A DNA stretch of 64,000 bases, taken from the NCBI GenBank assembly GCA_002394685.1, contig DGUP01000053.1, forward strand, positions 14,767 through 78,766. Reading direction: 5' to 3'. Source of the stretch: Treponema sp. UBA4307 (GTDB taxonomy: Bacteria; Spirochaetota; Spirochaetia; Treponematales; Treponemataceae). Made by a program: the position numbers and the translations under genes. Below are positions 1 to 64,000 of the stretch, piece by piece. The notes beneath the pieces were generated by a model. The model was not told the origin of the DNA, did no database searches, and worked only from the letters and a program-made list of their open reading frames with translations. How positions within the stretch are numbered: position 1 is the stretch's first letter; each line of letters begins with the position of its first letter.

Positions 1-703
1 AGAATTTCCTTACAAAGTATTCCATGTGTTTCTGGCTGCAATGGCAAAGACAATCCGGCTGAGACCAAAAATGAATCAGTTCGTAAGAGGGCAGAGAATG
101 TGGGAACGGAAAGAACTGTCTGAAGCCTTTATGGTAAAAAAACAGTTTACTGATTCTGCAAAAGAGGGGATTGCCTATCTTACTTTTCCGGAAGCAGGGG
201 AAGAATGTAATCCTATTGAATTTGTTCATGAAAAACTATTCAAAATCATTTATCCTTTAAAGCATGGAGGCGGTGATTCTGCTTCCGATGCAATTGATAT
301 TCTGACAAAAATGCCTCACTGGGTTGTACGTTTTGTTATGAAGGTGATTGGCTGGCTGGATTTCCACGGAAGAGTTCCTGCAGGACTTATGAAGGGGGAT
401 CCTTCTTACGCAACGGTTTTCTTAACGAATCTTGGTTCCATTAAACTTAATGCAGGTTATCATCACTTGTCAGAGCGGGGATCAAATTCAATTTTTGTAA
501 CAGTTGGGGAATACCACGACGCTCCTTTCTATGACAAAAAAGGTAATGTGCACATGAAACAGGTTCTTGATCTGGGAATCACCCTGGATGAAAGAATTGC
601 TGACGGTTACTATTATTCCAGAACAATCAAATTATTAAAACATCTTTTAGCCCATCCTGAACTTCTGGAAGAAGATATTATGAACGAGGTTGATTATGAA
701 TAA
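1..703 (+). CDS. Stand-alone 2-oxoacid dehydrogenase E2-like acyltransferase catalytic domain protein (5' truncated by window)
   Basis: Frame is open from position 2 (EFPYKVFHVFLAAM...). It has E2-like motifs FLTNLGS and LGITLDERIADG. The stop overlaps the next ATG (ATGAATAA). Confidence 0.7.
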   Translation, partial: EFPYKVFHVFLAAMAKTIRLRPKMNQFVRGQRMWERKELSEAFMVKKQFTDSAKEGIAYLTFPEAGEECNPIEFVHEKLFKIIYPLKHGGGDSASDAIDILTKMPHWVVRFVMKVIGWLDFHGRVPAGLMKGDPSYATVFLTNLGSIKLNAGYHHLSERGSNSIFVTVGEYHDAPFYDKKGNVHMKQVLDLGITLDERIADGYYYSRTIKLLKHLLAHPELLEEDIMNEVDYE

Positions 704-2411
704 CAATGTAAAAACTCCATGGATGGACTCTTATGCAGATGTTCCTCCTCATCTTGAATATTCTAAACTTACAATGAGTGGAGAGCTGGAAGAAACAGTC
801 CGCAAGTATCCAAAAAATATTGCCTATTCTTTTATGGGCCGGGAAACCTGTTATTCAAAAGCCCTTGCAGAAATTCAGCGTTGTGCAAAAGCTCTTAAGG
901 CCCTTGGAATTAACGAAGGTGATAAGGTTACAATTTGTCTGCCGAACTGTCCTCAGGCTGTAACAATGTTTTACGCTGTTAATATGATTGGGGCTGTTTC
1001 AAATATGATTCATCCTCTGTCCAGCGAAAATGAAATTGTTTTTTATTTAAATGATTCTGAAAGCGTTGCTGCAATTACTCTGGATCAGTTCTACAATAAG
1101 TTTGATTCGATTAAAGAAAAAACTCCATATCTTAAACATCTTATTATTGCAAGTATTAAAGATGCACTGGGCCCTGTCAAAAAAGCAGGCTTTGCCCTTA
1201 CCCAGGGAAGAAAAATCCCGAAAGTAAAAGAAAGCGGTAATGTAATTCTGTGGAAAAATTTACTTAAAGGTGCAGCCGGTGTTACGGATTACAAAGTGCA
1301 GCGCAAAGCAGAAGATGGTGCTGTTATCCTTTATTCAGGGGGAACTACTGGAAAAACAAAGGGTATTCTTTTAAGCAACTTAAATTTCAATGCACTTGGT
1401 TCTCAGCTTGAAGCAATGTGCCACGGTTTTGAAACAGGTTGCCGTATGCTTGCAGTTATGCCTATGTTCCACGGATTCGGGCTTGGAGTTTCAATTCATA
1501 CAATGCTGATAAAAGGTGCCCGCTGTATTCTGGTGCCACGTTTTACTCCAAAGACTTATGCGAAACTTATTATGAAATGTAAGCCGAATTATATAGCAGG
1601 TGTGCCAAGTCTTTACGAAGCCCTTATTAGAAATAATTATTTAAAAAAGGCAAATCTTTCCTGCCTTAAAGGAATTTTCTCCGGCGGGGATTCCCTTTCA
1701 ATTGAGCTTAAAAAGAAATTTGATGCTTTCTTAAAAGAGCACAAGTGTGAGGTACGGGTTCGTGAAGGCTTTGGTTTAACTGAATGTGTTACGGCTTCAT
1801 GTCTTACTCCTTACAATAAGGAAAAAGAAGGAAGTATTGGTATTCCTCTGCCGGACATGTATTACAAAATCGTTAAGCCTGGTACAAGTGAAGAAGTCCC
1901 TTATGGTGAAGACGGAGAAATCTGTCTGGCAGGTCCAACGGTTATGATGGAATATGTAAATCAGCCTGAAGAAACGGCAAATACTTTGCGAAAACATGAA
2001 GACGGTTTGACCTGGGTTCATACAGGGGATTTAGGCTTTATGGATGAAGAAGGATTTATCTACTTTAAGCAAAGAATAAAAAGAATGATTGTTACCAACG
2101 GATATAATGTTTATCCAAGTCAGCTGGAAAATATCATTGATGCCCACGAAAAGGTTCAGATGTCCTGTGTAATTGGGGTAAAGGATCCTGTGAAGATTCA
2201 AAAGGTAAAAGCCTTCATCATGTTAAAGCCGGGAATTCCTGCAAGCGAAGAGGTAAAAAAAGAACTGATGGATTACTGCAGAAAAAACATCGCAAAATAT
2301 GCCATGCCGTATGATATTGAGTTCCGGGAAGAATTGCCTAAGACTCTTGTAGGAAAAGTTGCTTACAGAAAACTTGAAGAAGAAGAGTTGAAAAAGGCTG
2401 TAAATCAGTAG
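696..2411 (+). CDS. Long-chain fatty acid-CoA ligase (AMP-binding)
   Basis: P-loop YSGGTTGKTKG, EGFGLTE, HTGD and KTLVGK motifs. GAGGT RBS before ATG 696. Confidence 0.9.
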   Translation: MNNNVKTPWMDSYADVPPHLEYSKLTMSGELEETVRKYPKNIAYSFMGRETCYSKALAEIQRCAKALKALGINEGDKVTICLPNCPQAVTMFYAVNMIGAVSNMIHPLSSENEIVFYLNDSESVAAITLDQFYNKFDSIKEKTPYLKHLIIASIKDALGPVKKAGFALTQGRKIPKVKESGNVILWKNLLKGAAGVTDYKVQRKAEDGAVILYSGGTTGKTKGILLSNLNFNALGSQLEAMCHGFETGCRMLAVMPMFHGFGLGVSIHTMLIKGARCILVPRFTPKTYAKLIMKCKPNYIAGVPSLYEALIRNNYLKKANLSCLKGIFSGGDSLSIELKKKFDAFLKEHKCEVRVREGFGLTECVTASCLTPYNKEKEGSIGIPLPDMYYKIVKPGTSEEVPYGEDGEICLAGPTVMMEYVNQPEETANTLRKHEDGLTWVHTGDLGFMDEEGFIYFKQRIKRMIVTNGYNVYPSQLENIIDAHEKVQMSCVIGVKDPVKIQKVKAFIMLKPGIPASEEVKKELMDYCRKNIAKYAMPYDIEFREELPKTLVGKVAYRKLEEEELKKAVNQ

Positions 2412-2517
2412 AAAAAATTAATTTGTGGCCGTCGCTTAAAATGTGGCGGCCCTTATGATTTTTATACTTGAAGGAGTTTTGCCTCCTGCATAAATACTTA
2501 CGGGGAGATTTAAGGAG

Positions 2518-4224
2518 ATGACAATGTTTTTCAGAAAAAAGAAATCATTTTTTTCAGTTTGTTTACTTTTGCTTTTGTCTTTTAGTTCAAATTTTTATGC
2601 ACAAGGAAAAGCGGTTCCTGCTCCATTTAACAGGGGCGTCAATTTAACCGGCTGGTTTGAAATCTGGCAGAAAGGAATCCCTGATTTGAATAAATACACT
2701 TATCAGGATTTTCTGAACTTGAAAGAGCTGGGGGGTGATGTAATTCGTCTTCCTGTACATTTTAGTATGATGCTTAAGGATGAAAAGTCTTGTCAGGTTG
2801 AAGATATTGTCTGGGATTATCTTGATAAAGCCTGCGACTGGGCCGAAGAGTTGAAAATTCATCTGATAATTGATAATCATTCCTTTAACAGTGGAAAATA
2901 TCCTTCAGCAAAAACTGTAGAAAAACATTTACAGCAAATATGGCCTCAGATTGCTAAACGCTATAAAGACAGAAGTCAGTATATTCTTTACGAAATTCTG
3001 AACGAGCCTCAGATAAGTCATGGTGACTGGAGTAAGATACAAAGTGAAATTGTTACTCTTATCAGAAAGTTCGATAAGAAACATACAATTATTGTTACTG
3101 GTGCAGACTGGGGAGGAAGGGATGGTCTTTTAAAATTAAAGCCTCTTTCGGATAAGAATTTAATTTATTCCTTCCATTACTACGATCCATTTTTCTTTAC
3201 ACATCAGGGGGCCAGCTGGTGCGATGATGCAGTGTCTGCTCTGAAAAATATTCCATTTCCTTACAATCAGGAAAAAATGCCGGAACTGGAAGGTGCCGCA
3301 AAAGGAAGTTATCTGGAATATAATTTCAAAAATCAATATCCTCTTGAATCCAGCGAAGAATTTATGAGAAAGAATCTTCAGACTGTTGTGGATTTTTCCA
3401 TAAAAAATAATGTTCCTGTTTATGTAGGAGAATTTGGTGTTTACGATTATGTATCTCCAGTTGAAGACAGAAATGTATGGTTTGAAACTGTGGGAAAACT
3501 TTTTCAGGAATTAGGATTTCCATACACTGTGTGGGGTTATGACTCATCCTTTTCATTTTTTGAAAAAGACAAACATACTTATCCTGATGATTTGAATCCG
3601 CGGATTTTAAAAGCTCTTGGTTTTAATGTTCCTGAGGGGGCAGGTCATCCTTCAAAGAAAGCAGAAGTAAAAAAAGAACTGCCTCTTGTAATTTATGAAG
3701 AGTTATTCAGCAGTGCGGTAAGATCTTCCTTCTGGTCTTCAAATCCAAAAGCTGCAATGAAAATTGTGGGAGGTAAATGTCCCCAGGGAAAATACTATTG
3801 TTCATTCAGCAATATGAAGCGCTATGAAAGTTTTACCTTTTATTTTAAGGACACGGATTTGTCTTTTGCAGGTAAAGATTTTGAAAATACTTACATTCAT
3901 TTTTATATAAAGACAGAATCCAGAGAACAGAAAATACAGCTGCGTTTTTTGAATAAGGATGGAGAAAATGAAATTCCATGGCGCTTGTCTTATAATCTGC
4001 CTTTAAAGAATTATGAGCCGGGGGAGTGGGTTTTAGTAGAAATTCCTTTAAGAGATTTTCGTATTACAGGAGCATGGTCCGGTGCCCAGGGAGGCAAGTG
4101 GTATAATCCGGATAAAAATGTTACATTCAACTGGTCTAAAGTTGAACGTATGGATTTTGCAGCGGAAGAGGATGAGCTTAAAGGTGTTCTTGCTTTAGAC
4201 GATATTAAAATCATCAGGAAGTAA
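2518..4224 (+). CDS. Secreted GH5 glycoside hydrolase (cellulase family) with C-terminal carbohydrate-binding-like domain
   Basis: Signal peptide; RGVNL, ILNEP (acid/base), HYYDPF and VGEFG (nucleophile) motifs; C-terminal beta-sandwich with GEWVLVEIPLRDF. Confidence 0.85.
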   Translation: MTMFFRKKKSFFSVCLLLLLSFSSNFYAQGKAVPAPFNRGVNLTGWFEIWQKGIPDLNKYTYQDFLNLKELGGDVIRLPVHFSMMLKDEKSCQVEDIVWDYLDKACDWAEELKIHLIIDNHSFNSGKYPSAKTVEKHLQQIWPQIAKRYKDRSQYILYEILNEPQISHGDWSKIQSEIVTLIRKFDKKHTIIVTGADWGGRDGLLKLKPLSDKNLIYSFHYYDPFFFTHQGASWCDDAVSALKNIPFPYNQEKMPELEGAAKGSYLEYNFKNQYPLESSEEFMRKNLQTVVDFSIKNNVPVYVGEFGVYDYVSPVEDRNVWFETVGKLFQELGFPYTVWGYDSSFSFFEKDKHTYPDDLNPRILKALGFNVPEGAGHPSKKAEVKKELPLVIYEELFSSAVRSSFWSSNPKAAMKIVGGKCPQGKYYCSFSNMKRYESFTFYFKDTDLSFAGKDFENTYIHFYIKTESREQKIQLRFLNKDGENEIPWRLSYNLPLKNYEPGEWVLVEIPLRDFRITGAWSGAQGGKWYNPDKNVTFNWSKVERMDFAAEEDELKGVLALDDIKIIRK

Positions 4225-4233
4225 AGAATTTTC

Positions 4234-4713
4234 GTGAAAGACCCTTTTTATAAAAACGGATTAAAATTTTCCTGCCGGCGCTGTTCTTTCTGTTGTGGTC
4301 ACGGTCCGGGTTTTGTTTATCTCTCTAAAAGGGATTTAAGTGAACTTTGTAAATTTTTCAAGCTGACCATAAAGGAATTTGTTGAAGGTTACTGCAGGTG
4401 GGCTGATTATTACGGCGGAACAAAAGTTCTGGCACTCTTTGAAAAAAAGAATTTCGATTGTGTTTTGTGGAAGAATGGATGTTCTGCCTATCCTGCCAGA
4501 CCGGTGCAGTGTTCAACTTATCCTTTCTGGTCCTGGATGGTAAATGACAAGGCTGTCTGGGATGACTGTGCAAAAGATTGTCCCGGTATGAATCAGGGAG
4601 AGCTCTGGCCGGCAGAATATATTGATGAAATGAAGAAAAAATATGACGACAACAAGCCTCTTTACAAGGAAGAAGTGGAAAAACTTATGGAGGAAGAAGA
4701 GAAGTTTTCCTGA
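4234..4713 (+). CDS. YkgJ family cysteine-cluster protein
   Basis: CRRCSFCC, then C-x-YPARPVQCSTYPFW and CPGM; GTG start. Confidence 0.85.
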   Translation: MKDPFYKNGLKFSCRRCSFCCGHGPGFVYLSKRDLSELCKFFKLTIKEFVEGYCRWADYYGGTKVLALFEKKNFDCVLWKNGCSAYPARPVQCSTYPFWSWMVNDKAVWDDCAKDCPGMNQGELWPAEYIDEMKKKYDDNKPLYKEEVEKLMEEEEKFS

Positions 4714-4814
4714 AAGGTGTGGCTTTAGGTTCTTTCCCCTCACAAATCTTGATAAAAAGTATTGACGATAGAGTTAGAATTTAATAACTTTTATCTCAAA
4801 CAGGTTTTTACGTC

Positions 4815-5114
4815 ATGAAAACAAACAATAGAAAAAATGCTTTCAGTTTACTCATTACACTTTTGCTCATCCTGAGTATGATGTTTTCTGTTGTATACCT
4901 GGCTCATAATCTTCACCATGACTGTACCCATGATGATGATTGTGAAGTTTGTCTGATTATTCGTACAGTTGAAAGCAATATTTCAGACAATAGTCTTACT
5001 GTAATCCTTGTATCAATTCAGGTCTTTCTTGCTGTCCTTGCAGTTATTATAAAATCAAAGACCTGGTTTAAATCACTTTCCCTTGTTGAATTAAAAGAAA
5101 AAGCCAGCTGTTGA
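4815..5114 (+). CDS. Small two-helix membrane protein with His/Cys metal-binding loop, first gene of metal ABC operon
   Basis: HNLHHDCTHDDDCEVC between two hydrophobic segments; candidate promoter TTGACG-N17-TAACTT upstream. Confidence 0.6.
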   Translation: MKTNNRKNAFSLLITLLLILSMMFSVVYLAHNLHHDCTHDDDCEVCLIIRTVESNISDNSLTVILVSIQVFLAVLAVIIKSKTWFKSLSLVELKEKASC

Positions 5115-5176
5115 TTTTAATTTTATCCTCACAATCGTTTGCAAAAAAAATTAAAATTCAATTATAAGGAATTATT

Positions 5177-6229
5177 ATGTCTAAGAAATTTTTTCTCGCT
5201 GGTGCAGTGATTTGTGCTGCATTGTTATTAAATATTTCATGTAATAAAAGTACAGATGAATCAAAAAAAGATTCTAAAACAACAGAGCTTACAATTGTAA
5301 GTACAATCTTCCCTGAATATGATTGGATGGTTAATCTTACAGCAGGTACACCTGTAAAAAATGAACTTTTGATTTCTAATGGAGTTGACCTTCATAGTTA
5401 TCAGGCTTCAGTTCAGGATATTATTAAAATTGCAGAAAGCGATATGTTCATCTACGTTGGAGGTGAGTCTGATTTCTGGGTAGATGATGTCCTTGAAAAT
5501 CATAAAAACGTTAAGGGTGTAAAACTTCTGGAACTTATTAAGGATGATGTTAAGGAAGAAGAAGTTGTAGAAGGAATGCAGGCTGAAGAGGAAGAAGACG
5601 AAGACGCTGAAGAACATCATCACGAAGATGAAGAAGATGAAGAAAGCGAAGAAGATCATCACACCCATCACCATCATGACGAAGATGAAGTGGAATATGA
5701 TGAACACGTCTGGCTTTCAGTTCGCCTGGCAAACAAACTCTGTGCTGCTTTAACAGAAAAACTTGTTGAACTTGATCCTGCAAACGAATCAATTTACAGA
5801 GCAAATTATGCAAAGTATTCAGCAGAACTTACTTCACTTGATAAAGAATATGAAAGCGTAATTAATGAAGAAAATAGAAAAACTGTTCTTTTTGCAGACC
5901 GCTTTCCTTTCAGATACATGACAGATGATTACGGATTAAATTATTACGCAGCCTTTGTTGGATGCTCTGCAGAAACTGCTGCAAGTTTCGAAACAATGGC
6001 TTTCCTTACACAGAAAGTTGATGAACTTAAGCTCCATGTAATTCTGGTACTGGAAAAATCTGATTGTAAAATAGCAGATACTGTTATTGAAAACACAAAT
6101 GCTAAAGATCAGAAGGTAATGGAAATGGATTCAATTCAGTCTGTTACTGTTGCAGATATGAGTGCAGGAAAAACTTATCTTTCTTCAATGAAGAAAAATC
6201 TTGAAACATTAAAAGAAGCTCTTAAATAG
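5177..6229 (+). CDS. znuA: Zn/Mn ABC transporter substrate-binding lipoprotein (ZnuA/AdcA-like)
   Basis: Lipobox LNISC, GVDLHSY, acidic/His-rich loop, DEHVWLS. Confidence 0.88.
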   Translation: MSKKFFLAGAVICAALLLNISCNKSTDESKKDSKTTELTIVSTIFPEYDWMVNLTAGTPVKNELLISNGVDLHSYQASVQDIIKIAESDMFIYVGGESDFWVDDVLENHKNVKGVKLLELIKDDVKEEEVVEGMQAEEEEDEDAEEHHHEDEEDEESEEDHHTHHHHDEDEVEYDEHVWLSVRLANKLCAALTEKLVELDPANESIYRANYAKYSAELTSLDKEYESVINEENRKTVLFADRFPFRYMTDDYGLNYYAAFVGCSAETAASFETMAFLTQKVDELKLHVILVLEKSDCKIADTVIENTNAKDQKVMEMDSIQSVTVADMSAGKTYLSSMKKNLETLKEALK

Positions 6230-6238
6230 GAGAATGGA

Positions 6239-6883
6239 ATGGTTCTTTTGGAATGTAAAAATCTTTCTATCGGCTACGAAAAAAAAGTAATCCAGAAAGG
6301 TATCAACTTCAAAATAGAAAAGGAGGATTATCTCTTTATTCTTGGAGAAAATGGTACAGGTAAGTCCACATTAATCAAAACTCTTCTTGGATTTATTAGA
6401 CCTCTGGCTGGAGAAATTATTGTTTCAAAAGAATTAAAATCCTCCTTTATTGGCTATCTTCCCCAGACTAATGCAGAACAGAAAGATTTTCCTGCAACGG
6501 TCTGGGAGATAGTTCTTTCAGGATGCCAGGGCCGTCTCGGGTTGAGACCCTTCTATTCAAAAAAAGAAAAAGAGAGGGCTCTGGAGAATCTGAAAAAACT
6601 TGGAATGGACAAGTACAGGAATAAATCTTTCAGGGAGCTTTCAGGAGGCCAGCAGCAGAGAGTTCTTCTTGCCAGGGCCTTGTGTGCAGCAGATGATTTT
6701 CTGCTTCTGGATGAGCCGGTAAAAGGATTTGATCCTAAAATTACTGAAGAAATGTATGCTTTAATTGAAGAACTAAATAAAAAAGGAATGACAATTGTAA
6801 TGATCAGTCACGACTTAAACGCAGCAAAAAAATATGCAAAACATACGCTGGTTCTGGAAAGGGACAGGAGTCTGGAAATATGA
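6239..6883 (+). CDS. znuC: Metal ABC transporter ATP-binding protein
   Basis: GENGTGKS, LSGGQQQR, LLLDEP, ISHD. Confidence 0.88.
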   Translation: MVLLECKNLSIGYEKKVIQKGINFKIEKEDYLFILGENGTGKSTLIKTLLGFIRPLAGEIIVSKELKSSFIGYLPQTNAEQKDFPATVWEIVLSGCQGRLGLRPFYSKKEKERALENLKKLGMDKYRNKSFRELSGGQQQRVLLARALCAADDFLLLDEPVKGFDPKITEEMYALIEELNKKGMTIVMISHDLNAAKKYAKHTLVLERDRSLEI

Positions 6884-7728
6884 TTGAAATATTCAGTAAA
6901 CTTCAAACCTATTTTTCCTACTCTTTTGTTCAGTATGCCCTAATAACAGGAGTGCTGATTGCGTTTTGTTCTTCACTCCTTGGAGTAAATCTTGTACTCA
7001 AACGCTTTTCCTACATAGGTGACGGATTAAGTCATGTTGCCTTTGGGGCACTTTCAATAGCCACAATCCTTAAACTGACAAATACAATGTTTATTGTTAT
7101 GCCGGTTACTGTCGTGCTTGCAGTTGTAATTTTATGTGCCAGAGAAAACTCAAAAATTAAAGGTGACGCTGCTATTGCCATGCTTTCAGTGGGCGCTCTT
7201 GCAGTTGGTTATCTGTTGCGAAATATTTTTGCACCTCCTGCAAATTTAAGTGGAGATGTATGCAGCACCCTTTTTGGTTCTACATTGATTTTAACTCTTT
7301 CAAAAGGTGAAGTAATTCTTTCCATTATACTTTCAGTTTGTGTGATTTTATTTTACGTATTATTTTACAATAAAATTTTTGCAGTAACTTTTGATCAGAC
7401 TTTTTCTTCGGCCAGCGGAATTAATGTTAAAGTTTACAATATTCTTATGGCTGTATTTGTTGCAGTTATAATCGTTCTTGCAATGAATCTGGTTGGGTCA
7501 CTGCTTATTTCTGCCCTGATTATTTTCCCTGCAGTTTCTGCAATGCTGCTTTTCAAAAGCTTTAAATCTGTTACAATATTCGCTGCAATATTTTCTGTAA
7601 TTTGTGCAGCAGCAGGTATTGTAACTGGAATTCTGGCAGGCACGCCGGTTGGGCCTACAATCGTTGCGGTGGATATTGTGGGATTCTCTGTTTGTAAAAT
7701 TGTTAGTCTTATAAAGATGAAATTATAA
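6880..7728 (+). CDS. znuB: Metal ABC transporter permease (ABC-3)
   Basis: GDGLSHVAFGA motif, multiple TM helices, ATGA overlap with the previous gene. Confidence 0.88.
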   Translation: MIEIFSKLQTYFSYSFVQYALITGVLIAFCSSLLGVNLVLKRFSYIGDGLSHVAFGALSIATILKLTNTMFIVMPVTVVLAVVILCARENSKIKGDAAIAMLSVGALAVGYLLRNIFAPPANLSGDVCSTLFGSTLILTLSKGEVILSIILSVCVILFYVLFYNKIFAVTFDQTFSSASGINVKVYNILMAVFVAVIIVLAMNLVGSLLISALIIFPAVSAMLLFKSFKSVTIFAAIFSVICAAAGIVTGILAGTPVGPTIVAVDIVGFSVCKIVSLIKMKL

Positions 7729-7746
7729 TTGAAGGGGATTTTCTTC

Positions 7747-8403
7747 ATGAAAGCAAAAAGATTTTTGAACTGTATATTGCTCGGTGTTATGGCGGAACTT
7801 ATTATTTTAAGCGCTTCCTGTTCTGGAAAAGATAATAAAATCAGTATGCCTTCAGGAGGAAATAATTCTGTGTCCGATATAATCAGCCGGCAAATGCAGG
7901 AGGAAAATCCTCCATATGAAGAATATCCCCTGGATGAAGAAGGCTATTATCCGGAAGAAGATGAAGAAGCTGAAGATTATGTTGATATAGTTTCTGAAAT
8001 TCTTAAAGAAAAGAAATGGTCTTCCCAGCGTCTTGCCTCTTTAGCTGAATGGGATAAATTGAAGGTTGATATTGATTTCAGTCAGATGAATTTTATTGTA
8101 GCCCAGGGACAGGTGTTTGATATGATGCTTGATGCCCAGTCCTACAATGGTATGACTACAAAAATAAATGGAAAATTTGTTTCTCAGGAAAGTCCCTATG
8201 GTAGAACATATGCTGCCCTCTATTACGATGCAACAGCCTGCTGTCAAACTGGGCTGTCCTTTATAATCAATGACGGTCTGGTTTTTCCAAAGGATTATCC
8301 TGAGGAGATGGAAGATATTGCAATTTACGGCACAATTCGAGTTGCACAGATTCAGGGAATGGAATTTATGTATGTAGAAGTTGCAAAATACTTCTTTGAA
8401 TAG
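7747..8403 (+). CDS. Lipoprotein with Cys-Cys motif, last gene of the metal transporter operon
   Basis: Lipobox SASC, acidic linker, YYDATACCQTGLSF. Start refined to ATG 7747. Confidence 0.6.
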   Translation: MKAKRFLNCILLGVMAELIILSASCSGKDNKISMPSGGNNSVSDIISRQMQEENPPYEEYPLDEEGYYPEEDEEAEDYVDIVSEILKEKKWSSQRLASLAEWDKLKVDIDFSQMNFIVAQGQVFDMMLDAQSYNGMTTKINGKFVSQESPYGRTYAALYYDATACCQTGLSFIINDGLVFPKDYPEEMEDIAIYGTIRVAQIQGMEFMYVEVAKYFFE

Positions 8404-8437
8404 AATCTGCCGGAGTGCCGGAGAAAGCCTATTGAAT

Positions 8438-8466
8438 AAAAAAAAGCCAGCGTACTTGACGCCGGC
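8438..8466 (-). terminator. Intrinsic terminator oriented for a minus-strand transcript
   Basis: Minus strand reads GCCGGCGT-caagt-ACGCTGGC-T8. There is no U-tract on the plus strand. Confidence 0.6.
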
Positions 8467-8826
8467 CGCACATTAAAAAAAGTAAACCTGAACAATCAGG
8501 AACAATGTTCATAAGAGGCTCACTTTTTTAAATCAATATTATTACTAAACACAATACTATCACCGTGAGAGTCATTTGTAAAGAATAACATTTTGTTTAA
8601 AATTAGGATTTTTTTGTTGTAATAACTAATTTATTGTTATTTAACTATACAAGTGTACTGTAAAAGAGAAATTTCAGTCCTTTAATTGATGCATTTTTTT
8701 ATAACAGCTATTTTTTTTGATAATTCAATAAATATGAAATATAATTTAATATCATTACAGTAATATTGTAAAATGTCCGATAAATATTAATAATATAGAA
8801 AACTTTTTTTTCTGAGGATTGGAGAG

Positions 8827-11031
8827 ATGAAGAAAACAACCTTTTATGATAAGACTCTTACACGAGAGTTGTCTTTTAGTATTGGTGCAGTACTTATTGT
8901 ACTTCTGGTGGCTCTTGGCTTATTTCTTGCATTAAGAGTTAACAAAGGTTTCAGAAGTATATCTGATGATTATCTTAATCAGGTCAGTGAATATTATTCT
9001 TCTTCTACAGAAAAGATTCTTGAAGGCGAATTCAAAATAGGAACCACATTAAAGGCTGCCATGGAATGTTTTGAAGAAATCGAGCCTGAAAATCGACGTG
9101 ACTATTTAAATAATTTTTTAAGACAGACCCTTGAAGAAAATCCTAATCTTGTAGATACCTGGTGTGTCTGGGAGCCGAATGCACTGGATGGAATGGATGC
9201 CAGATATGCAACTCATGACGGACAAACTGCTCCTGATACAGATCAGTCAGGACGCTTTATTCCATACTGGACACAGGTGGGTTCAACAATTGACTGTACT
9301 GCACTTACTGAATATGAAGAGGGCAGCTGGTACGTTGATCCATTTAATAATGATAAAGGTATTCTCATAGACCCTAACCTTTATGAAGTTGGTGGAAAAA
9401 TGATGTGGGTTTGCGGTGCAGCTTTTCCAATCAAAGATAAGAATGGAAAGTCTATCGGTGTAGTTGGACTTGATATGTCTCTGGACACTTTGACTAACAT
9501 GCTGAGATCTGCTGAACTTTATAAGAGTGGATATCTTTCCTTGATTTCAAATACAGGTCTTACTGCTGTTGATAAGGATATAAATCTGGAAGGTCAGACT
9601 TACACTTATTATGATGACAAAACATACGGTGACTTCTTTAAGAAAGCCCGGTCTTCCCTTCAGTCTCAGACTTTCTCCACAGCAGACGGATATATTCATA
9701 TTGTAAATCCAATTCAGGTTGCCGGAGCAGATGAAATCTGGTACTTGGGAGCAAATGTTCCTTCTTCAGAAGTAAATCGTCCTATAAAGGATATTGTAAC
9801 AATCGTAATCATAGGATTTGTAATTACAACAGTCGTTCTTTATGTACTTACATTCCTCTTTGTTTCAATCATGTCTTCTTCCCTTAAACGGGGAGTTGCC
9901 GCACTTAAAAATATTGCTCAGGGTGATGGAGACCTTACAGTTCGTGTTGAAGCAAAAAAGGACAACGAACTTGGCCAGATGTACACTTACTTCAACGAAA
10001 CAATGGAAAAGCTTCAGAATTCAATTGGAAAGGTAAAAACTGAATCTGAGTCTATGGAACAGACTGGTATTATGCTTACTGAAAATATGAATACTACTGC
10101 GGCTGCTGCAAATCAGGTAACTGCAAATATTGAAAGCGTTAATCAGGAAGTAAAGAAACAGGCTGGCAATGTAAAGAGTGCAAACGATTCAGTTGAAGAA
10201 ATCAATGAACAGGTTAAGAAACTCGTTGGCAGCATAGAATCTCAAAGTTCCAGCGTAGTTGAATCTTCTTCTGCAATTGAACAGATGGTTGCAAATATTC
10301 GTTCTGTAACCAACATTCTTAAGGCTAACAGTGAAACTATTGAAAGCCTTGAAAAATCTTCTGAAGCTGGTAGAGAAAATATCGCTTCAAGTGTTGATGC
10401 TACAGAAAAAATTCGTGAGCAGTCAAAAACACTGCTGGAAGCTTCAAGCGTTATTCAGAATATTGCCGAACAAACAAACCTGCTGGCTATGAATGCAGCA
10501 ATTGAAGCGGCACATGCGGGGGAGGCTGGAAAGGGCTTCTCTGTTGTTGCAGATGAAATTCGTAAACTTGCAGAAGATTCAAATACTCAGGGTAAGAAAA
10601 TTACAGAAAATCTTAATGAAGTACTTTCAAGTATTGAAGATGTTACAAATTCTACAATGCAGATGCAGACTCAGTTCGGCGAAATTTATGAGCTGACACA
10701 AAAAGTTTCTCAGCAGGAACTTACGATTATGCATGCAATGCAAGAACAGTCAGAAGGTGGTGGACAGGTACTTCAGGCAATGAAGGAAATTAATGACATT
10801 ACAATGAATGTTAGAAATGGCAGTGAAGCAATGCAGGCCGCTACAGATAATGTTAATAAGGAAATGGATGTACTCACCCGTATTACTGATGAAATTACTT
10901 CAAGTATGGAAGAGATGGCTTTTGGTCTTGCTGATATTAACAACAGCATCAATCATGTTAATGATGAGACCCACAACCTTAAAGACAGTATCCAGAGTCT
11001 GACTGCAGTTGTTAATACATTCAAGGTATAA
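8827..11031 (+). CDS. Methyl-accepting chemotaxis protein (Cache-type sensor, HAMP, MA domain)
   Basis: Two TM segments, periplasmic sensor, [34 protein letters not shown]. Confidence 0.93.
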
Positions 11032-11099
11032 AAACAGTAAGCTGATTAACAGACACTTTGCATAAGTTCACATGCAGTATAGATGAGGGAGTAAATTGA

Positions 11100-11450
11100 A
11101 TGAAGAGCGAACAAGAAATTTTTGTTGAAAATATGAAATATTACCGCAATCTAAATGATATGTCTCAGCAAGAATTGGCAAAACTCTGCAATGTGTCTGT
11201 TGGAACTATAGGAAATATTGAAAGTTACATTTCAAAACCGTCGTTTGATATGATTATCAATATTTCAAGACAGTTAAACATCTCTCCGGACTACCTTTTT
11301 AGAGATAGAAGTAAAAAAGATGAAATGCCACTCTTAGATGTTCAAAAGAAAAAAATATTAAATATTCTGGAAGATAAATTACGTACCCGCATAAATGAAT
11401 CATTAGCAGACAGTTGCCATCAGATAAAGATTCTTTTAGATGGTGAATAA
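11100..11450 (+). CDS. XRE-family helix-turn-helix regulator
   Basis: MSQQELAKLCNVSVGTIGNIE...PSFDMIINISRQL (HTH_3 pattern). Confidence 0.85.
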   Translation: MKSEQEIFVENMKYYRNLNDMSQQELAKLCNVSVGTIGNIESYISKPSFDMIINISRQLNISPDYLFRDRSKKDEMPLLDVQKKKILNILEDKLRTRINESLADSCHQIKILLDGE

Positions 11451-11465
11451 TTCCTTTAGATAAAA

Positions 11466-11558
11466 CTAATATATTTGTAAAGTCCACAAAAATTGACTGA
11501 CTTGTTTTCCATCGTCAGTAATTTCGATGAAATCAGAATTTTCTAATAATGTCTTCAT
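11466..11558 (-). CDS. 30-aa small peptide MKTLLENSDFIEITDDGKQVSQFLWTLQIY (not in ORF track)
   Basis: GGAGG 5 nt before ATG 11558; promoter TTGAAA(11647-11642)-N17-TATACT(11624-11619); stop TAG at 11468-11466. Confidence 0.55.
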   Translation of the reverse strand: MKTLLENSDFIEITDDGKQVSQFLWTLQIY

Positions 11559-11719
11559 TTTTACCTCCGTACATTATTTTTAACTGTGTAAACATATTGA
11601 TATTTCTCACCTATATTGAGTATACTATACCTACAAGATTTTTTCAATTCTTATCTGTTAAAATTGCTTTTATAGATTTAACATAATAAAAGGATATATA
11701 AAAATAGGAAGGTAAAAAA

Positions 11720-13324
11720 ATGATTAAAAAACTTAAACTCGTATTCCTCATAATGTTTTCTAGTTCACTGCTTTTTCTCAGCTGTAAAAATAAAGTTCCT
11801 GCTGCCTCACAGCAAATGGTACTGCCTGTTGAAGTGACTTCATCCATGAATGGTTCTTATGTAATGTTAAATATCAACGGCTACATGTATGCCTTTCTTT
11901 TAGATTTAGGGCTTGAAAAGAATTATATCGATGAACATACAGCTTACGTCATTAACAATTATAAAAAACAGAAAGACAAAACTTTCCGCATAAACTCCTT
12001 AAACTGGGGTGCATATACTTTTAATAACATTGACTTCGTTATTAATAACACATTATCTTTAGACAGTTTTTATGCCGGAATATTAGGACAGGATTTTTTC
12101 AAATCATTTGACTTTCTGACACTGGACCTGTCTACAAATCGGCTTATCCTTAATGAAAGTATTTCAAGTAAAAATTTTATAAAATATAGACTTAATAATT
12201 ATACCGTCTCTTTCAAGCAAAAGAATATCAATATGGGGTTAGCAACTCTTACATTACCTAACATGTATTCAGACTCCCTTCAAAGTTTTCCAGAAACAGA
12301 TCTGGATGTGAACATAAGTAATCCAATTCCATATTCCCAGTCAGAGCTTTACACTTTATTTCCTGTTTATTTTAAGGGTAAGGATGCTCTGCTTGGCTTT
12401 GATGCACTGATGGAAAATACAGTGTCGTTCGACTTGAAAAACAAAAAGTTTGCTTTTAACAAATCAAATAATACTGAACCTTTACCATTTCGAAATCCCG
12501 GCGAAAAAATGTCTGTTTCTGAAAAAATAATAAAATCAGACATTAACTTGCCTGAAACAATAGAGATACCTTTACAAATCAAAAATAACGGAATGTATAT
12601 TAATATTCCCTTTGATGACAAAGAACTCTCCTTTATGCTTGATACTGGAGCCCCACAAAATTTGATTTTTAAGGAAGGATTATATAAAACTCACATCAAA
12701 ACAAATGATAATGAACATTCGTTTAAGGTATGTACACCGTCTTACATAATTAATGATACAAAAATGGATGAAATAGAACTAATACTCTATGACGCTAAAC
12801 AGGGGCTTAAAAACGATGGTTTACTTGGAATGGTTTTTCTTACTTCTTACCCCGAATATGCCTACGTACAGATTAATTATCCAGAAAAGGTTCTCAGATT
12901 TACAAATAAAAAACCATCCGGACAGGAAGTTCCTATTGAATCAAAAAATCATATTTATTGTAATGTAGAAGTAAATGGTAAAATATACAAAGCACTAATA
13001 GACTCCGGTTTTATCGGAGCCTCCTATATTGTTGATTGTTCAGATAAGGAACTTTTTTCTGAACAACAAAGTCAATCAGCATATAGCTTATATAATCGTA
13101 TCACCGAATCTTTTCCTTACACAAATAATCTTCCAGTAACAATTGGAAATAAAAAAATTCAAATCCCATGTTATAACTCTTCTAAAGAACACATAAACAG
13201 TTTAATTCCAAATTTCTTAACAGTTGACAATATAGGAAATGTTAGCATGGTTTTGTGCATAGACCTTTTTACTAAAAATATAGTTACCTTCGATTTTAAG
13301 AACTCACTTATGTGGATTGAATAA
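11720..13324 (+). CDS. Lipoprotein with four tandem retropepsin-like (aspartyl protease) lobes
   Basis: Lipobox FLSC; LLDLG, FMLDTGA and ALIDSG motifs, with downstream ILG/LLG motifs; visibly AT-rich. Confidence 0.75.
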   Translation: MIKKLKLVFLIMFSSSLLFLSCKNKVPAASQQMVLPVEVTSSMNGSYVMLNINGYMYAFLLDLGLEKNYIDEHTAYVINNYKKQKDKTFRINSLNWGAYTFNNIDFVINNTLSLDSFYAGILGQDFFKSFDFLTLDLSTNRLILNESISSKNFIKYRLNNYTVSFKQKNINMGLATLTLPNMYSDSLQSFPETDLDVNISNPIPYSQSELYTLFPVYFKGKDALLGFDALMENTVSFDLKNKKFAFNKSNNTEPLPFRNPGEKMSVSEKIIKSDINLPETIEIPLQIKNNGMYINIPFDDKELSFMLDTGAPQNLIFKEGLYKTHIKTNDNEHSFKVCTPSYIINDTKMDEIELILYDAKQGLKNDGLLGMVFLTSYPEYAYVQINYPEKVLRFTNKKPSGQEVPIESKNHIYCNVEVNGKIYKALIDSGFIGASYIVDCSDKELFSEQQSQSAYSLYNRITESFPYTNNLPVTIGNKKIQIPCYNSSKEHINSLIPNFLTVDNIGNVSMVLCIDLFTKNIVTFDFKNSLMWIE

Positions 13325-13439
13325 AACGAAGACTTGATAATCAAGTTTGTCTGGATTTTGAAACAATTCTACTTAAGAATGGTATTAAACCAAAATCATT
13401 TGAGTCTGTTAAAATATACGGTTAACTTTTCCAATCTTC

Positions 13440-13958
13440 TCACCTGACCCACTGATAAGCCATGCGCTTCCATAGTTCAGGGGGAAGATCAGTGTGGGCT
13501 TCGGTGTTGATGATTCCGCAGTATTTAAAGCCGTTCTTTTCAATCAGGTGCTGCATGATTTTGTTGTCTTTGAAGGTATCTATTCTGATATTTGTATACT
13601 GCTCTTTTACAAAATCTATGGCGGCGTTAAAAATGCCTTTTATCTGTCCATCACTTGCAAGCCTGTGGATGGTAACGTAGGGATCATCATTAATCCAGAC
13701 GCCATCAATTTCCTCATAAGTTGATTCAATCCCAAAAATCATTGTGAAAACTCCGTGGACTTTTCCCTGGCTCTCTAACACATAAAGATTATTGTTTCTT
13801 AAATCTCTTTCAATGTAATCAAGTGAAGGATAGCCTTCTTCCCACTGTTTAGGATTGCCTGTTTTTTTCATAAATTCTTTGGCAACTACATAGATTGAAG
13901 CGATTGTTTCTGTGTCGGATTCTACTGCCGGACGAATAAGAATTTTTTTTGTGTACAT
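13440..13958 (-). CDS. GNAT N-acetyltransferase
   Basis: IHRLAS, NIRIDT, NKIMQHLIEKNGFKYCG. Confidence 0.85.
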   Translation of the reverse strand: MYTKKILIRPAVESDTETIASIYVVAKEFMKKTGNPKQWEEGYPSLDYIERDLRNNNLYVLESQGKVHGVFTMIFGIESTYEEIDGVWINDDPYVTIHRLASDGQIKGIFNAAIDFVKEQYTNIRIDTFKDNKIMQHLIEKNGFKYCGIINTEAHTDLPPELWKRMAYQWVR

Positions 13959-14085
13959 TTTTTCCTCTAATAAATATTTTGCCTTTTATAGATTTTTGAG
14001 GAGTGTACAGTATTGTTAAAAAAAATAAAAGGCGCCTGCTTTTACAGACGCCTTCCGGCAGAGAAATTACTTTCCTCTTACCAGA

Positions 14086-14517
14086 CTAGATGAAAGTAAT
14101 CTTACAGTTCCCGCTTTCCAGTTTCTGGATAAGCATTTCCCTCTCGGCTATATTACCGAGTTTTGCTCCTCTGGCAATCCATTGTGAATAATCATTCTGC
14201 CCAAGGAACATTACGATTCTGTTGTTGGCGTCAAGAAAAACATCTCCAGGCTGAATAGTGTGATCCTTCTTAAACTTTTCCGGATCAACCTGGATAGTTT
14301 CTGCCATATCAACAAAATACACTCCATCCATTGAATAAACATCTTTTGAATAAAAGGTCACAGTCTGGTGCTGTGGCAGATCAATGTTTTCAATTGTGAT
14401 GGCAGCTAAAGGAATGTCAGATTTAGCTGAATCTGCTTGTGAACTGACGCAGCCTACAAAAACAAGTGCTGCGGCGACCAATGACAAAAAAGTCATTACT
14501 TTCAGTGTCTGTTTCAT
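14086..14517 (-). CDS. Lipoprotein, possible cyclophilin-like fold
   Basis: Lipobox FVGC; IQPGDVFLDANNRIVMF resembles cyclophilin-like fold proteins. Confidence 0.55.
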   Translation of the reverse strand: MKQTLKVMTFLSLVAAALVFVGCVSSQADSAKSDIPLAAITIENIDLPQHQTVTFYSKDVYSMDGVYFVDMAETIQVDPEKFKKDHTIQPGDVFLDANNRIVMFLGQNDYSQWIARGAKLGNIAEREMLIQKLESGNCKITFI

Positions 14518-14833
14518 TTTGTTTCCTTCTCTGCATAAAATTCTGATAATAATCTGGACACAAAAGACACTTTTTATAATGGTATAGGAGGTATTGAAGT
14601 GAGGGTTTATAGTAAGACCATTAAATGCAGAATAAAACTCTAACTCCGATATTCCTACTATAATGCATATGGTATGGAAAATCTAATTTCTGCGGGCATA
14701 ATTATATTATTTATTTGTTATATTTTATAAGTTTTCCGTACAAAATAGCAGAAGCCCCTCTAAAAGTGTAAAATATAATAAAGGTCATCTCGAAAAAGAG
14801 AAGCTTTTTTTGATGTTCCTTTGGGGAGAGAAT

Positions 14834-15301
14834 ATGAAAAAAATTATTGCTTTTTTATTTATTGCGCTTACATTTTCAACTTTAGCATTTGCACAATCTT
14901 CTGTGGAACTTAAGGAAGATTCCTCTGCAAGTATTCGTGAATATCAACTTAAAAACAGCCTGCTGGGATTTGGTACAGGTTCCAGACTGCAGGGGGATTT
15001 AGAATCTGCAAAAAAACTTCTGACTTTTGATATTGCAGGAATCTCTCTTATGACAGTTGGAACTATTTCAATGGTGGCTACTGATTTTACGTATAAATTT
15101 TTAAAGGCTTACGTAGGAGAGCTTTCAAAAGCTGACTACTGGATTTCAGGTTCCATAATCGGTGCAGGTGTTGTTGTTTTTATAACTGGAAGGGTATTCG
15201 GCTGGGTTTTACCTGAAAAATTTGAAGTGTCAGAAAATGCAGAAATTTCTTTGACAACCTATCAGGGAAATCCTGCTTTACAACTGCAGGTGAGATGGTA
15301 A
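14834..15301 (+). CDS. Borrelia P13-like membrane protein
   Basis: Signal peptide; NSLLGFGTGSRLQGD resembles the P13 LGFGIGSFxQGD motif; GRVFGWVLP; start refined to ATG 14834. Confidence 0.55.
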   Translation: MKKIIAFLFIALTFSTLAFAQSSVELKEDSSASIREYQLKNSLLGFGTGSRLQGDLESAKKLLTFDIAGISLMTVGTISMVATDFTYKFLKAYVGELSKADYWISGSIIGAGVVVFITGRVFGWVLPEKFEVSENAEISLTTYQGNPALQLQVRW

Positions 15302-15322
15302 ATGGTACAGACAGGAGGATTT

Positions 15323-16306
15323 ATGAAAAGACTTTTTCCTTTGATTTTTATTACGGTATTTTTTCTTACAAGCTGTGTTGCTTATATTGATTCCAAAAAC
15401 AGAAAGGCCGAAAGTCAGGCAGAATTTAAGGTCACATGGAATTCCAGTGTTGGAAATAAAATTTCAAATCTTGAATATGATAAAGGCACTTACAATAAGT
15501 ACGATTTATATCTTCCAGCTGATTCTACCACGGAGCAGGCAAAACATCTTATTATGTTTACCCATGGAGGTGGATGGACCGGGGGTAGCAAGGATTCTGG
15601 AGAACTCTATTGTAAATACTTTACTTCCAAAGGTTATGTAACCGCTTCAATTGATTATACTTTGTGGGATGGAACTCACACTCCTTCAATCGCCTCTCTG
15701 AATGACGAACTTCTGGCGGCTGTGACTGCAATTAAAATCAAGTGTTCCGAAAAAGGTTTTGAATTGATGGATATGGCAACTTTTGGTTACAGTGCGGGTG
15801 CTTGTCAAAGTCTTCTCTATTCTTTTACTCATAAGGATGATTCTCCTCTTCCTGTAAAATTCTGCATGGACTGGTCAGGGCCTGTTACATTTGATCCAGC
15901 CTACTGGTCTGTGGAGGCGGGAATCTACGAACCGGAACTTGGGCTTCTTGGATTAAAACATGGCAGTGATTCAGAGATTGCGGCTTTTGTTGAAAAGTTC
16001 AGCGGGCAGAATGTTACTGTTGAAGATGTAAAGTCTGGTGCTGCAGAAGCTGTATGGAATTCAATTTCCCCAGTCTTTTATGTTAAAGAAAACTGGGTTC
16101 CTGTAATTCAGTGTTACGGTGTTTACGATGGAATTGTGCCTGTAGGTCAGCAGAAACTTTTTACGACTGTTCTTGAAGAAAATGAAGTTCCCCATAACAC
16201 TGTAGTTTTTCCACACTCTGGTCATGGCCTGCATTGCGACATAGACAAGATCAGAGTGTTTAAAAAACTTGCTGACCAGTACTGCCAGCAGTATTTTGGA
16301 ATCTAG
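15323..16306 (+). CDS. Alpha/beta hydrolase lipoprotein (carboxylesterase-like)
   Basis: Lipobox LTSC, HGGGW, GYSAG, D..VP and HSGHG; AGGAGG RBS before 15323. Confidence 0.85.
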   Translation: MKRLFPLIFITVFFLTSCVAYIDSKNRKAESQAEFKVTWNSSVGNKISNLEYDKGTYNKYDLYLPADSTTEQAKHLIMFTHGGGWTGGSKDSGELYCKYFTSKGYVTASIDYTLWDGTHTPSIASLNDELLAAVTAIKIKCSEKGFELMDMATFGYSAGACQSLLYSFTHKDDSPLPVKFCMDWSGPVTFDPAYWSVEAGIYEPELGLLGLKHGSDSEIAAFVEKFSGQNVTVEDVKSGAAEAVWNSISPVFYVKENWVPVIQCYGVYDGIVPVGQQKLFTTVLEENEVPHNTVVFPHSGHGLHCDIDKIRVFKKLADQYCQQYFGI

Positions 16307-16307
16307 G

Positions 16308-18194
16308 TTAAAGAGTAAACTTCTTCATTTCAGAATCAATTCCTGCAATAGCAAAGCGGTTTTTCTCTGAAGACATATTTACCTGTTTTACAACTGTGAC
16401 GATTTTTTCAGAGGCATTTTCCATTTCGCTTATTGCTGAATTAATTTCCTGATTTGCCTGATCCAGGGCCTGCATCTGGTTAACAACCATTTGTCCTCCG
16501 TCCCGCATTTCCTGGGCATCATTTTTAACGTCGATTGTTGTAGAATCAATATGGCGCATTGCTTCCAGAATCTGGGTGCTTCCCGCACTCTGCTGCAGCA
16601 TTGCATTGCGGACAGTTTCTTCCTGATCATTTACAACTTTTGACAGGTTAGCCATAATTTCAAACTGCCCCTGAACCAGGCGGGTACTTTCACTTACGCT
16701 GTTAATGACATCCTGAATTTTCTGAAGACTGTCTGAAATATGTTTTCCCTGTTCGTCACTCTGGATTGCAAGCTTACGAATTTCATCTGCAACAACAGAA
16801 AATCCTCTTCCTGCTTCTCCTGCATGAGCTGCTTCAATGGCGGCATTCATAGCCAGCAGGTTAGTCTGACTTGCAATGTCCTGAATTACAGTTGAAGCCT
16901 CAATCAAGCCCTGGCTTTCATCAAGAATTTTACTTGCGTAATTAACGGCCTGCTCAACTCTTTCGTAGCCCAGGTCGTATGCTTTTGAAAGCTGTTCAGA
17001 AGTTACGCTGTTCTTTTCCAGAATATCTGTAACGTCTTTAATATTTGTAACCATCTGCCTTACAGCAGCCGCACTTTCTTCTACGCTGGAACTTTGAGCC
17101 TGAATGCTGCAGTTAAGCTTTTCAATATTCTGCATGATATTGTTTGTAGCGTTTCTTGCAGTTTCTACATTTCCGGACTGATTTTTAATCTTTATATTTA
17201 CTGAAGAAATGTTTTCAAGAATTTCCCTGATTTCCTGGTCAGTTTTCTGCATATTATCTTCCAGTTCATTACTTACCTGAACTGTTGAACTGATATTTTG
17301 ATTTACTCCTGAAAGCAGTTTTTTGTTATTATCAAAGAAATCATTGAGATTATTGATGACCATACCAAACTGATCACGGTTTTCTACAGGAAGTTTTTCT
17401 CCGGTGTAGTCCCCCTTTGCCAGAAGACGACTCATATCACCAATTTTCTTAATGCTTTTAAGAAGTGATTTCATCTGAACTGCAACAGCAAATCCTGCAC
17501 AGAAAAGACCTGAGAGCATATGAGGAATCCAGGTAATGACAAATTTGATTGCAAAAGCATCTTTGTTGTCAAAAAATTTATCCCCGTAAGCTCCGTAAGT
17601 TGTAACGATTGAAAGCATTACTCCGGCAAAAATACCCCAGATAAGTACAATCATTGTTACAGTCAGGCGGGCAGTAATTCCCATTGATATATCACCATCC
17701 TTAAGTGGCAGAAATGAAAGCCATTTAGAATAGCGGTCAATCCACAAGGAATAAAAGAAAATGCTCACAAGACATGTAGCACTTACACTGGTATAAATGA
17801 CTCTCCATATTGACCCCTGTGCACCTGTAAGAGCAAAGGTCAGGTTAATTACACCTGGATAAATGAATCCTACCAGAATTGGTGTAATCATATTAAAGAA
17901 CATCTGGCTTTTGTATGCGCGGGTACATTCTTTCTGAGAAAGTTCGCTGCCGTCATAGTTTCGGATTTTTTTTTCCAGAGAGTGATTAACAAAAAAAATT
18001 CCCAGAATATAAATCAATATAAAAGTAAGTACCGGGATGGAAAAATAGACTTTGATTCTATCTTGTGTGGAATTATAAATGCTTGAATTGATAATTGAAA
18101 AACTCAGTCCGTAAATAAATGGAGCAACGTAAATCATCCAGCATAAAATACTTGTAAGCACTGGAGGACGGTTGCGTAAAGAATCCTGTCCCAT
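16308..18194 (-). CDS. Methyl-accepting chemotaxis protein with multi-TM N-terminus
   Basis: Several TM helices, HAMP-like region, [34 protein letters not shown]. Confidence 0.92.
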
Positions 18195-18308
18195 AGTGAA
18201 CTCCTGTTATTTCGAACAGGAAGATAATATTATAATTTTTATTTTTTACCAAGTAGATTTGATTTTTTTTATCTGTAAGTTATACTATTAAAAAAGTGGA
18301 GTTTAGAT

Positions 18309-19037
18309 ATGTTAAAATCATCTTATTTAAGAATTAGAAATTTTCTTGGACTTTTAGGCTGCCTGCTTCCAGTTCTGTGTGTGGCTGGAGCTGCCTTTTC
18401 TCCCAACACGGCAAACAAGGGCTGGTGGTATTCTATCAGCGTTACTTATTATTCAAGTCCTATGTTAACCGGGGTACTGGCTGCAGTGGGGCTTTTTCTG
18501 ATTGTATACCGCAGTTACGAGGCAGTTGATACTGTGATTAATACAATTGCCGGTTTCTTTGCCCTTTGTGTTGTCTGCTTTCCATGTGAATGTTCCTGGC
18601 TTCCTGAAACAACCCGGGTCGGACTTTTCTGGCTGCCTATCTACATTACAAAATGGGTTCACTATGCAACCGCTTTTCTCCTTTTCCTTCTGCTGGCAAT
18701 AAATTCCCTCTGGCTTTTTGCAAAAGGAAAGAATCCTGTTAAAAATAAAATTTACAAAATCTGCGGCTGGACTATGATAGGAGCTTTGCTTTGCTTTGGT
18801 CTTAATATGGTCTGGTGGAAAGTTGAACCAATGATTATTTTCTGGGAAACAGTGATGCTCCTGGCATTTGGTTTCAGCTGGCTGGTTAAGGGTCATTGCT
18901 TTGATAAGTGGTTCGGTAGATTGAATAAGATTCGCAAACAGGTTGTTAAAAATATTGAAATTCAGAATGAAAAGGAGTCTGAAAATTCTTCTGAAAATCA
19001 ATCTGAAAACTCATCGGAAAATCCTGAGGAAATTTAA
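18309..19037 (+). CDS. DUF998-like integral membrane protein
   Basis: SISxTYY, VHYATAFLLF, multiple TM helices; C-terminal SENx repeats. Confidence 0.6.
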   Translation: MLKSSYLRIRNFLGLLGCLLPVLCVAGAAFSPNTANKGWWYSISVTYYSSPMLTGVLAAVGLFLIVYRSYEAVDTVINTIAGFFALCVVCFPCECSWLPETTRVGLFWLPIYITKWVHYATAFLLFLLLAINSLWLFAKGKNPVKNKIYKICGWTMIGALLCFGLNMVWWKVEPMIIFWETVMLLAFGFSWLVKGHCFDKWFGRLNKIRKQVVKNIEIQNEKESENSSENQSENSSENPEEI

Positions 19038-19117
19038 ATAAAACCTTCCATTCTGTCCATATACATTTGGCCTTTAAATCTTTATAATAACTTATCCTAG
19101 CATTTAGAGGTTGTTAT

Positions 19118-20551
19118 ATGGGCGGCGTATTTGGTGTGGCTTCTAAAGATGATTGTTCTTTAGATTTGTTTTTTGGTGTTGATTATCACTCTCATCTTGG
19201 AACAAAAAAAGGTGGGCTGGCAGTTTACAAAAACGACGGCTCTTTCCAGCGTTCCATCCACAATATTTCTAATTCACCATTTAGAACTAAGTTTGATACA
19301 GATATTGGAAATATGAAGGGGCCGATAGGAATCGGATGTATTTCGGATTATGAAGCACAACCTCTTCTTGCCCGGTCTCATCTGGGACGTTTCGCAATAA
19401 CTACAGTTGGTGCAGTTGCAAATAAAGAAGAGCTGATTAAAGAACTTATGGAAAACGGCGGTTCTTTTCTGGAAATGTCAGGCGGGGAAGTTAATCAGAC
19501 AGAACTTATCCTTGCTCTCATAAACACACAGAAGACAATTGTTGACGGAATAAGATACGTACAGTCCAAGATTGAAGGTTCTATCTCCATGCTCATTGCT
19601 ACAGCGGACGGAATTTATGGAGCCAGAGATAAACTGGGACGCACTCCTCTTCACATCGGTATAAAAAAAGATAACAACGGTTCAATTTTATCTCACTGTA
19701 TTTCCTTTGAAAATTTTGCATACATGAATCTGGGCTACAAAGACGAACATGAACTTGGTCCGGCAGAAATTGTTTTTATAACATCAGACCGCTACGAAGT
19801 TATACAGCAGCCGGCAGACAAAATGAAAATCTGTACCTTCCTCTGGATTTACTACGGATATCCTACTGCCTGTTACGAAGGCGTTAATGTAGAAACAATG
19901 CGTTATAACTGTGGAAAATATCTTGCCATGCGGGACAAAGATTCTAATATTCATCCGGACTATGCAGCAGGAGTTCCAGATTCCGGTACTGCACACGCTG
20001 TAGGTTATGCAAATGAAGCCGGCATTCCTTTTACAAGACCTTTCATAAAATATACCCCAACCTGGCCACGTTCATTTATGCCGACTAATCAGGAGCAGCG
20101 TAATCTCATTGCCCACATGAAACTTATTCCTGTTCCTCAGCTTATAAAAGATAAAAGCATTTTGTTAATTGATGATTCAATTGTACGTGGAACACAACTT
20201 CGTGAAACAACGGACTTCCTCTATCAGTCTGGTGCAAAGGAAGTTCACGTAAGACCTGCATGTCCTCCAATTATGTTCGGTTGTAAATATTTAAATTTCT
20301 CACGCTCAAAGTCTGAAATGGATTTGATTGCCCGTCGGGTTGTAAAAAAGTTTGAAGGGGAGGATGTTAAACCTGAGGTACTTGCAAAATACTGTGATCC
20401 TGATACTCCTGAATATGAAAAGATGCAGGAAGAAATCAGAAAACAGCTGCACTTTACCACTCTGCGTTTTCATCGCCTTGATGATATGCTGGATTCAACA
20501 GGTCTGGACCACTGTAAACTTTGTACTTACTGCTGGAACGGTCAGGAATGA
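19118..20551 (+). CDS. purF: Amidophosphoribosyltransferase (variant lacking N-terminal Cys)
   Basis: Ntn-fold N-domain, GVPDSG, PRPP-binding LIDDSIVRGTQ, Fe-S-type cysteines (FGCKY, CTYCW); begins MGG, not MCG. Confidence 0.88.
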   Translation: MGGVFGVASKDDCSLDLFFGVDYHSHLGTKKGGLAVYKNDGSFQRSIHNISNSPFRTKFDTDIGNMKGPIGIGCISDYEAQPLLARSHLGRFAITTVGAVANKEELIKELMENGGSFLEMSGGEVNQTELILALINTQKTIVDGIRYVQSKIEGSISMLIATADGIYGARDKLGRTPLHIGIKKDNNGSILSHCISFENFAYMNLGYKDEHELGPAEIVFITSDRYEVIQQPADKMKICTFLWIYYGYPTACYEGVNVETMRYNCGKYLAMRDKDSNIHPDYAAGVPDSGTAHAVGYANEAGIPFTRPFIKYTPTWPRSFMPTNQEQRNLIAHMKLIPVPQLIKDKSILLIDDSIVRGTQLRETTDFLYQSGAKEVHVRPACPPIMFGCKYLNFSRSKSEMDLIARRVVKKFEGEDVKPEVLAKYCDPDTPEYEKMQEEIRKQLHFTTLRFHRLDDMLDSTGLDHCKLCTYCWNGQE

Positions 20552-20583
20552 TTCTGCTGAAAAATGTATTATAATTGGAGAGT

Positions 20584-20994
20584 ATGAATAACAGATTGTA
20601 CCGCGTTTTAGACGCAGATGTTTTTGAAAGCTATATGGCTATGGAAGGATGGGATTCATTTCCTTTTCTCCATACCCAGATTAATGAGAACGGCGAGTTC
20701 AGATCTTTTATGAAGGATTTTGAACAGTACATGATTTATACAGAAAAGGGAAGCGGTTGTCTTCTTGAAGCTGTATGCATTTACCGTATTCTTGGTGACA
20801 CTCTTGTAATTGATTATTTTGAAATCAATAAGAAAATCCGTCACCAGGGAATTGGGGCTGCAGTTCTTGAAACATTGATTTATGTTACTGGACTTTCAAA
20901 AGTAGAACTTGATGCTAAAGACGAAAATGCTGCTAAATTCTGGGCGGCCATGGGGCTTAAACAGAGTGATCAGCAGCATTTTACTTTAGGGTGA
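20584..20994 (+). CDS. GNAT N-acetyltransferase
   Basis: RHQGIGAAVL, AAKFWAAMG; GGAG RBS before 20584. Confidence 0.75.
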   Translation: MNNRLYRVLDADVFESYMAMEGWDSFPFLHTQINENGEFRSFMKDFEQYMIYTEKGSGCLLEAVCIYRILGDTLVIDYFEINKKIRHQGIGAAVLETLIYVTGLSKVELDAKDENAAKFWAAMGLKQSDQQHFTLG

Positions 20995-21009
20995 TTCTAT
21001 TTTGTAAAA

Positions 21010-22263
21010 TTATTTTGCGGGAATTGCTTCAGGAGCAGATTCTTCTTTCTGATCCTGATTGTTTTCCTGAGGATCTTTTGCGTAAAGAGCCTTAAGAAGA
21101 AGTGGTGTAGAAATTGAACTGATGATGATAAGCAGAATTACTGCAGTGAAAAATTCGCTTGAAAGTAATCCTGATGAAAGTCCTCTCTGAGCAACAATCA
21201 GTGCAACTTCACCACGAGTCATCATTCCGCAGCCAATTTTAAGACAATCTTTTCCTTTAAATCCTAACAGTCTGCTTATTCCTCCACATCCGACAACCTT
21301 TGAAGCCATACCGACTACAACAAATGCCAGTGAGAACAAAATCAGTGGAATGTCAATATTCTGGATATTTGTCTGCAATCCTATAGAACAGAAGAATACT
21401 GGTCCAAAGAGCATGTACTGGTTTACGTCCATCTTACGCTGAATGTAATTTGAATCTTTTGTAGAACAGAGAATTACGCCTGCAATGTATGCGCCGGTAA
21501 TGTCTGCAACTCCAAAGAATTTCTGAGCCACATAAGACATGATGAATGCAAGGGCAAGACCCATGATTGGAATACGGCGTGTGTGAGTCCAGCGGGAATC
21601 TGCTTTCTTAAAGAGTTTGTAGAAAAGAAAACCGAAGACAATTGCAAATACAAAGAATGCTGCTGTCTTAACGAGAACCAGCCAGATTTTTTCTGAAGGA
21701 TTTTTAAATCCGATTACGATTGTAAGAACAATAATTCCAATTACATCATCTATAATTGCAGCGCTTACAATTGTCTGGCCTAAAAAGTTGTTCAGCTTGC
21801 CCATTTCCTTTAAGGTCTGAACTGTAATACTTACTGAAGTTGCAGTGAGAATTGTTCCGATATAAAGAGCCTTGTAAAATTCTTCAGAACCGACTGTGTC
21901 AAAGCCGTAAAAGCACATGTAAAGAACTGTTCCTGCAATCAGAGGAATAAATACACCACAACATGCGATGATTGTTGCTTTAGCACCACTTTTCTTCAGG
22001 TCATTGATGTTGGTGCCCAAACCAGCGTTAAACATCAGCATAATTACGCCGATTTCTGCCATAAATGAAAGTGGTTCTGACTGTTGAACTCCTAAATACT
22101 GGCTGATGTAAGGAATTTTTCCGAAAATACTTGGCCCGATAATGAGCCCTGCAATAATTTCGCCTGCTACCTGAGGGGCTTTTAACTTGCGTGCCAGAAG
22201 TCCAAAAACTTTTGCAAAAATAATGATGACTGCAAGTTGTCTTAAAAAATCAATTTTGTCCAT
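21010..22263 (-). CDS. Cation:proton antiporter (CPA2, KefB/NapA-like)
   Basis: GEIIAGLIIGPS, AAIIDD, GMMTRGEVAL; about 12 TM helices. Confidence 0.9.
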   Translation of the reverse strand: MDKIDFLRQLAVIIIFAKVFGLLARKLKAPQVAGEIIAGLIIGPSIFGKIPYISQYLGVQQSEPLSFMAEIGVIMLMFNAGLGTNINDLKKSGAKATIIACCGVFIPLIAGTVLYMCFYGFDTVGSEEFYKALYIGTILTATSVSITVQTLKEMGKLNNFLGQTIVSAAIIDDVIGIIVLTIVIGFKNPSEKIWLVLVKTAAFFVFAIVFGFLFYKLFKKADSRWTHTRRIPIMGLALAFIMSYVAQKFFGVADITGAYIAGVILCSTKDSNYIQRKMDVNQYMLFGPVFFCSIGLQTNIQNIDIPLILFSLAFVVVGMASKVVGCGGISRLLGFKGKDCLKIGCGMMTRGEVALIVAQRGLSSGLLSSEFFTAVILLIIISSISTPLLLKALYAKDPQENNQDQKEESAPEAIPAK

Positions 22264-22407
22264 TCTGTTGTCTCTTGGGTATAATTATAGTTTTATGACT
22301 AAAATATTCAATATGTTCCATTTTTATAAGTCGTGAATCTTGCCTTTTTTAATCCTGCAGAATAGAATTTGGATGATATAAATTCTGCTTTTTTTAAAGA
22401 GGTTTGA

Positions 22408-23304
22408 ATGAATATTGCCCGTTATCATCTGCCAGGATTATTTGAGTTTTACGATTTGTACAAAAAGTTTCTTCCTCTTTACCGAACTCACAGGGAATAT
22501 TTTTACGAATGGTGCAGCATTGAGTCAATTTATGGTGCGCCGGGGGATTGTATCTGGGGCGGTGGAAGAGTTGGCTTTGGGGATGCAGATCCTGTGGAAG
22601 TTATTTCTCTGCTGAAGGAATATGATATTTCTCCCCGTTTAACTTTTAGCAATTCCTTATTAATAGAAGAAAATCTTCAGGATAAAAAATGTAATCATAT
22701 TTGCAGTCTCTTTTCTGCCTGCAGGAAATTAAGAACTGGCATCATAATTCATTCTGATTTACTTTTAAATTATTTACGTAAAAGGTTTCCGGATTTTTAT
22801 TATATTTCTTCAACAACTAAGGTCCTTACAGATTTTCATCAGTTTCATGAGGAATTAAAGCGGGATGAATTTGAATATGTTGTTCCAGATTTCAGGTTAA
22901 ATAAAGATTTTGCTGATCTGGAAAAATTATCCCGGGAAGAAAAAAATAAAGTTGAATTTTTATGTAACGAATGTTGCTTTGTAGGCTGTACTGAAAGAAA
23001 GGCTTGTTATGAAAATGTAAGCAGAAAAAGTTTGGGGCAGATTTGCCCGGATCATGTATGCAGGTCTCCGGGGGCGGATAGGGGCTATGTTTTTTCAAAA
23101 GCAATGAAAAATCCTTCATTTATTGGAATTGAGGAAATTCAAAAACTATATTTACAGGCGGGTTTTACAAATTTCAAGATTGAAGGTCGAAGCCTGGGAA
23201 GTGCCATTGTTCTGGAATTTCTGTTGTATTATTTAACAAAGCCTGAATATCAGCTGAATGTTCGTGAAGCCATCTACCTGGACAGCAGCCTGGACCTGTT
23301 TTAA
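22408..23304 (+). CDS. Peptidase U32-like putative Fe-S protein
   Basis: FLCNECCFVGC..R..CY, CPDHVC, FKIEGR. Confidence 0.6.
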   Translation: MNIARYHLPGLFEFYDLYKKFLPLYRTHREYFYEWCSIESIYGAPGDCIWGGGRVGFGDADPVEVISLLKEYDISPRLTFSNSLLIEENLQDKKCNHICSLFSACRKLRTGIIIHSDLLLNYLRKRFPDFYYISSTTKVLTDFHQFHEELKRDEFEYVVPDFRLNKDFADLEKLSREEKNKVEFLCNECCFVGCTERKACYENVSRKSLGQICPDHVCRSPGADRGYVFSKAMKNPSFIGIEEIQKLYLQAGFTNFKIEGRSLGSAIVLEFLLYYLTKPEYQLNVREAIYLDSSLDLF

Positions 23305-23308
23305 AAAT

Positions 23309-23350
23309 GGTCGGCGCTCACTACGTTTCAAATCCAAGTTTTGTTTAACA
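23309..23350. repeat. 42-bp partial copy of the tRNA-linked repeat unit
   Basis: Identical to 24323-24364 and one mismatch versus 24122-24163. Confidence 0.9.
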
Positions 23351-23362
23351 TTTTTTACGATA

Positions 23363-23701
23363 TTACAGACCAAGAATAAGTCTTATACCATCTTCTATTT
23401 CTGCCATATCATACCGAGAAATCTCACCAACTTTTTCTGTCAATCGAGACTTGTCTATAGCACCAGTTTGAGAAACAACAGCCACAGAATCCTTAGAAAG
23501 TGAACTGGAAGATTTCTCTATATATACATTCGCAGGTGCATCAGCAAGCATAAGATTTGTTGTGAGAGGAACAACAATTACAGTTCGGAGTTCTTTAATG
23601 TTAAATTCGTTTGTTTGAACAATAACTACAGGGCGACGAAATCCTGTTTCACTACCAAAAGGTACTCCGTAATCAGCCCAATAAATCTCACCACGAGTCA
23701 T
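23363..23701 (-). CDS. PemK/MazF-family toxin
   Basis: RGEIYWAD..GSETGFRRPVVIVQ, VVPLTT, IDKSRL. Confidence 0.9.
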   Translation of the reverse strand: MTRGEIYWADYGVPFGSETGFRRPVVIVQTNEFNIKELRTVIVVPLTTNLMLADAPANVYIEKSSSSLSKDSVAVVSQTGAIDKSRLTEKVGEISRYDMAEIEDGIRLILGL

Positions 23702-23924
23702 TTTTAGTCAGTTCCCTCCAGGAATCAAGTGTAGCACCACAATAAGCTGTCTGCTCATTCTCTGGAATCTTTGAATATATTGCAGCAAGTTTTTCAGATA
23801 TGTCTTCTGATTTTCTTGACTTAGCTTTTGCCTCATGTAAAAGGAATTGGACAAAATGCTCTACTTGCTCATAATATTCTTTTGGTAAAGACTTAATCTG
23901 TTTTTCCAAAACTTCGTATGGCAT
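23688..23924 (-). CDS. Putative antitoxin (DUF2281-like)
   Basis: Small gene overlapping the toxin start; LEKQIKSLP..QVEHFVQFL. Confidence 0.65.
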   Translation of the reverse strand: MPYEVLEKQIKSLPKEYYEQVEHFVQFLLHEAKAKSRKSEDISEKLAAIYSKIPENEQTAYCGATLDSWRELTKNDSW

Positions 23925-24017
23925 TCTGAACCTCCTTATTTTGTTTGATTATAACACATTTTGTAGAAAAAGACATAAAAAAAGGATTTACAATCTTAAA
24001 ATTGCAAATCCTCGTTG

Positions 24018-24418
24018 TGGGCCATCTTGGATTTGGCTTACAGTCGCAAACATCGTGTTTGCTCCTTCCAGCCCGACTACGTTCGCTGACGTGGCCATCC
24101 CTGGCCACTTTTCCTCCCGTAGGTCGGCGCTCACTACGTTTCAAATCAAAGTTTTGTTTAACAGGATTTTGTAAATAAAAAAAAAGACTATTGCGTTTAA
24201 CAATAGTCTTTGAGGTTTTGGGCCATCTTGGATTTGGCTTACAGTCGCAAACATCGTGTTTGCTCCTTCCAGCCCGACTACGTTTGCTGACGTGGCCATC
24301 CCTGGCCACTTTTCCTCCCGTAGGTCGGCGCTCACTACGTTTCAAATCCAAGTTTTGTTTAACAGAATTTTGTAAATAAAAAAAAGACTATCGTGTTAAA
24401 CAATAGTCTTTGAGGTTT
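24018..24418. repeat. Two tandem tRNA-linked repeat units (201 and 200 bp)
   Basis: 24018-24218 and 24219-24418 are near-identical. On the + strand each starts with TGGGCCATCTTGGATTTG, the complement of the last 18 nt of the tRNA. Confidence 0.95.
24384..24410 (-). terminator. tRNA intrinsic terminator (duplicated at about 24184-24210)
   Basis: Minus strand AAGACTATTG-tttaaca-CGATAGTCTT followed by a T-run. Confidence 0.75.
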
Positions 24419-24491
24419 TGGGCCATCTTGGATTTGAACCAAGGACCAAAGGATTATGAGTCCTCTGCTCTAACCGCTGAGCTAATGGCCC
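24419..24491 (-). tRNA. tRNA with CAT anticodon, most likely tRNA-Ile2 (lysidine-modified)
   Basis: GGGCCATTAGCTCAGCGGTTAGAGCAGAGGACTCATAATCCTTTGGTCCTTGGTTCAAATCCAAGATGGCCCA folds as a 73-nt cloverleaf with no encoded CCA. It lacks initiator features. Ile2 versus elongator Met is judged by resemblance only. Confidence 0.88.
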
Positions 24492-24503
24492 GATGTAGAA
24501 AAG

Positions 24504-24533
24504 ATTTTATCAGAAAACCGCTTTTTGCGTCAA
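24504..24533 (-). promoter_or_regulatory. Sigma70-type promoter of the intact tRNA
   Basis: TTGACG-N18-TAAAAT with TGn extension, 12 nt upstream of the tRNA. Confidence 0.6.
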
Positions 24534-24560
24534 TAAGTAGTATAGTAAAGCTAGTATTAG

Positions 24561-24782
24561 ACTAAAAAGGTATTTAGAAGAATTGGGAACGAAAACAGCA
24601 TCTCTGTGAATGAAGATGGCAAATTCATAAAAAAATCTGTTAAAAAACTAGAGCGTAAATATAAAAGTAATTTACTGATTGATGATAATATATTACCCGT
24701 AACAGAAAAAGGGGAATATATTATTATGCATACCGAAATTCTATCAAAATATGATAGTTTTTATTCAAAATGGTTTAAATAA
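24561..24782 (+). pseudogene. Start-less 73-codon 3' gene fragment of unknown origin
   Basis: Open frame between stops (…KSVKKLERKYKSNLLIDDNILPVTEKGEYIIMH…KWFK*) with no usable start near its 5' end. Confidence 0.35.
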
Positions 24783-24878
24783 TTAGTTTTCATATTCATT
24801 AATTATGAAAAAAACGGTTTGATAACTAACAAACCGTTTTTTTTAACTCCATCGAAAAAATGTTCAAAGGGTTAGCGA

Positions 24879-25754
24879 TTGGAGCTGCGCCGTAAACTTA
24901 AAAATTCAATTTGCGGATACAGTATTATTGTCCATAGGTTTTGTCGGTCAAATCCTAATTTCACAAGCAAGTTTGTAATGATTCCATTTGATGAAACAAA
25001 GTCTATGATAAGTCCGCAAATGATTACCATACCTATTCATAATACCTTCGAAATTGAAAATGCCATGACGGATATAATTCAAAATGGAGAGTCGGAAAAA
25101 CTCTCAAAATGGATTTCTCAGATTCCTGCTATTCGAGGAGGAACGATTGCACCGGACCAGCTTCGTCAAAGAAAGAATCTTTTTGTTGTAACAGCAACTC
25201 TTGCCTCTCGGGCGGCTATTAGAGGTGGACTCGATATTAATGATGCATTCACCTTGAGTGACTCATATATTCAAAAATCAGAATTAATCAACAATCCATC
25301 TGCAATCACCAATCTTCAGTATCATATGCTTATAGATTTTACAGAAAAAGTTGCACAGCTCAGAAATGGAGAAAACACTACAAAACTATCGGTAAAAGTT
25401 GCCAATTATATACAACAACATATTTCAGAAAATATTGATGCTGAAGAAATGGCCGCAGAATTAGGATTCAGTCGTCCTTATCTTTCCAAAAAGTTTAAGG
25501 AAACAACTGGAAAAACACTTACCGATTATATTCAGACAAAAAAAATCGATGAAGCAAAGCGTCTCTTAAAATATTCTGATAAATCCCAGAATCAAAAGAC
25601 CTCCGAGAATTGTTTTTGTGGATGGAATCTCTCCTGCAAAAATTATTACCCAGACAGGATTCAAAACAGGTTCCAGCATTGTGATAAAAGATGTAGTAAG
25701 TGCACGTACATTTCTGATTCCTATCGAGTAGAGAATGGAAGAAATGCCTATTGA
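24879..25754 (+). pseudogene. Truncated AraC-family regulator with chimeric C-terminus
   Basis: ELGFSRPYLSKKFKETTG..AKRLLKYSDKS is the first AraC HTH. The second HTH is replaced by antisense of a transporter fragment. There is no clear start or RBS. Confidence 0.75.
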
Positions 25755-25892
25755 AACAATTCCTACAAGAAGCAGGAATAAAGATGATTTCAAATTTGGA
25801 ACTCCACTTTGAATTACAAAAGGCAAGCAGACTATTGCTGTAATCAGAGAAATAAAATTTAAAACAACAAAGGCTTGCTGGTAATCCAACAA
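25566..25892 (-). pseudogene. EamA/DMT transporter 3' fragment
   Basis: LYSIGIRNVRALTTSFITMLEPVLNPVWV..GEIPSTKTILGG; N-terminal half absent. Confidence 0.75.
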
Positions 25893-25935
25893 GCCGATTT
25901 TTTTATGTTGTAGTACTTTTTCAAGAGATTATTAC

Positions 25936-27705
25936 TTAAATTCCCATCAAATAGTCTTCCACGTTTTTATACTGAATGCCATTTTCTTCAGAGTAACTTT
26001 CTCCGCGATATAGCACAACTTTTTCCAGAATTTTTCCGTATCTGAATTCTGTCTGCTTACAATTATCTTCGTTAATCAGATGGCGGTACTGGAACGGTGA
26101 TTTTTCTTTACTGTGCTTTATTTCGTAAATCTTACAGCAGACATTTTCAGAATCATAAACGACCATATCAAATTCTCCAACTGCAAACTGTAGCTTAAAT
26201 ACTTCAAGATTTTGATTTGCTTTTTTTGTTTCAAGCTGAACAATTTCTTCAAGCATGCGTCCTTTTATATCATCAAGGATTCTTTCCGTAATTCGCTTTC
26301 GTTCCTGAGCATCAACATTCTTAAAAGTTTCATCCATCATCAGAGATTTAATTAATGACTCGGCCTGAGAATAGCGTAGACCTGGTTGGCTAAACACGGT
26401 TGTAACTTTTTTGCTGTGCAAATCATTCATGTCTACGAGAGGAATATCACATGTTAAATCCAATAAATCAAGATATTCTTTTATCTCCAGTCGATGAGCA
26501 TTCTGAATATCAATTTTCTGTTCTTCCTGGTTCAGAATTCTCAGCAATTTCTTTAAGCGCTCTGTGATTTTTTCGCCATCAGCATCATCAAGAATATCCG
26601 TAGGATTTTCACGGTCCTTTCGCATTATATCTTTTGCACTACCAAAGTAATGCGATTTAAAAGCTTGTGTAAGAACTTCAATCGTGAATTCGTGATTCAT
26701 ATCTTCGACAATTCTATTTATGGCACTGGTAAGTTCACCTTTATCATAAAGTGACTTTAGATTTCTGAAATGACTTCCATACTGATAGTTTTTAAGTGAG
26801 TGCTGGATATTTCGAGCAATAGCTGTATTAACATAATCAGCTGTACTTTTCTTTGTTCCAAATATTCCCTTGTTGTAATTGTCTCCGCTTTGGCTCATGG
26901 TTCCGCCAAATTCCATGTACTGATCAATATCATGTATGCCCAATACATTTGAAAATTCACGGAAAGGGATAAAGGTTGTGTGAAGCAAAATACATCTGTC
27001 GTAAAGCTGCTCATCTTCTGAAAAAACAAAGCCTAGAGAATCTGTTCCTGAAAGCACAATTTTCATTCCGCTGGAAGCAAAAACATCGGAAAATAAAGCT
27101 GCACCTTGTATATAATCGTCCATCATTGTTACTTCATCAATGAATACGTATTTATATCCAAGAGTCTCTAGCTTTCGTAAATCTTTATTTACATCAGCAA
27201 GCGTGTTTGTAGGATTAATCTGAATAAAGACAGTTTTATTTCTGTCTTCGTCATTCATGTTATAAATAATCTGGCGAATCAAGGTTGTTTTTCCTGTTCG
27301 TCGCAAACCATACAGGATGAAAACTTTGTCATGAGAATCGCTATATACATATTGTTCGAGCGCAGAATATAATTCTCGTTTCTTGTAATCCTTAATTGAG
27401 GCAGCGAAATCTTCCAGCGTTTTTCCAATTCTTACATCAGTAATAAAAGTTGGAGCTTCTTCCTGCGCTTCTGAAGTATCTAGGTTTTTATGAATTTTAA
27501 GATTTGACAATTGTGTTTGCAGGGACTTTCTTTCTTCAATCTGCTGTTTCAGATACTCGTGTTCATCTTCTTTGACAATGCGGGAACGCTGTTTACCATT
27601 CTCAGTCCATTGATAGTAAGTATAAGCCTTACCCCTGATTGTTTTTGTAGTAAGACCACCAGATGGAAGAGAGTCGATTTTTTTTAGGATTTCTTCTGCA
27701 TTCAT
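25936..27705 (-). CDS. AAA ATPase with C-terminal PD-(D/E)xK-like region
   Basis: YGLRRTGKTT, FIDE, GEFDMV..IYEIK; N-terminal YYQWTENGKQRS module. Confidence 0.8.
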   Translation of the reverse strand: MNAEEILKKIDSLPSGGLTTKTIRGKAYTYYQWTENGKQRSRIVKEDEHEYLKQQIEERKSLQTQLSNLKIHKNLDTSEAQEEAPTFITDVRIGKTLEDFAASIKDYKKRELYSALEQYVYSDSHDKVFILYGLRRTGKTTLIRQIIYNMNDEDRNKTVFIQINPTNTLADVNKDLRKLETLGYKYVFIDEVTMMDDYIQGAALFSDVFASSGMKIVLSGTDSLGFVFSEDEQLYDRCILLHTTFIPFREFSNVLGIHDIDQYMEFGGTMSQSGDNYNKGIFGTKKSTADYVNTAIARNIQHSLKNYQYGSHFRNLKSLYDKGELTSAINRIVEDMNHEFTIEVLTQAFKSHYFGSAKDIMRKDRENPTDILDDADGEKITERLKKLLRILNQEEQKIDIQNAHRLEIKEYLDLLDLTCDIPLVDMNDLHSKKVTTVFSQPGLRYSQAESLIKSLMMDETFKNVDAQERKRITERILDDIKGRMLEEIVQLETKKANQNLEVFKLQFAVGEFDMVVYDSENVCCKIYEIKHSKEKSPFQYRHLINEDNCKQTEFRYGKILEKVVLYRGESYSEENGIQYKNVEDYLMGI

Positions 27706-27713
27706 GCCTATAT

Positions 27714-27764
27714 TGTAACTTATGTAACTTAGTTGCGCAAGTTAATTAAGTTACATAAGTTACA
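27714..27764. promoter_or_regulatory. Perfect 18-bp inverted repeat overlapping the ATPase promoter
   Basis: TGTAACTTATGTAACTTA-N15-TAAGTTACATAAGTTACA; overlaps TTGCGC-N17-TACAAT on the minus strand. Confidence 0.75.
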
Positions 27765-27917
27765 CACAGAAGGTTTACCTGGGAGTTTTGTTTGAATATG
27801 GTATTTTTTGCCGATATATTTTATCGAGTATAATCGACAGATAACCATTTAAGTTGTCGAATACAGTCGACATTATTTGTTACCAAAATTGTATAGTTTT
27901 GGTAACATTTTCGCCGA

Positions 27918-29168
27918 TTAAAACTTAAAGCAATTTTCCATACGTATCATATTAGATCGAGGAATTCCGATTTTTTCAGCCACAGATTTCCATTGTCTTA
28001 TATTCTGTTTTATATCATCTGTAATTTTTGAAGCTTCATCCTTTTTTATTTCAAAATACTTTGCAGCCTCAATTGCTACATCAAAGCTCAAAGAATTATC
28101 CATGTCATCAATGTTTAGTGACAATCCAACACCATCAGGATTTGGATTTACATCATACATCGGAGAAAGCCTTAGTCCTTTCTGATCAAACAAGAATCCG
28201 TGGTTTCGTAAATGATCATCTGTATTTGTAACTGCGATGCTGAATACAATTCTTTTCCACAGTTCAAGAAGGTCCTCTTTTGTTTTTGAACCTTGCTGCT
28301 GTATGCACTGCACTATATCAAGATAACTTGTTCCATCTTGAGCATTATTTCCGTCAATCTTGCCAAGAGCCGTCATTGCTGAAATAAAATGGATGCGTTT
28401 ATCCTCTGAGGTGCGGTCAAATCTCTTAACAAGAAATGTACTTCCGTTTTTAGAAAATCTTTCACATTTTGCTTCTGGAACATTCAACCCGCACAAGACC
28501 GCTAACTCATGTGTTACCATTTCCCAGGCACCGGAATCTATTTCATCATGTCTTGATGGAAATTTTGCAATCCATAAACTGCCGTCAGGTGCTTGTACAG
28601 TAGCCTTTGGCCTTGCTCCGCCTAATGATGAACCTGGCTGAATCAGCATTTGTATTTTTTCCTTTTCTTCTTCAAGTGTAATATCTTCTTTTTCCAAAAG
28701 ATATGAAGCCTGTTCAAGTTCACGTATTGAGGTCCATATTGGAATTGAGTTCTTAGAATCCTCTGCTAAAAAAGGGCCGTCCAGCTCAGTTTTAAATCTT
28801 AATGCGCCCATTCTGGAAATATCTTGTATTCCAATCAGAAAATCACTTTCCATAAGTTTCTTTGGGGCTCTGTTTTCTTCTTTTGCCTCAATGGCTTCTC
28901 TGCGAGTCATTAAAAGTCGACCCCATCTGTCTGGACAAGAATCTGTAAAGAATCCAAACAATTCTTTGTTCTGCTGTGTATACTGACGACCTTTATATAA
29001 CTGTAAATCCGGATCAAAAAAAGAGAACTGCTGCGTTTGTAACCATTCTGTATCATACTCAAATGAAAAGATTTCTTTTCCCTTGAGCAAATCAACATTT
29101 AAAACACCTATAAGGGTAGGCTGCACCAGAGATTCCCAATCACCATATACAAAAATGTTTTTACTCAT
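27918..29168 (-). CDS. HipA-domain kinase toxin
   Basis: N-terminal FSFEYD..PDRWGR; SSLGGARPKA, WIAKFP, NTDDHLRNHGF, LSPMYDVNP. Confidence 0.9.
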   Translation of the reverse strand: MSKNIFVYGDWESLVQPTLIGVLNVDLLKGKEIFSFEYDTEWLQTQQFSFFDPDLQLYKGRQYTQQNKELFGFFTDSCPDRWGRLLMTRREAIEAKEENRAPKKLMESDFLIGIQDISRMGALRFKTELDGPFLAEDSKNSIPIWTSIRELEQASYLLEKEDITLEEEKEKIQMLIQPGSSLGGARPKATVQAPDGSLWIAKFPSRHDEIDSGAWEMVTHELAVLCGLNVPEAKCERFSKNGSTFLVKRFDRTSEDKRIHFISAMTALGKIDGNNAQDGTSYLDIVQCIQQQGSKTKEDLLELWKRIVFSIAVTNTDDHLRNHGFLFDQKGLRLSPMYDVNPNPDGVGLSLNIDDMDNSLSFDVAIEAAKYFEIKKDEASKITDDIKQNIRQWKSVAEKIGIPRSNMIRMENCFKF

Positions 29169-29492
29169 TTATTTGTCCTTTTTATCCTTAGGCGCGCGCT
29201 TCCTTGTAACCAGCTTCAAATCCTGCAATTTTCTGCCTAATTCATCATCTTTTGCAACTAACAGCATATCCTTTTCAAGTCCCAATGAATTAAGAACCGA
29301 CATATATATACCCATTGCAACTGACGGTGAACCTTTTTCAACATTTACAAGTGTAGCTCTGCTAATTCCAGCCCGTTCTGCGATAAGTTCACTTGATAAA
29401 CCTCTTCTTAAACGAGCCAGTTTGATGTTTTCACCTAATTCTGTTAAAACCTTCTGAACCGAAGGCAATAAAACAACAGCATTCTTTCCCAT
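29169..29492 (-). CDS. HTH antitoxin (HipB-like)
   Basis: LGENIKLARLRRGLSSELIAERAGISRATLVNVEKG; abuts hipA; start refined to ATG 29492. Confidence 0.85.
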   Translation of the reverse strand: MGKNAVVLLPSVQKVLTELGENIKLARLRRGLSSELIAERAGISRATLVNVEKGSPSVAMGIYMSVLNSLGLEKDMLLVAKDDELGRKLQDLKLVTRKRAPKDKKDK

Positions 29493-29547
29493 AACATCTA
29501 TAATTATATACATAAATTAAATATTTGTATATAAATATAGACATTAT
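29491..29547. promoter_or_regulatory. Imperfect inverted repeat operator of the HTH-HipA operon
   Basis: Core arms 29497-29512 and 29526-29541 match at 15 of 16 positions. Confidence 0.55.
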
Positions 29548-29643
29548 AGAAAGTGTTTTTACTGTTTTTCCTGCTATAAAATAAAGCTGTATAGTCCAAT
29601 AAACAAAATTTCACAAAAATTGTATATCAGACTAAACAATTTT

Positions 29644-30825
29644 CTACTCAAACAGCCTGTTAGCCGCTTCCATGGCTGGCTTTACGGCCTCAACCATCTC
29701 AGAAATTGCTGCACGTGTATAATGGTCCGTCATAGCAAGGCTATTGTGTCCTGCAATTTTCTGAACTGTTTCTCCGGCAACCTCGCGACGCATACGGGTA
29801 ATGTATGTGTAACGCAAAGAATGTGGAGTAAGTATCCTGTTTTCTGCATTGATTCCTGACATGCCAAGAATGCGTCTGAACCATTCCTCGGCAAGCCGTT
29901 TACGGATTGGCTTTCCGTAACGCATAAATACGTAATCGTTACCGCTCAAATTGTTTTGCAAAATGTAATTCCGCATAATCTGAGCAAAGTCTTCCGGTAG
30001 AGGAGCAACACGAAGCTTTTTATCATCCTCAGAACCGCATTTGTTGTAATTTGTACGGTAAAGTTGATTTGATTTGTAAAATCCATCAATAACCAGGATT
30101 CCTTCATCGAACAGAAATTGCCGAGCCTGAATTGCAATTCCTTCGCTGATACGAAGCCCGCATTTTGCACAGCACAAGAACATAAGATAAATTGCTTTAT
30201 GACCTTCATCAAACTGTGGATGCTTGGAGTAGTGATTACGACTCATATCCATCCAAAGGCTTTCGTTGAATAAAATGTTCAGTTCTTCTGTTGAAATAAT
30301 ATCTTTCTTACGACTGTTACGACGGAATTTTGGAAACAGAGGAACAGGAATGTACGGCAAATCATGGAACGGAGCTTCCGCATAAACTTCACTTACCACC
30401 GTAAGAAAGTTGTTTTTCCAGCTGCCTGAATGATAATCCTCGGAAAGAAAATCAATAATCATCGGAATCGTAAGCTTTGATAATTCCAGTTCTCCAAATT
30501 CTTCCACAAAAATATTAAGCATAAAGCGTTTTGAAAGGAGTGTTTCCGGTGTAAGAGTTTTACCCAGCTTCTCCATCCGCTCCATGTGCGGTCCGCCGGG
30601 AATATACATCCATTCGGCAATCTTCGCTATCGTGATTTTCTCTTCCACGAATAACGGTGGCAGGGTAGAAACAAAAGCGTATGCCTCTACTCGAGTCTTG
30701 CAGCCTTTGCAGACTTTCTGACGCATTACACCCGTAATAGGATCATTCCAATAGTAATACCACTTGTGTACTGTCTTGTTCTTTGATTTAGTTGATTTTT
30801 TGAAGATGTGATAATTTAAATCCAT
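29644..30825 (-). CDS. int: Tyrosine recombinase/integrase
   Basis: GLRISE, HSLRY, AGHN and DHY catalytic residues; N-terminal WYYYW arm-binding-like domain; GGAGG RBS before 30825. Confidence 0.9.
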   Translation of the reverse strand: MDLNYHIFKKSTKSKNKTVHKWYYYWNDPITGVMRQKVCKGCKTRVEAYAFVSTLPPLFVEEKITIAKIAEWMYIPGGPHMERMEKLGKTLTPETLLSKRFMLNIFVEEFGELELSKLTIPMIIDFLSEDYHSGSWKNNFLTVVSEVYAEAPFHDLPYIPVPLFPKFRRNSRKKDIISTEELNILFNESLWMDMSRNHYSKHPQFDEGHKAIYLMFLCCAKCGLRISEGIAIQARQFLFDEGILVIDGFYKSNQLYRTNYNKCGSEDDKKLRVAPLPEDFAQIMRNYILQNNLSGNDYVFMRYGKPIRKRLAEEWFRRILGMSGINAENRILTPHSLRYTYITRMRREVAGETVQKIAGHNSLAMTDHYTRAAISEMVEAVKPAMEAANRLFE

Positions 30826-30965
30826 ATAAGCCTCCAAGTTGTTATGTTAAGCACTTGATATTCGCTTAACATTTTCAACAACCTGAAGGTCAGATTAATT
30901 AGTAAATGCTTGTATTATATAGATTTAGCACCTATCCCGAAGTGCCAAATCTTAATTGGTCTCTA

Positions 30966-31026
30966 GATTTGAACCAAGGACCAAAGGATTATGAGGCCTC
31001 TGCTCTAACCGCTGAGCTAATGGCCC
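30966..31026 (-). pseudogene. Disrupted 5' copy of tRNA-Ile2 (att site)
   Basis: tRNA nt 1-61 with an anticodon-stem mismatch. The 3' T-strand and acceptor strand are replaced by TAGAGACCAAT. Confidence 0.85.
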
Positions 31027-31042
31027 GATTTAGGTAGAGCAC

Positions 31043-31072
31043 GCTATATCATAGAAGGCTTTGCTTAGTCAA
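31043..31072 (-). promoter_or_regulatory. Sigma70-type promoter before the disrupted tRNA copy
   Basis: TTGACT-N18-TATAGC with TGn extension. Confidence 0.5.
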
Positions 31073-31114
31073 TATAGACACGTGCCGGGTGTATAGGTGA
31101 GTTTTGTGTGAAAT

Positions 31115-34091
31115 TTAAAGCTTCAAGATTTCCGCTTCAATTGCCGAAGCAATTTTATTATCAACGATTCTCATGCAACATTCTTCATTTTCTGTATAAC
31201 CTAAAAAGTTGATATTGCCGTACCACATAATTTTTTCATCAATAATTGTAATCTTCTGGGAAATATTTTCCTGTTCTATAACTTTTATACCAATGTTCTC
31301 AAGCATACTTATGCAAGGAACTATTTTTTTCTGCTTTGCATCATCATCCTGTTTACGTACAAGAATTTGAATATTAACCCCTTTTACAAGAAGCGTTGTA
31401 GCACTCAAAACAAATTCCTGTACATTTACTTTCGAAAGATATGGAACACTAATAATGATTTTTGAAGCAGCTGATAAGATGTCTTTTTGAAAATCTGATT
31501 TGTAATCTTCTGCGGAATATAATTTAGATTCTGTTTGTATTTCTGCATTTTCAGAAATATTTTGTTTTATAGAATAACCAAGATGTCTATAACCTTTCAG
31601 ACGATTCTGATACATTCTATCAAAAACAGGAATCCGATAATCAACATAATCAAAAATTTGAACTTCATTTTTGCCAGCAAAGTTTCTGTGTAAGCGTCCA
31701 CAATACTGAACTAAAGTTCCCTTCCAGCTAAAAGGCATTGCGAGCATTAAAGTATCAATACGAGGATAATCAAAACCTTCGCCCGCGTATTTTCCTGTTG
31801 CAAGAATTATTAATGATTCATCTGCTGGGACAGCTTTCAGTTTTTCAAGGGTTTCATTCTTTTGTTTTTGGGTACCACGGCCAGTTATGAAAATGACATT
31901 TTGTGCTGAATCAGAAAGTTTTTCATATAAGATATTCAAATGCTCAATTCGTTCCGACAAAATCAGAGGAGTACGTCCGTCCTTTACAGCATTTTTTACA
32001 TCTGCAATTATCAGTTCGTTACGAGTTGAATTAGAAATAAGTTTATTGATTTATTGAAGGATTTTTTGATTCCGTAAGCTCCGGTACATAATGAAAACTG
32101 GAAAATCTCGGAATAAAATAATGTGCAAAATCCTGTGCTGCATTCATCTGTTTTGTTGTAGTAGAATATAAAACAGAACCACATTGATAAAAAATAATTT
32201 TCTGATGGCCATCACGACGAATTGGAGTTGCAGTAAGTCCGTAAACATATTTTGCCTTGAAACTTGCAACAAGATTTTCTGTAGAAAAAGCAGAGACGTG
32301 ATGACATTCATCTACAATCAACATGCCGTATTTATATGAGCGAGGCCTAAGTTCATCAGAACCTTTTTCAATCAAAGAATTTACAATAGCAATATCAACT
32401 ATCCCAGTTGACTTATCCTTTCCAGCTGCAATTGTCCCTGATGTTATATCAAGAAATTGTTTTATTGCTTTCTTCCACTGTTCGAGCAAAGCGTGTGATT
32501 GAACAAGTATCAGCGTATTAACATTACGCTCTGCAATTAAAGCAGAAGCTACAACTGTTTTTCCAAATCCAGTTCCAGCTGATAAGATTCCAACATCTTC
32601 TTTCAATAACGCTTTTAAAGCACCTTTTTGTTCATCATAAAGTTTTCCAGTAAATTGTAAATCAATTTGTTGCCCTGTTTCGCGTTCATCTGTGATTTCA
32701 TATTTGGCATTTGCTTCTTCAAGCTTTTCAATCACCTTTGTAAGATTTCCTCGAGGAAGCAAGAGATAATCATAATTTTCTTTTGAGCAATCAATGTATC
32801 TGGGAATGTTATAAAGAGGCAGATGCATCCGCAAGTTTTTGAAATACTCTGGATTAAGAAAAACAGCTGTACGGCGTAAAACTCCCAATGCTTTTTCTGA
32901 TATACCAGTCTTCTGTATTTGTACATAATTAGAAAGTACAATTTTGACCAGAGCAGAAAAATCAGATTGATTTAAGGATTCTTTGTTATTTGCAGGAATA
33001 TTGACTTTCGAATTGCTTTGTTTAGTTTGAAGTTCAGATTCATCTTTTTCTACAAAGTCTGGAAGTGACTTTTCAATTTCATTTATGGTTTTTCGTACAA
33101 GTCTTTCTGAGATTTTTTGTACTGAGGATAAGAAAGCCCATTGATCTTCGTAAGGCACAAAAATTTCATCAACAAAAACAGAGTGGCCGTCTTTTACAGC
33201 CTTCCCCTGTAATGGAAGGGCAATAAGATTTCCATATCCGCCTTTAGGAATTTCATCCTGATTTGGAAAAAATCTATCAAAGCTTTCAAATGGAATTGAA
33301 TGTCGTTTTTGCATTGCGGCTTTTATAACTGCAGTTCCAAGCCCTCTTGCTAGTCTTGCAGAAATTATTTCATCAAAGAAAATCCATAGATGTCCGCCAT
33401 TACCGGAGCGTGATATTTCTATATAGCTTTTAATTCCAAAATCAGAACAGGTTCTCTGAGCGGCAAGAATATCGTCTCTCCAAGTATTTTGATTCTTAGC
33501 TCCATGTGCGTACGTCGCTATCGCTCCGTTTGTATGAGAGGAAATTATTGACATTTGCGCCTTCGGCGCATGCGCATCAAAATCCATCGCAAGAAACTTA
33601 CAGAGATTTCCATCAATAAGAGGATAAAGTCCGATGACATCGCGGGAAAACTCGTCACGACCTGCGAGATGATTGTAAATGTAATTATCAGTCAACAACA
33701 CTGGTAATTTGAAAGGACAAGTCGCACAGGAATATTTCTTCAAGTCACATTTTCCAGAAGCCCACTTATTTCTGCAGACTGGAGAATAACCGCTTTTATT
33801 AGATTTAGAATTGAACCAGCGAAGTGCAAAAACATCTTGTCTGCCAGAAAACAAAGATTTAAATAAATCGATTTTTTGTTGTGGAGTGCTATGCCGATTG
33901 ATTGCAGGTGTTGAATTAAAAAGAGTATCTGCCACAGGGAGTATTGGCTTGTTTTGTTCGGAGAGAACCGGAAGAGCATTTTGTTTCTCTGTCAGATAAA
34001 TTCTAACTTCTTTATTTATATCAGACAAGTCTATCAGTAGAGAAATCAGATTTTCCTTAGATAAGGTTGAAAGATATTCTTTTAAGTCCAT
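31115..34091 (-). pseudogene. Frameshifted AEP primase-like / SF2 (DEAD/ResIII) helicase / PLD-like protein, split into 32043-34091 and 31115-31960
   Basis: FLAMDFD, SRSGNGGHLW, GTGFGKT, DECHH, GLTATP, ATGKYAGEGFD, QYCGRLHR, KITIIDEKIMWYG. After the stop at 32045-32043, the +1 frame continues KLISNSTRNELIIADV. Confidence 0.8.
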
Positions 34092-34099
34092 TTTCTATA

Positions 34100-35536
34100 C
34101 TATAAATTTACAAACAAATCATCCAACAAAACCTGACTGGAAATCCTCTGACTGTACATGTTCAACTTAACGCCGTAAGTTGTTACAAAAGTCAATTGAA
34201 TAACCTTTTTTGTTCCAGTTGTACTTTGGAATTTTGAAATCTTTCGGCGAATATCCTGATCATAGTTTTTGTCAATCACATATTCATCATTAACAAATTT
34301 CATCTCACATATATTGATAACACGGTCTCTTCGGTCTATGAGCATATCAATTTGAGCACCTTCACTTTCTTCATCACCCTGAACAAACCATGTAGAAACG
34401 TTTGCAAGAACACCTGAAATTCCTATTTTCTGCTTAATCTGTCTTATATGATCTTTACACAACTGCTCAAAGGTAAATCCAGCCCAAGATTTTCTTGCCT
34501 GATTATCAAGTGTATTGGACCAGAAGTGTTCATCTTTACCAGCATTTTCTTTAACAAATTTAAAATAGAACATAGTATAAAAATCAGCTAGCTGATATTT
34601 TGTCTGTCTTTTTTTATTTCCATAAAATGGATATTCACGAACAAAACCAGAATCAACCAGATTTTTAATCATCTTTGTCAAAAGTGAATTATCACTTAAT
34701 TTTGATTTCTCAACAAGTTCTTTTCTTGAAAACCCAATTCGCTTTTCTGAAAGAACTTCTACAATTTTGATATAGGCTTCACTGTTAGTAAATAATGTAT
34801 TATACAGATGTTCAAATTCATCCCACAAAGCAGCTCTCTTTTTGAAAAACAGATTATCAATATTTGCACTGTATGGAATGGAACCTTTCAATAAATTTAG
34901 ATAAAAAGGAATACCGCCAAGAATCATATAACATTCACAGATATCATAGCGTGACCAGTGAATATTTCGGGATAAAAGAAACTGCTCTGTTTCGTAAAGA
35001 TTAAAAGGTTCAAGATAGATGCGGCAATTCTGTCTGTTAAAAAGTCCACCCTTATTATGATCAATGTGTTCAATAAGCCAGGAAGTAGCAGAGCCGCATA
35101 CTATCAGCATCAGATTATTTTTCGAAGCTCCATAACTGTTCCAAAAATATTCAAAGGCTTCCAAAAATCCTGATTTATGGTTATCCAGCCAGGGCATTTC
35201 ATCAAAAAATATAACCTGTTTTTTATCGCGCGGTAAAGTATCTATGTAATCCCTTAACTGAAAGAAAGCTTCTCTCCAGCTTTGCGGAACACTAACTTCA
35301 GTTTTTGATTTTCGTTTGAGTTCTTCATAAAAATTATAAAGCTGTTCTTCTTTATTTTGGTTATAATCACCAACAAGCTTAAAGGCAAATTGTTCATCAA
35401 AGATTTGATTTATGAGAAACGTTTTTCCTACACGTCTTCTTCCGTACAAAATTACAAGTTGAGATTCTTTAGATTCATAACACTCATTAATCTGCTCAAT
35501 TTCTTTTTGTCGTCCAATAATTAAATCTTTAGCCAT
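34100..35536 (-). CDS. ATP-binding protein (archaeal-type ATPase family) with C-terminal nuclease-like region
   Basis: IIGRQKE, YGRRRVGKT, FFDE, LGGIPFYL, QIDML..ICEMKF. Confidence 0.85.
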   Translation of the reverse strand: MAKDLIIGRQKEIEQINECYESKESQLVILYGRRRVGKTFLINQIFDEQFAFKLVGDYNQNKEEQLYNFYEELKRKSKTEVSVPQSWREAFFQLRDYIDTLPRDKKQVIFFDEMPWLDNHKSGFLEAFEYFWNSYGASKNNLMLIVCGSATSWLIEHIDHNKGGLFNRQNCRIYLEPFNLYETEQFLLSRNIHWSRYDICECYMILGGIPFYLNLLKGSIPYSANIDNLFFKKRAALWDEFEHLYNTLFTNSEAYIKIVEVLSEKRIGFSRKELVEKSKLSDNSLLTKMIKNLVDSGFVREYPFYGNKKRQTKYQLADFYTMFYFKFVKENAGKDEHFWSNTLDNQARKSWAGFTFEQLCKDHIRQIKQKIGISGVLANVSTWFVQGDEESEGAQIDMLIDRRDRVINICEMKFVNDEYVIDKNYDQDIRRKISKFQSTTGTKKVIQLTFVTTYGVKLNMYSQRISSQVLLDDLFVNL

Positions 35537-35568
35537 AGCAATATAATAGCACTGGTTATTAAAGAATG

Positions 35569-35625
35569 CAATTATTACCTGCGGTTATCTCACATTTTTA
35601 TCGAGATAACCGCAGGTAATAATTG
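35569..35625. repeat. Perfect 23-bp inverted repeat with 11-nt loop
   Basis: CAATTATTACCTGCGGTTATCTC-N11-GAGATAACCGCAGGTAATAATTG. Confidence 0.9.
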
Positions 35626-35925
35626 TTCTCCGCTCATTGTAAGAATCTTATCCAGATGCTCTGCCCAATCTTTCATTGTCATAGGCTGCTGACGTTCTGC
35701 CTGACGTTCTGGAAAATAGAGATATCCAGAAACAATCTGTCCAAGAACACGTAGTTCTTTTTCATTAAGGCAATTCTTTGCAATAACAGCATCTTTTAAG
35801 TGAGGCTTTGTTCCTTCAAAAGTTTTAAGTCCCATGAATTCTTTTTCAGCATCAGCTCGATTATAAATAACTTCGGCAGCAGTTTGACCATGAACAGCAA
35901 AATGCAATGACTCGTGGATAAGCAT
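35590..35925 (-). pseudogene. Internal fragment of RhuM-family virulence protein
   Basis: LHFAVHGQTAAEVIYNRADAEKEFMGL, AKNCLNEKEL, MTMKDWAEHLD; both ends missing. Confidence 0.8.
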
Positions 35926-36021
35926 TTTATGAGTTATGGAGAGTCATTCCATGAGTATTAGACAATTCTAATGACAAAATTTACCTTGTCCACGGATGAC
36001 TATTACCAGAACATTGCCACA

Positions 36022-39000
36022 TTATTCTGTTCCAAGTGCTTCAAGTGTCTTAGATGTACCGTCATAGAAAGTAACAGTTGCTGTGATAGGAAGCGGATTA
36101 GCTCCAGTGCCTCGCCACTCCGAACCAAAATCAATAGACTTCCATTGAGTTTCCGTACACTGACTGTTATCTTTATAATTAATATTGGTTACGCTCTTGC
36201 ACGACCTAAAAGCACCAGCACCAATGCTTGTTATTTTTCCTTTTATAGTTATTGTTGTTATTCTTGTGCAACCTGACAACAAAGTCGCAGGAATTGATGT
36301 AATTTTCGAAGGCACTGTAAAGGAAGTCAAACCTGAACACCCCATAAACGCGCCTGCTCCAAGGCTTGTAAGGTTTTCAGGAAGAGTCACAGACAACAAC
36401 ATAGTTGCCTGCTTAAAAGCAGCCTTTCCAATGCTGGTAACAGAAGAAGGAATGTTTATAGACATAATATTGGTACTACTAAACGCATTATCTCCAATGC
36501 TTACCAACTTTGAGTCATTAGGAATTGTAACGTCACCAAGAGGGCAACCTTGGAAAGCCCCATCGCCAATGCTTGTGACGTTGCTTGGAATAGATATGGA
36601 AGAAAGATTAGTCAAATAGAAAGCATTCTTTCCAATTGATGCAATGCTTGTCGGAAGCGAAACCCCCGCCAAGTTAATACAGTTGCTGAATGCGGAGTCA
36701 GGAACTTTATTGTCGCTAAAGGTAGTCTTACTCAAGTCAATGGTTACCATTGTACCCGTGGAATAAGATTCATACAATTGTGTGAACGCAGAACGCATAT
36801 TGCTTAAGGCATCTTCCGTCACCGTGCCACCGTTAACAACAATTTTAGCAGTCGTTGTGCCGGCTGAAATGCTGTTAATCACGCTTTCCAAATCAGCAGG
36901 AGTTTCCGCAAAATAACCTTCCTGAACGAATCCATTACTGTCAATATAATAGCCGGTTGTTGCAAGTGCAAATTTCTTGTAGTTATCGCTGACTTTCTCT
37001 CCTCCGAGAACCTGTCTGTTTGCCGCATAACTTGGTAGTTTTATCGTTGCAACAGGAGCAGTTCCTTCAAGATTGCCTGGAATTGTTATTGAAGAAACTG
37101 ATGTTCCTTCGAGATATACTTCATTTTCTTTTACAACAACAGCTCCACCACTCATTTTAAATATTGCATCATTTGAAGCTCGAACAAGAACGCCCGCTCC
37201 GTTACCTGTAGCACTGCACGAGTTCGGCTTAGTGCTTGATCCTATTGAGCCACCCTGCATGTCAAATGTTCCTTCAAACAGATATACACCACCACCAGAA
37301 GAAGCAGAATTATCAAGAATGCTTGCACTGCCTTTCAGTGTAAATATACCTGCATTCATATAAACGCCACCGCCAGATGTGTCTGTTGCAGTGTTTCCAC
37401 GGATACTGCCATCAGTCATTGTAAATGAACCTGATACCATGAAAACGCCACCGCCATTTGCAGCACTATTTTTATACAAAGCACCACTAGAAGAACCTAT
37501 CATTCCGTTTCGCATATCTACGGTTCCTGAGTTATAGATTCCGCCACCATTTCCTGATGCTGTATTTTTGTAAATATTTCCTGATGAATTGTTGAAACTT
37601 GCTTGTTTTTGTCCTGGATTCTCTCCAGTAAACTGGTATGTATATCCAATATAAAGATTTCCTCCATTAAAAATACCACCACCAATTTTTGCTTCATTCT
37701 GACTTACAGTTGATTTTCCACCTATGTAGAAAGAAGCGCTTGCTGCATTAAAAATTGCTCCACCATTACCAGCTGTACCAGCTTTGTTAGTTGCAAAATA
37801 TCCATCATAAGAGCTTACTGAACCTAAGTTGTAAAGCCCTGCACCGTCACAGCTAGAAGTTTTGAAAGTATTGCTTGTAATCTGAACGCTGTTTTTCAAA
37901 TCAAGTTTTCCACTTGAACCTACATAAATTCCGCCGCCCTTATCTGCCTTACAGTCTGTTACAACAACATTATTTAGAGTTATAATTCCTGCAGAAACAT
38001 TAAGACCACCGCCATTCTCAGCACTTCCTTTCCTTATAGTAAGATTTTTAATTGTGACAGGAATATTTTTTCCGATTGCGACAACACTTGAAGTACTGTA
38101 GCTTGAGTCAGTTCCATTTCCGCCGTTAAGAACATTATTTCCTGCAGTTGAAGTTGCACCTTCTATTGAAAGAGATGCAACTGCACATGAACTTCCCAAT
38201 TCTCCTGTAGTATTGTTTACAACACCGTCTACATAAATCTTATAATCACAAGAACTGTCGGTAAGCTCTGTAAATGCCTTTGAAAGACTTTGATACGGAG
38301 CAGATTTCGTTCCGCGTCCGCTCGTATCGCTTGGAGCACCTGTACATACATTTCTTGTTCCCGTAGAAGCCACATAGATCGGGCTGTCGATGCGGACTTT
38401 GCTTGAGCTGTCTGTAATATTTTTTTCCCAGTCGCTGTCTGAGAGTTCAAATCTTTCTACAATTGCATCGGTTAATCCGCTTCCAGAAAGTATTGGACTT
38501 CCGCGCCTCCAGGTCTGAGTTGTTATGGTTGCAACTGTTCCGTTTCCTGTGAGGGTGCCTACCTGGATTGTAGCCTGTTTCCAGGTGCCTGAATCCTTGA
38601 TGTTCTGAAGCATGATGTCATTTTTGCCTTCACCTTTTTCTGTTCCGTCTGTAGTTGTAATTCCGTAAGGAATGACTGCGCTGCCGCTGATTTTAAAGTT
38701 TCCGGTTGAATCTACATAAGCTGCGCCGCCACCTGCACCGCTTGCTTCGTGAACTGTAACTTCATTGTCATAAATCTTTCCGCCGGACATTTCAAAGCTT
38801 CCGTTGCTGCAAACATAAACACCGCCGCCCTGAACGTGGCCCATGTTACCGCCGACTTTTACAGCAGAGTTACCGGAGATTTCCCCGCCTGTCATTACGA
38901 CCTTTGCATAATTTTCTGCATAAACGCCAAGACCAACAGCATCCAGACCTGCATTTCCCTTTGCAATGAAATTATGATTGTTTGTAATTTTAGCACCGGC

Positions 39001-40335
39001 TTGAATTGTTAGGGTAGGATAAACTTCTGAACTGTTTCCGCAAATATAAACTCCGGCACCTTCATTTTCAGCTTTATTTCCTGTAACTACACAGTCCTTG
39101 CCGAATACTATATTTGAACTTCCAATTATTCTGACTCCACCACCTATATCTGAGTATCCGCCTGTAATAGTAAGCTTTTCGATTGTGATTTGTATATTGT
39201 CTGGCGTATTAAAAATAAGATTTGTTCCGTTGCCGCCTGCTGAAAGTTTTATGTCTTTTTCTTCAGCTCCTCGGATGATAATAGACCTTGCTGAAATTTG
39301 GTTAAAATCAATTACTGTTGATTTAGTAATATCAGTAGAAATAGTAATAGTGTAATCAGCATTGGAGTCATCCATTCTCGAGAAGGCTCTTTCAATAGTT
39401 TCTAGAGGAGCATTTTTTGAACCTGAATTAGTATCACTTGCATTTTTACCACCGACATAGAAGTCTTTGATTTTTCCAAATTTTTCACAGAGTTCTCCGG
39501 TAACATATAATCTTGTTCTAGTTTCGCTACTATCAATGCACTCATCATTGCCACTCCATCGGTTTGTTATAAGACCATCAAAAACATTTATGTTCTGGTA
39601 TGTTGTATAACGAGGAACTGAATTTGCATTTTCAGATAAAAAATCAAACCTTATGATATAAGTGCCTGATAGGATATCATTTACATCAATAACCTCAGTT
39701 ACAAATCCATTCTGACCATTGGAGGCTTCAACCTCAAAATTATCAGGGGCGCCATTGGTGGTCCAGCGGTCAACATTTGTAAATACTGTTGCTCTTATTT
39801 TTTTTATTTCTATAGTATTTGTAGTAACACTAAGCTTAACTGCTCCTGTGCCGTTCTGGCTTTGTACAGGATCAAGTTCAACGCAGATATCAGGAATTAC
39901 GGAATTTGTTGAAGTAAGGGTAAAACTTTTACTTTCACCGGAGAAAATTTCTGTTGTGCCGCTTGTGATATTTGCCTTAATTTTGTATGGAACTCCAAAG
40001 CGCAGGTTGTTTACTGTAAAGGCACCTGTGTCCTGATCAAATTCCGCTTCAACTGTCTCTGATGTCTTTTTCTGATTTACAGCGATAATTTTTTTAGTAT
40101 ATGAACTGCTTGTAAGATCTGGTCTGCTGGGGAAGGCTGCACGTCCTGCTGTAGTTTTGGACAGGTCTGTATTCTGTGATAAAATCTTCGCATATTCTTC
40201 CGGGATTGCTCCGCTGATTGTAAGTGTTCCGGAGACCTTACCATATTCATAGCTGTCTATAAAATCATTGCAGGAAGAAAAAAGAAGAGTTGAGATTATT
40301 GCTGCTAAAATTAATTTGTTTTTTTTCATTTTCAT
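36022..40335 (-). CDS. Large surface lipoprotein with beta-helix GGxxY repeats and C-terminal BspA-type leucine-rich repeats
   Basis: Lipobox FSSC; repeated GGGVY/GGAI motifs; TSIGxxAF LRRs; AAGGAG RBS before ATG 40335. Confidence 0.85.
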   Translation of the reverse strand: MKMKKNKLILAAIISTLLFSSCNDFIDSYEYGKVSGTLTISGAIPEEYAKILSQNTDLSKTTAGRAAFPSRPDLTSSSYTKKIIAVNQKKTSETVEAEFDQDTGAFTVNNLRFGVPYKIKANITSGTTEIFSGESKSFTLTSTNSVIPDICVELDPVQSQNGTGAVKLSVTTNTIEIKKIRATVFTNVDRWTTNGAPDNFEVEASNGQNGFVTEVIDVNDILSGTYIIRFDFLSENANSVPRYTTYQNINVFDGLITNRWSGNDECIDSSETRTRLYVTGELCEKFGKIKDFYVGGKNASDTNSGSKNAPLETIERAFSRMDDSNADYTITISTDITKSTVIDFNQISARSIIIRGAEEKDIKLSAGGNGTNLIFNTPDNIQITIEKLTITGGYSDIGGGVRIIGSSNIVFGKDCVVTGNKAENEGAGVYICGNSSEVYPTLTIQAGAKITNNHNFIAKGNAGLDAVGLGVYAENYAKVVMTGGEISGNSAVKVGGNMGHVQGGGVYVCSNGSFEMSGGKIYDNEVTVHEASGAGGGAAYVDSTGNFKISGSAVIPYGITTTDGTEKGEGKNDIMLQNIKDSGTWKQATIQVGTLTGNGTVATITTQTWRRGSPILSGSGLTDAIVERFELSDSDWEKNITDSSSKVRIDSPIYVASTGTRNVCTGAPSDTSGRGTKSAPYQSLSKAFTELTDSSCDYKIYVDGVVNNTTGELGSSCAVASLSIEGATSTAGNNVLNGGNGTDSSYSTSSVVAIGKNIPVTIKNLTIRKGSAENGGGLNVSAGIITLNNVVVTDCKADKGGGIYVGSSGKLDLKNSVQITSNTFKTSSCDGAGLYNLGSVSSYDGYFATNKAGTAGNGGAIFNAASASFYIGGKSTVSQNEAKIGGGIFNGGNLYIGYTYQFTGENPGQKQASFNNSSGNIYKNTASGNGGGIYNSGTVDMRNGMIGSSSGALYKNSAANGGGVFMVSGSFTMTDGSIRGNTATDTSGGGVYMNAGIFTLKGSASILDNSASSGGGVYLFEGTFDMQGGSIGSSTKPNSCSATGNGAGVLVRASNDAIFKMSGGAVVVKENEVYLEGTSVSSITIPGNLEGTAPVATIKLPSYAANRQVLGGEKVSDNYKKFALATTGYYIDSNGFVQEGYFAETPADLESVINSISAGTTTAKIVVNGGTVTEDALSNMRSAFTQLYESYSTGTMVTIDLSKTTFSDNKVPDSAFSNCINLAGVSLPTSIASIGKNAFYLTNLSSISIPSNVTSIGDGAFQGCPLGDVTIPNDSKLVSIGDNAFSSTNIMSINIPSSVTSIGKAAFKQATMLLSVTLPENLTSLGAGAFMGCSGLTSFTVPSKITSIPATLLSGCTRITTITIKGKITSIGAGAFRSCKSVTNINYKDNSQCTETQWKSIDFGSEWRGTGANPLPITATVTFYDGTSKTLEALGTE

Positions 40336-40343
40336 CTTTCTCC

Positions 40344-43300
40344 TTACATGCTGCATTCGTCAATATTTGCAGGCCACCTGTTACCATAATGAAGTACATA
40401 GAATGCTGCACCATTAATAGCATAGCCATTACCAGTATGAATGTCATTTGTTGTTCCAGTGGTGCCATGGAAGCCTGTATCAATATCTGAGTTATTAGAG
40501 TCCATTCCCTGGGAATACTGTTGGCCTTCTCCAATAAATCTCAGATGCCAGTAAGCTCTCATTATCTGATGTTTTTTACCCTTCTTTTTATAGGTCTCAC
40601 GTGCAACTCGATTAAGTGTCATTACTCCATAACGCCATTCATTTGTTCTGAATACTACAGTAGTACCAACCATTTTTGCCCAGCGTTCCTGGTCATAGCC
40701 GACATTTGCATGAGCATTGCAAAGCTGCTCTCCGCTCCATACCCGCCGTCCGCCAATGCTTGTGCCGCCATCATTAATCAAACCTATAATATCTTCATCT
40801 GCTAAATCAGGAAGAGGCTTATCCTGGGTAGGAATAAACTCATAACCTAAACCAATTCTTCCCTCTCCGTTAACATAGCGGGGAATTGTTTCCAGTTGAT
40901 ATACGTCGGTACAGGTTAATTTTATTTTTTCAAACTTCGTCCAGTCACCTTCACAAATTTTTGTACCAAGGTATTTTCTCTCTGGAGTTACAAGAGCGAA
41001 GTCTTCACGGTCGGAAGGAAGAATAAGTGAACTGTCTGTATTAATGCAGGCTCCGTCTGCAAGGTAAACTTTACTGAGTGCAGCTTTTCCCTGGATCGTA
41101 AGTTTTGTATTTGGATTTGAAAGCTTTAATGCATAAGCTGAAGAATTTTCATTATTTATAAGCTGAACATTTTTAATTATTACAGCAGTCTGTGAAGTTA
41201 CATTCAGAATTGTATCTGTTCCGCCGTTGATTGAAGCTGTTGTAGAACTGTCGATTGTTAAAGATGGAATTGTCTTAGAAAGTGTATTTGTTCTTTCTGT
41301 GTTAAGAGTTCCAAGGTTAACATTTCCTTTAATGTGAATTGCTGCAAAGTTTGTTGAGCCTGAATCTTCAAACAGTTTAAGTGCATAACCAAAGGTCTTA
41401 ACCGGTTCAGATTCTTTTGTGCCGCTGTTATGGTCATTTCCGTCTGCAGCAACATAGAATTCATCCACATCACGAATGCCAACATCCAGTTCCTGAGAAT
41501 AAGATCTGTTTTTATAATTACAGCTTACAAAGAGTTTATAGGAACCTGAGCCCAGCTTTTTCATTGTAAAGGAACTTCTTGTACTATCAGGAGTATAAAC
41601 CGGTGAACCATATTCAGTGAGTATGTATGAAAAGTTTGTACATTCATCAGTAATAACAGTTTCTCTTGTTTCCGTTTCTTCGGTCTCTGTTTTTGTTACA
41701 ATAACCTTCATCACTTTTTCTGTGTTGTATGGAACGTACATAGATTCAAGAGCAAAGGTTATTTTTTCTTCAAAATTGATTTTAAAGTTTCCGCCATTTT
41801 GAGCAAGAACTGCTTCTCCGCTGGACTTATCGTAACCAACCCCTTCTACATCACCAATAAAATAAGTTCCTGGTGTTATGCCTTCATTATTACCAGTTTT
41901 ATAGCCGTATGCTTTAGTAAAGGTAATATAATTTCCTGGAGAAGGTACGCTTTCTGTGTTAATACCGATCTTACTTCCTGTAAGCTGGCCGGAAATATTT
42001 ACCTTTATCTGGTCATCACCATTTTTTGCAAGATAAAGGTTTCTCTGATTGTCATCTGAATCTTTGTTGTCGTAGATTACAGCATTTTTAATATTAAGGG
42101 ATGCGTCGCCGCCAATGTATACTGCACAAGGGGTTTCTTCATAATTGCAGATATTACCGCTTATTGTAACTAATCCTTCTGTGCCTAAATAAATTTCTCC
42201 GCTTTCTGCAGAAAGGGCACTTCCTTTATTTTCTGCTGTAATATCCTTTATGTTTCCGTCTGCAAAATTCAAAACGCCTGAATCAACTTTTATACCGGCG
42301 CCTTTAACAGTTACATCTTCCAGTGTAACTTCGGTTCCTGCACAAATCTTCATTGCCAGGTTTTTGCCGCCCGCATTGATTGTATAACCGTTTCCCTGCA
42401 GGTAATAGAGAAGATTATCACTGGAAGAAACGCCTGTTTTTGTAAAGTCTGCAAGAGTTTCTGTTGTGTCACTTGAATCAAGGGTAATATCACTCTGGAG
42501 AATAATAGAATAATTATTATCTGTAGGATCGTTTTCTGCTATCTCGCGAATTTGATCAATACACTTTTGTATTGTGCGGTATGGCCTTTTTGTAGATCCG
42601 TTGTTGCTTCCGTTGTTTCCGCTTTTGCTTACGTAGAAATTGGCGCTGCGGTGAACGGTAAAGGTATTTGCTGAACTTGCACAGTGTTCTTCATCATCTG
42701 CCATATAATCACTGTCTATATATCCTATGCATGAGGCATATGCTTTTACATAGTATTTTCCGATTTCTACTGGAACTGTAACAGGAGCTTTTTTTGTTCC
42801 TTCTGCAATAACTGAACCAGACTGATCATAAACTTCATAAGAGATAGACGGATTTTTGGCAATTTTACTGCCTCCAACCTCAAGTCCGTTTTCGTTATGA
42901 TAATTTTCACCGTCGTGAGAAATTACTAAATCAAAAGTACCTGTCACATCATCTGCAGAATAATCCGTTGCTGTTGAAGTAACATTAACAGATGGCGGTC
43001 GCAAGCGGTCAATAACATTTTCAACAGTAGCAGAAGTGCTAAAGTTCGCATCATCTTTAAGTTTGATTGTATAAGATATGGTGTTTGAAGCAATTTCTGA
43101 ATCTGCATCGATGTCTGTGGTGTAATACAGTGGAAGATAGCCGTCAGCAGAAGAACCGGCCGTAAATACAGATTCTGAGCCGTCAAGATGACATAAAGCA
43201 GGTGGCGGAGTTACAGAAAGTTTAAGTCCTGTTGTATTGCCTTTGGAATCTGTAATTGAAATAGAGCCGCTTGAAAAATCAATATGATAAAGTTCATTGT

Positions 43301-43988
43301 CAATGTACAAATCTTTTGTATCTGCCTGATGAACAGTTCCGCTTAAATTTTTAATGTTGAAACATGCTACAAGATGAGCAGTTTTGCCAGAATTATTTGG
43401 AACCCCCTGGTCACGCTGAATTACAGCTCCCCGCATTCTTGGAGGTGCAGAGTTTACTGCAAGTTCCAGATGATATGGCTCAAATACGCGTTCTGTTTCT
43501 TGTTCAACAATTTTAATTGTACCCGAAATGTTTTTCTGTATGTTACCAGTTGGATTGCCCTCTTCGTCAAGTTCCTGAACTGCCCCCATCTCCAGTTCGT
43601 GGAGAAAGTCGTGGCTAAAGGTCATTGTCATTGATTTACCGTCTTCTGACTGCATAAAAGAGCAGACAGAGTCGGCCTGGAAACGCATGGCTACTTCCTT
43701 ATGGTCAAATTCATACGAAAAAATAAGTTTATAGTGCTGGGGATTTCTAAGGTAAAAGGTTACAGTTTTATCTTCATTACTTTCAACGCATTCAATGCCG
43801 CTGATGTCTATTCCGATTGAATCCGTTTTAAAATCTTTGTCGATTGCTGCGGTCTCTGTGTATTTTACAAAAAAGCCCTCTAAGTCCAGATTAAAAAGAT
43901 CACAGGAAATTAAGGAGAAGGATAAAAATAAACATGTTGTCAGCCCAAACAGGGACTTCAATTTACTATATTTTTTTATACTAAACAT
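40344..43988 (-). CDS. Large surface lipoprotein with repeated YV..GND..G..P modules
   Basis: Lipobox LISC; FYVSKSGNNGSNNGSTKRPYRTI and FYVAADGNDHNSGTKESEPVKT; promoter TTGAAA-N17-TATAAT upstream. Confidence 0.8.
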   Translation of the reverse strand: MFSIKKYSKLKSLFGLTTCLFLSFSLISCDLFNLDLEGFFVKYTETAAIDKDFKTDSIGIDISGIECVESNEDKTVTFYLRNPQHYKLIFSYEFDHKEVAMRFQADSVCSFMQSEDGKSMTMTFSHDFLHELEMGAVQELDEEGNPTGNIQKNISGTIKIVEQETERVFEPYHLELAVNSAPPRMRGAVIQRDQGVPNNSGKTAHLVACFNIKNLSGTVHQADTKDLYIDNELYHIDFSSGSISITDSKGNTTGLKLSVTPPPALCHLDGSESVFTAGSSADGYLPLYYTTDIDADSEIASNTISYTIKLKDDANFSTSATVENVIDRLRPPSVNVTSTATDYSADDVTGTFDLVISHDGENYHNENGLEVGGSKIAKNPSISYEVYDQSGSVIAEGTKKAPVTVPVEIGKYYVKAYASCIGYIDSDYMADDEEHCASSANTFTVHRSANFYVSKSGNNGSNNGSTKRPYRTIQKCIDQIREIAENDPTDNNYSIILQSDITLDSSDTTETLADFTKTGVSSSDNLLYYLQGNGYTINAGGKNLAMKICAGTEVTLEDVTVKGAGIKVDSGVLNFADGNIKDITAENKGSALSAESGEIYLGTEGLVTISGNICNYEETPCAVYIGGDASLNIKNAVIYDNKDSDDNQRNLYLAKNGDDQIKVNISGQLTGSKIGINTESVPSPGNYITFTKAYGYKTGNNEGITPGTYFIGDVEGVGYDKSSGEAVLAQNGGNFKINFEEKITFALESMYVPYNTEKVMKVIVTKTETEETETRETVITDECTNFSYILTEYGSPVYTPDSTRSSFTMKKLGSGSYKLFVSCNYKNRSYSQELDVGIRDVDEFYVAADGNDHNSGTKESEPVKTFGYALKLFEDSGSTNFAAIHIKGNVNLGTLNTERTNTLSKTIPSLTIDSSTTASINGGTDTILNVTSQTAVIIKNVQLINNENSSAYALKLSNPNTKLTIQGKAALSKVYLADGACINTDSSLILPSDREDFALVTPERKYLGTKICEGDWTKFEKIKLTCTDVYQLETIPRYVNGEGRIGLGYEFIPTQDKPLPDLADEDIIGLINDGGTSIGGRRVWSGEQLCNAHANVGYDQERWAKMVGTTVVFRTNEWRYGVMTLNRVARETYKKKGKKHQIMRAYWHLRFIGEGQQYSQGMDSNNSDIDTGFHGTTGTTNDIHTGNGYAINGAAFYVLHYGNRWPANIDECSM

Positions 43989-44245
43989 TTAAACTCCCTG
44001 TTATATTATAATTCGTTATATAGTGGCTTTCAAAGAGTTAAGAGTAAAAAAGTAAAAAAAGTAACGGTTTTCTTCTATAAAATAATCTTTTTTTATAGAG
44101 TCGATTAAATCATACAGTCGATGGCAAAGATTGATTTTATCAGTTCTTGTCCGGACAGGGGGATGTGTGTTATATGATGATTTTTGTACTACAGATATTC
44201 TTCTGAAGTATACAATTTAGTTTCAATAATGTAATATCTAGAACC

Positions 44246-44905
44246 ATGGAAAATTTTGAACATATTTTTTTTGATTTTGACGGAACTATAATGAATACTT
44301 CTGAAGGAGTTTTTGAGGGATTTGATCGGGTTCGGGAATATTTTAATATTGAGCTTGAAGATAAAAGTGTCTATAACACAATGATAGGCCCTCCCTTATA
44401 TGAAAGTTTTGACAGAGTTTTTCATCTGACAGGAAAGAAACTGGAAAAGGGAATAGAAGTATTTCATGATTATTATACTCCCATTGGACTTTACAAATGT
44501 AAGCTGTATGATGAAGTTGCTCCCCTGATAAAAAAATTAAAGGCAGCTGGAAAAAAGATTTATGTTGCTACATCAAAGCCTGAAGTGTATGCCCGTCAAC
44601 TTCTGCAGAAATTTGGAATTGATAGTCTGTTTGATTTTATTGGCGGCGTTGATATGGAAGGTGTCCGTCGTGATAAAATTGATGTAATCCGCTATGTAAT
44701 GGATACTAATAATCTGAACGATGTGAAAGATCAGTGCCTTATGCTGGGGGACACTCACTATGATATTGATGGTGCAAAGCTTGCAGGTTTAAAATCTATG
44801 GGGATTCTCTGGGGCTTTGGAAGTGAAAAATCTCTTCGTGAAAGTGGCGCTGATTATATTGCAAAAGATGCGGCACACGTTTATGAAATTTTAACCGGGA
44901 AATGA
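44246..44905 (+). CDS. HAD-IA hydrolase (phosphatase/nucleotidase)
   Basis: FDFDGT, ATSKP, MLGDTHYDIDGA. Confidence 0.9.
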   Translation: MENFEHIFFDFDGTIMNTSEGVFEGFDRVREYFNIELEDKSVYNTMIGPPLYESFDRVFHLTGKKLEKGIEVFHDYYTPIGLYKCKLYDEVAPLIKKLKAAGKKIYVATSKPEVYARQLLQKFGIDSLFDFIGGVDMEGVRRDKIDVIRYVMDTNNLNDVKDQCLMLGDTHYDIDGAKLAGLKSMGILWGFGSEKSLRESGADYIAKDAAHVYEILTGK

Positions 44906-45014
44906 GTTTATACTTTGTAATCTGCTTTCGAAACAGAAGTGAAAAGTAGGATTGATTAATAATCTGGGAAGTTTTACGATTATTGAAAAAATTAAAAATA
45001 AAGGAAGTGTGTTT

Positions 45015-45914
45015 ATGCTCAAACGAAAATTTTTATTAATAATTGCTTTTGTTTTATCACTTGGTTGTTTTGCTGGAGATTATGATTTAAAAAATGTTCC
45101 GGAAGATTTTATAGGAACTTATATTCCTGTTCAGATGGAAGTTTTTGTAAAAGAATATATGTCATATGAAAAGGCTTTATTTGCCATAGCAAAATCCCAC
45201 TACGATATTTTACTGCTGAATAAAAATATCTGCTATTCTCAGGTTATGTTTGATGATGGTTATGCTGTAAAGTCAGAGGATTTTGAAAAATGGTCTTTTG
45301 TAAAGCGGGGAAATGAAAGATTCATTTTGGACGAAAATGGACTTTCATACAGACGCATATCAACTAAGAGTGATGATTATGACGCTTATGCAGAAAGGAT
45401 TCTTTCATTAATATTTGTAGATGCTTCTCATGATAAAAATATCTGGATATCCGGAAAAGAAGTAAGTATTTATGGACATAAATATTATTTTCAGCTTTCT
45501 CCAAGTTATATGGATGAAGCCCGTGAAAACAATGCATTATATTTATCCGGTTGTCTTCTTAAAATAGAAGGGGTTGGTGCAAAAATCTATTCAGTCGTAT
45601 CTGATGGAAATAGTCGCTGGGGTGATTTGTCACTGGGTAAAGTTGTACAGACTGTTTCTTTATTCTACTGGAATGACGAAAAATACCCTGATTTGAATGT
45701 GTACAAATATAAAGATTCTAAAAGTGATTTGAGACTGTTAAGAAATATCATATATGCAAAACATGGTTATGTTTTTAAGTCTGAAGATTTAAGCAGGATT
45801 TTTGATGCCTTTTACTGGTATGAACCGAATTTTGATTTCTCTGAAGATGATTTTTCAAACTGGGAAAAGAATATCCTTAAAGAAATTAAAAGGTATGAAT
45901 CTGAAAATAAGTAA
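45015..45914 (+). CDS. Secreted YARHG-domain protein
   Basis: Signal peptide; C-terminal LRLLRNIIYAKHGYVF..WYEP; start refined to ATG 45015. Confidence 0.8.
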   Translation: MLKRKFLLIIAFVLSLGCFAGDYDLKNVPEDFIGTYIPVQMEVFVKEYMSYEKALFAIAKSHYDILLLNKNICYSQVMFDDGYAVKSEDFEKWSFVKRGNERFILDENGLSYRRISTKSDDYDAYAERILSLIFVDASHDKNIWISGKEVSIYGHKYYFQLSPSYMDEARENNALYLSGCLLKIEGVGAKIYSVVSDGNSRWGDLSLGKVVQTVSLFYWNDEKYPDLNVYKYKDSKSDLRLLRNIIYAKHGYVFKSEDLSRIFDAFYWYEPNFDFSEDDFSNWEKNILKEIKRYESENK

Positions 45915-45984
45915 TTAGTTCCATCAGATAAATTAGGGAAGACAGTCGTTGAAAAAATCTCCTGGAATTGTTACTATACTGTGC

Positions 45985-47157
45985 ATGAAAGAGATTCAAT
46001 TGAAATACGGCTGTAACCCTAATCAGAAGCCTGCTAGGGTTTATATGGATGAAGGCGATTTACCAGTAACAGTAGTTAACGGTAAACCTGGATACATCAA
46101 TCTGCTGGATGCATTGAATGGCTGGCAGCTTGTTAAAGAACTTAAAGAAGCTACCGGACTTCCTGCTGCAACTTCTTTTAAGCATGTTTCTCCTGCGGGA
46201 GCTGCTGTAGGTAGACCTCTCTCAGATACTCTAAAAAAAATCTACTACACAGATGACGTTGAACTTACCCCTCTGGCTTGTGCATATGCAAGAGCTCGTG
46301 GTGCAGACAGAATGTCATCGTTCGGCGACTTTATTGCCCTTAGCGACAAATGTGATAAGGCAACAGCCCTTCTCATTAAAAAGGAAGTAAGCGACGGAAT
46401 TATTGCTCCTGCTTACGATGATGATGCTCTTGAAATCCTTAAGGCAAAGAAAAAGGGAAATTACTGTGTTCTCCAGATTGATCCTGATTATGTTCCTGCT
46501 GATCTTGAAAAGAAGCAGGTCTTTGGAATTACTTTTGAACAGGGTCATAATTTTATAAAGCTTGATGATGAATGCCTTAAAAATGTAGTTACAGAAAAAA
46601 AGAATATTACTAAAGAAGAAAGAGATAATCTTCTTATTTCACTTATCATCCTCAAATATACTCAGTCAAATTCTGTCTGCTATGTAAAGGATGGACAGGC
46701 AATTGGTATTGGTGCAGGACAGCAGAGCCGCATTCACTGTACAAGACTGGCTGGTGATAAAGCTGATAAATGGTGGCTGCGTCAGTCTCCAAAAGTTCTG
46801 GGATTGCAGTTCCGTGATGACATTAAGCGTGCTGACCGTGATAACACAATCGATGTTTATACAAGCGATGACTATGAAGATGTTCTTGCTGAAGGCGTAT
46901 GGCAGAATTTCTTTAAGGTAAAGCCAGAAGTTTTCACTCGTGAAGAAAGAAAAGAGTGGATTTCAAAAAATACAGACGTTGCTTTAGGAAGCGATGCTTT
47001 CTTCCCATTTGGAGATAACATTGAACGTGCTCATCGTTCAGGGGTTACTGTTATTTCACAGCCAGGTGGTTCTGTTCGTGACGACAATGTAATCGAAACC
47101 TGTAACAAGTACGGAATTGTTATGTCGTTCAGCGGTGTAAGACTTTTCCATCATTAA
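45985..47157 (+). CDS. purH: AICAR transformylase (PurH-like, lacking IMP cyclohydrolase domain)
   Basis: LKYGCNPNQ, SFKHVSPAG, YTQSNSV, GAGQQSR, SDAFFPF, QPGGS; no N-terminal MGS domain. Confidence 0.85.
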   Translation: MKEIQLKYGCNPNQKPARVYMDEGDLPVTVVNGKPGYINLLDALNGWQLVKELKEATGLPAATSFKHVSPAGAAVGRPLSDTLKKIYYTDDVELTPLACAYARARGADRMSSFGDFIALSDKCDKATALLIKKEVSDGIIAPAYDDDALEILKAKKKGNYCVLQIDPDYVPADLEKKQVFGITFEQGHNFIKLDDECLKNVVTEKKNITKEERDNLLISLIILKYTQSNSVCYVKDGQAIGIGAGQQSRIHCTRLAGDKADKWWLRQSPKVLGLQFRDDIKRADRDNTIDVYTSDDYEDVLAEGVWQNFFKVKPEVFTREERKEWISKNTDVALGSDAFFPFGDNIERAHRSGVTVISQPGGSVRDDNVIETCNKYGIVMSFSGVRLFHH

Positions 47158-47436
47158 TCTGATTTTACAGCTAATGCTTAAAAAATAATAAGGCCGGACT
47201 TTTAGAAATGAATCGATTTTCAAATTCTGAAAGTCCGGCTTTTTTATTTTCCAAGCGCTTTTCAAATTTCCACGTCAGAAATTATAAAAGTTGTAATTGA
47301 GTTTGGCGCTAAGTTTGCATCAAAAGTTTTATCGTCAAATACAATTATCTTTTCTTTAAGCTGTGCTAAGCTTTCCCCTTTGCGTTTATCTCCACTAGTG
47401 CGAACAAGTGTAACCTCTGTACCTGTTTTGGAAAAA
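47099..47436. repeat. Approx. 338-bp direct repeat, copy 1 (purH 3' end + hairpin + GH30 3' end)
   Basis: Matches 48523-48859; differences are confined to the intergenic hairpin region. Confidence 0.95.
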
Positions 47437-47593
47437 GAGAATTAATAAAATCGAATATTTATTTTTTATGTAAGATAATAAATATATTCTCAAAATGGAA
47501 TAAAAAAAATTATTCATTTAACTGAAAAAAAAGCACTAAACTGAAAAAAGAAAGACTTGCGTGTAGAAAAAGTTAGAATGATAATTAGATATT

Positions 47594-48496
47594 ATGAAAA
47601 AAAAGAATTTATTATTTATTACTTTTCTTATACCATTGCTGATTCAGGTTTCATGTAAAAATAAACAACCTGAAATTATATATAATACTGAAATACCATT
47701 AGCAGATATAAATGATAAGGAATGGGATTTTTCAAGATTTTATACAACAGGATGTATTGATCATCCAGTAGTACATTTAAAAATAGGAAAGTCGACTTAT
47801 TATTTTTTGGTTGATACAGGTTCTCCTTCGAATCTTTTTTGGGGAATTCCGGATGACTCAATGGAAATAAATGAAGGTGGAAATGTAAAAACTTATGGAA
47901 CTAATATAAAGATTGATAATAATTTTGTCCGTATATGTTTTTCTGATAAATGGTCCAAAGAATTAAAGCAATATTTTAAACCGAATGTTATCGATGGAAT
48001 TATAGGAGAAGACTTTTTACAGAATTATAATAATGTGGTATTTGATTTCAATAACGGAAAAATTTGTTTCGATGCAGAATCTATAAGTGATGATAGTACA
48101 CCATTGTTGTCTTTATCTCCATATTATCCTTGTATTGAATTTACAGCTTCTGGCAAAACAGAATATGGAATAATAGACACAGGTTCATCAGTTTTTTCAA
48201 TTAGAGAAAATTTTGGAGATGGAAAATCTTATTTTAATAGTAAAGAATTTTATGATGCTGCACGTGGAAAAGAGAAGTTAAAAAAGAGTTTTAGAAATAA
48301 TCCAATAATTAAGGATATAAAAATTGTTAATCAAAAATACAAAGAAACATTGGCCTTTGAATGGGATTCGAATTCTATTGTATCGCTTGAGTCAATCCTT
48401 CCATTAAGCCGTAACCTTTCTGGCTTAGGAAATTGTTTTTGGAATGGACACGTAATTCAGTTGGACTTTTATAATAATGTATTTAGAATAAAATAA
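47594..48496 (+). CDS. Lipoprotein with two retropepsin-like lobes (pepsin-like aspartyl protease)
   Basis: Lipobox QVSC; FLVDTGS and GIIDTGS; GIIGEDFL; AT-rich. Confidence 0.8.
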   Translation: MKKKNLLFITFLIPLLIQVSCKNKQPEIIYNTEIPLADINDKEWDFSRFYTTGCIDHPVVHLKIGKSTYYFLVDTGSPSNLFWGIPDDSMEINEGGNVKTYGTNIKIDNNFVRICFSDKWSKELKQYFKPNVIDGIIGEDFLQNYNNVVFDFNNGKICFDAESISDDSTPLLSLSPYYPCIEFTASGKTEYGIIDTGSSVFSIRENFGDGKSYFNSKEFYDAARGKEKLKKSFRNNPIIKDIKIVNQKYKETLAFEWDSNSIVSLESILPLSRNLSGLGNCFWNGHVIQLDFYNNVFRIK

Positions 48497-48522
48497 TGGA
48501 GCAAGGGAAAATTGCCTAAAAC

Positions 48523-48859
48523 CCTGTAACAAGTACGGAATTGTTATGTCGTTCAGCGGTGTAAGACTTTTCCATCATTAATCTGATTTTACAGCTAATG
48601 CTTAAAAAATAATAATGCCGGATTTTCAGAAATGAATCGATTTTCAAATTCTGTAAGTCCGGCTTTTGTATTTCCCAGTGTTTTTCAAATTTCCACGTCA
48701 GAAATTATAAAAGTTGTAATTGAGTTTGGCGCTAAGTTTGCATCAAAAGTTTTATCGTCAAATACAATTATCTTTTCTTTAAGCTGTGCTAAGCTTTCCC
48801 CTTTGCGTTTATCTCCACTAGTGCGAACAAGTGTAACCTCTGTACCTGTTTTGGAAAAA
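48523..48859. repeat. Approx. 337-bp direct repeat, copy 2
   Basis: See 47099-47436. Confidence 0.95.
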
Positions 48860-50226
48860 TCAGAGAGGTCATAAGTGTAAGGAGAGACATTGTTACTTGA
48901 GTTGACTGCAACGATTACAAGTTTTTTCGATAGAGAATCATAAGCGGCAATATTTCTGTTTGATGTAGTATAAATGATTTTTGAGCCTGGACGAATAAAC
49001 TTTGTAAATTGTCCAAATCCAAAATATTTTTGAGTTAGAATAATTTCCTGTCTGTCATGATTTGCAGTTGCAAGTCCCCAGAATCCTTTTTTGTAATCTG
49101 GAGCTCCACCGTCTGCTTTACCATTGTACCCTTCCTGTGAAACATGGGAGTCAATGACCTGCCATAATATCCAGGCACTAGGTTTGAGGCCGTTCATGTC
49201 TTTTATGATTTTTTCAGCAAGGCCTAGAGCGGGTGCCATTTCTCCGGCATTTACTCCGCTGGTATAAGATCCATCAACTTCTGACATCCACAGATTTTTT
49301 CCTTCAGCGGCGGCAAGAGAATTTAATTCACTTAATTTAGTGCCGTTGTAGGTATGGGTATCTATACGGTGGATAGAATCTTTTGCTTGGTCAGAAAGTG
49401 CCAGATAGGAATCAATCTGATTGTCAACGCTGGTTTCATCTGTCCCTGCAACTAATACGGAATTCAGGCCTTTTTTATCCAGAGCTTCTCTTGTAAGTGT
49501 AAGAATTTTTGACTGGGATTCGCCTTTTGAAAAATGACAACCTTCCTGTTTATTACTCAGGGCATGCCAGAAATTTGTATCCGGTTCGTTCATTGGTTCA
49601 AGACTTTGAATTTTAATTCCGTCCAGTATTTGAAGATTGTAAGTTACTTCTGCAAGGTAATGGGCAAAATCATCATAACATTCACTTTTCAGATTATCAT
49701 CTGTTGGAACAAAGGCTCCGGATGAACAGCCGCTTTCTGTCATAAAATACGGCGGAGAATTAGAAAAAGCTTCAACAATAAGATTGTCTGGACAGGCTAT
49801 TTTGATTTCCCGCAAAACGTTACGTTGCGTTGCATCACTGTTCCAGTCATAAACATATGTTTTAGAGTCCGGGTCAAAATGCATAAAGCCATCCATATTT
49901 GAATCGCTTCGTGTAATATGATCATGAGAAGGATCATCTCCTCCACCAATATTATAACGGGCAATGTTTAGGCCGATTCCTTTTTCCAGAGAAAAAAATG
50001 CTTCTGCGGCCTGGCGACTGAGTTCATTTGAATACCCAATTCTGTTTGCCCACCAGCATAGACTGGTTCCCCATCCTTCAAAAATTCCATTGTTAATGGA
50101 AGAAATATTATCCGGATCGATTTTGATTAGATTTTCATTTACCATAGATTTTCGCTGATGTGATTTGCATGAAGATAATGAAAAAAGTAAAATAGAGCAC
50201 AATGATAGAGTTATGATATTTTTCAT
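48685..50226 (-). CDS. GH30 glycoside hydrolase lipoprotein (endo-beta-1,6-galactanase-like)
   Basis: Lipobox LSSC; EGWGTSLCWW, RYNIGGG, FSNSPP, EPMNEP, LWMSE. Confidence 0.85.
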   Translation of the reverse strand: MKNIITLSLCSILLFSLSSCKSHQRKSMVNENLIKIDPDNISSINNGIFEGWGTSLCWWANRIGYSNELSRQAAEAFFSLEKGIGLNIARYNIGGGDDPSHDHITRSDSNMDGFMHFDPDSKTYVYDWNSDATQRNVLREIKIACPDNLIVEAFSNSPPYFMTESGCSSGAFVPTDDNLKSECYDDFAHYLAEVTYNLQILDGIKIQSLEPMNEPDTNFWHALSNKQEGCHFSKGESQSKILTLTREALDKKGLNSVLVAGTDETSVDNQIDSYLALSDQAKDSIHRIDTHTYNGTKLSELNSLAAAEGKNLWMSEVDGSYTSGVNAGEMAPALGLAEKIIKDMNGLKPSAWILWQVIDSHVSQEGYNGKADGGAPDYKKGFWGLATANHDRQEIILTQKYFGFGQFTKFIRPGSKIIYTTSNRNIAAYDSLSKKLVIVAVNSSNNVSPYTYDLSDFSKTGTEVTLVRTSGDKRKGESLAQLKEKIIVFDDKTFDANLAPNSITTFIISDVEI

Positions 50227-50305
50227 ATAGTTTTATATTACAATTGCAAATTGCCGGTGTCAAATTTTCTTTCACAGAATCCCTCTAATATGCTATGATG
50301 CTCCC

Positions 50306-51640
50306 ATGAGTACAGACAGACAGTTTAATTTTCATTTTGTTCCAGTAAAAGGCTGGATGAATGATCCTAATGGATTGATTTATGCAGACGGTAAGTATCA
50401 CATTTTTTTTCAATATAATCCTGAATCTACAGTCTGGGGACCTATGAACTGGGGGCATGCAGTTAGTCAGGATTTGCAGCACTGGAATCAACTTGAAAAT
50501 GCAATTGAAGTTGATGAGAATGGCTATGCTTTTTCCGGTTCAGCAGTCACTTTGAAAGAACAGGGGCCTTATTATCTTCTATATACAAGTCATAATCCTC
50601 AGAGTGGGGAACAGCAGCAGTGCCTTGTTGAATCTGAAAATCTGGAAACTTTTAAGAAGTATGAAAAAAATCCTGTAATAAAAAATCAAAAGAATGAAAA
50701 GGGCTACAAAAAAGATTTTCGTGATCCTAAAGTTTTTTCTTCACCAGATAACAATTCTTTTGTGGCAGTAATTGCGGCGGGTAAAATAATCGAGTTTTAT
50801 TCAACTGATGATTTTAAGAACTGGTCTTTTGCCGGCAGCTTTAATCCTCAGGAGTACGGACTTGAAGGAATTTGTGAGTGCCCGGATTTGCTTTATTTTC
50901 CATCCCAAAATCAGAATGATAAAAAAAATGGAAAGTGGATTTTGCTTTTCAGTATGATTTTAACTGAAGACTGCATGAAGGCACACAATTATTCCAGAGA
51001 AAAACTTGTTTTCTATTTTACAGGTGATTTTGACGGAAAGACTTTTACAGTGAATCCTGATAAAAAAGAAGCACTGCTTCTGGACTATGGGCCTGATGCT
51101 TATGCTTACACTTCTTTTGCCGGCGTAAAGGAACCGGTGCTTATGGCCTGGGGTGAAAACTGGGATTATGCTGCCAGAACTCCTGCTGAAAATTATCGTG
51201 GAAAAATGACAGCTCCCCGGATTTGTATTCTGCAGTCTAATGAAGATGAAGAATATCTCTGTCAGATTCCATATTTGCCGGAAGAGGTTCTGGATAATAA
51301 TTCTAATCTTTATAACTGTGCTGTTGGCGAAAGTATTGTTTATGAAAACGATTTGGGGCAAAGTCTTTCAATCACTGTGGAAGAAAAAGAAATAGTTGTT
51401 GAAAGAAAAGGTTGCGGCACGGAGAAATTTGCACCTGAACTTTCCGTCCAAAAATACAATCGGTTTACTGCGCCAAGAAAATGGGCTGACGGAGGAACAG
51501 GTGTAATGGTTCTTGAAGACAAGGGGTACTTTGAAATTTTCTGCGAAGGCGGACTGACAGTGTTCAGTGTGGACACCTGGGCTGATGCACCCCTTGTTTG
51601 TAAAAAGAATCTTAGTCTTGATGATCAGCTGGAGTGGTAG
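50306..51640 (+). CDS. GH32 beta-fructofuranosidase
   Basis: WMNDPNG, FRDPKV and ECPDL catalytic motifs. Confidence 0.92.
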   Translation: MSTDRQFNFHFVPVKGWMNDPNGLIYADGKYHIFFQYNPESTVWGPMNWGHAVSQDLQHWNQLENAIEVDENGYAFSGSAVTLKEQGPYYLLYTSHNPQSGEQQQCLVESENLETFKKYEKNPVIKNQKNEKGYKKDFRDPKVFSSPDNNSFVAVIAAGKIIEFYSTDDFKNWSFAGSFNPQEYGLEGICECPDLLYFPSQNQNDKKNGKWILLFSMILTEDCMKAHNYSREKLVFYFTGDFDGKTFTVNPDKKEALLLDYGPDAYAYTSFAGVKEPVLMAWGENWDYAARTPAENYRGKMTAPRICILQSNEDEEYLCQIPYLPEEVLDNNSNLYNCAVGESIVYENDLGQSLSITVEEKEIVVERKGCGTEKFAPELSVQKYNRFTAPRKWADGGTGVMVLEDKGYFEIFCEGGLTVFSVDTWADAPLVCKKNLSLDDQLEW

Positions 51641-52376
51641 CCTGATTTTTGGAAGCAAGGCCTGCAGCTTTAGAAAAAACTTTTTCTATGTACTGGGCCT
51701 CGCTTTCGGAAAGGGCTGCCCTGGAAAGAATATTATTCCAGAAGTTTTCCATATCTTCACGGCCGGTCACTTTAAAAAATCCAATATCCTGAAGTGAGTC
51801 TGCAATGGTGTCAACGGTTTTGTCCAGGCGCTCCCTTGTAATCGGCAGGTAGCCGGTTTTCTGTCTGCTTGTTGAACGGAAGAAGTGGTAGCACATAATC
51901 TGAACCGCATGGCTTAAATTCAGAGAACCGAATTCTTCACTTGAAGGAATTGTGACTGCCAGATTACATTCGTTAAGTTCATCGTCTTCAAGACCGGTGC
52001 GTTCGTTGCCAAAAACAAGAGCAAGTTTCTGACCGTCCTGTTCTTCTCCATTTCCAGTAATTCTGTCAGCAAAATCTGTTAATTCTTCCGGCAGAAGAAG
52101 TTTTCCCTGGCGTTTCTTTCCTTTACGGCGGGTTGTTCCTGCTGCAAAAGCACAGTCTTTTACTGCATCAGTGATAGAATCAAAAAACTGGGCATTTTGA
52201 TAAATATCAAAGGCATGAATTGAAAGAATTCGAACTCTTTCTTCGTCTATATCCTCTTTTTTTGCAACAATGCGGAGAGTATGAATTGAATTGTTTGCCA
52301 TAGCTCTGCATACGGCACCAATATTACGGCTTTCTTCAGGTCTGTCTAAAACAACGACAACATTATTAAGATTCAT
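51612..52376 (-). CDS. SPOUT (TrmH/TrmJ-LasT family) RNA methyltransferase
   Basis: NIGAVCRAMAN, LVFGNERTGL, GSLNLSHAV. Confidence 0.9.
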   Translation of the reverse strand: MNLNNVVVVLDRPEESRNIGAVCRAMANNSIHTLRIVAKKEDIDEERVRILSIHAFDIYQNAQFFDSITDAVKDCAFAAGTTRRKGKKRQGKLLLPEELTDFADRITGNGEEQDGQKLALVFGNERTGLEDDELNECNLAVTIPSSEEFGSLNLSHAVQIMCYHFFRSTSRQKTGYLPITRERLDKTVDTIADSLQDIGFFKVTGREDMENFWNNILSRAALSESEAQYIEKVFSKAAGLASKNQATTPADHQD

Positions 52377-52433
52377 GTAAAAAATATACTCTTAAAAGTG
52401 GAAATTTGGAATTACTTTCCTTATAATATACGT

Positions 52434-53111
52434 ATGGAAGAAAGTGATAACTTTGTAGGGAAGACCGCACTTATTGTTGGAGGCACCCGGGGCACAGGTA
52501 AAGAAATTGCCTTTATGCTCAGGGATATGGGGGCTTCTGTATATGTGACCGGCCGCTCATCAGCTTTTAAAGCAGAAGATAAAATCCATTATATTTGTTC
52601 CGATTTGGAAAAGGAAACTTTCGCTTCACTTGAAAGAGAAGAAATCCTTCAGGTAATAAATTGTACTGATATTCTGGTTTACTGCTGCGGTCCCTTTCTT
52701 CAGAAAACAATTGCCCAGACTTCGGCAGATGATTGGGAGAAAATGGCTGTAATGAATTACGGATTGCCAGGTGCTTACCTGAGTTCAGTTCTGAATCATC
52801 AGGTGGAGCAGGGGTGGGGAAGAAATGTTCTCTTTGGAGGGACCCGCACCGAATCTGTAAAGGCTTACAAAACCAACTGTGCCTATGCTGGTGCAAAAAC
52901 CGGTTTAAGTGTTCTAGTTAAATCTGCTGCTGCTCAGTATGCTCAGTCTGGCATTACGGTGAATGGAATTTGTCCAGGTTTTACTCACGATGCCCCTGAA
53001 AATACTCAAAATATCAGCGAAAGACAACTTGCATATAATGTTCGGACACTTTTATGCCGAAAAGAACTTAATGGTGTTCTTCTGAATGCGGATTTTGGCT
53101 GGAATCCATGA
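52434..53111 (+). CDS. SDR-family oxidoreductase
   Basis: GGTRGTG, YAGAK, VNGICPG; start refined to ATG 52434. Confidence 0.85.
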   Translation: MEESDNFVGKTALIVGGTRGTGKEIAFMLRDMGASVYVTGRSSAFKAEDKIHYICSDLEKETFASLEREEILQVINCTDILVYCCGPFLQKTIAQTSADDWEKMAVMNYGLPGAYLSSVLNHQVEQGWGRNVLFGGTRTESVKAYKTNCAYAGAKTGLSVLVKSAAAQYAQSGITVNGICPGFTHDAPENTQNISERQLAYNVRTLLCRKELNGVLLNADFGWNP

Positions 53112-53206
53112 TTGGAGTTCTTGGAGATATTAGACATTAAGTTTGACAGAATCGTGCAGATTAGATAGAATATAGATTGAATAATTGGAGTTAGAAGGCG
53201 GATATC

Positions 53207-53755
53207 ATGGCGAATAATGAATTAGTTCCTGGCTTTGACGAGGACAGAGAGGACAGCTTAAAGATTCAGTTGCAGAAGCTGGATGATGTGGCAAGCTGCA
53301 TTATCATTACATTAAACGGCTATATTGATACATATAATTCAGTGTTTTTTCAGAAGCAGGTAGGTAAGATTATTTCAGCAGGATTCGTTAATTTGATTTT
53401 TAACTGTGCTAGCCTTAACTATGTTTCTTCTACTGGTATTGGTTCATTTACTTCTTTCCTTAAACTTGTAAAACCTAAGGGCGGAGATGTTGTTCTTATG
53501 AACATTCAGCCAAAGGTTTATGAAGTATTCTCTCTTCTGGGATTCAGTCAGTTCTTTAATATTAAGGATACACTTTCTGAAGCAGAAGAGTTCTTTAAAA
53601 AGGGTGCTCCAGTTGAATCATCTGTATTCCCTAAGATTTTTGCCTGCCCGGTTTGCAGCAAGAAGCTTAAGGCTACAAAGAGCGGTCGTTTCCGCTGTTC
53701 AGACTGTAAGTCAATTCTGGCAATTGATCAGGGTGGTCACGTATTCCTTGGCTGA
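53207..53755 (+). CDS. STAS anti-sigma-factor antagonist with C-terminal Zn ribbon
   Basis: LNGYIDTYN, YVSSTGIG, CPVC..CSDC. Confidence 0.88.
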   Translation: MANNELVPGFDEDREDSLKIQLQKLDDVASCIIITLNGYIDTYNSVFFQKQVGKIISAGFVNLIFNCASLNYVSSTGIGSFTSFLKLVKPKGGDVVLMNIQPKVYEVFSLLGFSQFFNIKDTLSEAEEFFKKGAPVESSVFPKIFACPVCSKKLKATKSGRFRCSDCKSILAIDQGGHVFLG

Positions 53756-53788
53756 TTTTGGTCTGAATCATTTTAAGCGAAAATCAAC

Positions 53789-53820
53789 ACGGTGCTTCAA
53801 AAGAGGCACCGTTTTTTTTT
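53789..53820 (+). terminator. Intrinsic terminator
   Basis: ACGGTGCTTC-aaaa-GAGGCACCGT followed by a T-run. Confidence 0.85.
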
Positions 53821-53902
53821 ATTACCATGAACAAAATCAAATAGCAGGCAAATAAAATACTTTCGTTGAGTTTTGCCTTATTCCGTGTTATTCTTGTAGC
53901 AA

Positions 53903-54886
53903 ATGAGTAATTCTGGAAGAACCGGGCTGAATCTATTAATTCGGGCTGTTTTATACACAATAATTTTAACTTTTTCGGCAGCGCTTTTTGTTTTTGTCTT
54001 TGATTCCTGTCAGTCGCTGGCTGTACATGGATATATGATAAAAATGCCTTTCAAAGCTTTTATTATCTTTGTCCTGACTTTTTTACCTTTTGGTCTGCAG
54101 TCAACAACTCTTTTTCTTCTATATTATTTAATCAGACACGGCTCTTACAAAATTATTCCAGTTATTGTATTTGTTGTTATCAACCTTGTATTGTGGTTTT
54201 TGCTCAGCCCTCTTTCTGTAAAATTAAAGGATAAGATGGTTGAAAATAATGCCGCTCTTTTCAGTAAGGAAGCTCTGGCTGAAGGTTACGGTGAAGAAAA
54301 TGGTACTTTCAAAAATCAGGGCTCTTATGTTTATTATTTTTCCATGGCAGGGGAAGGTGATCGCAGTCCTGGATTTGTAATTGACCTGGACGCTCTGGAA
54401 AAGAAGGGGGAAGTTTTCCAAAGCGGCAAATACAGCGGCATGGTTGAAAAGATGAGCGACACTCTGGTGGAAGATGCAATACAGACTCCAAAGGCTACCG
54501 ACTGGATAATTGACCGTTTTGTAAATCTCTTCAGTCTGGAAAACACTCTTTTACATCTGGACTGGGCTTACTGGCTGAGTTTTGCATCCCTTGCACTGGT
54601 TCTTATAAGTCTTCTGGCATTCCGTAATTTTTCCCAGTGGAGACTGATGAATTGGGTAATAATCAGCATACTGTTCCTGGCATTCCTTGTCTTTAACTAT
54701 TATGCCTGGATTCCGGATTCCTTTATGAATGGCTTCCGGGAAAAGATTAACGGCTGGCTCAAGTTCATTCCTTTTGTACATAATCAATTTGCAATTTTCT
54801 TTAATCTTATATTTACTATACTGCTGTCTGTTACAGGAATCATTGTTGATGTTAAGGGCAGGGCTCGATTCGCGGAGGATAATTGA
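53903..54886 (+). CDS. Uncharacterised membrane protein
   Basis: About 6 TM helices around a soluble loop; overlaps the next gene. Confidence 0.7.
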   Translation: MSNSGRTGLNLLIRAVLYTIILTFSAALFVFVFDSCQSLAVHGYMIKMPFKAFIIFVLTFLPFGLQSTTLFLLYYLIRHGSYKIIPVIVFVVINLVLWFLLSPLSVKLKDKMVENNAALFSKEALAEGYGEENGTFKNQGSYVYYFSMAGEGDRSPGFVIDLDALEKKGEVFQSGKYSGMVEKMSDTLVEDAIQTPKATDWIIDRFVNLFSLENTLLHLDWAYWLSFASLALVLISLLAFRNFSQWRLMNWVIISILFLAFLVFNYYAWIPDSFMNGFREKINGWLKFIPFVHNQFAIFFNLIFTILLSVTGIIVDVKGRARFAEDN

Positions 54887-56982
54887 TGAAAAAACTTCTG
54901 CTTACTTTAGGAATTTATTCCCTGCTGATTTTTATTGCATGCATTATCATTTCCAATGTCTGGACCGGAAACCTGCCAGCGCTGGCTACACTTTCTGTTA
55001 AGCCATATAAATTTGCCCGTGCAATTCTCTGGTTTCTGGAACTTCTTCCTGCAATCCTGATGAGCGGAGTTCTTCTTGGCTGCTGCATTCAGTGGAAATC
55101 GCAGACTTCTGCTGCTGCAACAGAGAAGCCTTTTTCGGAAGTTCAGTGGGGCCGTTACAGAAAGCTCTTTGTTTTTGCCTTAATCATCACTTTGATTTTA
55201 ACTCTGGTTCAGGGACTTTTTGTCCCTTCCCTGGAAAGAAAACAGGAAGAGCGGAGAAATGAACCTGCCCTGCTGGAAAAAAGTCTGGGGCTGGCAGAAA
55301 AACTTTTGTATGAAGAAGATAAACCTCTCCTTGCTGTTCAATATGCAGAAATTGCTTACAAGATTAATCCGGAAGACAGCAGAGTTGTAAAAATCTACAA
55401 AGAGACTCACGAAAAATTTGAAACCATCCGTATGGAACTGGAAGAAAAAAAGGCTGAAGAAGAAGCTGCCATTAAGGAAGAGGGAGAACAGGCTCCTGTA
55501 AATGAAAGCCCTGCAGATGCCGCTCCAGAAAATGAATCCCTCCTGCCAGCGGAAGAAAATATACCTCCTGTGGAAGAAGCCGTAACAGCGGCCCCAGAAA
55601 CTGAGGTCAGCCAAACAGAGAAAACTGCATCTGAAAATCTTCCTGCTTCAAAAGAACTCCTCTTTCCTATTGAAGATATAATGGCTGCTACAGATGCCGG
55701 TCTTTTATCAGAAGAAATTCAGGCTGCAAATGGAAAGGTTGAAAATCTGCTGAGTGCAGATGGCTTCGGTTCAAAGGAAATGCTGGAAAAGGCAGATCAG
55801 GCTGCAGAAGAAGGCCGCTGGTTTGATGCACATTACTGGGCAAGCCAGGCAGTTAAGGCATGCCGCAAAACTGATACAAATTATCCCATCGCCGTTGAAG
55901 CTGCAAATCAGGCCTGGAGCAAAATTTCAAATCCTGCAGGTTTTGGCAATGAAGAGCAGCGCAAATATTATAATCAGAAAAGACTTGGCTATACTGCTTT
56001 AAATAACGGTGACTTCCTCCGTGCCTATTATATTTATGAAGAACTGGCAGAAAATCCAGAGCATGCAGAAGACCCGGATGTTATCCGCTATCTGACTCTG
56101 TCAAAGGAAACTCTGGAAAACCAGTATTTCTTTATTGATGAAAAAAATCTCATGGAAAATGTCATAACCGATAAAGACATCTACTTTGAACTTGAAAAGT
56201 CTGATGGCTGCAAAGATGTTTTCTTTATTGGACAGATGGCAAAAATTAAGGAAGATGGTGGAATGGTCCGCTACCTGCAGGATTTTAATTTTGCAGAATT
56301 CGGGGAAGATGGAAAGCCGCTTTATTCATACTACGTTCCTTTTGTAAAAGCTGTGGCTCTTCCTGTGAGCACTTTCTCCGAAGAACAGAGAAATTCCCTT
56401 GGTATTTCAAAGAAATGGAAAAATATTCCTCAGCTTTATTTGTATTCTGTAGACAGAAAAACTGAAGGTTCTGTTTCTCAGCCGGTTTACGAAAAATATG
56501 ATAAGGGCATAAAAATACCTGGTGAAAAAATTCAGCTTCTTTCTATGTCTTTTGATGATTTTGATATGCTGGATTCAGTTGCAGCGGGACCGGCCGAAAT
56601 GGGCATTAGTAAACTGTTTAAGTTCTGTAAAAATCCATGTGATTTTGGCTTTACTAAATCAACTTACATTCAGTCTTTTGTAAGCAGAATAACTTATCCT
56701 CTGCTTCTTCTTACAATGCTGATTTTCTGCGGAATTATGGCCTGGAACTACGGCTTTACAAGAGAAGATGCTTTGTTTAAGTTTAAGTATCTCTTTACAA
56801 TTCCACTGCTCTTTTTCATTGCATTTGTGGCTTTTGAAGTGCTGGAATATGCCTTTATGCTGCTGAATTTTGTTCTTGTTGGGGCTGTGGGTTTTTCTGC
56901 CCTCTACATTGTGCTGGTTTTGTATTTTGTTCTGCTTGTGGCTGTAAGTTTGATTTTCGTTTCAAGAAAAAATCTTTCATAA
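54883..56982 (+). CDS. Uncharacterised membrane protein with TPR-like helices and acidic linker
   Basis: N- and C-terminal TM blocks; E/P/A-rich linker. Confidence 0.7.
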   Translation: MMKKLLLTLGIYSLLIFIACIIISNVWTGNLPALATLSVKPYKFARAILWFLELLPAILMSGVLLGCCIQWKSQTSAAATEKPFSEVQWGRYRKLFVFALIITLILTLVQGLFVPSLERKQEERRNEPALLEKSLGLAEKLLYEEDKPLLAVQYAEIAYKINPEDSRVVKIYKETHEKFETIRMELEEKKAEEEAAIKEEGEQAPVNESPADAAPENESLLPAEENIPPVEEAVTAAPETEVSQTEKTASENLPASKELLFPIEDIMAATDAGLLSEEIQAANGKVENLLSADGFGSKEMLEKADQAAEEGRWFDAHYWASQAVKACRKTDTNYPIAVEAANQAWSKISNPAGFGNEEQRKYYNQKRLGYTALNNGDFLRAYYIYEELAENPEHAEDPDVIRYLTLSKETLENQYFFIDEKNLMENVITDKDIYFELEKSDGCKDVFFIGQMAKIKEDGGMVRYLQDFNFAEFGEDGKPLYSYYVPFVKAVALPVSTFSEEQRNSLGISKKWKNIPQLYLYSVDRKTEGSVSQPVYEKYDKGIKIPGEKIQLLSMSFDDFDMLDSVAAGPAEMGISKLFKFCKNPCDFGFTKSTYIQSFVSRITYPLLLLTMLIFCGIMAWNYGFTREDALFKFKYLFTIPLLFFIAFVAFEVLEYAFMLLNFVLVGAVGFSALYIVLVLYFVLLVAVSLIFVSRKNLS

Positions 56983-56987
56983 AAAAG

Positions 56988-57016
56988 AGGCCGCTGTTTT
57001 GTTCAGCAGCCTCTAT
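56988..57016. terminator. Hairpin between convergent genes (probable terminator)
   Basis: AGAGGCCGCTG-ttttgtt-CAGCAGCCTCT preceded by an A-run. Confidence 0.6.
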
Positions 57017-57038
57017 TGAAGAATCCTTTTTTATGGAT

Positions 57039-58322
57039 TTATTTTACTTCAACTCTTTCAATATGAGCACCAATACTCTTTAATTTAGCAACAAGGTCTT
57101 CGTATCCTCTTTCAATCTGATAGATGTTGGAGATTTTGCTTTCACCATGTGCTGCAAGAGCGGCGATTACCATTGCCATGCCGGCGCGTACGTCTGGAGA
57201 AACAAGGTGCTCTCCATGGAGGGTACTTGGTCCGGAAACAACGGCTCTGTGAGGATCACAAAGGGTGATTCTTGCTCCCATGCTGATAAGTTTATCAACA
57301 AAGAACATGCGGCTTTCAAACATTTTTTCGAAAATGAGAACAGTACCTTCTACCTGGGTGGCAACAACTGTCATAATTGAAGTTAAATCTGCAGGGAATC
57401 CAGGCCATGGGGAATCATCAATTTTTGGAATCATTCCGCCTAAATCCTGATTTACTTTCAGTTCCTGGTTTGGAGCAACAGTGAGTGTATCTCCTTCAAC
57501 TGTCCAGCGGATACCGATTTTCCTGAAGGAATTTTTAAGTGGTCGCAGCTGTCGTTCATTTACGCCTGTAATTGTAATTGAACCTTTTGTTGCGGCGGCA
57601 AGTCCAATGTAGGAACCAATTTCCATAAAATCAGGTCCAATTGTAAAGTCGCAGCCATGGAGCTTTTCTACTCCGTCAATCTGAAGAATGTTAGAACCAA
57701 TGCCGGAAATCTTTGCACCCATTGCATTAAGCATAAGGCAGAGATCCTGAACGTGAGGTTCAGAGGCAACATTTGTAATTTCAGTATGACCTTCTGCAAG
57801 AACCGCTGCCATAAGAGCGTTTTCAGTTGCAGTAACGGATGCTTCATCCAGGAATATTTCTTTTCCTACAAGTTTATTTGTTGTAAATTCAAATCTCCCG
57901 TTTGTAGTAATGCGGACACCTAATTCTTCCAGTGCAAGAAAGTGTGTGTCCAGACGGCGGCGGCCAATAACGTCCCCTCCAGGTGGAAGCATAGAGGCCT
58001 TTCCTGTACGGGCAACCAGTGGTCCTGCAAAAAGAATAGAACCTCTCAGGCGTTTGCTCATTTCGTCAGGGATATTTGTAGTCTTTAAATTTGAAGCATC
58101 AATTTTCCATGCATTTTTTTCAATTTTTTCAGCTCTTACTCCAAGAGATTCCAGAATAGTAAACATTACGCCTGTATCTTCAATTTCCGGAATGTTTCTA
58201 AGAATGACTGTCTCTTCTGTAAGAGTGGCTGCGGCAATACAAGGAAGGGCTGCGTTTTTGTTTCCGCTGGCCCTGATTGTACCCTTTACCGGGAATCCGC
58301 CTTCAATATGATATTCGTACAT
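57039..58322 (-). CDS. murA: UDP-N-acetylglucosamine 1-carboxyvinyltransferase
   Basis: SGNKNAALP, PGGDVIGRR, ASVTATEN, PGFPAD, IERGYE. Confidence 0.95.
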   Translation of the reverse strand: MYEYHIEGGFPVKGTIRASGNKNAALPCIAAATLTEETVILRNIPEIEDTGVMFTILESLGVRAEKIEKNAWKIDASNLKTTNIPDEMSKRLRGSILFAGPLVARTGKASMLPPGGDVIGRRRLDTHFLALEELGVRITTNGRFEFTTNKLVGKEIFLDEASVTATENALMAAVLAEGHTEITNVASEPHVQDLCLMLNAMGAKISGIGSNILQIDGVEKLHGCDFTIGPDFMEIGSYIGLAAATKGSITITGVNERQLRPLKNSFRKIGIRWTVEGDTLTVAPNQELKVNQDLGGMIPKIDDSPWPGFPADLTSIMTVVATQVEGTVLIFEKMFESRMFFVDKLISMGARITLCDPHRAVVSGPSTLHGEHLVSPDVRAGMAMVIAALAAHGESKISNIYQIERGYEDLVAKLKSIGAHIERVEVK

Positions 58323-58370
58323 AAATCTTTCCTTATTAAGGGTATTATTTTACCCATTATACAGTATTTT

Positions 58371-59639
58371 TCAGTTTGTGGTATTGATTTTGCCTAATTC
58401 AATCAAAACCTGAGTTGCAGCTGCCATCTGACTTAAACTTACCCATTCATTTCTTGAGTGATAGCTGTGACCGCCTGTAAAAATATTTGGTGTTGGAATG
58501 CCCATTTCTGTAAGGCGGGAACCGTCAGTTCCTCCGCGGATTGGGACGAATTTTACAGGAACCGATGCCTGCTCGTAGGCTTTTACCAGATTTTCTACAA
58601 CCTGAGGAGCTTTATCCATTCCTTCCTTCATATTCAAATACTGCTGCTCGCTGGTAACCTGAGCCTTGCCTCCAAAAAGCTGGGCCTGGGTATTTGCCAG
58701 TAATTCTACGTTAGCAAGGCGTTCTTTCATTCCTTCCATTGTAAAGTCACGGAGGATAAGGCTGACTTCTGCTTCTTCAATTCCACCTTCAATCTTCATA
58801 GGACAATAAAAGCCCTGGTAACCGTCTGTAGTTTCCGGCATCTGGTGGCGGGGAAGATTTGCAACAAAAGCTGAAGCAATATTGATTGCGTTTACCATAT
58901 CAGGTCTTGCATCTCCAGTATGCTTTGATTTACCGGTGAAAGTAACATCAGCCTTATAAGCGTTGAAACATTCTTTTTCCAGTTCTCCCAGGTGGCCGCC
59001 GTCAACAGTGTAGGCATATTTTGATTTGATTAAATCCACCGGTACATGATCCATTCCATGACCAGTTTCTTCATCAGGAGAAAAAATCACTTCAATTGGA
59101 CCGTGCTTTACTTCCGGATGCTGAACAAAATATTCCAGCATTGTCATAATTGCAGCAACGCCCGCTTTGTCATCTCCTCCAAGAAGAGTATGTCCTGTAC
59201 TTGAAATGATTGTGTCCTTTTCTTCACCTGCCAGAGCCAGTGCCTTGTCTTTTGCCGGGTCAAGAACATTTCCGTATGGCAGGGTGATTGCTTTTCCGTC
59301 GTAATTTTCGTGAACAATAGGATTAACATCTTTTCCGGTAACTTCTTCTACTGTATCAATATGGGCAAGAAGGCAGTATGGAGGATTGTTTTCCTGTCCG
59401 GCAGAGGCCTTGAAAAATCCGTAGGTATAGCAGAAATCTGTAGTCTGAACATTTTCCAGTCCCAGTTCCTTGAGCTGAGAATTAAGGAGTTTTGCAAGAT
59501 CCCACTGACCAGGAGTTGAAGGTTGAATGCCCTTGTCAGCCTGTTCGCTGTTACTTTCAGTGTAGATTTTTGCGTAAGAAATAAAGCGTTCCTTTAGAGA
59601 CGCAGTAAATGGTTCGTTTAAGTAGTCTGTGATTTTCAT
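58371..59639 (-). CDS. pepT: Peptidase T (tripeptide aminopeptidase)
   Basis: AHIDT, GGDDKAG, PDEE, RGGTDG, HSRNE. Confidence 0.93.
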   Translation of the reverse strand: MKITDYLNEPFTASLKERFISYAKIYTESNSEQADKGIQPSTPGQWDLAKLLNSQLKELGLENVQTTDFCYTYGFFKASAGQENNPPYCLLAHIDTVEEVTGKDVNPIVHENYDGKAITLPYGNVLDPAKDKALALAGEEKDTIISSTGHTLLGGDDKAGVAAIMTMLEYFVQHPEVKHGPIEVIFSPDEETGHGMDHVPVDLIKSKYAYTVDGGHLGELEKECFNAYKADVTFTGKSKHTGDARPDMVNAINIASAFVANLPRHQMPETTDGYQGFYCPMKIEGGIEEAEVSLILRDFTMEGMKERLANVELLANTQAQLFGGKAQVTSEQQYLNMKEGMDKAPQVVENLVKAYEQASVPVKFVPIRGGTDGSRLTEMGIPTPNIFTGGHSYHSRNEWVSLSQMAAATQVLIELGKINTTN

Positions 59640-59781
59640 AAGTAATCAAAATCATAAACCATTTACATAAAACTTGGAAGATGTTGATTTTTGTTGATAA
59701 ATAATCATCAAAAGTGTGATAAATTGAAAAAAATATCACAATATTTATTGACCTAGGTGGCTTATTTCCTTAATATACTGA

Positions 59782-59937
59782 CATCAACACGGGTTGACGC
59801 TAGCAATCAATTTGTTGATAAATCAATGGTAGTAGTTGACCAAAGATTTCATAATTTTTTTTATACCTCCTTTTAATATATAATAAAAAGTTGTACGCAG
59901 AGCCAGCAGTGAAGTTTTCATTGCTGGCTGATTTTTT
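59782..59937 (+). ncRNA. Candidate small RNA (about 155 nt) bounded by a promoter and a terminator
   Basis: TTGACC(59748)-N17-TAATAT(59771); 11-bp terminator stem at 59901-59929 plus T-run; no SD-led ORF on this strand. Confidence 0.4.
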
Positions 59938-59942
59938 GCTCC

Positions 59943-59982
59943 CGAACGCCTGCTGCGTGGCTCCAATCCCTAGCCCGGAAAA
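59943..59982. repeat. 40-bp repeat upstream of an AAA ATPase gene
   Basis: Matches 61597-61636 with 2 mismatches. Confidence 0.9.
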
Positions 59983-60081
59983 TATAAAAATGTGTAAAAT
60001 TTATCAAAAAAATGCTTAAAAATGTGTAAAATTAAGCGAAATTCTCTTTAATTTTGTGTAAAAATTCCTTAATATTCATGT

Positions 60082-61377
60082 ATGTACAGAAAGGCTTTGC
60101 TTAAACTTGCAGAATGGAAATCCTCATCCCGAAGAAAACCTCTTGTTTTGAAAGGTGCCCGTCAGGTAGGAAAAACCTGGCTTATGAAAGAATTTGGTAG
60201 ACTGCATTATGAAAAAACTTTTTATTTTTCTTTTGAAAAGGATGTGGAACTTGCAAAGATTTTTGCCACTAATAAAGATCCTTACAGAATAGTTTCACTT
60301 TTGGGAACAATCAAGAATGATAAAATCGAAAAGGAAAAACATCTGATAATTTTTGATGAAATTCAGGAATGTCCAGATGCACTTAATTCCTTAAAATATT
60401 TTTGCGAAGATGCCAATGACTATCACATAGTCGCCGCAGGGAGCCTGCTGGGAACATTGCTCTCAGAGCCGATGAGCTATCCTGTTGGAAAAGTTAATCT
60501 TCTAAATGTTTATCCTATGGATTTTGAAGAATTCCTTGGAGCGGTAAATCCGCCGCTCTTAAAATATCTTGAAGAAACACCGCCACAAGAAATCATCGCG
60601 ATTCAACATACAAAACTTATAGACCAGTATCATGATTATCTGATAGTCGGAGGTCTTCCTGAATGTGTTGCAAGCTGGGCAGATGAAAAAAATTCCGGAA
60701 CCGTTTTGCAGATTCAAAAAGAACTCCTTTCCTTGTATGAAAATGATATTGCAAAACATAATAAAAAAATCGATGCAGGGCGTATTTTACTTGTGTTCAA
60801 AAGCCTTGTGACTCAGCTTTCCAAAGAAAACGAGAAATTTATATATGGTTGTGTAAAACAGGGAGCTCGTGCCCGCGAATTCGAGGTGGCTATAGAATGG
60901 CTTGTAAGTGCAGGGCTCGTTCTTCGAATTTATGATGTAAAAAAGCCGGAAAGCCCGCTAAAAGTATTCGAAGATTTTTCAAGTTTTAAGCTTTTCTTTT
61001 TTGATGTAGGGTTAGCAAAATGTGCCGCACAGGTTCAGAATAAACAGATTGTGCTTGATTCTGATTTTCAGTTCAAAGGTGCTCTTACGGAAAATTATTG
61101 CTTGCAGCAGTTTCATTCAAATCTTGAAAACCCCATTCATTATTACTCACCGGCTCAAAATTACGAAGTGGATTTCCTTTTACAGGATGAAATGCAGATA
61201 ATTCCAGTTGAATGCAAAGCAGGCGGAAATGTAACATCTGCCAGTTTTAAGCGCTACCGAAGGGAAGAAAAACCGGAACTCGCAATAAGATTCTCCACCC
61301 TGCAATACAAAAAACAGGAAGAAATGATTAACATGCCTTTGTATCTTGCCTGCAGGATTAATAAAGAAATTAAATAG
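60082..61377 (+). CDS. AAA_14/DUF4143-type ATPase
   Basis: GARQVGKT, FDEIQ, AAGSLL, VGGLPE, FDVGL, EVDF..IPVECK. Confidence 0.88.
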   Translation: MYRKALLKLAEWKSSSRRKPLVLKGARQVGKTWLMKEFGRLHYEKTFYFSFEKDVELAKIFATNKDPYRIVSLLGTIKNDKIEKEKHLIIFDEIQECPDALNSLKYFCEDANDYHIVAAGSLLGTLLSEPMSYPVGKVNLLNVYPMDFEEFLGAVNPPLLKYLEETPPQEIIAIQHTKLIDQYHDYLIVGGLPECVASWADEKNSGTVLQIQKELLSLYENDIAKHNKKIDAGRILLVFKSLVTQLSKENEKFIYGCVKQGARAREFEVAIEWLVSAGLVLRIYDVKKPESPLKVFEDFSSFKLFFFDVGLAKCAAQVQNKQIVLDSDFQFKGALTENYCLQQFHSNLENPIHYYSPAQNYEVDFLLQDEMQIIPVECKAGGNVTSASFKRYRREEKPELAIRFSTLQYKKQEEMINMPLYLACRINKEIK

Positions 61378-61390
61378 AAGATTCTTTATC

Positions 61391-61636
61391 TGGGGGCTCC
61401 CCGTCGGTGGCTAAAGCCACCTTACCCAGTTTTTGCTAAGCAAAAACTGTCGGGTCGGGCTTTTGCGCCATTCCGCGCTAGCCGCGCTCCATTCGTCCGC
61501 AACCTACGGTTGCTTCCCGAGTTTGCTTTGCAAACTCGCTCGATAATTTTTCGCGAGTTTTCGTAGAAAACTCGGTAAGGTCGGCTTGCCGACCGACGAA
61601 CGCCTGCGGCGTGGCTCCAATCCCTAGCCTGGAAAA
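61391..61636. repeat. GC-rich REP/MITE-like element made of stacked short palindromes
   Basis: GGTGGC-TAAA-GCCACC, CAGTTTTTGC-TAA-GCAAAAACTG, GCAACC-TAC-GGTTGC, CGAGTTTGC-TTT-GCAAACTCG, CGAGTTTTC-GTA-GAAAACTCG, GGTCGGC-TT-GCCGACC. Confidence 0.75.
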
Positions 61637-61739
61637 CACATTGTGTTAAAAAAAATGCGTAAATACGCAAAAATTTCAGAGCTAAAAGTTGCCAATTTTT
61701 CTCTCTACCTGTATAATGAACTGAAAAAAATGCGTATTT

Positions 61740-63059
61740 ATGCAAATATTTAGAGGGTTGAAAGTGATTGAAAGACCACGTTATTTAGAAAAATTAATCT
61801 CAAAACGGGAGAATGGGCTTGTAAAAATTATTACAGGAAACCGCCGTTGTGGAAAGTCATATCTTCTGTTTGTTATTTATCATCAGTATTTAATCAATAA
61901 TGGAGTAAAACAAGAGCAGATTATAGAACTTGCGCTTGACGAAACTGCAAATGCTAAATACCGCAATCCAATAGAACTTGATAAATACATTCGTTCCCTG
62001 GTTTCTGATACCTCAAAGCAATATTATATATTCCTTGATGAAATTCAGAAAGTTGAGGAAATACAAAATCCGTACCTTCCAAATTCAGACGCGAAAATCA
62101 CATTTGTAGACACTGTTCTTGGTTTTATGAAGCTTCCTAATGCTGATATTTACATAACAGGAAGCAACTCTAAAATGCTTTCATCTGACATAGTAACGGA
62201 ATTCCGCGACAGAGGAGACGAAGTTAGAATCTATCCCTTATCATTCAGCGAATTCTACAGCGCATATAAAGGTGATAAAAGCAAAGCCTGGCGTGAGTAT
62301 TACACATACGGAGGAATGCCGCTCGCCGTGACAAAAAAGACTCCGGCAGAAAAAAGTAAATATCTTAAGGATTTATTCACTGGTACTTACATAAAAGATG
62401 TCCTTGAACGTCATAAAGTAATTAATGACAGTTCAGATCTTGAAGAATTACTAAATGTAATTTCATCTTCAATAGGCTCTCTAACAAATCCTTTAAATCT
62501 TTCAAATACTTTTAAGACTGTAAAAAAAAGAAATGTTGCTCCAGAAACAGTCAGCCTTTACCTCGAATATTTTAAGGATGCTTTTTTAATCGACAGTGCA
62601 GTCCGATATAACGTGAAAGGCAAAAAATATATCAGTACGCCTCTCAAATATTATTTTGTAGATGTGGGTTTACGCAATGCAAGATTAAATTTCCGTCAGC
62701 AGGAAGAAAACCACATAATGGAAAATATCATTTTTAATGAACTGAAAATCCGAGGTTTTGATGTTGATGTTGGAGTAGTTGAGCATAATACAAAAGATGC
62801 GCGGGGAAAAAGTCAGCGAAATTATCTGGAAGTTGACTTTATAGCAAATATGGGCAGCAAACGTTTTTATATACAGTCTGCCCTAAATATTGATGACCAA
62901 GAAAAAAAGCAGCAGGAAATCAATTCCCTCTGCCGGATAAACGATTCATTCAAAAAGTTTGTAGTAATAAAAGACAACATAGAACCCTGGCAGGATGACA
63001 AAGGAATTCAATATATAGGAATTGAGCAGTTTTTACTTGAAGAAGACTGGCTTAGGTAG
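61740..63059 (+). CDS. AAA_14/DUF4143-type ATPase (start may be GTG 61764)
   Basis: TGNRRCGKS, FLDEIQ, TGSNS, YGGMP, FVDVGLRN, EVDFIA. Confidence 0.88.
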   Translation: MQIFRGLKVIERPRYLEKLISKRENGLVKIITGNRRCGKSYLLFVIYHQYLINNGVKQEQIIELALDETANAKYRNPIELDKYIRSLVSDTSKQYYIFLDEIQKVEEIQNPYLPNSDAKITFVDTVLGFMKLPNADIYITGSNSKMLSSDIVTEFRDRGDEVRIYPLSFSEFYSAYKGDKSKAWREYYTYGGMPLAVTKKTPAEKSKYLKDLFTGTYIKDVLERHKVINDSSDLEELLNVISSSIGSLTNPLNLSNTFKTVKKRNVAPETVSLYLEYFKDAFLIDSAVRYNVKGKKYISTPLKYYFVDVGLRNARLNFRQQEENHIMENIIFNELKIRGFDVDVGVVEHNTKDARGKSQRNYLEVDFIANMGSKRFYIQSALNIDDQEKKQQEINSLCRINDSFKKFVVIKDNIEPWQDDKGIQYIGIEQFLLEEDWLR

Positions 63060-63176
63060 AGGAAGATCAATACTTTTTTTTGTTTTTGTGGTATAATGAT
63101 TGTCATTACATTGGGATAATTGTTTTTGGGAGGAAAAAATCTTGCGTGCAATAGACTTCTTCTGTAAAGGAAAACT

Positions 63177-64000
63177 ATGGCTTATATAGACATTTTTGCA
63201 GGATGTGGCGGATTGTCAGTTGGTCTGTATAATGCAGGCTTGCATGGTTTGTTTGCCATAGAAAAAAATAAAGATGCATTTTCTACTCTCAAGTGCAATC
63301 TTATTGATAATAAGCATCATTTTGATTGGCCGGCTTGGCTTGATGTTAAAGAGCATGATATAAATAAAATTATTGAAGAAAAAAAAGAACAGTTGATAGC
63401 TTTACGTGGACAAGTTGAGCTTGTCGCAGGCGGGCCGCCATGTCAAGGCTTTTCTTTGGCTGGTAAGCGAGATAATAAGGATGTCCGCAATAAGCTTGTA
63501 AAATCATATATAAAATTTATTGATTTGGTTCAGCCAGAGGCCCTTATCTTTGAAAATGTACATGGTTTTACTGTTAATTTCAAAGGAAAGCAAGGATGCA
63601 TAAAAAAATACTCATCTTATGTAATCGAAAAACTTGAAGAATTAGGATATCATACCGATTCAAAAATCATTGATGTTTCTGAATACGGTGTTCCGCAAAA
63701 AAGGCACAGGTTTATTCTCGTTGCAATGAAAAATCATAATCCAACAGATGTTTTTGCTCGATTGGAGCAGAATAAACAGGCTTTTTGTAATGAAAAAGGA
63801 ATCGGAATTTCTACTTCAATTCGTGATGCAATAAGTGATTTAGAAAAATCAAATGGAACTTGCCAATCTCCTGATACAAAAAGCTTTCAGGCTGGTTTAT
63901 ACGGAAATGCCGAATCTGGATATCAGCGTTTAATGCGAAAAGGTATAGAGAATCATAATGTGGCGGTAGACAGTCATCGTTTTGTAAATCATACAGAAAC
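63177..64000 (+). CDS. DNA (cytosine-5)-methyltransferase, 3' truncated by the window (not in ORF track)
   Basis: MAYIDIFAGCGG (motif I), GGPPCQGFS (IV), FENVHG (VI), VPQKRHR (VIII); frame open to the window end. Confidence 0.92.
   Translation, partial: MAYIDIFAGCGGLSVGLYNAGLHGLFAIEKNKDAFSTLKCNLIDNKHHFDWPAWLDVKEHDINKIIEEKKEQLIALRGQVELVAGGPPCQGFSLAGKRDNKDVRNKLVKSYIKFIDLVQPEALIFENVHGFTVNFKGKQGCIKKYSSYVIEKLEELGYHTDSKIIDVSEYGVPQKRHRFILVAMKNHNPTDVFARLEQNKQAFCNEKGIGISTSIRDAISDLEKSNGTCQSPDTKSFQAGLYGNAESGYQRLMRKGIENHNVAVDSHRFVNHTE

Follow-up and report, generated by a model that had tools for sequence, protein, structure and literature searches.

The 64,000-nucleotide stretch of Treponema sp. UBA4307 DNA analyzed here (the window) very probably holds what is left of a decayed island for a ribosomally made, post-translationally modified peptide (RiPP), namely a pseudogene stub and further scars, next to a lipoprotein gene that is intact. 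Judged from alignments with sibling loci, the 30-residue open reading frame (ORF) at 11558..11466 on the minus strand, which reads MKTLLENSDFIEITDDGKQVSQFLWTLQIY, is the defunct 5′ part of a gene for a peptide-antibiotic precursor, a pseudogene stub in which a promoter-like site and a ribosome-binding site (RBS) have been retained. At least three deletions, together with an inversion across inverted leader repeats, removed all of the island genes but one, which encodes a lipoprotein of 534 residues. The island itself, a variable RiPP/bacteriocin island of a gut spirochete (Treponema-like), lies with the MCP-XRE flank on one side and the GNAT flank on the other, both of them conserved. An earlier note on this DNA had grouped the ORF with the neighboring XRE regulator and a retropepsin-like lipoprotein. 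The ORF, its GGAGG, the TTGAAA-N17-TATACT element, the XRE gene, and the lipoprotein gene were all located at the positions given there, with the ORF converging on the XRE gene across a gap of 15 bp and diverging from the lipoprotein gene, as described.

Origin of the ORF by deletion within a precursor gene

The intact precursors of sibling strains are 53–58 residues long and comprise a double-glycine leader (MKTLLENADFIEITDDEKEKVVGG) followed by a Gly/Ser-rich core of 29–34 residues ending in Cys, with one to three such genes in each sibling island. Codons 1–16 of the window ORF (11511..11558, minus strand) are the authentic 5′ part of this leader (MKTLLENSDFIEITDD), and the start of the stub shares 84–89% amino acid identity with residues 1–19 of the intact precursors of L005, L006, and L010, to which it was also aligned at the DNA level. 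Codons 19–30 and the stop codon (11466..11504, minus strand) are former 3′ non-coding DNA of the precursor gene, now read as QVSQFLWTLQIY*. The equivalent segment of L006 (7011–7052) lies 3′ of an intact gene for a 56-residue precursor, where it is non-coding, and encodes GKQVSQFLWTLQIY, which is 100% identical to the stub tail. The two parts meet at a junction (11505..11511, minus strand) formed by a microhomology, tG(G/A)AAAA, that occurs both in the leader and in what was the 3′ flank. The blastn matches overlap at this junction, window positions 8694–11511 corresponding to L006 9825–7010 and positions 11505–13326 to L006 4785–6607. On these alignments it is evidently a deletion of ∼200 bp that joined the first 16–18 leader codons to formerly non-coding DNA 3′ of the gene. 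The end of the leader, the entire core, the stop codon, and a 3′ hairpin were lost in this deletion and, consequently, the window ORF cannot yield a processed peptide. No Gly-Gly is present in the ORF, nor was a double-glycine cleavage site (GG, or GA/GS, at −2/−1) found in it.

The same junction is present in four alleles (the window, L004, L010, and L020), of which L010 is an intermediate that carries the stub plus an intact 58-residue precursor and a maturase. A goat-gut contig departs from the window exactly at 11505, into ...EKVVGGDSVD, and in contigs from an independent goat-gut run the match ends exactly at 11505, 13326/7, and 13346, beyond which come an intact precursor, DUF6625, the exporter block, and the maturase. 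The suggestion that the ORF is a frameshifted remnant of a longer precursor was therefore half right: it is a remnant of a double-glycine precursor, and a frameshift is ruled out as the lesion by an alignment that reveals a clean deletion. The acidic F-I-E-I-T pattern that had been flagged corresponds to leader positions −15 to −11.

The precursor family is tiny, with 4 clusters among 5.8 billion proteins. It has no model in Pfam or NCBIfam, where there was sub-threshold resemblance to GG-leader peptides (CTB bacteriocin, VP1, and ComC). A search of genome contigs with the leader DNA pattern gave chance matches only (Chryseolinea, Providencia), as were three of the six matches in metagenomes.

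Intact islands in sibling strains and further scars in the window

The maturase of the sibling islands is an 804-residue protein with a Radical_SAM domain (51 bits) and a TIGR04085 SPASM domain (50.7 bits), both above their cut-offs. Its best equivalog model is NF047865 (PapB), which it matches with 146.4 bits (cut-off 340); all other models are lower relative to their cut-offs, and the enzyme is not a member of any named equivalog. Larger islands add a C39-peptidase ABC exporter, an HlyD adaptor, a secreted protein of 439 residues, a GT4 glycosyltransferase, and a DUF6625 protein. The exporter, which is encoded in the islands of the siblings L005, L014, and L015, matches TIGR01193 with 564 bits (cut-off 523.85). 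In L014 and L015, 100% identity to window positions 12653–13327 is followed by the 439-residue gene, HlyD, the C39-ABC exporter, GT4, and DUF6625. For the large island as a whole, short contigs breaking at the repeated protease genes were combined into a probable gene order: stub/precursor, protease, 439-residue gene, HlyD, ABC exporter, GT4, DUF6625, protease, precursor, protease, ..., precursor, maturase. The 439-residue protein encoded beside HlyD had no match in Pfam, NCBIfam, or the PDB. Position and signal peptide would be the only grounds for labeling it a TolC-like outer-membrane factor.

Two of these genes have left scars downstream of the lipoprotein gene. The first, at 13327..13359 (plus strand), comprises 19–34 bp of the 3′ end of the DUF6625 gene, with 31 of 34 nucleotides identical to L005 4891–4924 and L014 499–532, and a goat-gut contig runs upstream of 13326 into DUF6625 coding sequence. 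Its last 14 bp overlap the second scar (13346..13425, plus strand), which consists of the last 25 codons and stop codon of the 804-residue radical-SAM/SPASM gene (CLDFETILLKNGIKPKSFESVKIYG*), as determined by translation and by DNA alignment to L006 and L010. A tblastn search placed maturase residues 774–804 at window positions 13330–13422 with 81% identity, and upstream of 13346 a goat-gut contig reads on into the maturase. None of the other island genes, including a C39-ABC exporter and a complete maturase, is found in the 64-kb window. Taken by themselves, the stub and the two other scars represent ordinary gene decay. The full-length 534-residue gene stands beside the stub in the window, L004, and L020, and was thus kept at this locus where the toxin and its biosynthesis have been lost.

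To the right of the scars, the variable island is bounded by a GNAT-like acetyltransferase gene (13440..13958, minus strand), which shares 97–98% nucleotide identity with its counterparts in L004, L006, and L010, with dN/dS values of 0.06–0.15.

Domain architecture and variation of the lipoprotein

The lipoprotein gene (11720..13324, plus strand) is intact and divergent from the stub. The N terminus of its product, MIKKLKLVFLIMFSSSLLFLSC, reads as a signal peptide ending in the lipobox Cys (LFLSC, Cys22), as in bacterial lipoproteins, and Cys22 is the sole invariant column of alignment A1. The protein has four retropepsin-like lobes. Lobes 3 and 4 carry the catalytic-type motifs D308-T-G and D428-S-G, which are nearly invariant in the 12 sequences of the same alignment, and lobes 1 and 2 are degenerate (DLG), the motif not being conserved. 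Matches above cut-off were obtained to gag-asp_proteas (PF13975, 42.4 bits; cut-off 28.2) and Asp_protease_2 (PF13650, 39.8 bits; cut-off 24.3). The AF2 model has a mean pLDDT of 80.5, and its top Foldseek match is a putative endopeptidase from B. fragilis (PDB code 9iy9, 4.8e-14). Plasmepsin, renin, and chymosin come next, the pepsin-family matches being at ∼1e-9. With a D-T/S-G motif in each of two lobes, a profile above cut-off, and a matching predicted fold, the lipoprotein is assigned to the clan AA (retropepsin-like) aspartic proteases.

In six alleles the lipoprotein is full length (534 residues), without indels or stops. Whole-gene dN/dS is 0.41–0.50, in keeping with constraint, although such values would also fit a surface antigen under host pressure. 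In comparison with L006 and L010, lobes 1 and 2 are 94–97% identical and lobe 4 is 48% identical (dS 1.44, omega 0.32), so that the protein is a mosaic in which the N-terminal half is nearly identical and the fourth lobe diverged anciently. Type-B lobe 4 adjoins peptides of 58 and 56 residues and type-A adjoins the 53-residue type, an association seen in two lineages and a handful of loci. The gene had been described as AT-rich, and this is borne out by a GC content of 0.29–0.33 across the region as against 0.36–0.42 in the flanks.

The link between the peptide and protease genes, proposed in the earlier note, is real. A precursor lies beside a lipoprotein homologue in L005, L006, L010–L013, and the X8 contigs; within the group sharing 73–100% identity a precursor gene or stub adjoins the lipoprotein gene at every locus with readable flanks, and among these close relatives each precursor gene adjoins one such lipoprotein gene. 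Most cassettes have the two genes separated by a conserved divergent region of 160 bp, termed C (11559..11719 in the window), which aligns closely in L005, L006 (on the side of the 58-residue gene), and L004. The exception is P1 of L005, which lies downstream of DUF6625 and is convergent with the 53-residue gene. The lipoprotein family as a whole is small, just 13 representatives being found at E < 1e-3 in a set of 1.8 billion proteins, and a scan of genome contigs with the lipoprotein protease found no relative.

Proposed role of the lipoprotein

The linkage, and the survival of the gene beside the stub, suggest that the lipoprotein could be the cognate partner of the mature peptide, retained in the window strain as an orphan immunity or resistance factor. 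We put this forward tentatively, as a proposition whose chances fall a little short of even. The lipoprotein would bind or cut the incoming peptide at the membrane surface, with the variable lobes 3 and 4 determining which peptide type is recognized, and the conserved lobes 1 and 2 and the promoter region would act as recombination handles. A wider proposal, and a rather doubtful one, is that gut Treponema possess an undescribed family of radical-SAM-modified double-glycine peptides for which four-lobed aspartic-protease lipoproteins may provide strain-specific self-protection. The ancient, swappable catalytic lobes would then define the peptide that is destroyed, and producers would coexist with immune non-producers such as the window strain.

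The lipoprotein might instead be a surface or periplasmic protease of general function, or else a surface antigen that varies, functionally untied to the peptides, in an island that is a recombination hot spot gathering both. We consider this unlikely, if somewhat less so than the other alternatives. Distant relatives do occur outside a RiPP context and without precursor genes, those of 45% identity being a tandem pair beside an ABC transporter and one of 31% lying among cell-wall genes, and a mosaic with a hypervariable C-terminal half would also suit antigenic variation of a spirochete lipoprotein. Such independence from the peptides is, however, difficult to reconcile with the precursor or stub found beside every readable close relative, with the 160-bp divergent region that all but P1 of L005 have in common, and with a lobe-4 type that tracks the peptide type.

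A RiPP maturation protease, for example one that trims the exported peptide, would also be tightly linked to precursor genes, would have an intact catalytic dyad, and could be located outside the cytoplasmic membrane. NisP, a membrane-anchored leader peptidase, is a comparable case. In the window strain such an enzyme would be a leftover that has not yet decayed. This possibility appears distinctly less probable than that of an unconnected protease or antigen. Removal of the leader at GG is already explained by the C39 domain of the exporter, and there are up to three protease paralogues per island as against a single maturase and a single exporter. Moreover, it is the catalytic lobe pair that varies, whereas the leader and the first part of the core are conserved, and at least three independent alleles that have only the stub retain the gene at full length even though the stub drifts. 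Retention as an orphan immunity factor remains the preferred reading of the lipoprotein gene.

Start signals, drift of the stub, and the XRE gene

The stub is preceded by GGAGG, 5 nt upstream of its ATG (acGGAGGtaaaaATG), and by TTGAAA-N17-TATACT (11647..11619, minus strand), which matches 10 of 12 promoter positions. A second 10/12 promoter-like site on the plus strand (11597–11626) faces the first within region C, the two having a palindromic −10 element (AGTATACT) in common. Across the region, 12 promoter-like sites were found against 14.1 expected from shuffles, a number not above chance. An Rfam scan of 10900–13700 returned nothing real, its single match having E = 0.96. Gene callers call the ORF on public contigs, which indicates an open frame with an RBS and is no proof of function.

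Over the four alleles, the stub has acquired 1 synonymous and 6 non-synonymous substitutions (15.7 and 74.3 sites, respectively). The stub of another contig carries E12G, T14A, S21R, and Y30N plus an altered start codon. From this pattern of substitutions the stub is evidently evolving neutrally.

The XRE-family helix-turn-helix regulator (11100..11450, plus strand; 116 residues) scores 54.9 bits against HTH_3 (cut-off 23), and its best NCBIfam model, RstR, scores under its cut-off. The gene lies 69 bp past the MCP gene on the conserved flank, with 98% nucleotide identity in L004, L006, and L010. Its dN/dS is ∼0.1 in two comparisons with the window and 0.92 between L004 and L006, where there are very few changes. 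Control of the peptide module by this regulator, as proposed earlier, is not borne out: the sequenced parts of L005 and L014, which carry the exporter, showed no XRE gene, and a repeat scan of the intergenic regions revealed no convincing operator-type inverted repeat in 11559–11719 besides the −10 palindrome. An XRE/small-toxin pair of the toxin-antitoxin kind was also considered and rejected, the ORF being homologous to a leader peptide and not to a toxin.

It is conceivable that the stub has been kept as a regulatory element, its promoter firing without a terminator, so that antisense transcription would enter the XRE gene 15 bp away or the stub promoter would compete with the overlapping lipoprotein promoter. 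The 3′ hairpin of the intact gene (about −30 kcal/mol) falls in the deleted segment, no terminator-like site follows the stub, and one −10 palindrome serves both promoter-like sites. Against this stand the chance-level frequency of such sites and a sequence upstream of the stub that is wholly different in L010, and we regard a regulatory role as very improbable. That the 30-residue ORF is a working peptide of the signaling or bacteriocin type, under XRE control and either processed or neutralized by the protease, is scarcely credible in spite of its good RBS, near-consensus promoter-like site, and a frame that is open in four alleles and called as a gene, given that the GG site and whole core are absent, that residues 19–30 are translated non-coding DNA, that neutral substitutions strike the conserved leader motif, that no exporter or maturase lies within the window, and that the XRE gene belongs to the conserved flank.

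Implications

The trail from this stub leads to a peptide natural-product island of gut spirochetes for which full-text literature searches yielded no description. To our knowledge, almost no bacteriocins have been characterized from spirochetes of this group. The island constitutes a polymorphism of producers versus non-producers at a single chromosomal site, observed in gut samples from humans, pigs, goats, sheep, and cattle. The lipoprotein is a candidate for a new type of peptide-resistance protein, and the literature searches brought up no account of an aspartic-protease immunity lipoprotein or of the present system. Should the self-protection reading be true, this would be the first case of RiPP immunity that depends on an aspartic protease, and, if the four-lobed protease inactivates the peptide, its mosaic of conserved and variable parts would offer a simple model of immunity specificity swapped by recombination. 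For annotation, Shine-Dalgarno-led short ORFs that start MKTLLEN.DFIEI beside such lipoprotein genes should be checked for a GG site before they are named as peptides.

Comparison with known systems

Double-glycine leaders are typically hydrophobic at positions −4, −7, −12, and −15, with Glu at −8. The leader of the intact relatives (...EKEKVVGG, followed by D) resembles those of C39-ABC/TIGR01193 systems in ending in GG and in its V(−4), E(−8), I(−12), and F(−15), and the sibling island likewise has an HlyD adaptor and a C39-ABC exporter above the TIGR01193 cut-off. It differs from these systems in the Lys at −7, in its diderm spirochete host, and in its tiny precursor family, whereas the window, with just the first 16–18 leader codons, retains only positions −15 to −9 and has no exporter.

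The sibling maturase has a radical SAM core and a SPASM domain in common with the maturases of thioether RiPPs (PapB-type ranthipeptides, SCIFF, and sactipeptides). The models that it matches best are those for PapB, the Nif11-peptide maturase, and the SCIFF maturase, and the sibling cores contain Cys, including a conserved C-terminal one. Unlike the named maturases, its equivalog scores are far under the cut-offs (146 versus 340 for PapB), ∼380 C-terminal residues of the 804-residue enzyme lie outside any model, and one core has a single Cys.

The lipoprotein gene behaves like orphan bacteriocin immunity genes in that it adjoins the precursor in producers and is intact where precursor, maturase, and exporter are gone. 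LanI lipoproteins and the nisin resistance protease NSR provide lipoprotein- or protease-based self-protection in lantibiotic systems. The window protein is similarly a predicted lipoprotein outside the cytoplasmic membrane whose polymorphic part tracks the peptide type, but its predicted fold is that of a four-lobed retropepsin/pepsin-like aspartic protease, for which no such immunity factor was found in the literature searched. The nearest structural parallels are single-chain bacterial pepsin-like or tandem retropepsin-like proteases, represented by 9iy9 from B. fragilis and the APRick retropepsin of Rickettsia, which lobes 3 and 4 match by profile and predicted fold and with which they have the DTG/DSG dyad in common. 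The lipoprotein is set apart from both by its lipobox and an extra, degenerate lobe pair in front, and shares 14% identity with 9iy9.

The Open Reading Frame and Its Surroundings

The 30-aa ORF (11558..11466, − strand; product MKTLLENSDFIEITDDGKQVSQFLWTLQIY) is convergent with an XRE/HTH_3 gene (11100-11450, + strand; 54.9 bits) and divergent from a 534-aa gene (11720-13324, + strand), which scores above the Pfam cut-offs for gag-asp_proteas and Asp_protease_2 and encodes a four-lobed, retropepsin-like lipoprotein. GGAGG is found 5 nt ahead of the ATG, with a TTGAAA-N17-TATACT site at 11647..11619 (− strand), and all the sequence statements of the earlier note (ORF, RBS, promoter-like site, XRE, and retropepsin-like gene) held on re-examination. 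A second, equally good promoter-like site lies on the + strand, such that 11597-11647 contains two 10/12 sites on opposite strands, facing one another and sharing one palindromic −10 element (AGTATACT). If both were genuine promoters, the lipoprotein gene would be in competition with the precursor gene or stub for transcription from this shared stretch; promoter-like sites are not enriched in the region (12 versus 14.1 in shuffled sequence). Gene calls for exactly this 30-aa product exist on several public gut-metagenome contigs with neighbors of the same kind, which establishes the existence of close relatives and nothing more. This gut origin, together with a neighboring Borrelia_P13 gene, is consistent with a gut Treponema.

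A Precursor Gene Truncated by Deletion

Relatives of the lipoprotein were graded by identity (90, 84, 78, 46, and 45%). ORFs of 53, 56, and 58 aa adjoin the 78 and 84% relatives and have the same N-terminal residues as the window ORF; their shared start extends as MKTLLENADFIEITDDEKEKVVGG, followed by a Gly/Ser-rich core of 29–34 aa with a C-terminal Cys. The N-terminal part of these ORFs is a double-glycine leader: position −8 is E, and V, I, and F occupy −4, −12, and −15, respectively. In tblastn the C-terminal 14 residues of the window ORF (GKQVSQFLWTLQIY) match, at 100% identity, non-coding DNA of the related contig L006, ∼80 bp 3′ of its intact 56-aa gene, and blastn and multiple alignment place the junction at 11505-11511, within tG(G/A)AAAA microhomology. 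Consequently, the window ORF consists of leader codons 1-16/18 joined to the old 3′ flank. The lost segment of ∼200 bp (L006 6811-7010) comprised the leader remainder, GG site, core, stop codon, and a strong 3′ hairpin. The suggestion of a frameshifted remnant of a longer precursor was therefore correct as to the remnant, and the frameshift was rejected, the alignment revealing a deletion. The stub cannot give a GG-processed peptide.

The junction is also present in three related contigs (L004, L010, and L020). The four stub alleles carry one synonymous and six non-synonymous changes (15.7 synonymous and 74.3 non-synonymous sites), a pattern that matches the neutral prediction, in contrast to a dN/dS of ∼0.1 for XRE, MCP, and GNAT in comparisons with the window. 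On a sheep-gut contig the stub has E12G, T14A, S21R, Y30N, and an altered start codon. The precursor family comprises just four clusters at 90% identity among 5.8 billion proteins, all intact forms.

Scars of a Larger Island

The flanks of the window are 97–98% identical to those of L006 and L010, with a different intervening segment. Both contigs run from MCP and XRE through the stub or 56-aa precursor, the lipoprotein (in the opposite orientation to that in the window), the 58-aa precursor, and the 804-aa radical SAM enzyme to GNAT. The enzyme (L006 2100-4514 and L010 10324-12738; called at 792 aa in L011 and L013) has a SPASM domain, and its nearest models, the PapB-type, Nif11-type, and SCIFF maturases, all score under the equivalog cut-offs. 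Its ∼380 C-terminal residues, with a Cys-rich end (CEGINEKCRKCEISSFCTQENNRC), have no Pfam or NCBIfam match. Window 12653-13327 recurs at 100% identity in contigs L014 and L015, which continue into genes for a 439-aa secreted protein, an HlyD-type adaptor, a C39-peptidase ABC exporter (TIGR01193, 564 bits, over cut-off), a GT4 glycosyltransferase, DUF6625, and a lipoprotein paralogue. The 439-aa protein (L014 5873-7192), which follows the adaptor, has a signal peptide and long helical Asn/Glu/Lys-rich segments; sequence searches linked it to no family and no solved structure, and from its location it is a putative outer-membrane channel for the exporter. L005 contributes a 53-aa precursor and a third lipoprotein paralogue.

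Window 13346-13425 encodes the final 25 residues of the maturase, and 13327-13359 shares 31/34 positions with the 3′ end of the DUF6625 gene. With the leader stub, the window therefore bears three scars, which are compatible with two or three deletions combined with an inversion between inverted leader repeats flanking the lipoprotein gene. As an independent check on the breakpoints, goat-gut contigs aligned to the window have loose ends exactly at 11505, 13326, 13327, and 13346, running into ...EKVVGGDSVD of an intact precursor, DUF6625, the exporter block, and the maturase, respectively. Maturase and exporter are absent at the window site, and no other leader, exporter, adaptor, glycosyltransferase, DUF6625 gene, or lipoprotein paralogue was found within the 64-kb window.

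The locus has a second indel polymorphism that includes gene remnants: ∼270 bp 5′ of the MCP gene in L004 (1167-1436) and L006 (9826-10093), absent from the window (8684-8694) and L010, hold an ORF of 38–45 aa (…MSTGARKINETGAALSEISQKMQESINMIGGEINQFKI) resembling a C-terminal fragment of another MCP. Two window MCP genes share a 135-bp stretch of the signaling domain (10438-10572 and 16767-16901; ∼81% identical in secondary blastn matches) and are ordinary paralogues.

Structure, Variation, and Proposed Role of the Lipoprotein

The AlphaFold model of the lipoprotein (mean pLDDT 80.5) comprises two bilobed modules joined by a disordered linker (approximately residues 250–271). The best Foldseek match is a Bacteroides fragilis putative endopeptidase (9iy9; 4.8e-14), followed by plasmepsins, renins, and chymosins. 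The family is rare (13 representatives at E < 1e-3 among 1.8 billion proteins); in a 12-member alignment the lipobox cysteine (Cys22, LFLSC) is the sole invariant column, with D308-T-G and D428-x-G nearly invariant and their N-terminal-half counterparts unconserved. All six alleles are 534 aa long with no stops or indels, and the window gene is intact.

Whole-gene dN/dS is 0.41–0.50 and dS 0.11–0.45, much higher than in the flanks. Against L006 and L010, lobes 1-2 are 94–97% identical (dS 0.01–0.06), lobe 3 is 73–74% identical, and lobe 4 48% identical (dS 1.44, omega 0.32); this very uneven divergence marks the gene as a mosaic, in which the front half was homogenized recently and the catalytic lobes (3-4) are ancient alternatives, each constrained. 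In the loci at hand, which represent only two lineages in all, the "B" lobe type adjoins the 58- and 56-aa peptides and the "A" type (window, L004, L020, the L005 paralogue P1, and the goat cassette) adjoins the 53-aa type.

The lipoprotein is the putative cognate partner of the peptide. Its retention where production is lost, the several paralogues per island, and catalytic lobes that vary along with the core make a role in immunity or resistance, proposed tentatively, more likely than one in maturation. The main rival, a surface protease or antigen with no tie to the peptide, is rather unlikely but draws on more distant relatives in non-RiPP contexts; a part in maturation seems improbable on the same three grounds. 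The 45% relatives form a tandem pair in L007 (3111-6596), whose members share 38 and 45% identity with the window protein; the pair immediately follows an ABC sugar-type transporter operon, and no precursor-like ORFs lie nearby.

The functional XRE-peptide-protease module proposed in the earlier note is not borne out, as the stub lacks GG and core and the XRE gene is part of the conserved flank. The exporter-carrying contigs show no XRE gene in the parts sequenced, and a repeat scan of the intergenic regions gave no convincing XRE operator. With the precursor hairpin deleted, an active stub promoter might drive transcription onward into XRE in the antisense direction, a putative side effect of the deletion.

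Comparison with Known Systems

The window itself is ordinary, a pseudogene stub and scars adjoining a retained gene, and orphan immunity is a classical pattern for bacteriocin loci. No description of an aspartic-protease lipoprotein as an immunity factor was found in the literature, and the island precursors matched no curated family. The intact island resembles a double-glycine-leader radical-SAM/SPASM RiPP cluster with a C39-ABC/HlyD exporter, but differs in a maturase that fails the equivalog tests of every named maturase family.

Follow-up and report, generated by a model that had tools for sequence, protein, structure and literature searches.

The window analysed here, a stretch of 64,000 nucleotides from Treponema sp. 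UBA4307, carries a gene for a full-length member of a distinct clade of PurF-like proteins that lack the catalytic N-terminal cysteine (Cys-less PurF) and whose phosphoribosyltransferase (PRTase) half is predicted to be catalytically intact. The protein probably functions as an ammonia-dependent phosphoribosylamine synthase, as its sequence and those of its relatives suggest. In related gut bacteria the gene is found as the sole copy and occupies a place in the purine operon, so its product most likely makes phosphoribosylamine from ammonia. The committed step of purine synthesis, which textbooks describe as glutamine-dependent, is performed by PurF, and databases already name the Cys-less proteins 'amidophosphoribosyltransferase'. 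The protein lacks three features that define the enzyme, namely an equivalog-level profile score, Cys1 and the glutamine site, and does not, as it is, belong under EC 2.4.2.14.

The open reading frame starts with the codons ATG GGC GGC GTA (M-G-G-V) and gives the N-terminus MGGVFG. An in-frame TAA is located at 19088-19090, 10 codons before the ATG, and ATG, GTG and TTG are absent between the two, which makes a propeptide or a longer N-terminus impossible. The first-pass annotation, which read the protein as beginning with MGGVFG and having no upstream propeptide, was right on this point, and the ribosome-binding site is correctly placed for this start; an alternative start was considered and discarded on the same grounds. 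The coordinates of the gene and its features are collected in the table below. The gene stands alone in the window, with no adjoining pur genes: it is flanked by a membrane protein without a Pfam match and by an open reading frame with weak similarity to GNAT, beyond which lie an MCP and a Na+/H+ exchanger. A search for riboswitches and other RNA elements between positions 15000 and 24000 found none, the sole match being a chance-level snoRNA. An operon with the downstream 139-aa open reading frame (20575-20994, the weak GNAT match) was rejected, since this neighbour is not kept at other Treponema loci.

Features of the Cys-less purF-like gene in the window
Feature	Position	Strand	Basis
CDS, Cys-less PurF-like protein, 477 aa, TGA stop included	19118..20551	+	open reading frame and homology
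Sigma-70-like promoter candidate, TATACA-17-TATAAT	19060..19088	+	consensus scan, 10/12 matches; pattern match only
Ribosome-binding site AGAGG, 7 nt before ATG	19106..19110	+	read off the sequence
Codon 2, GGC (Gly), where the Ntn nucleophile Cys1 would lie	19121..19123	+	alignment to 1ao0; G/S/T/A in the family
N-terminal Ntn-fold domain, residues 1-232, predicted dead glutaminase site	19118..19813	+	Pfam GATase_7, E 3e-10; substitutions
Family-specific motif DYHSHLGT, in place of canonical (S/A)LQHRGQ	19181..19204	+	alignment
PRTase domain and C-terminal helical part, residues 233-477	19814..20551	+	Pfam Pribosyltran
Cys239, predicted first [4Fe-4S] ligand position	19832..19834	+	aligns with ICS of B. 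subtilis PurF; invariant in the family
PRPP-binding loop ILLIDDSIVRGTQ, residues 348-360	20159..20197	+	alignment
Cys389, predicted second cluster ligand position	20282..20284	+	alignment, family conservation
Cys469-x-x-Cys472, predicted third and fourth cluster ligand positions	20522..20533	+	alignment, family conservation

Pfam assigns to the protein a class II amidotransferase domain (residues 77-185) and a PRTase domain. Among solved structures, the nearest are those of B. subtilis PurF (1ao0 and 1gph; HMMER E value of 2.8e-39, about 3e-39) and of Arabidopsis ASE2. Against TIGR01134, the NCBIfam equivalog profile for purF, the protein scores 169.7 bits over positions 2-384 and falls below the cut-off of 350. 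In the HMMER alignment to 1ao0, Gly3 of the query is paired with Gly2 of mature B. subtilis PurF, which puts Gly2 of the query at the position of Cys1; the N-terminal nucleophile is thus absent. The residues of the glutamine site are absent as well. For these we assume the catalytic-residue numbering of the E. coli and B. subtilis enzymes (Arg26, Arg73/Tyr74 and Asp127), checked solely against the 1ao0 alignment. HRGQ is replaced by HLGT, and the wider LQHRGQ by YHSHLGT, with the loss of Arg26. The Arg-Tyr segment of the 'Gln loop' (HVRYATAG, with Arg73/Tyr74) is missing through an 8-residue deletion that leaves GCISD. The oxyanion Asn of AHNG corresponds to Val97, the Gly of the Asn-Gly pair being the sole part kept, and SDTE has become NQTE, with Gln127 for Asp127. 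The loss is wider than the first-pass annotation, concerned with Cys1, had seen: the whole glutamine site is gone.

The type I PRTase domain is present with both its PRPP loop and its flexible loop. In 22 diverse family members, with identities as low as 35%, conservation reaches 90% or more, up to full invariance, in the PRPP loop ILLIDDSIVRGTQ and in GVPDSG, which binds PPi. The invariant residues of the PRTase half in the same 22 members are R262, K311, R318, S319, R328, K335, D353, S354 and R357, those of the flexible loop being invariant or at least 90% conserved. C239, C389, C469 and C472 align with the [4Fe-4S] ligands of B. subtilis PurF and are likewise invariant or at least 90% conserved among the 22 members, so that the protein possesses the four predicted cluster ligands of the B. 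subtilis-type [4Fe-4S] PurF subclass. The earlier observation that the PRPP motif and the Fe-S-type cysteines are intact therefore stands. In the N-terminal domain, Y23 and H26 reach at least 90% conservation within the Cys-less family. The conserved polar residues peculiar to this domain of the family include D22, Y23, S76 and N126, and their role is not explained by the mechanism proposed below.

The two-domain fold of PurF is retained in the predicted structure. An AlphaFold2 model built on the 22-member family alignment has a pLDDT of 92.9 and a pTM of 0.91, and the top Foldseek matches to the model are the PurF structures of Arabidopsis (6lbp), B. subtilis (1ao0) and E. coli (1ecb), with TM scores of 0.80-0.85 covering both domains at an identity of only 26-27%. 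The mean pairwise identity in the Cys-less family is 0.38 for the N-terminal domain against 0.41 for the C-terminal domain, and the corresponding values for canonical PurF are 0.52 and 0.56. The similar ratio of the two domains in both groups indicates that the N-terminal domain of the Cys-less proteins is not decaying. Among Treponema species the Cys-less protein is 76-90% identical, and its reading frame is intact.

A search of the whole assembly (2.997 Mb in 80 contigs, 94.7% complete) with the TIGR01134 profile revealed a canonical purF on another contig. The existence of such a second gene was a question raised by the first-pass annotation, and the answer is clear: the gene scores 521.4 bits, encodes 500 aa and adjoins purE, and its product has a propeptide ending in ...RDEC|GVVGVY along with LQHRGQ, AHNGQ, SDTE and the cluster cysteines, so that no standard motif is missing from it when it is aligned together with the Cys-less protein. 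The gene in the window is therefore an isozyme or paralogue in this organism rather than its only entry enzyme, and its contribution here could be minor or conditional.

The relation of the Cys-less gene to the purine pathway was surveyed in 256 Treponemataceae genomes of at least 90% completeness, which were scored for canonical purF (TIGR01134), for the Cys-less gene (query, E <= 1e-90) and for purD; the genomes are mostly MAGs and are related, not independent. The Cys-less gene occurs in 108 of the 256 genomes, and 107 of the 108 carriers have purD. The lone carrier without purD also has a canonical purF, and its assembly is fragmented and 7% contaminated. The 232 purD-positive genomes comprise about 90 with both types of PurF, about 123 with the canonical type only, 17 with the Cys-less type only and 2 with neither. 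The 17 Cys-less-only genomes are spread over four genera, with assemblies of 4, 6 and 10 contigs among them; purD was separately confirmed in nine of them and purM in four. Of five genomes in the genus devoid of both types of PurF, four also lack purD. Among purD-positive genomes, 17 of the 19 without a canonical purF carry the Cys-less gene, against 90 of the 213 with one (Fisher odds ratio 11.6, p 6e-5, a p-value that overstates the evidence because related genomes are not independent).

The pattern recurs in an independent replicate sample of 251 Lachnospiraceae genomes of at least 95% completeness, where 24 genomes have only a sub-cut-off PurF match. All 11 of these that were tested have purD, and all five tested for family membership carry the Cys-less type, with no canonical match even at E 1e-20. 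All four Lachnospiraceae genomes without any PurF homologue lack purD. Both types of PurF coexist in five Clostridia isolates. By genomic association the Cys-less gene belongs to the de novo purine pathway in the relatives, but not in the window itself.

Gene order in the relatives places the Cys-less gene among purine genes repeatedly. The fullest case is G491, a genome of the Lachnospiraceae family without a canonical purF, which has a tightly packed array of purE, purC, the PurF-like gene with the N-terminus MGGFFG, purM, purN, IMP cyclohydrolase, AICARFT, purD and purL; the Cys-less gene here holds the classical purF slot of a complete pur operon. The gene directly upstream is purE in another genome (G487), purL in Muribaculaceae and purB at 5 Clostridia loci. 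Canonical purF stands in tandem with the Cys-less gene in two Treponema genomes (G235 and G237), and purD is found within 2-3 kb of it in three other Treponema genomes. We also observe carB directly downstream of the Cys-less gene in Lachnospiraceae genomes where no carA was found.

The predicted dead glutaminase site, the invariant PRTase site, the co-occurrence with purD, the sole-copy genomes and the operon slot all lend weight to the proposal of the first-pass annotation that the protein is a naturally ammonia-dependent purine entry enzyme. From these we infer NH3 as the substrate, and the physiological role likewise. PRPP would be bound as in PurF, and free NH3 would act as the nucleophile to give 5-phosphoribosylamine, which would be passed on to PurD. 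The Ntn domain, devoid of the nucleophile and the glutamine-binding residues, is probably retained as a scaffold and channel, and the loop deletion may open the former glutamine pocket or channel to the solvent. Most carriers keep both genes, so that a reason beyond simple replacement is needed. When ammonia is plentiful, the Cys-less enzyme might spare glutamine along with the ATP spent by glutamine synthetase, a role that would account for the many genomes in which both isozymes persist.

The Cys-less protein has the two-domain architecture and fold in common with the B. subtilis-type [4Fe-4S] PurF (EC 2.4.2.14; 1ao0, 1gph; Arabidopsis 6lbp), and shares with it the PRPP loop, the basic residues of the flexible loop and the four cluster cysteines, as well as the same operon position in the relatives. 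Unlike that enzyme, it has no propeptide, Cys1, glutamine-binding residues or oxyanion Asn, and it belongs to a separate clade. Its predicted mode of action is that of the PRTase half of PurF. For other amidotransferases, ammonia-dependent counterparts are known in the NH3-dependent NAD+ synthetase NadE and in AsnA as opposed to AsnB; such enzymes have no glutaminase domain at all or are unrelated proteins. The Cys-less PurF would follow the same logic of a glutamine-independent isozyme for an amide-transfer step, but differs from them in keeping a conserved dead domain.

The nearest experimental parallel is E. coli PurF with Cys1 replaced, which can no longer use glutamine but remains active with ammonia (Mei and Zalkin 1989, cited in PMC3261824). 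These mutants would be analogous in running, without the nucleophile, the ammonia chemistry proposed for the Cys-less protein. They are, however, laboratory point changes in an otherwise intact glutamine site, whereas the Cys-less lineage is natural, ancient and widespread, and the whole of its site is remodelled. A full-text literature search found no paper characterising the Cys-less PurF family, and the only related remark concerns Mlab_0150 of Methanocorpusculum labreanum, a second purF-like gene with Ser for the active-site Cys, which was judged a recent duplicate of the canonical gene and whose function was left open by the authors (PMC3261824). By its description, Mlab_0150 resembles the gene in the window: it duplicates PurF, lacks the catalytic Cys and accompanies a canonical copy. 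The window adds a spirochaete case, with a probable transfer from Bacillota, and two family-wide co-occurrence tables.

The conserved polar residues of the N-terminal domain allow a more tentative elaboration of the ammonia-dependent reading, which we regard as possible but rather unlikely. D22, Y23, H26, S76 and N126, at the former glutamine pocket, might form a dedicated site for the capture or gating of ammonia or ammonium, through which the enzyme would bind NH3 with usable affinity and purine synthesis would be coupled to the ammonia supply; together with carB in the absence of carA, this could amount to glutamine-independent, ammonia-driven nucleotide synthesis in gut anaerobes.

It is improbable, though less so than the other alternatives, that the protein is a PRPP-dependent transferase whose nitrogen does not come from free ammonia, being delivered instead by an unlinked glutaminase docking on the remodelled Ntn domain or by some other amine or amide donor, with phosphoribosylamine or a related ribosylamine as the product. 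Such a role would fit the conservation of the N-terminal domain, which is as strong as that of the catalytic domain, the appearance of the new polar motif DYHSHLGT, and the presence of Ser or Thr at position 2 in deeper branches, as these residues serve as nucleophiles in other Ntn hydrolases. Yet this position alternates between Gly or Ala and Ser or Thr, which indicates that the side chain is not essential, and the glutamine-binding residues are lost. We clustered the neighbours of the Cys-less gene, four on each side at 78 loci, and found no conserved non-pur neighbour or glutaminase partner: the top family, a generic ABC ATPase, occurs at 12 loci at most. Nor does the G491 operon contain a glutaminase besides the one inside purL. 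The suggestion of the first-pass annotation that the enzyme might be fed by a separate glutaminase thus finds no support at these loci.

We consider it very unlikely that the protein is a non-catalytic pseudoenzyme that regulates or scaffolds canonical PurF, for example in mixed tetramers, or senses PRPP or nucleotides. In its favour, the two genes coexist in most carriers, this genome included, and stand in tandem in some Treponema genomes. Against it, the Cys-less protein is the only PurF homologue in 17 genomes of Treponemataceae and 24 of Lachnospiraceae, which keep purD (in Lachnospiraceae, 11 of 11 tested), it fills the purF slot of the G491 operon without a canonical copy, and all PRTase catalytic residues are invariant. 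PurF-independent routes to phosphoribosylamine exist in enterobacteria (PMC3485032), and being the sole PurF homologue is for this reason no strict proof of catalysis.

Continued use of glutamine through a relocated nucleophile or some unconventional mechanism appears slightly less probable still. The candidate residue would be the Cys common at position 13, but this is not invariant in the family, being Val or Ala in several members; the equivalents of the oxyanion Asn, Arg73 and Asp127 are all missing, and Cys1 substitutions in E. coli abolish glutamine use (PMC3261824). An artefact can be dismissed almost with certainty: GGC is one base away from TGC, and a sequencing error at codon 2 had been raised at the outset, but this error, a mis-called start and a decaying pseudogene are refuted by the conservation data, with MGG[IVFL]FG at the N-terminus of 114 of the 120 closest proteins and the MGG start in hundreds of independent assemblies, several site residues changed together, and the frame intact at 76-90% identity across species, as well as by the upstream in-frame stop and the well-placed ribosome-binding site.

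Roughly 7-10% of the Treponemataceae and Lachnospiraceae genomes sampled have no PurF other than the Cys-less type. If its ammonia-dependent function is true, metabolic models of rumen and gut anaerobes would have to change the stoichiometry and nitrogen routing that they assume, the automatic annotation of these proteins as EC 2.4.2.14 would be wrong, and the inhibition of purine synthesis by glutamine analogues and its nitrogen regulation would need a new reading in these organisms. The family would also offer a natural system for the role of the Ntn domain and the ammonia channel after the loss of the glutaminase.

The 120 best relatives of the protein are 76-90% identical to it and, where named, bear the name 'MAG: Treponema sp. 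amidophosphoribosyltransferase'. When 1.84 billion cluster representatives were searched exhaustively with HMMER, 667 of them matched at E <= 1e-30, and a scan of one genome per species matched at least 600 species. Full-length members share a start of the form M-[G/S/T/A]-G-hydrophobic-x-G and a DYHSHLGT-type motif, and the M-[GSTA]-G consensus holds across hundreds of independent assemblies. The family ranges over Bacillota, Bacteroidota, Spirochaetota and Archaea. After Treponema, the best among the matches listed come from Lachnospiraceae, Oscillospiraceae and other Clostridia at 62-68% identity, and a cluster of Muribaculaceae members is 48% identical.

In a maximum-likelihood tree (quick search, with SH-aLRT as the only support measure), the Cys-less sequences and the canonical PurFs fall into separate clades (SH-aLRT 99). 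Among the Cys-less sequences, the MGG forms are derived and make up a subclade of their own (99); position 2 is Ser, Thr or Ala in the deeper branches. The Cys-less sequences from Treponema group in a single clade (100) that lies within those of Bacillota, the canonical PurFs of Treponema group with those of other spirochaetes, and the Cys-less gene is confined to 7 of 17 Treponemataceae genera. On these three grounds, the Treponema copy was probably acquired horizontally from gut Bacillota, a direction of transfer that we infer by rooting the tree between the two clades and that depends on this root. The host is a rumen Treponema, and a link of the family to ammonia-rich habitats is plausible, the hits being rumen and gut MAGs. 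Two more distant members of the family adjoin archaeal PolD and Cdc6 genes.

Two representative proteins from the HMMER search, P0234 and P0243, combine features of both PurF types. In the alignment they retain the Cys, LQHRGQ and the GN oxyanion motif, and share with the Cys-less clade the deletion of the Arg-Tyr loop; the tree places them on the canonical side. Proteins of this type may be evolutionary intermediates. A third, divergent PurF type may be present in Treponemataceae genera g21, g24 and g26, where the best matches to the purF equivalog profile TIGR01134 in genomes G048, G049, G071, G075, G101 and G105 are intermediate (E 1e-82 to 1e-96, with bit scores estimated to lie below the 350-bit cut-off) and fall outside the Cys-less family. 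G048 and G049 also lack purD.

Five Lachnospiraceae loci carry carB directly 3' of the Cys-less PurF gene, and its product, the carbamoyl-phosphate synthase large subunit, is full-length in all of them (1073-1075 aa). No carA adjoins carB in these five loci, and genome-wide searches (TIGR01368, E <= 1e-30) returned no carA match in three of the four carB-locus genomes searched, which are MAGs and possibly incomplete. The occurrence of carB without carA beside the Cys-less PurF may represent a second glutaminase-less step of a nucleotide pathway. The pur operon of the Lachnospiraceae-family genome G491 encodes a 394-aa AICAR formyltransferase and a PurO-like IMP cyclohydrolase in place of the bifunctional PurH.

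Coordinates of PurF-like genes and associated features
Feature	Location	Strand	Context
Membrane protein, 242 aa, multi-pass	window 18309-19037	+	
139-aa ORF, TTG start	window 20575-20994	+	24 nt past PurF-like stop
Cys-less PurF	~8001-9404 in L043, L051, L057, L069, L073		carB directly downstream
PurO-like IMP cyclohydrolase (PF07826), separate gene	L090 7223-7942	-	G491 pur operon
Distant Cys-less-family member	L104 4882-6297		directly 3' of archaeal DNA polymerase D large subunit
Distant Cys-less-family member	L107 6001-7386		directly 3' of archaeal DNA polymerase D large subunit

Of the two distant family members in archaeal context, one begins with MSG and the other with MGG. No pur genes occur near them in either contig. 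A TctA gene lies close by, and both contigs share this arrangement with the polymerase gene.

In the window, the 139-aa ORF downstream of the PurF-like gene shows a weak match to GNAT acetyltransferase (E 2.9e-4); its position next to the PurF-like gene is not conserved at other Treponema loci. The 242-aa membrane protein, which has no Pfam match, bears an (S)ENS/ENQ repeat in its C-terminal tail (…ESENSSENQSENSSENPEE).

Follow-up and report, generated by a model that had tools for sequence, protein, structure and literature searches.

A Treponema island at tRNA-Ile2(CAU) that appears to supply the promoter and 5' part of the gene it occupies

We analysed a window of 64,000 nucleotides from the gut bacterium Treponema sp. 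UBA4307 (assembly GCA_002394685.1, contig DGUP01000053.1), in which a direct repeat of 64-68 nt, covering most of a tRNA gene, brackets a 6.5-kb island. The features of the region are the following, with positions counted from the first letter of the window.

24014..24385, no strand: two 201-bp tandem units, each with an 18-nt tRNA 3' fragment (nt 56-73)
24383..24411, minus: intrinsic terminator hairpin, host side, directly 3' of the tRNA
24419..24491, minus: intact tRNA(CAU), probably tRNA-Ile2 (ARAGORN and Rfam, 73.7 bits)
24431..24498, no strand: direct repeat copy 1, tRNA nt 1-61 plus 7 nt upstream (repeat search)
24492..24605, minus: promoter-A block, putative distal arm of the element (consensus scan and locus comparison)
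24606..25918, no strand: segment absent from full-length relatives (Pfam and comparison)
24978-25754, plus: AraC-family regulator
25566-25892, minus: truncated EamA fragment
25936..27705, minus: AAA_14/DUF6788 ATPase cargo gene
27918-29168, minus: HipA-like kinase toxin
29169-29513, minus: HipB-like HTH antitoxin
29644..30825, minus: tyrosine integrase (int), 393 aa (Pfam Phage_integrase)
30826..30965, minus: int-proximal element arm, conserved in all relatives
30966..31026, minus: dead tRNA-Ile2 5' fragment (nt 1-61) with A31->C, proposed attL remnant of the pre-integration resident gene
31027..31106, minus: promoter-B block, upstream of the dead fragment (homology to L042 and L006)
31115..43635, no strand: older accessory DNA upstream of promoter B

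ARAGORN and Rfam call a single intact tRNA(CAT), at 24419-24491 on the minus strand. ARAGORN labels it tRNA-Met, going by the anticodon. Its best E. coli matches are genes annotated as tRNA-Ile (85% identity over the full length), and it is therefore probably tRNA-Ile2, the tRNA(CAU) required to read AUA codons. The other copy (30966-31026) adjoins the integrase gene, lacks nt 62-73, is not called by ARAGORN, and reaches only 31.6 bits with Rfam; its A31->C change disrupts the 31-39 pair of the anticodon stem. The repeat search aligns 24431-24498 with 30966-31033 (68 nt, 97% identity), with a continuous near-identical core of 64 nt that holds one mismatch. Because the other repeats in the 10 kb reach at most 29 nt at 72-90% identity, this one is far beyond chance. 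The first-pass annotation of this DNA had described a 64-bp repeat over tRNA nt 1-61 and 3 upstream nt, whose integrase-side copy had lost its acceptor 3' strand and carried an anticodon-stem mismatch. This description holds, except that the repeat is slightly longer. The arrangement is that of the 5'-fragment islands of Islander: an intact tDNA and a cognate fragment in the same orientation (both minus) bracket the island, the integrase lies inside the 6.5-kb interval (Islander takes 2-200 kb), and on the tRNA strand the 5' fragment precedes the island, which is followed by the intact gene.

The two tRNA copies were said to have distinct promoters. The consensus scan found a sigma-70-like promoter A before the intact gene (TTGACG-N18-TAAAAT, 24533-24504), which is presumably active. 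The hexamers of promoter B (TTGACT-N18-TATAGC) are present before the dead copy but fail the -10 criterion of the scan. Homologous promoter-B blocks, with TAGTAT or TAAAAT as the -10, lie upstream of a dead copy in locus L042 and upstream of a variant tRNA in L006. The promoter-B block may be the distal arm of an older island. The accessory DNA behind it contains a split TOTE system, an ATPase_2 protein, a RhuM fragment, a BspA-like LRR protein and a 1214-aa ORF. Strain L030 lacks 19 kb, which correspond to this DNA and the island.

The integrase matches PF00589 at 67 bits (cut-off 27.1) over residues 216-377, and the catalytic R, HxLR and Y are visible by eye in its translation (GLRISEG, HSLRYT, GHNSLAMTDHYT). 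The arm that separates it from the dead fragment starts with 'tagagaccaat', followed by a hairpin (ttggcacttcgggataggtgctaaa) and then 'ctatataatacaagcatttac'. In classical relatives, the tRNA 3' end fills the slot of 'tagagaccaat'. Here, the int-side copy has no nt 62-73 and the arm reads 'tagagaccaat' instead, which is not the classical, 3'-restoring configuration.

The cargo includes a pair that resembles type II HipBA at the sequence level (HipA_C kinase and HipA N-terminal domains, with an HTH antitoxin gene ahead) and an AAA_14 gene common to relatives (94.7% nucleotide identity in L071, 94% in L065, 83% in T. rectale). The AAA_14 homologue P0148 showed chromosomal contexts with no island. 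The segment at 24606..25918 stands in place of the repressor, the relaxase and part of the cargo, and marks a deletion or a composite junction. The terminal small ORF and the ~80 nt at the outer end of the arm are also missing from the window copy. A domain search found no relaxase gene in 24.4-31.0 kb, and the interval is thus not an integrative mobilizable element. Since the relatives L071 and L085 carry Mob_Pre, we regard the window copy as a truncated derivative. It is rearranged at about 25919, and hence its two repeats could stem from two different neighbouring elements; it presumably arose by internal deletion or by the fusion of two such elements.

The first-pass annotation had proposed a survey of integrase homologues for the same geometry. 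Integrases 60-98% identical to that of the window occur in fifteen genome loci and in further metagenome contigs. All relatives with at least 66% identity and a recovered upstream junction (about 15 Treponema contexts) have tRNA nt 1-58/61, the conserved arm and then int, and in none does an intact tRNA adjoin int. The dead fragment of these close relatives always ends in ...GGTTCAA(A/G)TC, at which point the conserved arm starts ('tagagacc...'). The DNA upstream of the dead copy is host-specific: the copy follows the glmS stop codon in L046, L061, L068 and L071, and a GGDEF gene in L050, L066 and L085. L046 and L071 are not independent integrations: host flank and backbone are common to both, and most of the differences lie in the int allele and HipBA/AAA_14. 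One identical integrase protein, P0026, sits behind differing host sequences and differing host tRNA variants. In L051, L053 and L056, which are more distant relatives, it is the intact tRNA 3' end that exactly fills the 'tagagaccaat' slot. The full-length relatives L071 and L085 encode int, a CI-like repressor, an HTH_36 protein, a Mob_Pre relaxase and type I restriction-modification (R-M) cargo. In L045, L046, L048, L050, L061, L062 and L071, the 10 kb downstream of int contain no tRNA, and none of the full-length relatives was captured with both ends. An HsdM homologue, used to reach the far end of L071, led to an unrelated oral-treponeme locus and was ruled out. The T-loop/arm junction was also sought in viral contigs, with 0 matches.

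At the far end, the promoter-A block is 84-95% identical in nine loci with unrelated host flanks, and L024 and L041 have diverged versions of it (65-74%). L027 and L086 have 5.9 kb in common between unrelated flanks (cargo, promoter block and tRNA; 94% identity), and their homology ends at the tRNA 3' end. The terminal 781 nt common to L074 and L030 (90%) have the same end point. The promoter-A side of the intact gene is thus mobile DNA, which moves with cargo among unrelated loci. With a reversed polarity one expects the cargo on the 5' side of the intact tRNA and housekeeping genes on its 3' side. L024 and L027 have serA/serC downstream of the tRNA and Mrr/HsdR-like or MoxR-VWA genes upstream; L016, L074 and L086 are likewise ordered. 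We rejected a native context for promoter A in L016, with glmS upstream of it, because glmS is downstream and convergent and the upstream gene is an HsdR-like cargo ORF. In L006, another occupant leaves just nt 52-73 on the same left flank, which indicates that the 3' side is the constant host side and that the breakpoint lies in the T-arm. A terminator matching 24383..24411 stands after the displaced tRNA 3' fragment in both L006 and L002. The fragments in the 201-bp units lie at 24018-24035 and 24219-24236, and L002 has the same unit with its 3' fragment and other cargo. These units resemble scars that classical-polarity integration would leave at the same T-loop; that they encode an SRP-like RNA was rejected, with no Rfam match.

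Some genomes retain the far end of an element and no integrase gene. In the T. rectale isolate, a host MFS gene is followed by a 76-nt remnant of the int 3' end, AAA_14 and a small ORF, and then by the arm, promoter block A and an intact tRNA. Strain L030 has both chromosomal flanks of the window at 97-98% identity, promoter A and an intact tRNA. It could be taken for a true empty site, which would refute the first-pass proposal, but the 556 nt that adjoin its promoter A represent the terminal small ORF and the arm of an element also found in T. rectale (91% amino acid identity over the first 76 residues, 90% nucleotide identity over 781 nt). L030 is therefore a relic. Empty-site strains with the promoter-A upstream sequence had been named by the first-pass annotation as evidence against its proposal, and the apparent case of such a strain does not hold. 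No virgin attB was found; a look-up of the right-flank PLD protein, for an attB with promoter B, gave only the same context.

These comparisons suggest an explanation for the locus that we consider probable: 24431-31026 would be an integrated and partly decayed island that entered tRNA-Ile2(CAU) with reverse polarity, its attP bringing a promoter and the 5' part of the gene. It would belong to a family of Treponema islands whose full-length members are mobilizable (CI-like repressor, Mob_Pre relaxase and usually type I R-M cargo). Their tyrosine integrase would recombine in or beside the T-loop of the tRNA-Ile2(CAU) gene, in the polarity opposite to the usual one. The attP would comprise, in order, the cargo, an arm of ~110-190 nt with its own sigma-70 promoter, tRNA nt 1 to ~60, 'tagagaccaat' with the hairpin arm, and int. 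At attL, the resident promoter and nt 1-60 would be stranded upstream of int as a dead stump. At attR, the promoter and 5' part of the element would be joined to the resident nt ~61-73 and terminator, so that the working tRNA-Ile2 of the cell would be transcribed from element DNA. The gene at 24419-24491 would be this attR hybrid, with nt 1 to ~60 from the element and nt ~61-73 and the terminator from the resident chromosome. We infer both the recombination itself and its exact crossover point, the position of which is bounded. An attP with a promoter and tRNA 5' part and a crossover in the T-loop had been suggested from the window alone, and the recurring junction between dead fragment and arm supports it. 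The idea that the working tRNA depends on an element-borne promoter likewise gains support, from a block that moves with island DNA and from homology that ends at the tRNA 3' end. One observation is unpredicted by a strict T-loop crossover without later selection or gene conversion: the 5' T-stem half of the intact copies co-varies with the host 3' half (CTTGG/CCAAG in L027 vs CTAAG/CTTAG in L086).

The duplication could be an assembly artefact, with two strains joined via the tRNA, a concern raised by the first-pass annotation and by the nature of the source, a metagenome scaffold, and the Logan unitigs do break at the repeat. However, an independent JGI contig (L011) is 100% identical over window positions 31855-23169, spanning both repeats, and L012, a Logan contig of a different run, matches the window at 100% over 31026-24465. 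The junctions are thus confirmed, depth in the source run is even at ~42-47x over the region, the two tRNA copies differ at diagnostic positions, and isolate genomes show the same geometry. An artefact is virtually excluded. A Logan joint 31031->25915 in X3 was uninformative, its depth change reflecting the presence of AAA_14 at several loci. It is very unlikely that promoter A and its tRNA are native, and that the promoter-B stump is foreign, captured with the integrase from another genome, the island restoring nothing. Such a history would suit the integrase-free L030, given its matching flanks, and the wide occurrence of promoter A among related Treponema. Yet the 556 nt of L030 belong to a T. 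rectale-type element, the promoter-A block, 84-95% identical across most of the loci with unalignable flanks, moves with cargo, and it is the promoters next to dead copies that abut host genes and vary by host. The island would also be left without recombination sites, though the 64-nt repeat brackets it exactly.

The gene could also have been spared any fusion, if the element disrupts one of two tandem tRNA-Ile2 genes or carries a complete tRNA-Ile2 near its far end. In the latter version, which resembles tRNA-dependent lysogeny, one of the downstream 3' fragments, for instance 24219-24236, would mark the true junction. The other occupant in L006 indeed has a complete variant tRNA, then 250 nt, then the nt 52-73 fragment; the window has its two 18-nt fragments downstream of the intact tRNA; and the rearrangement at 25919 may have removed the real far end. 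However, the island DNA shared by L027/L086 and by L074/L030 ends at the tRNA 3' end with no later fragment, the 201-bp unit of L002 accompanies other cargo as a classical-polarity scar would, and no spare remnant of nt 62-73 lies between island and promoter A in the window, L074 or L086. We consider the absence of a fusion unlikely.

If integration did proceed with reverse polarity, its origin may be a switch, which we propose tentatively and as somewhat doubtful: an ancestral attP would have spanned the whole promoter-plus-tRNA unit, whose 3' part then decayed, leaving 'tagagaccaat' in its slot. Every new integration would then retire the prior promoter and 5' part, and islands would pile up 5' of the tRNA. 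An older island, including the TOTE-BspA segment, would have its far end in promoter B, and where int is lost, as in T. rectale and L030, an essential tRNA would be left with an element promoter for good. The match of T-stem halves between element 5' and host 3' parts would be a host-range filter, or the result of repair from the dead copy.

The transcription of tRNA-Ile2(CAU) has apparently passed to mobile DNA, permanently in some genomes. This bears on how reliance on an element-borne part of an essential gene stabilises islands with defence and toxin-antitoxin cargo. In these genomes, island boundaries will be misplaced by programs that look for a 3' fragment or count the promoter next to the tRNA as host sequence, and L030 is a general caution for empty-site tests, since a seemingly empty site can be a relic.

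The family resembles classical tRNA-targeting islands, for which Williams 2002 (NAR 30:866, cited in PMC4383910 and PMC1635311) is reportedly the reference, also for phages and for the T-loop sublocation, in its enzyme class, its target region (a T-loop flanked by the T-stem) and an int that adjoins one junction co-directionally with the tRNA; L051, L053 and L056 look classical. It differs in that the int-side arm of the window family does not rebuild the 3' end and the intact gene stands at the far junction. Full-length relatives such as L071 and L085 are like integrative mobilizable elements (integrase and Mob relaxase, no conjugation genes), unlike the window copy, which has lost the repressor and relaxase region. 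In the tRNA-dependent lysogeny of mycobacteriophages (Guerrero-Bustamante & Hatfull 2024), the common core spans ~10 bp and the tRNA is rebuilt at neither junction; a phage tRNA, separate and complete, complements its loss (PMC10865867). The likeness is that the int-side junction is non-functional and that the host depends on element DNA for an essential tRNA. The window, however, has no additional complete tRNA, its intact gene being at the junction and continuous with the host terminator and flank, and we propose that a 61-nt tRNA segment and promoter lie in attP, the gene being rebuilt at the far junction. For the L006 occupant, tRNA-dependent lysogeny may be a closer match.

The reverse-polarity geometry is rare and not unprecedented (PMC4383910; PMC6563490), 159 of 3919 Islander islands having a 5' tDNA fragment (PMC4383910, Table 1). 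In the literature searched, where Zhao & Williams 2002 was represented by its title and citing papers, we found no reverse-polarity family in Treponema or at tRNA-Ile2. Because the geometry is already known, what is gained is a new, well-documented family and not a new principle. As in the Islander 5'-fragment islands, a tyrosine integrase is present and an intact tDNA and its cognate 5' fragment bracket the island in direct orientation; since the fragment precedes the intact gene, the 5' part and the transcription signals have to come from the element. Beyond those islands, the Treponema loci add classical relatives with the tRNA 3' end in the arm slot and relics with a fixed promoter, and so provide a natural series on a change of integrase polarity, from classical relatives through reverse-polarity elements to fixed-promoter relics.

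The island lies between two copies of a direct repeat, one overlapping the intact tRNA gene and the other beside the integrase. The features of this region are listed below.

24419-24491, minus strand: intact tRNA(CAT), the sole intact copy in the window, called by ARAGORN and Rfam (73.7 bits)
24431-24498 and 30966-31033: direct repeat, 68 nt, 97% identical, spanning tRNA nt 1-61 and a few bases upstream
25936-27705, tRNA strand, between the repeats: AAA_14/DUF6788 ATPase gene
29644-30825, tRNA strand (minus), between the repeats: tyrosine integrase, 393 aa
Between the repeats, tRNA strand: HipB-like HTH and HipA genes
Between the repeats, tRNA strand: truncated EamA fragment
Between the repeats, strand opposite to the tRNA: AraC-family gene

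The first-pass annotation had called the tRNA a tRNA-Ile2, a reasonable label given its 85% full-length identity to E. coli genes annotated tRNA-Ile. It had also described a dead copy near the integrase. This copy (30966-31026, minus strand), hereafter the stump, indeed lacks nt 62-73, shows the anticodon-stem change A31->C, and receives no ARAGORN call (31.6 bits versus 73.7 for the intact gene). Of the two promoters it had proposed, promoter A (TTGACG-N18-TAAAAT), 5' of the intact tRNA, was picked up by the promoter scan; the hexamers of promoter B, upstream of the stump, are present in the sequence, but its -10 (TATAGC) fails the scan. The duplication could have been an assembly artefact. 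This is excluded, since two contigs, one from JGI and one Logan contig of another run, are 100% identical to the window across the junctions; together with the even read depth of the source run, they show that the island structure is real.

We surveyed relatives of the integrase in 15 Treponema genome loci, including the isolates T. socranskii ATCC 35535, T. bryantii NK4A124, and T. parvum, and in about a dozen metagenome contexts (exact-protein look-ups with two further alleles). Junctions were compared in the loci where the integrase is at least 66% identical and the upstream junction was recovered. All of them have the geometry seen in the window: tRNA-Ile2 nt 1-58/61, ending GGTTCAA(A/G)TC, precedes a conserved arm ('tagagaccaat', a hairpin, then 'ctatataatacaagcatttac') and the integrase, and none of them has an intact tRNA beside the integrase. 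The DNA upstream of the stump is host-specific and varies between hosts: the glmS stop codon is 35-80 nt from the stump in four loci (L046, L061, L068, L071), and three others (L050, L066, L085) have a GGDEF gene next to it. The same integrase protein (P0026) is found behind differing host sequences and differing host tRNA variants. These observations suggest that both the stump and the promoter in front of it belong to the resident DNA, so that the element would start in the T-loop region. In more distant relatives (L051, L053, and L056, a T. parvum remnant) the tRNA is complete and its last 12-13 nt fill the exact 'tagagaccaat' slot, which suggests that the non-restoring arm descended from a classical one, i.e., an arm that rebuilds the tRNA 3' end.

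The promoter-A block (24492-24605) is 84-95% identical among most loci carrying it (the versions in L024 and L041 are more diverged); no alignment can be made between the flanks of these loci. The L030 version resembles those of other species more than it does the window's. Accessory cargo lies 5' of the block, namely, Mrr and an HsdR-like ORF (L024, L016), MoxR-VWA (L027, L086), or ATPase-like genes (L041), and core genes such as serA/serC lie 3' of the tRNA. L027 and L086 have 5.9 kb of cargo, block, and tRNA in common at 94% identity; the homology ends at the tRNA 3' end, and their chromosomal flanks are unrelated. A T. rectale isolate shows, in order, a host MFS gene, a 76-nt 3' remnant of the integrase, AAA_14, a 110-aa ORF, an extended arm, the promoter-A block, the intact tRNA, and host DNA. 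By these comparisons, the promoter-A block behaves like island DNA.

When metagenomes were scanned with a pattern that fits either promoter junction, only promoter-A contexts came back, among them L030, a locus from the same species as the window. L030 1-10084 corresponds to window 55048-43636 (97-98% identity) and L030 10640-10976 to window 24605-24271, with only 556 nt, and no integrase, in between. This looks like an empty site with the 24492-24540 sequence, a pattern that the first-pass annotation had set against its own proposal and that is expected if promoter A were native and the stump captured with foreign DNA. We rejected the empty site because the 556 nt are an element terminus: they consist of the T. 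rectale-type small ORF (91% amino acid identity over the first 76 residues) and the extended arm. L030 is 90% identical to T. rectale over 781 nt, and the match stops at the tRNA 3' end. L030 is thus not a virgin site; it is what is left of an element's far end after loss of the integrase, of the stump, and of older accessory DNA amounting to 19 kb. A native promoter A, contradicted both by this relic and by the mobility of the block, is highly unlikely. It is also quite improbable that integration is non-restoring and offset by a second or cargo tRNA gene, because the tRNA 3' end is where homology stops and because spare 3' remnants are absent; for the rearranged window copy, this reading may hold.

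Two further differences separate L030 from the window. The right edge of the 19-kb variable segment (window 43636-43988, L030 9732-10373) lies inside a 1214-aa ORF (40344-43988) that has no Pfam match and adjoins a BspA-like LRR protein. L030 keeps only the first ~118 codons of this ORF, fused to element-terminus DNA, and the boundary is a deletion endpoint in a probable surface-protein gene. About 1.1 kb (window 47436-48519), with a 300-aa ORF (47594-48496, no Pfam match), is missing in L030; it is flanked by a ~339-bp duplication, and L030 6189-6527 matches both sides.

In the mechanism that we favour, attP would combine an arm that bears a promoter, about the first 60 nt of the tRNA, and the integrase-proximal arm. 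It would recombine with the resident gene within or close to the T-loop. The resident promoter and 5' part would be left stranded next to the integrase, and the resident 3' end and terminator would be fused to the promoter and 5' part of the element. The recurrence of stump and arm and the mobility of the promoter-A block support what the first-pass annotation had put forward, that is, an attP with promoter and tRNA 5' part, a T-loop crossover, and expression from the element's promoter. The crossover is limited on the 3' side by divergence past nt 60-61 and on the 5' side by host-specific variants kept in dead copies up to nt 50-52. L006, which has the same left flank as the window and another occupant, retains only nt 52-73 on the host terminator, which identifies the 3' side as the constant, resident one. 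One observation does not fit simply with a strictly T-loop crossover: the 5' T-stem half of intact copies varies together with the 3' half of the host (tRNA nt 49-65, L027 versus L086). In the pairs L027/L086 and L074/L030, islands are 90-94% identical and their 5' T-stem halves differ (CTTGG versus CTAAG), each fitting the 3' half of its own host. This requires another process and suggests selection, repair from the dead copy by gene conversion, or a compatibility filter at establishment.

In the full-length relatives L071 and L085, the order is integrase, (HipBA), AAA_14, CI-like repressor, HTH_36 protein, Mob_Pre relaxase, and type I R-M, after which the element continues. The match of the window to L071 (94.7%) extends from 31028 only as far as 25919; beyond it are the EamA fragment and the AraC gene, and the window's promoter block is without the outer ~80 nt and small ORF found in L030, L035, and L074. 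The window island thus appears to be a deletion derivative, or two adjacent elements fused. Promoter B, with about 80 nt 5' of it, has homologous blocks in L042 and L006. In L042, the promoter-B-type block is 3' of Mrr/HsdR-like cargo, and in L024 this cargo is next to a promoter-A-like block, an arrangement consistent with a stack of older islands 5' of the tRNA. Upstream of promoter B, a TOTE conflict-system gene (31115-34091; AEP-TOTE, ResIII, Helicase_C, and PLD domains) occupies two ORFs (32043-34091 and 31115-31960), probably split by a frameshift or stop. A truncated RhuM-family ORF (35590-35925, matching only profile positions 122-224 of 252) likewise points to the 31-44 kb segment being decayed mobile DNA.

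A conserved non-coding module of ~110 nt (L035 985-1095, L045 16949-17059, L046 17971-18075) lies 3' of the Mob_Pre relaxase region, directly before the cargo slot, in full-length elements and about 90 nt from the promoter-A block in L035; it may act as an oriT or mark the end of the backbone. The AAA_14/DUF6788 gene (window 25936-27705; L075-L084), with 7964 homologues below 1e-100, also occurs as a solitary insert (93% protein identity) in unrelated chromosomal contexts. Since L035 930-992 has the two ~40-nt flanks of this gene joined and the gene absent, the gene seems to be mobile as a unit by itself.

Two 201-bp tandem units (24014-24385, plus 23309-23350; 98% identical, no match in Rfam) lie 3' of the tRNA. 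Each contains 18 nt of the tRNA 3' end (nt 56-73), followed by the terminator, 42 nt of native downstream sequence, and an insert of 88 nt. L002 has one unit and L006 none. The units resemble scars that integration of classical polarity left at the same T-loop, the copy number changing via unequal crossing-over. Between these units and a 298-aa gene is a mazEF-like toxin-antitoxin pair (23363-23924; 112-aa PemK toxin and 78-aa partner), absent in L002 and L006; mazF is deleted (23322->23693) in two sequencing runs (X2, X5). A repeat of ~66-75 nt ('...gcgcaaa(c/t)gtcaataa(c/t)ttcc...aaacggagc...gacgta...') is found at window 33511-33585, L027 5899-6030, L024 2268-2600, and L042 6737-6816. It is in tandem just 3' of tRNA-Ile2 in L024 and L027, where each copy ends in ATGGCCCA, the tRNA 3' end; the related window copy lies within the AEP-TOTE ORF.

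In tRNA-dependent lysogeny, non-restoring integration is compensated by a phage tRNA (PMC10865867). The occupant of L006 (938-1330), which is of the same species as the window, may be the counterpart of this in a bacterial island. Its tRNA(CAT) is a complete variant that has a promoter and terminator of its own and compensatory changes in the T-stem (GTTTG/CAAAC) and acceptor. This tRNA lies 250 nt from the displaced resident nt 52-73 fragment, and L055 has the same tRNA/spacer/fragment module 5' of a 44%-identical integrase. As for the reversed polarity of the window island, the oddity claimed by the first-pass annotation was overstated. With reference to Zhao & Williams 2002 and to cases in archaea, PMC6563490 describes the 5'-distal part of tRNA genes as a considerably less frequent partner in recombination than the 3' part, and Islander counts 159 islands with a 5' tDNA fragment versus 3760 with a 3' fragment (PMC4383910, Table 1). 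We found no description in the literature of a Treponema family of this type; the island family is new and well documented, and belongs to a kind that is itself known and rare.
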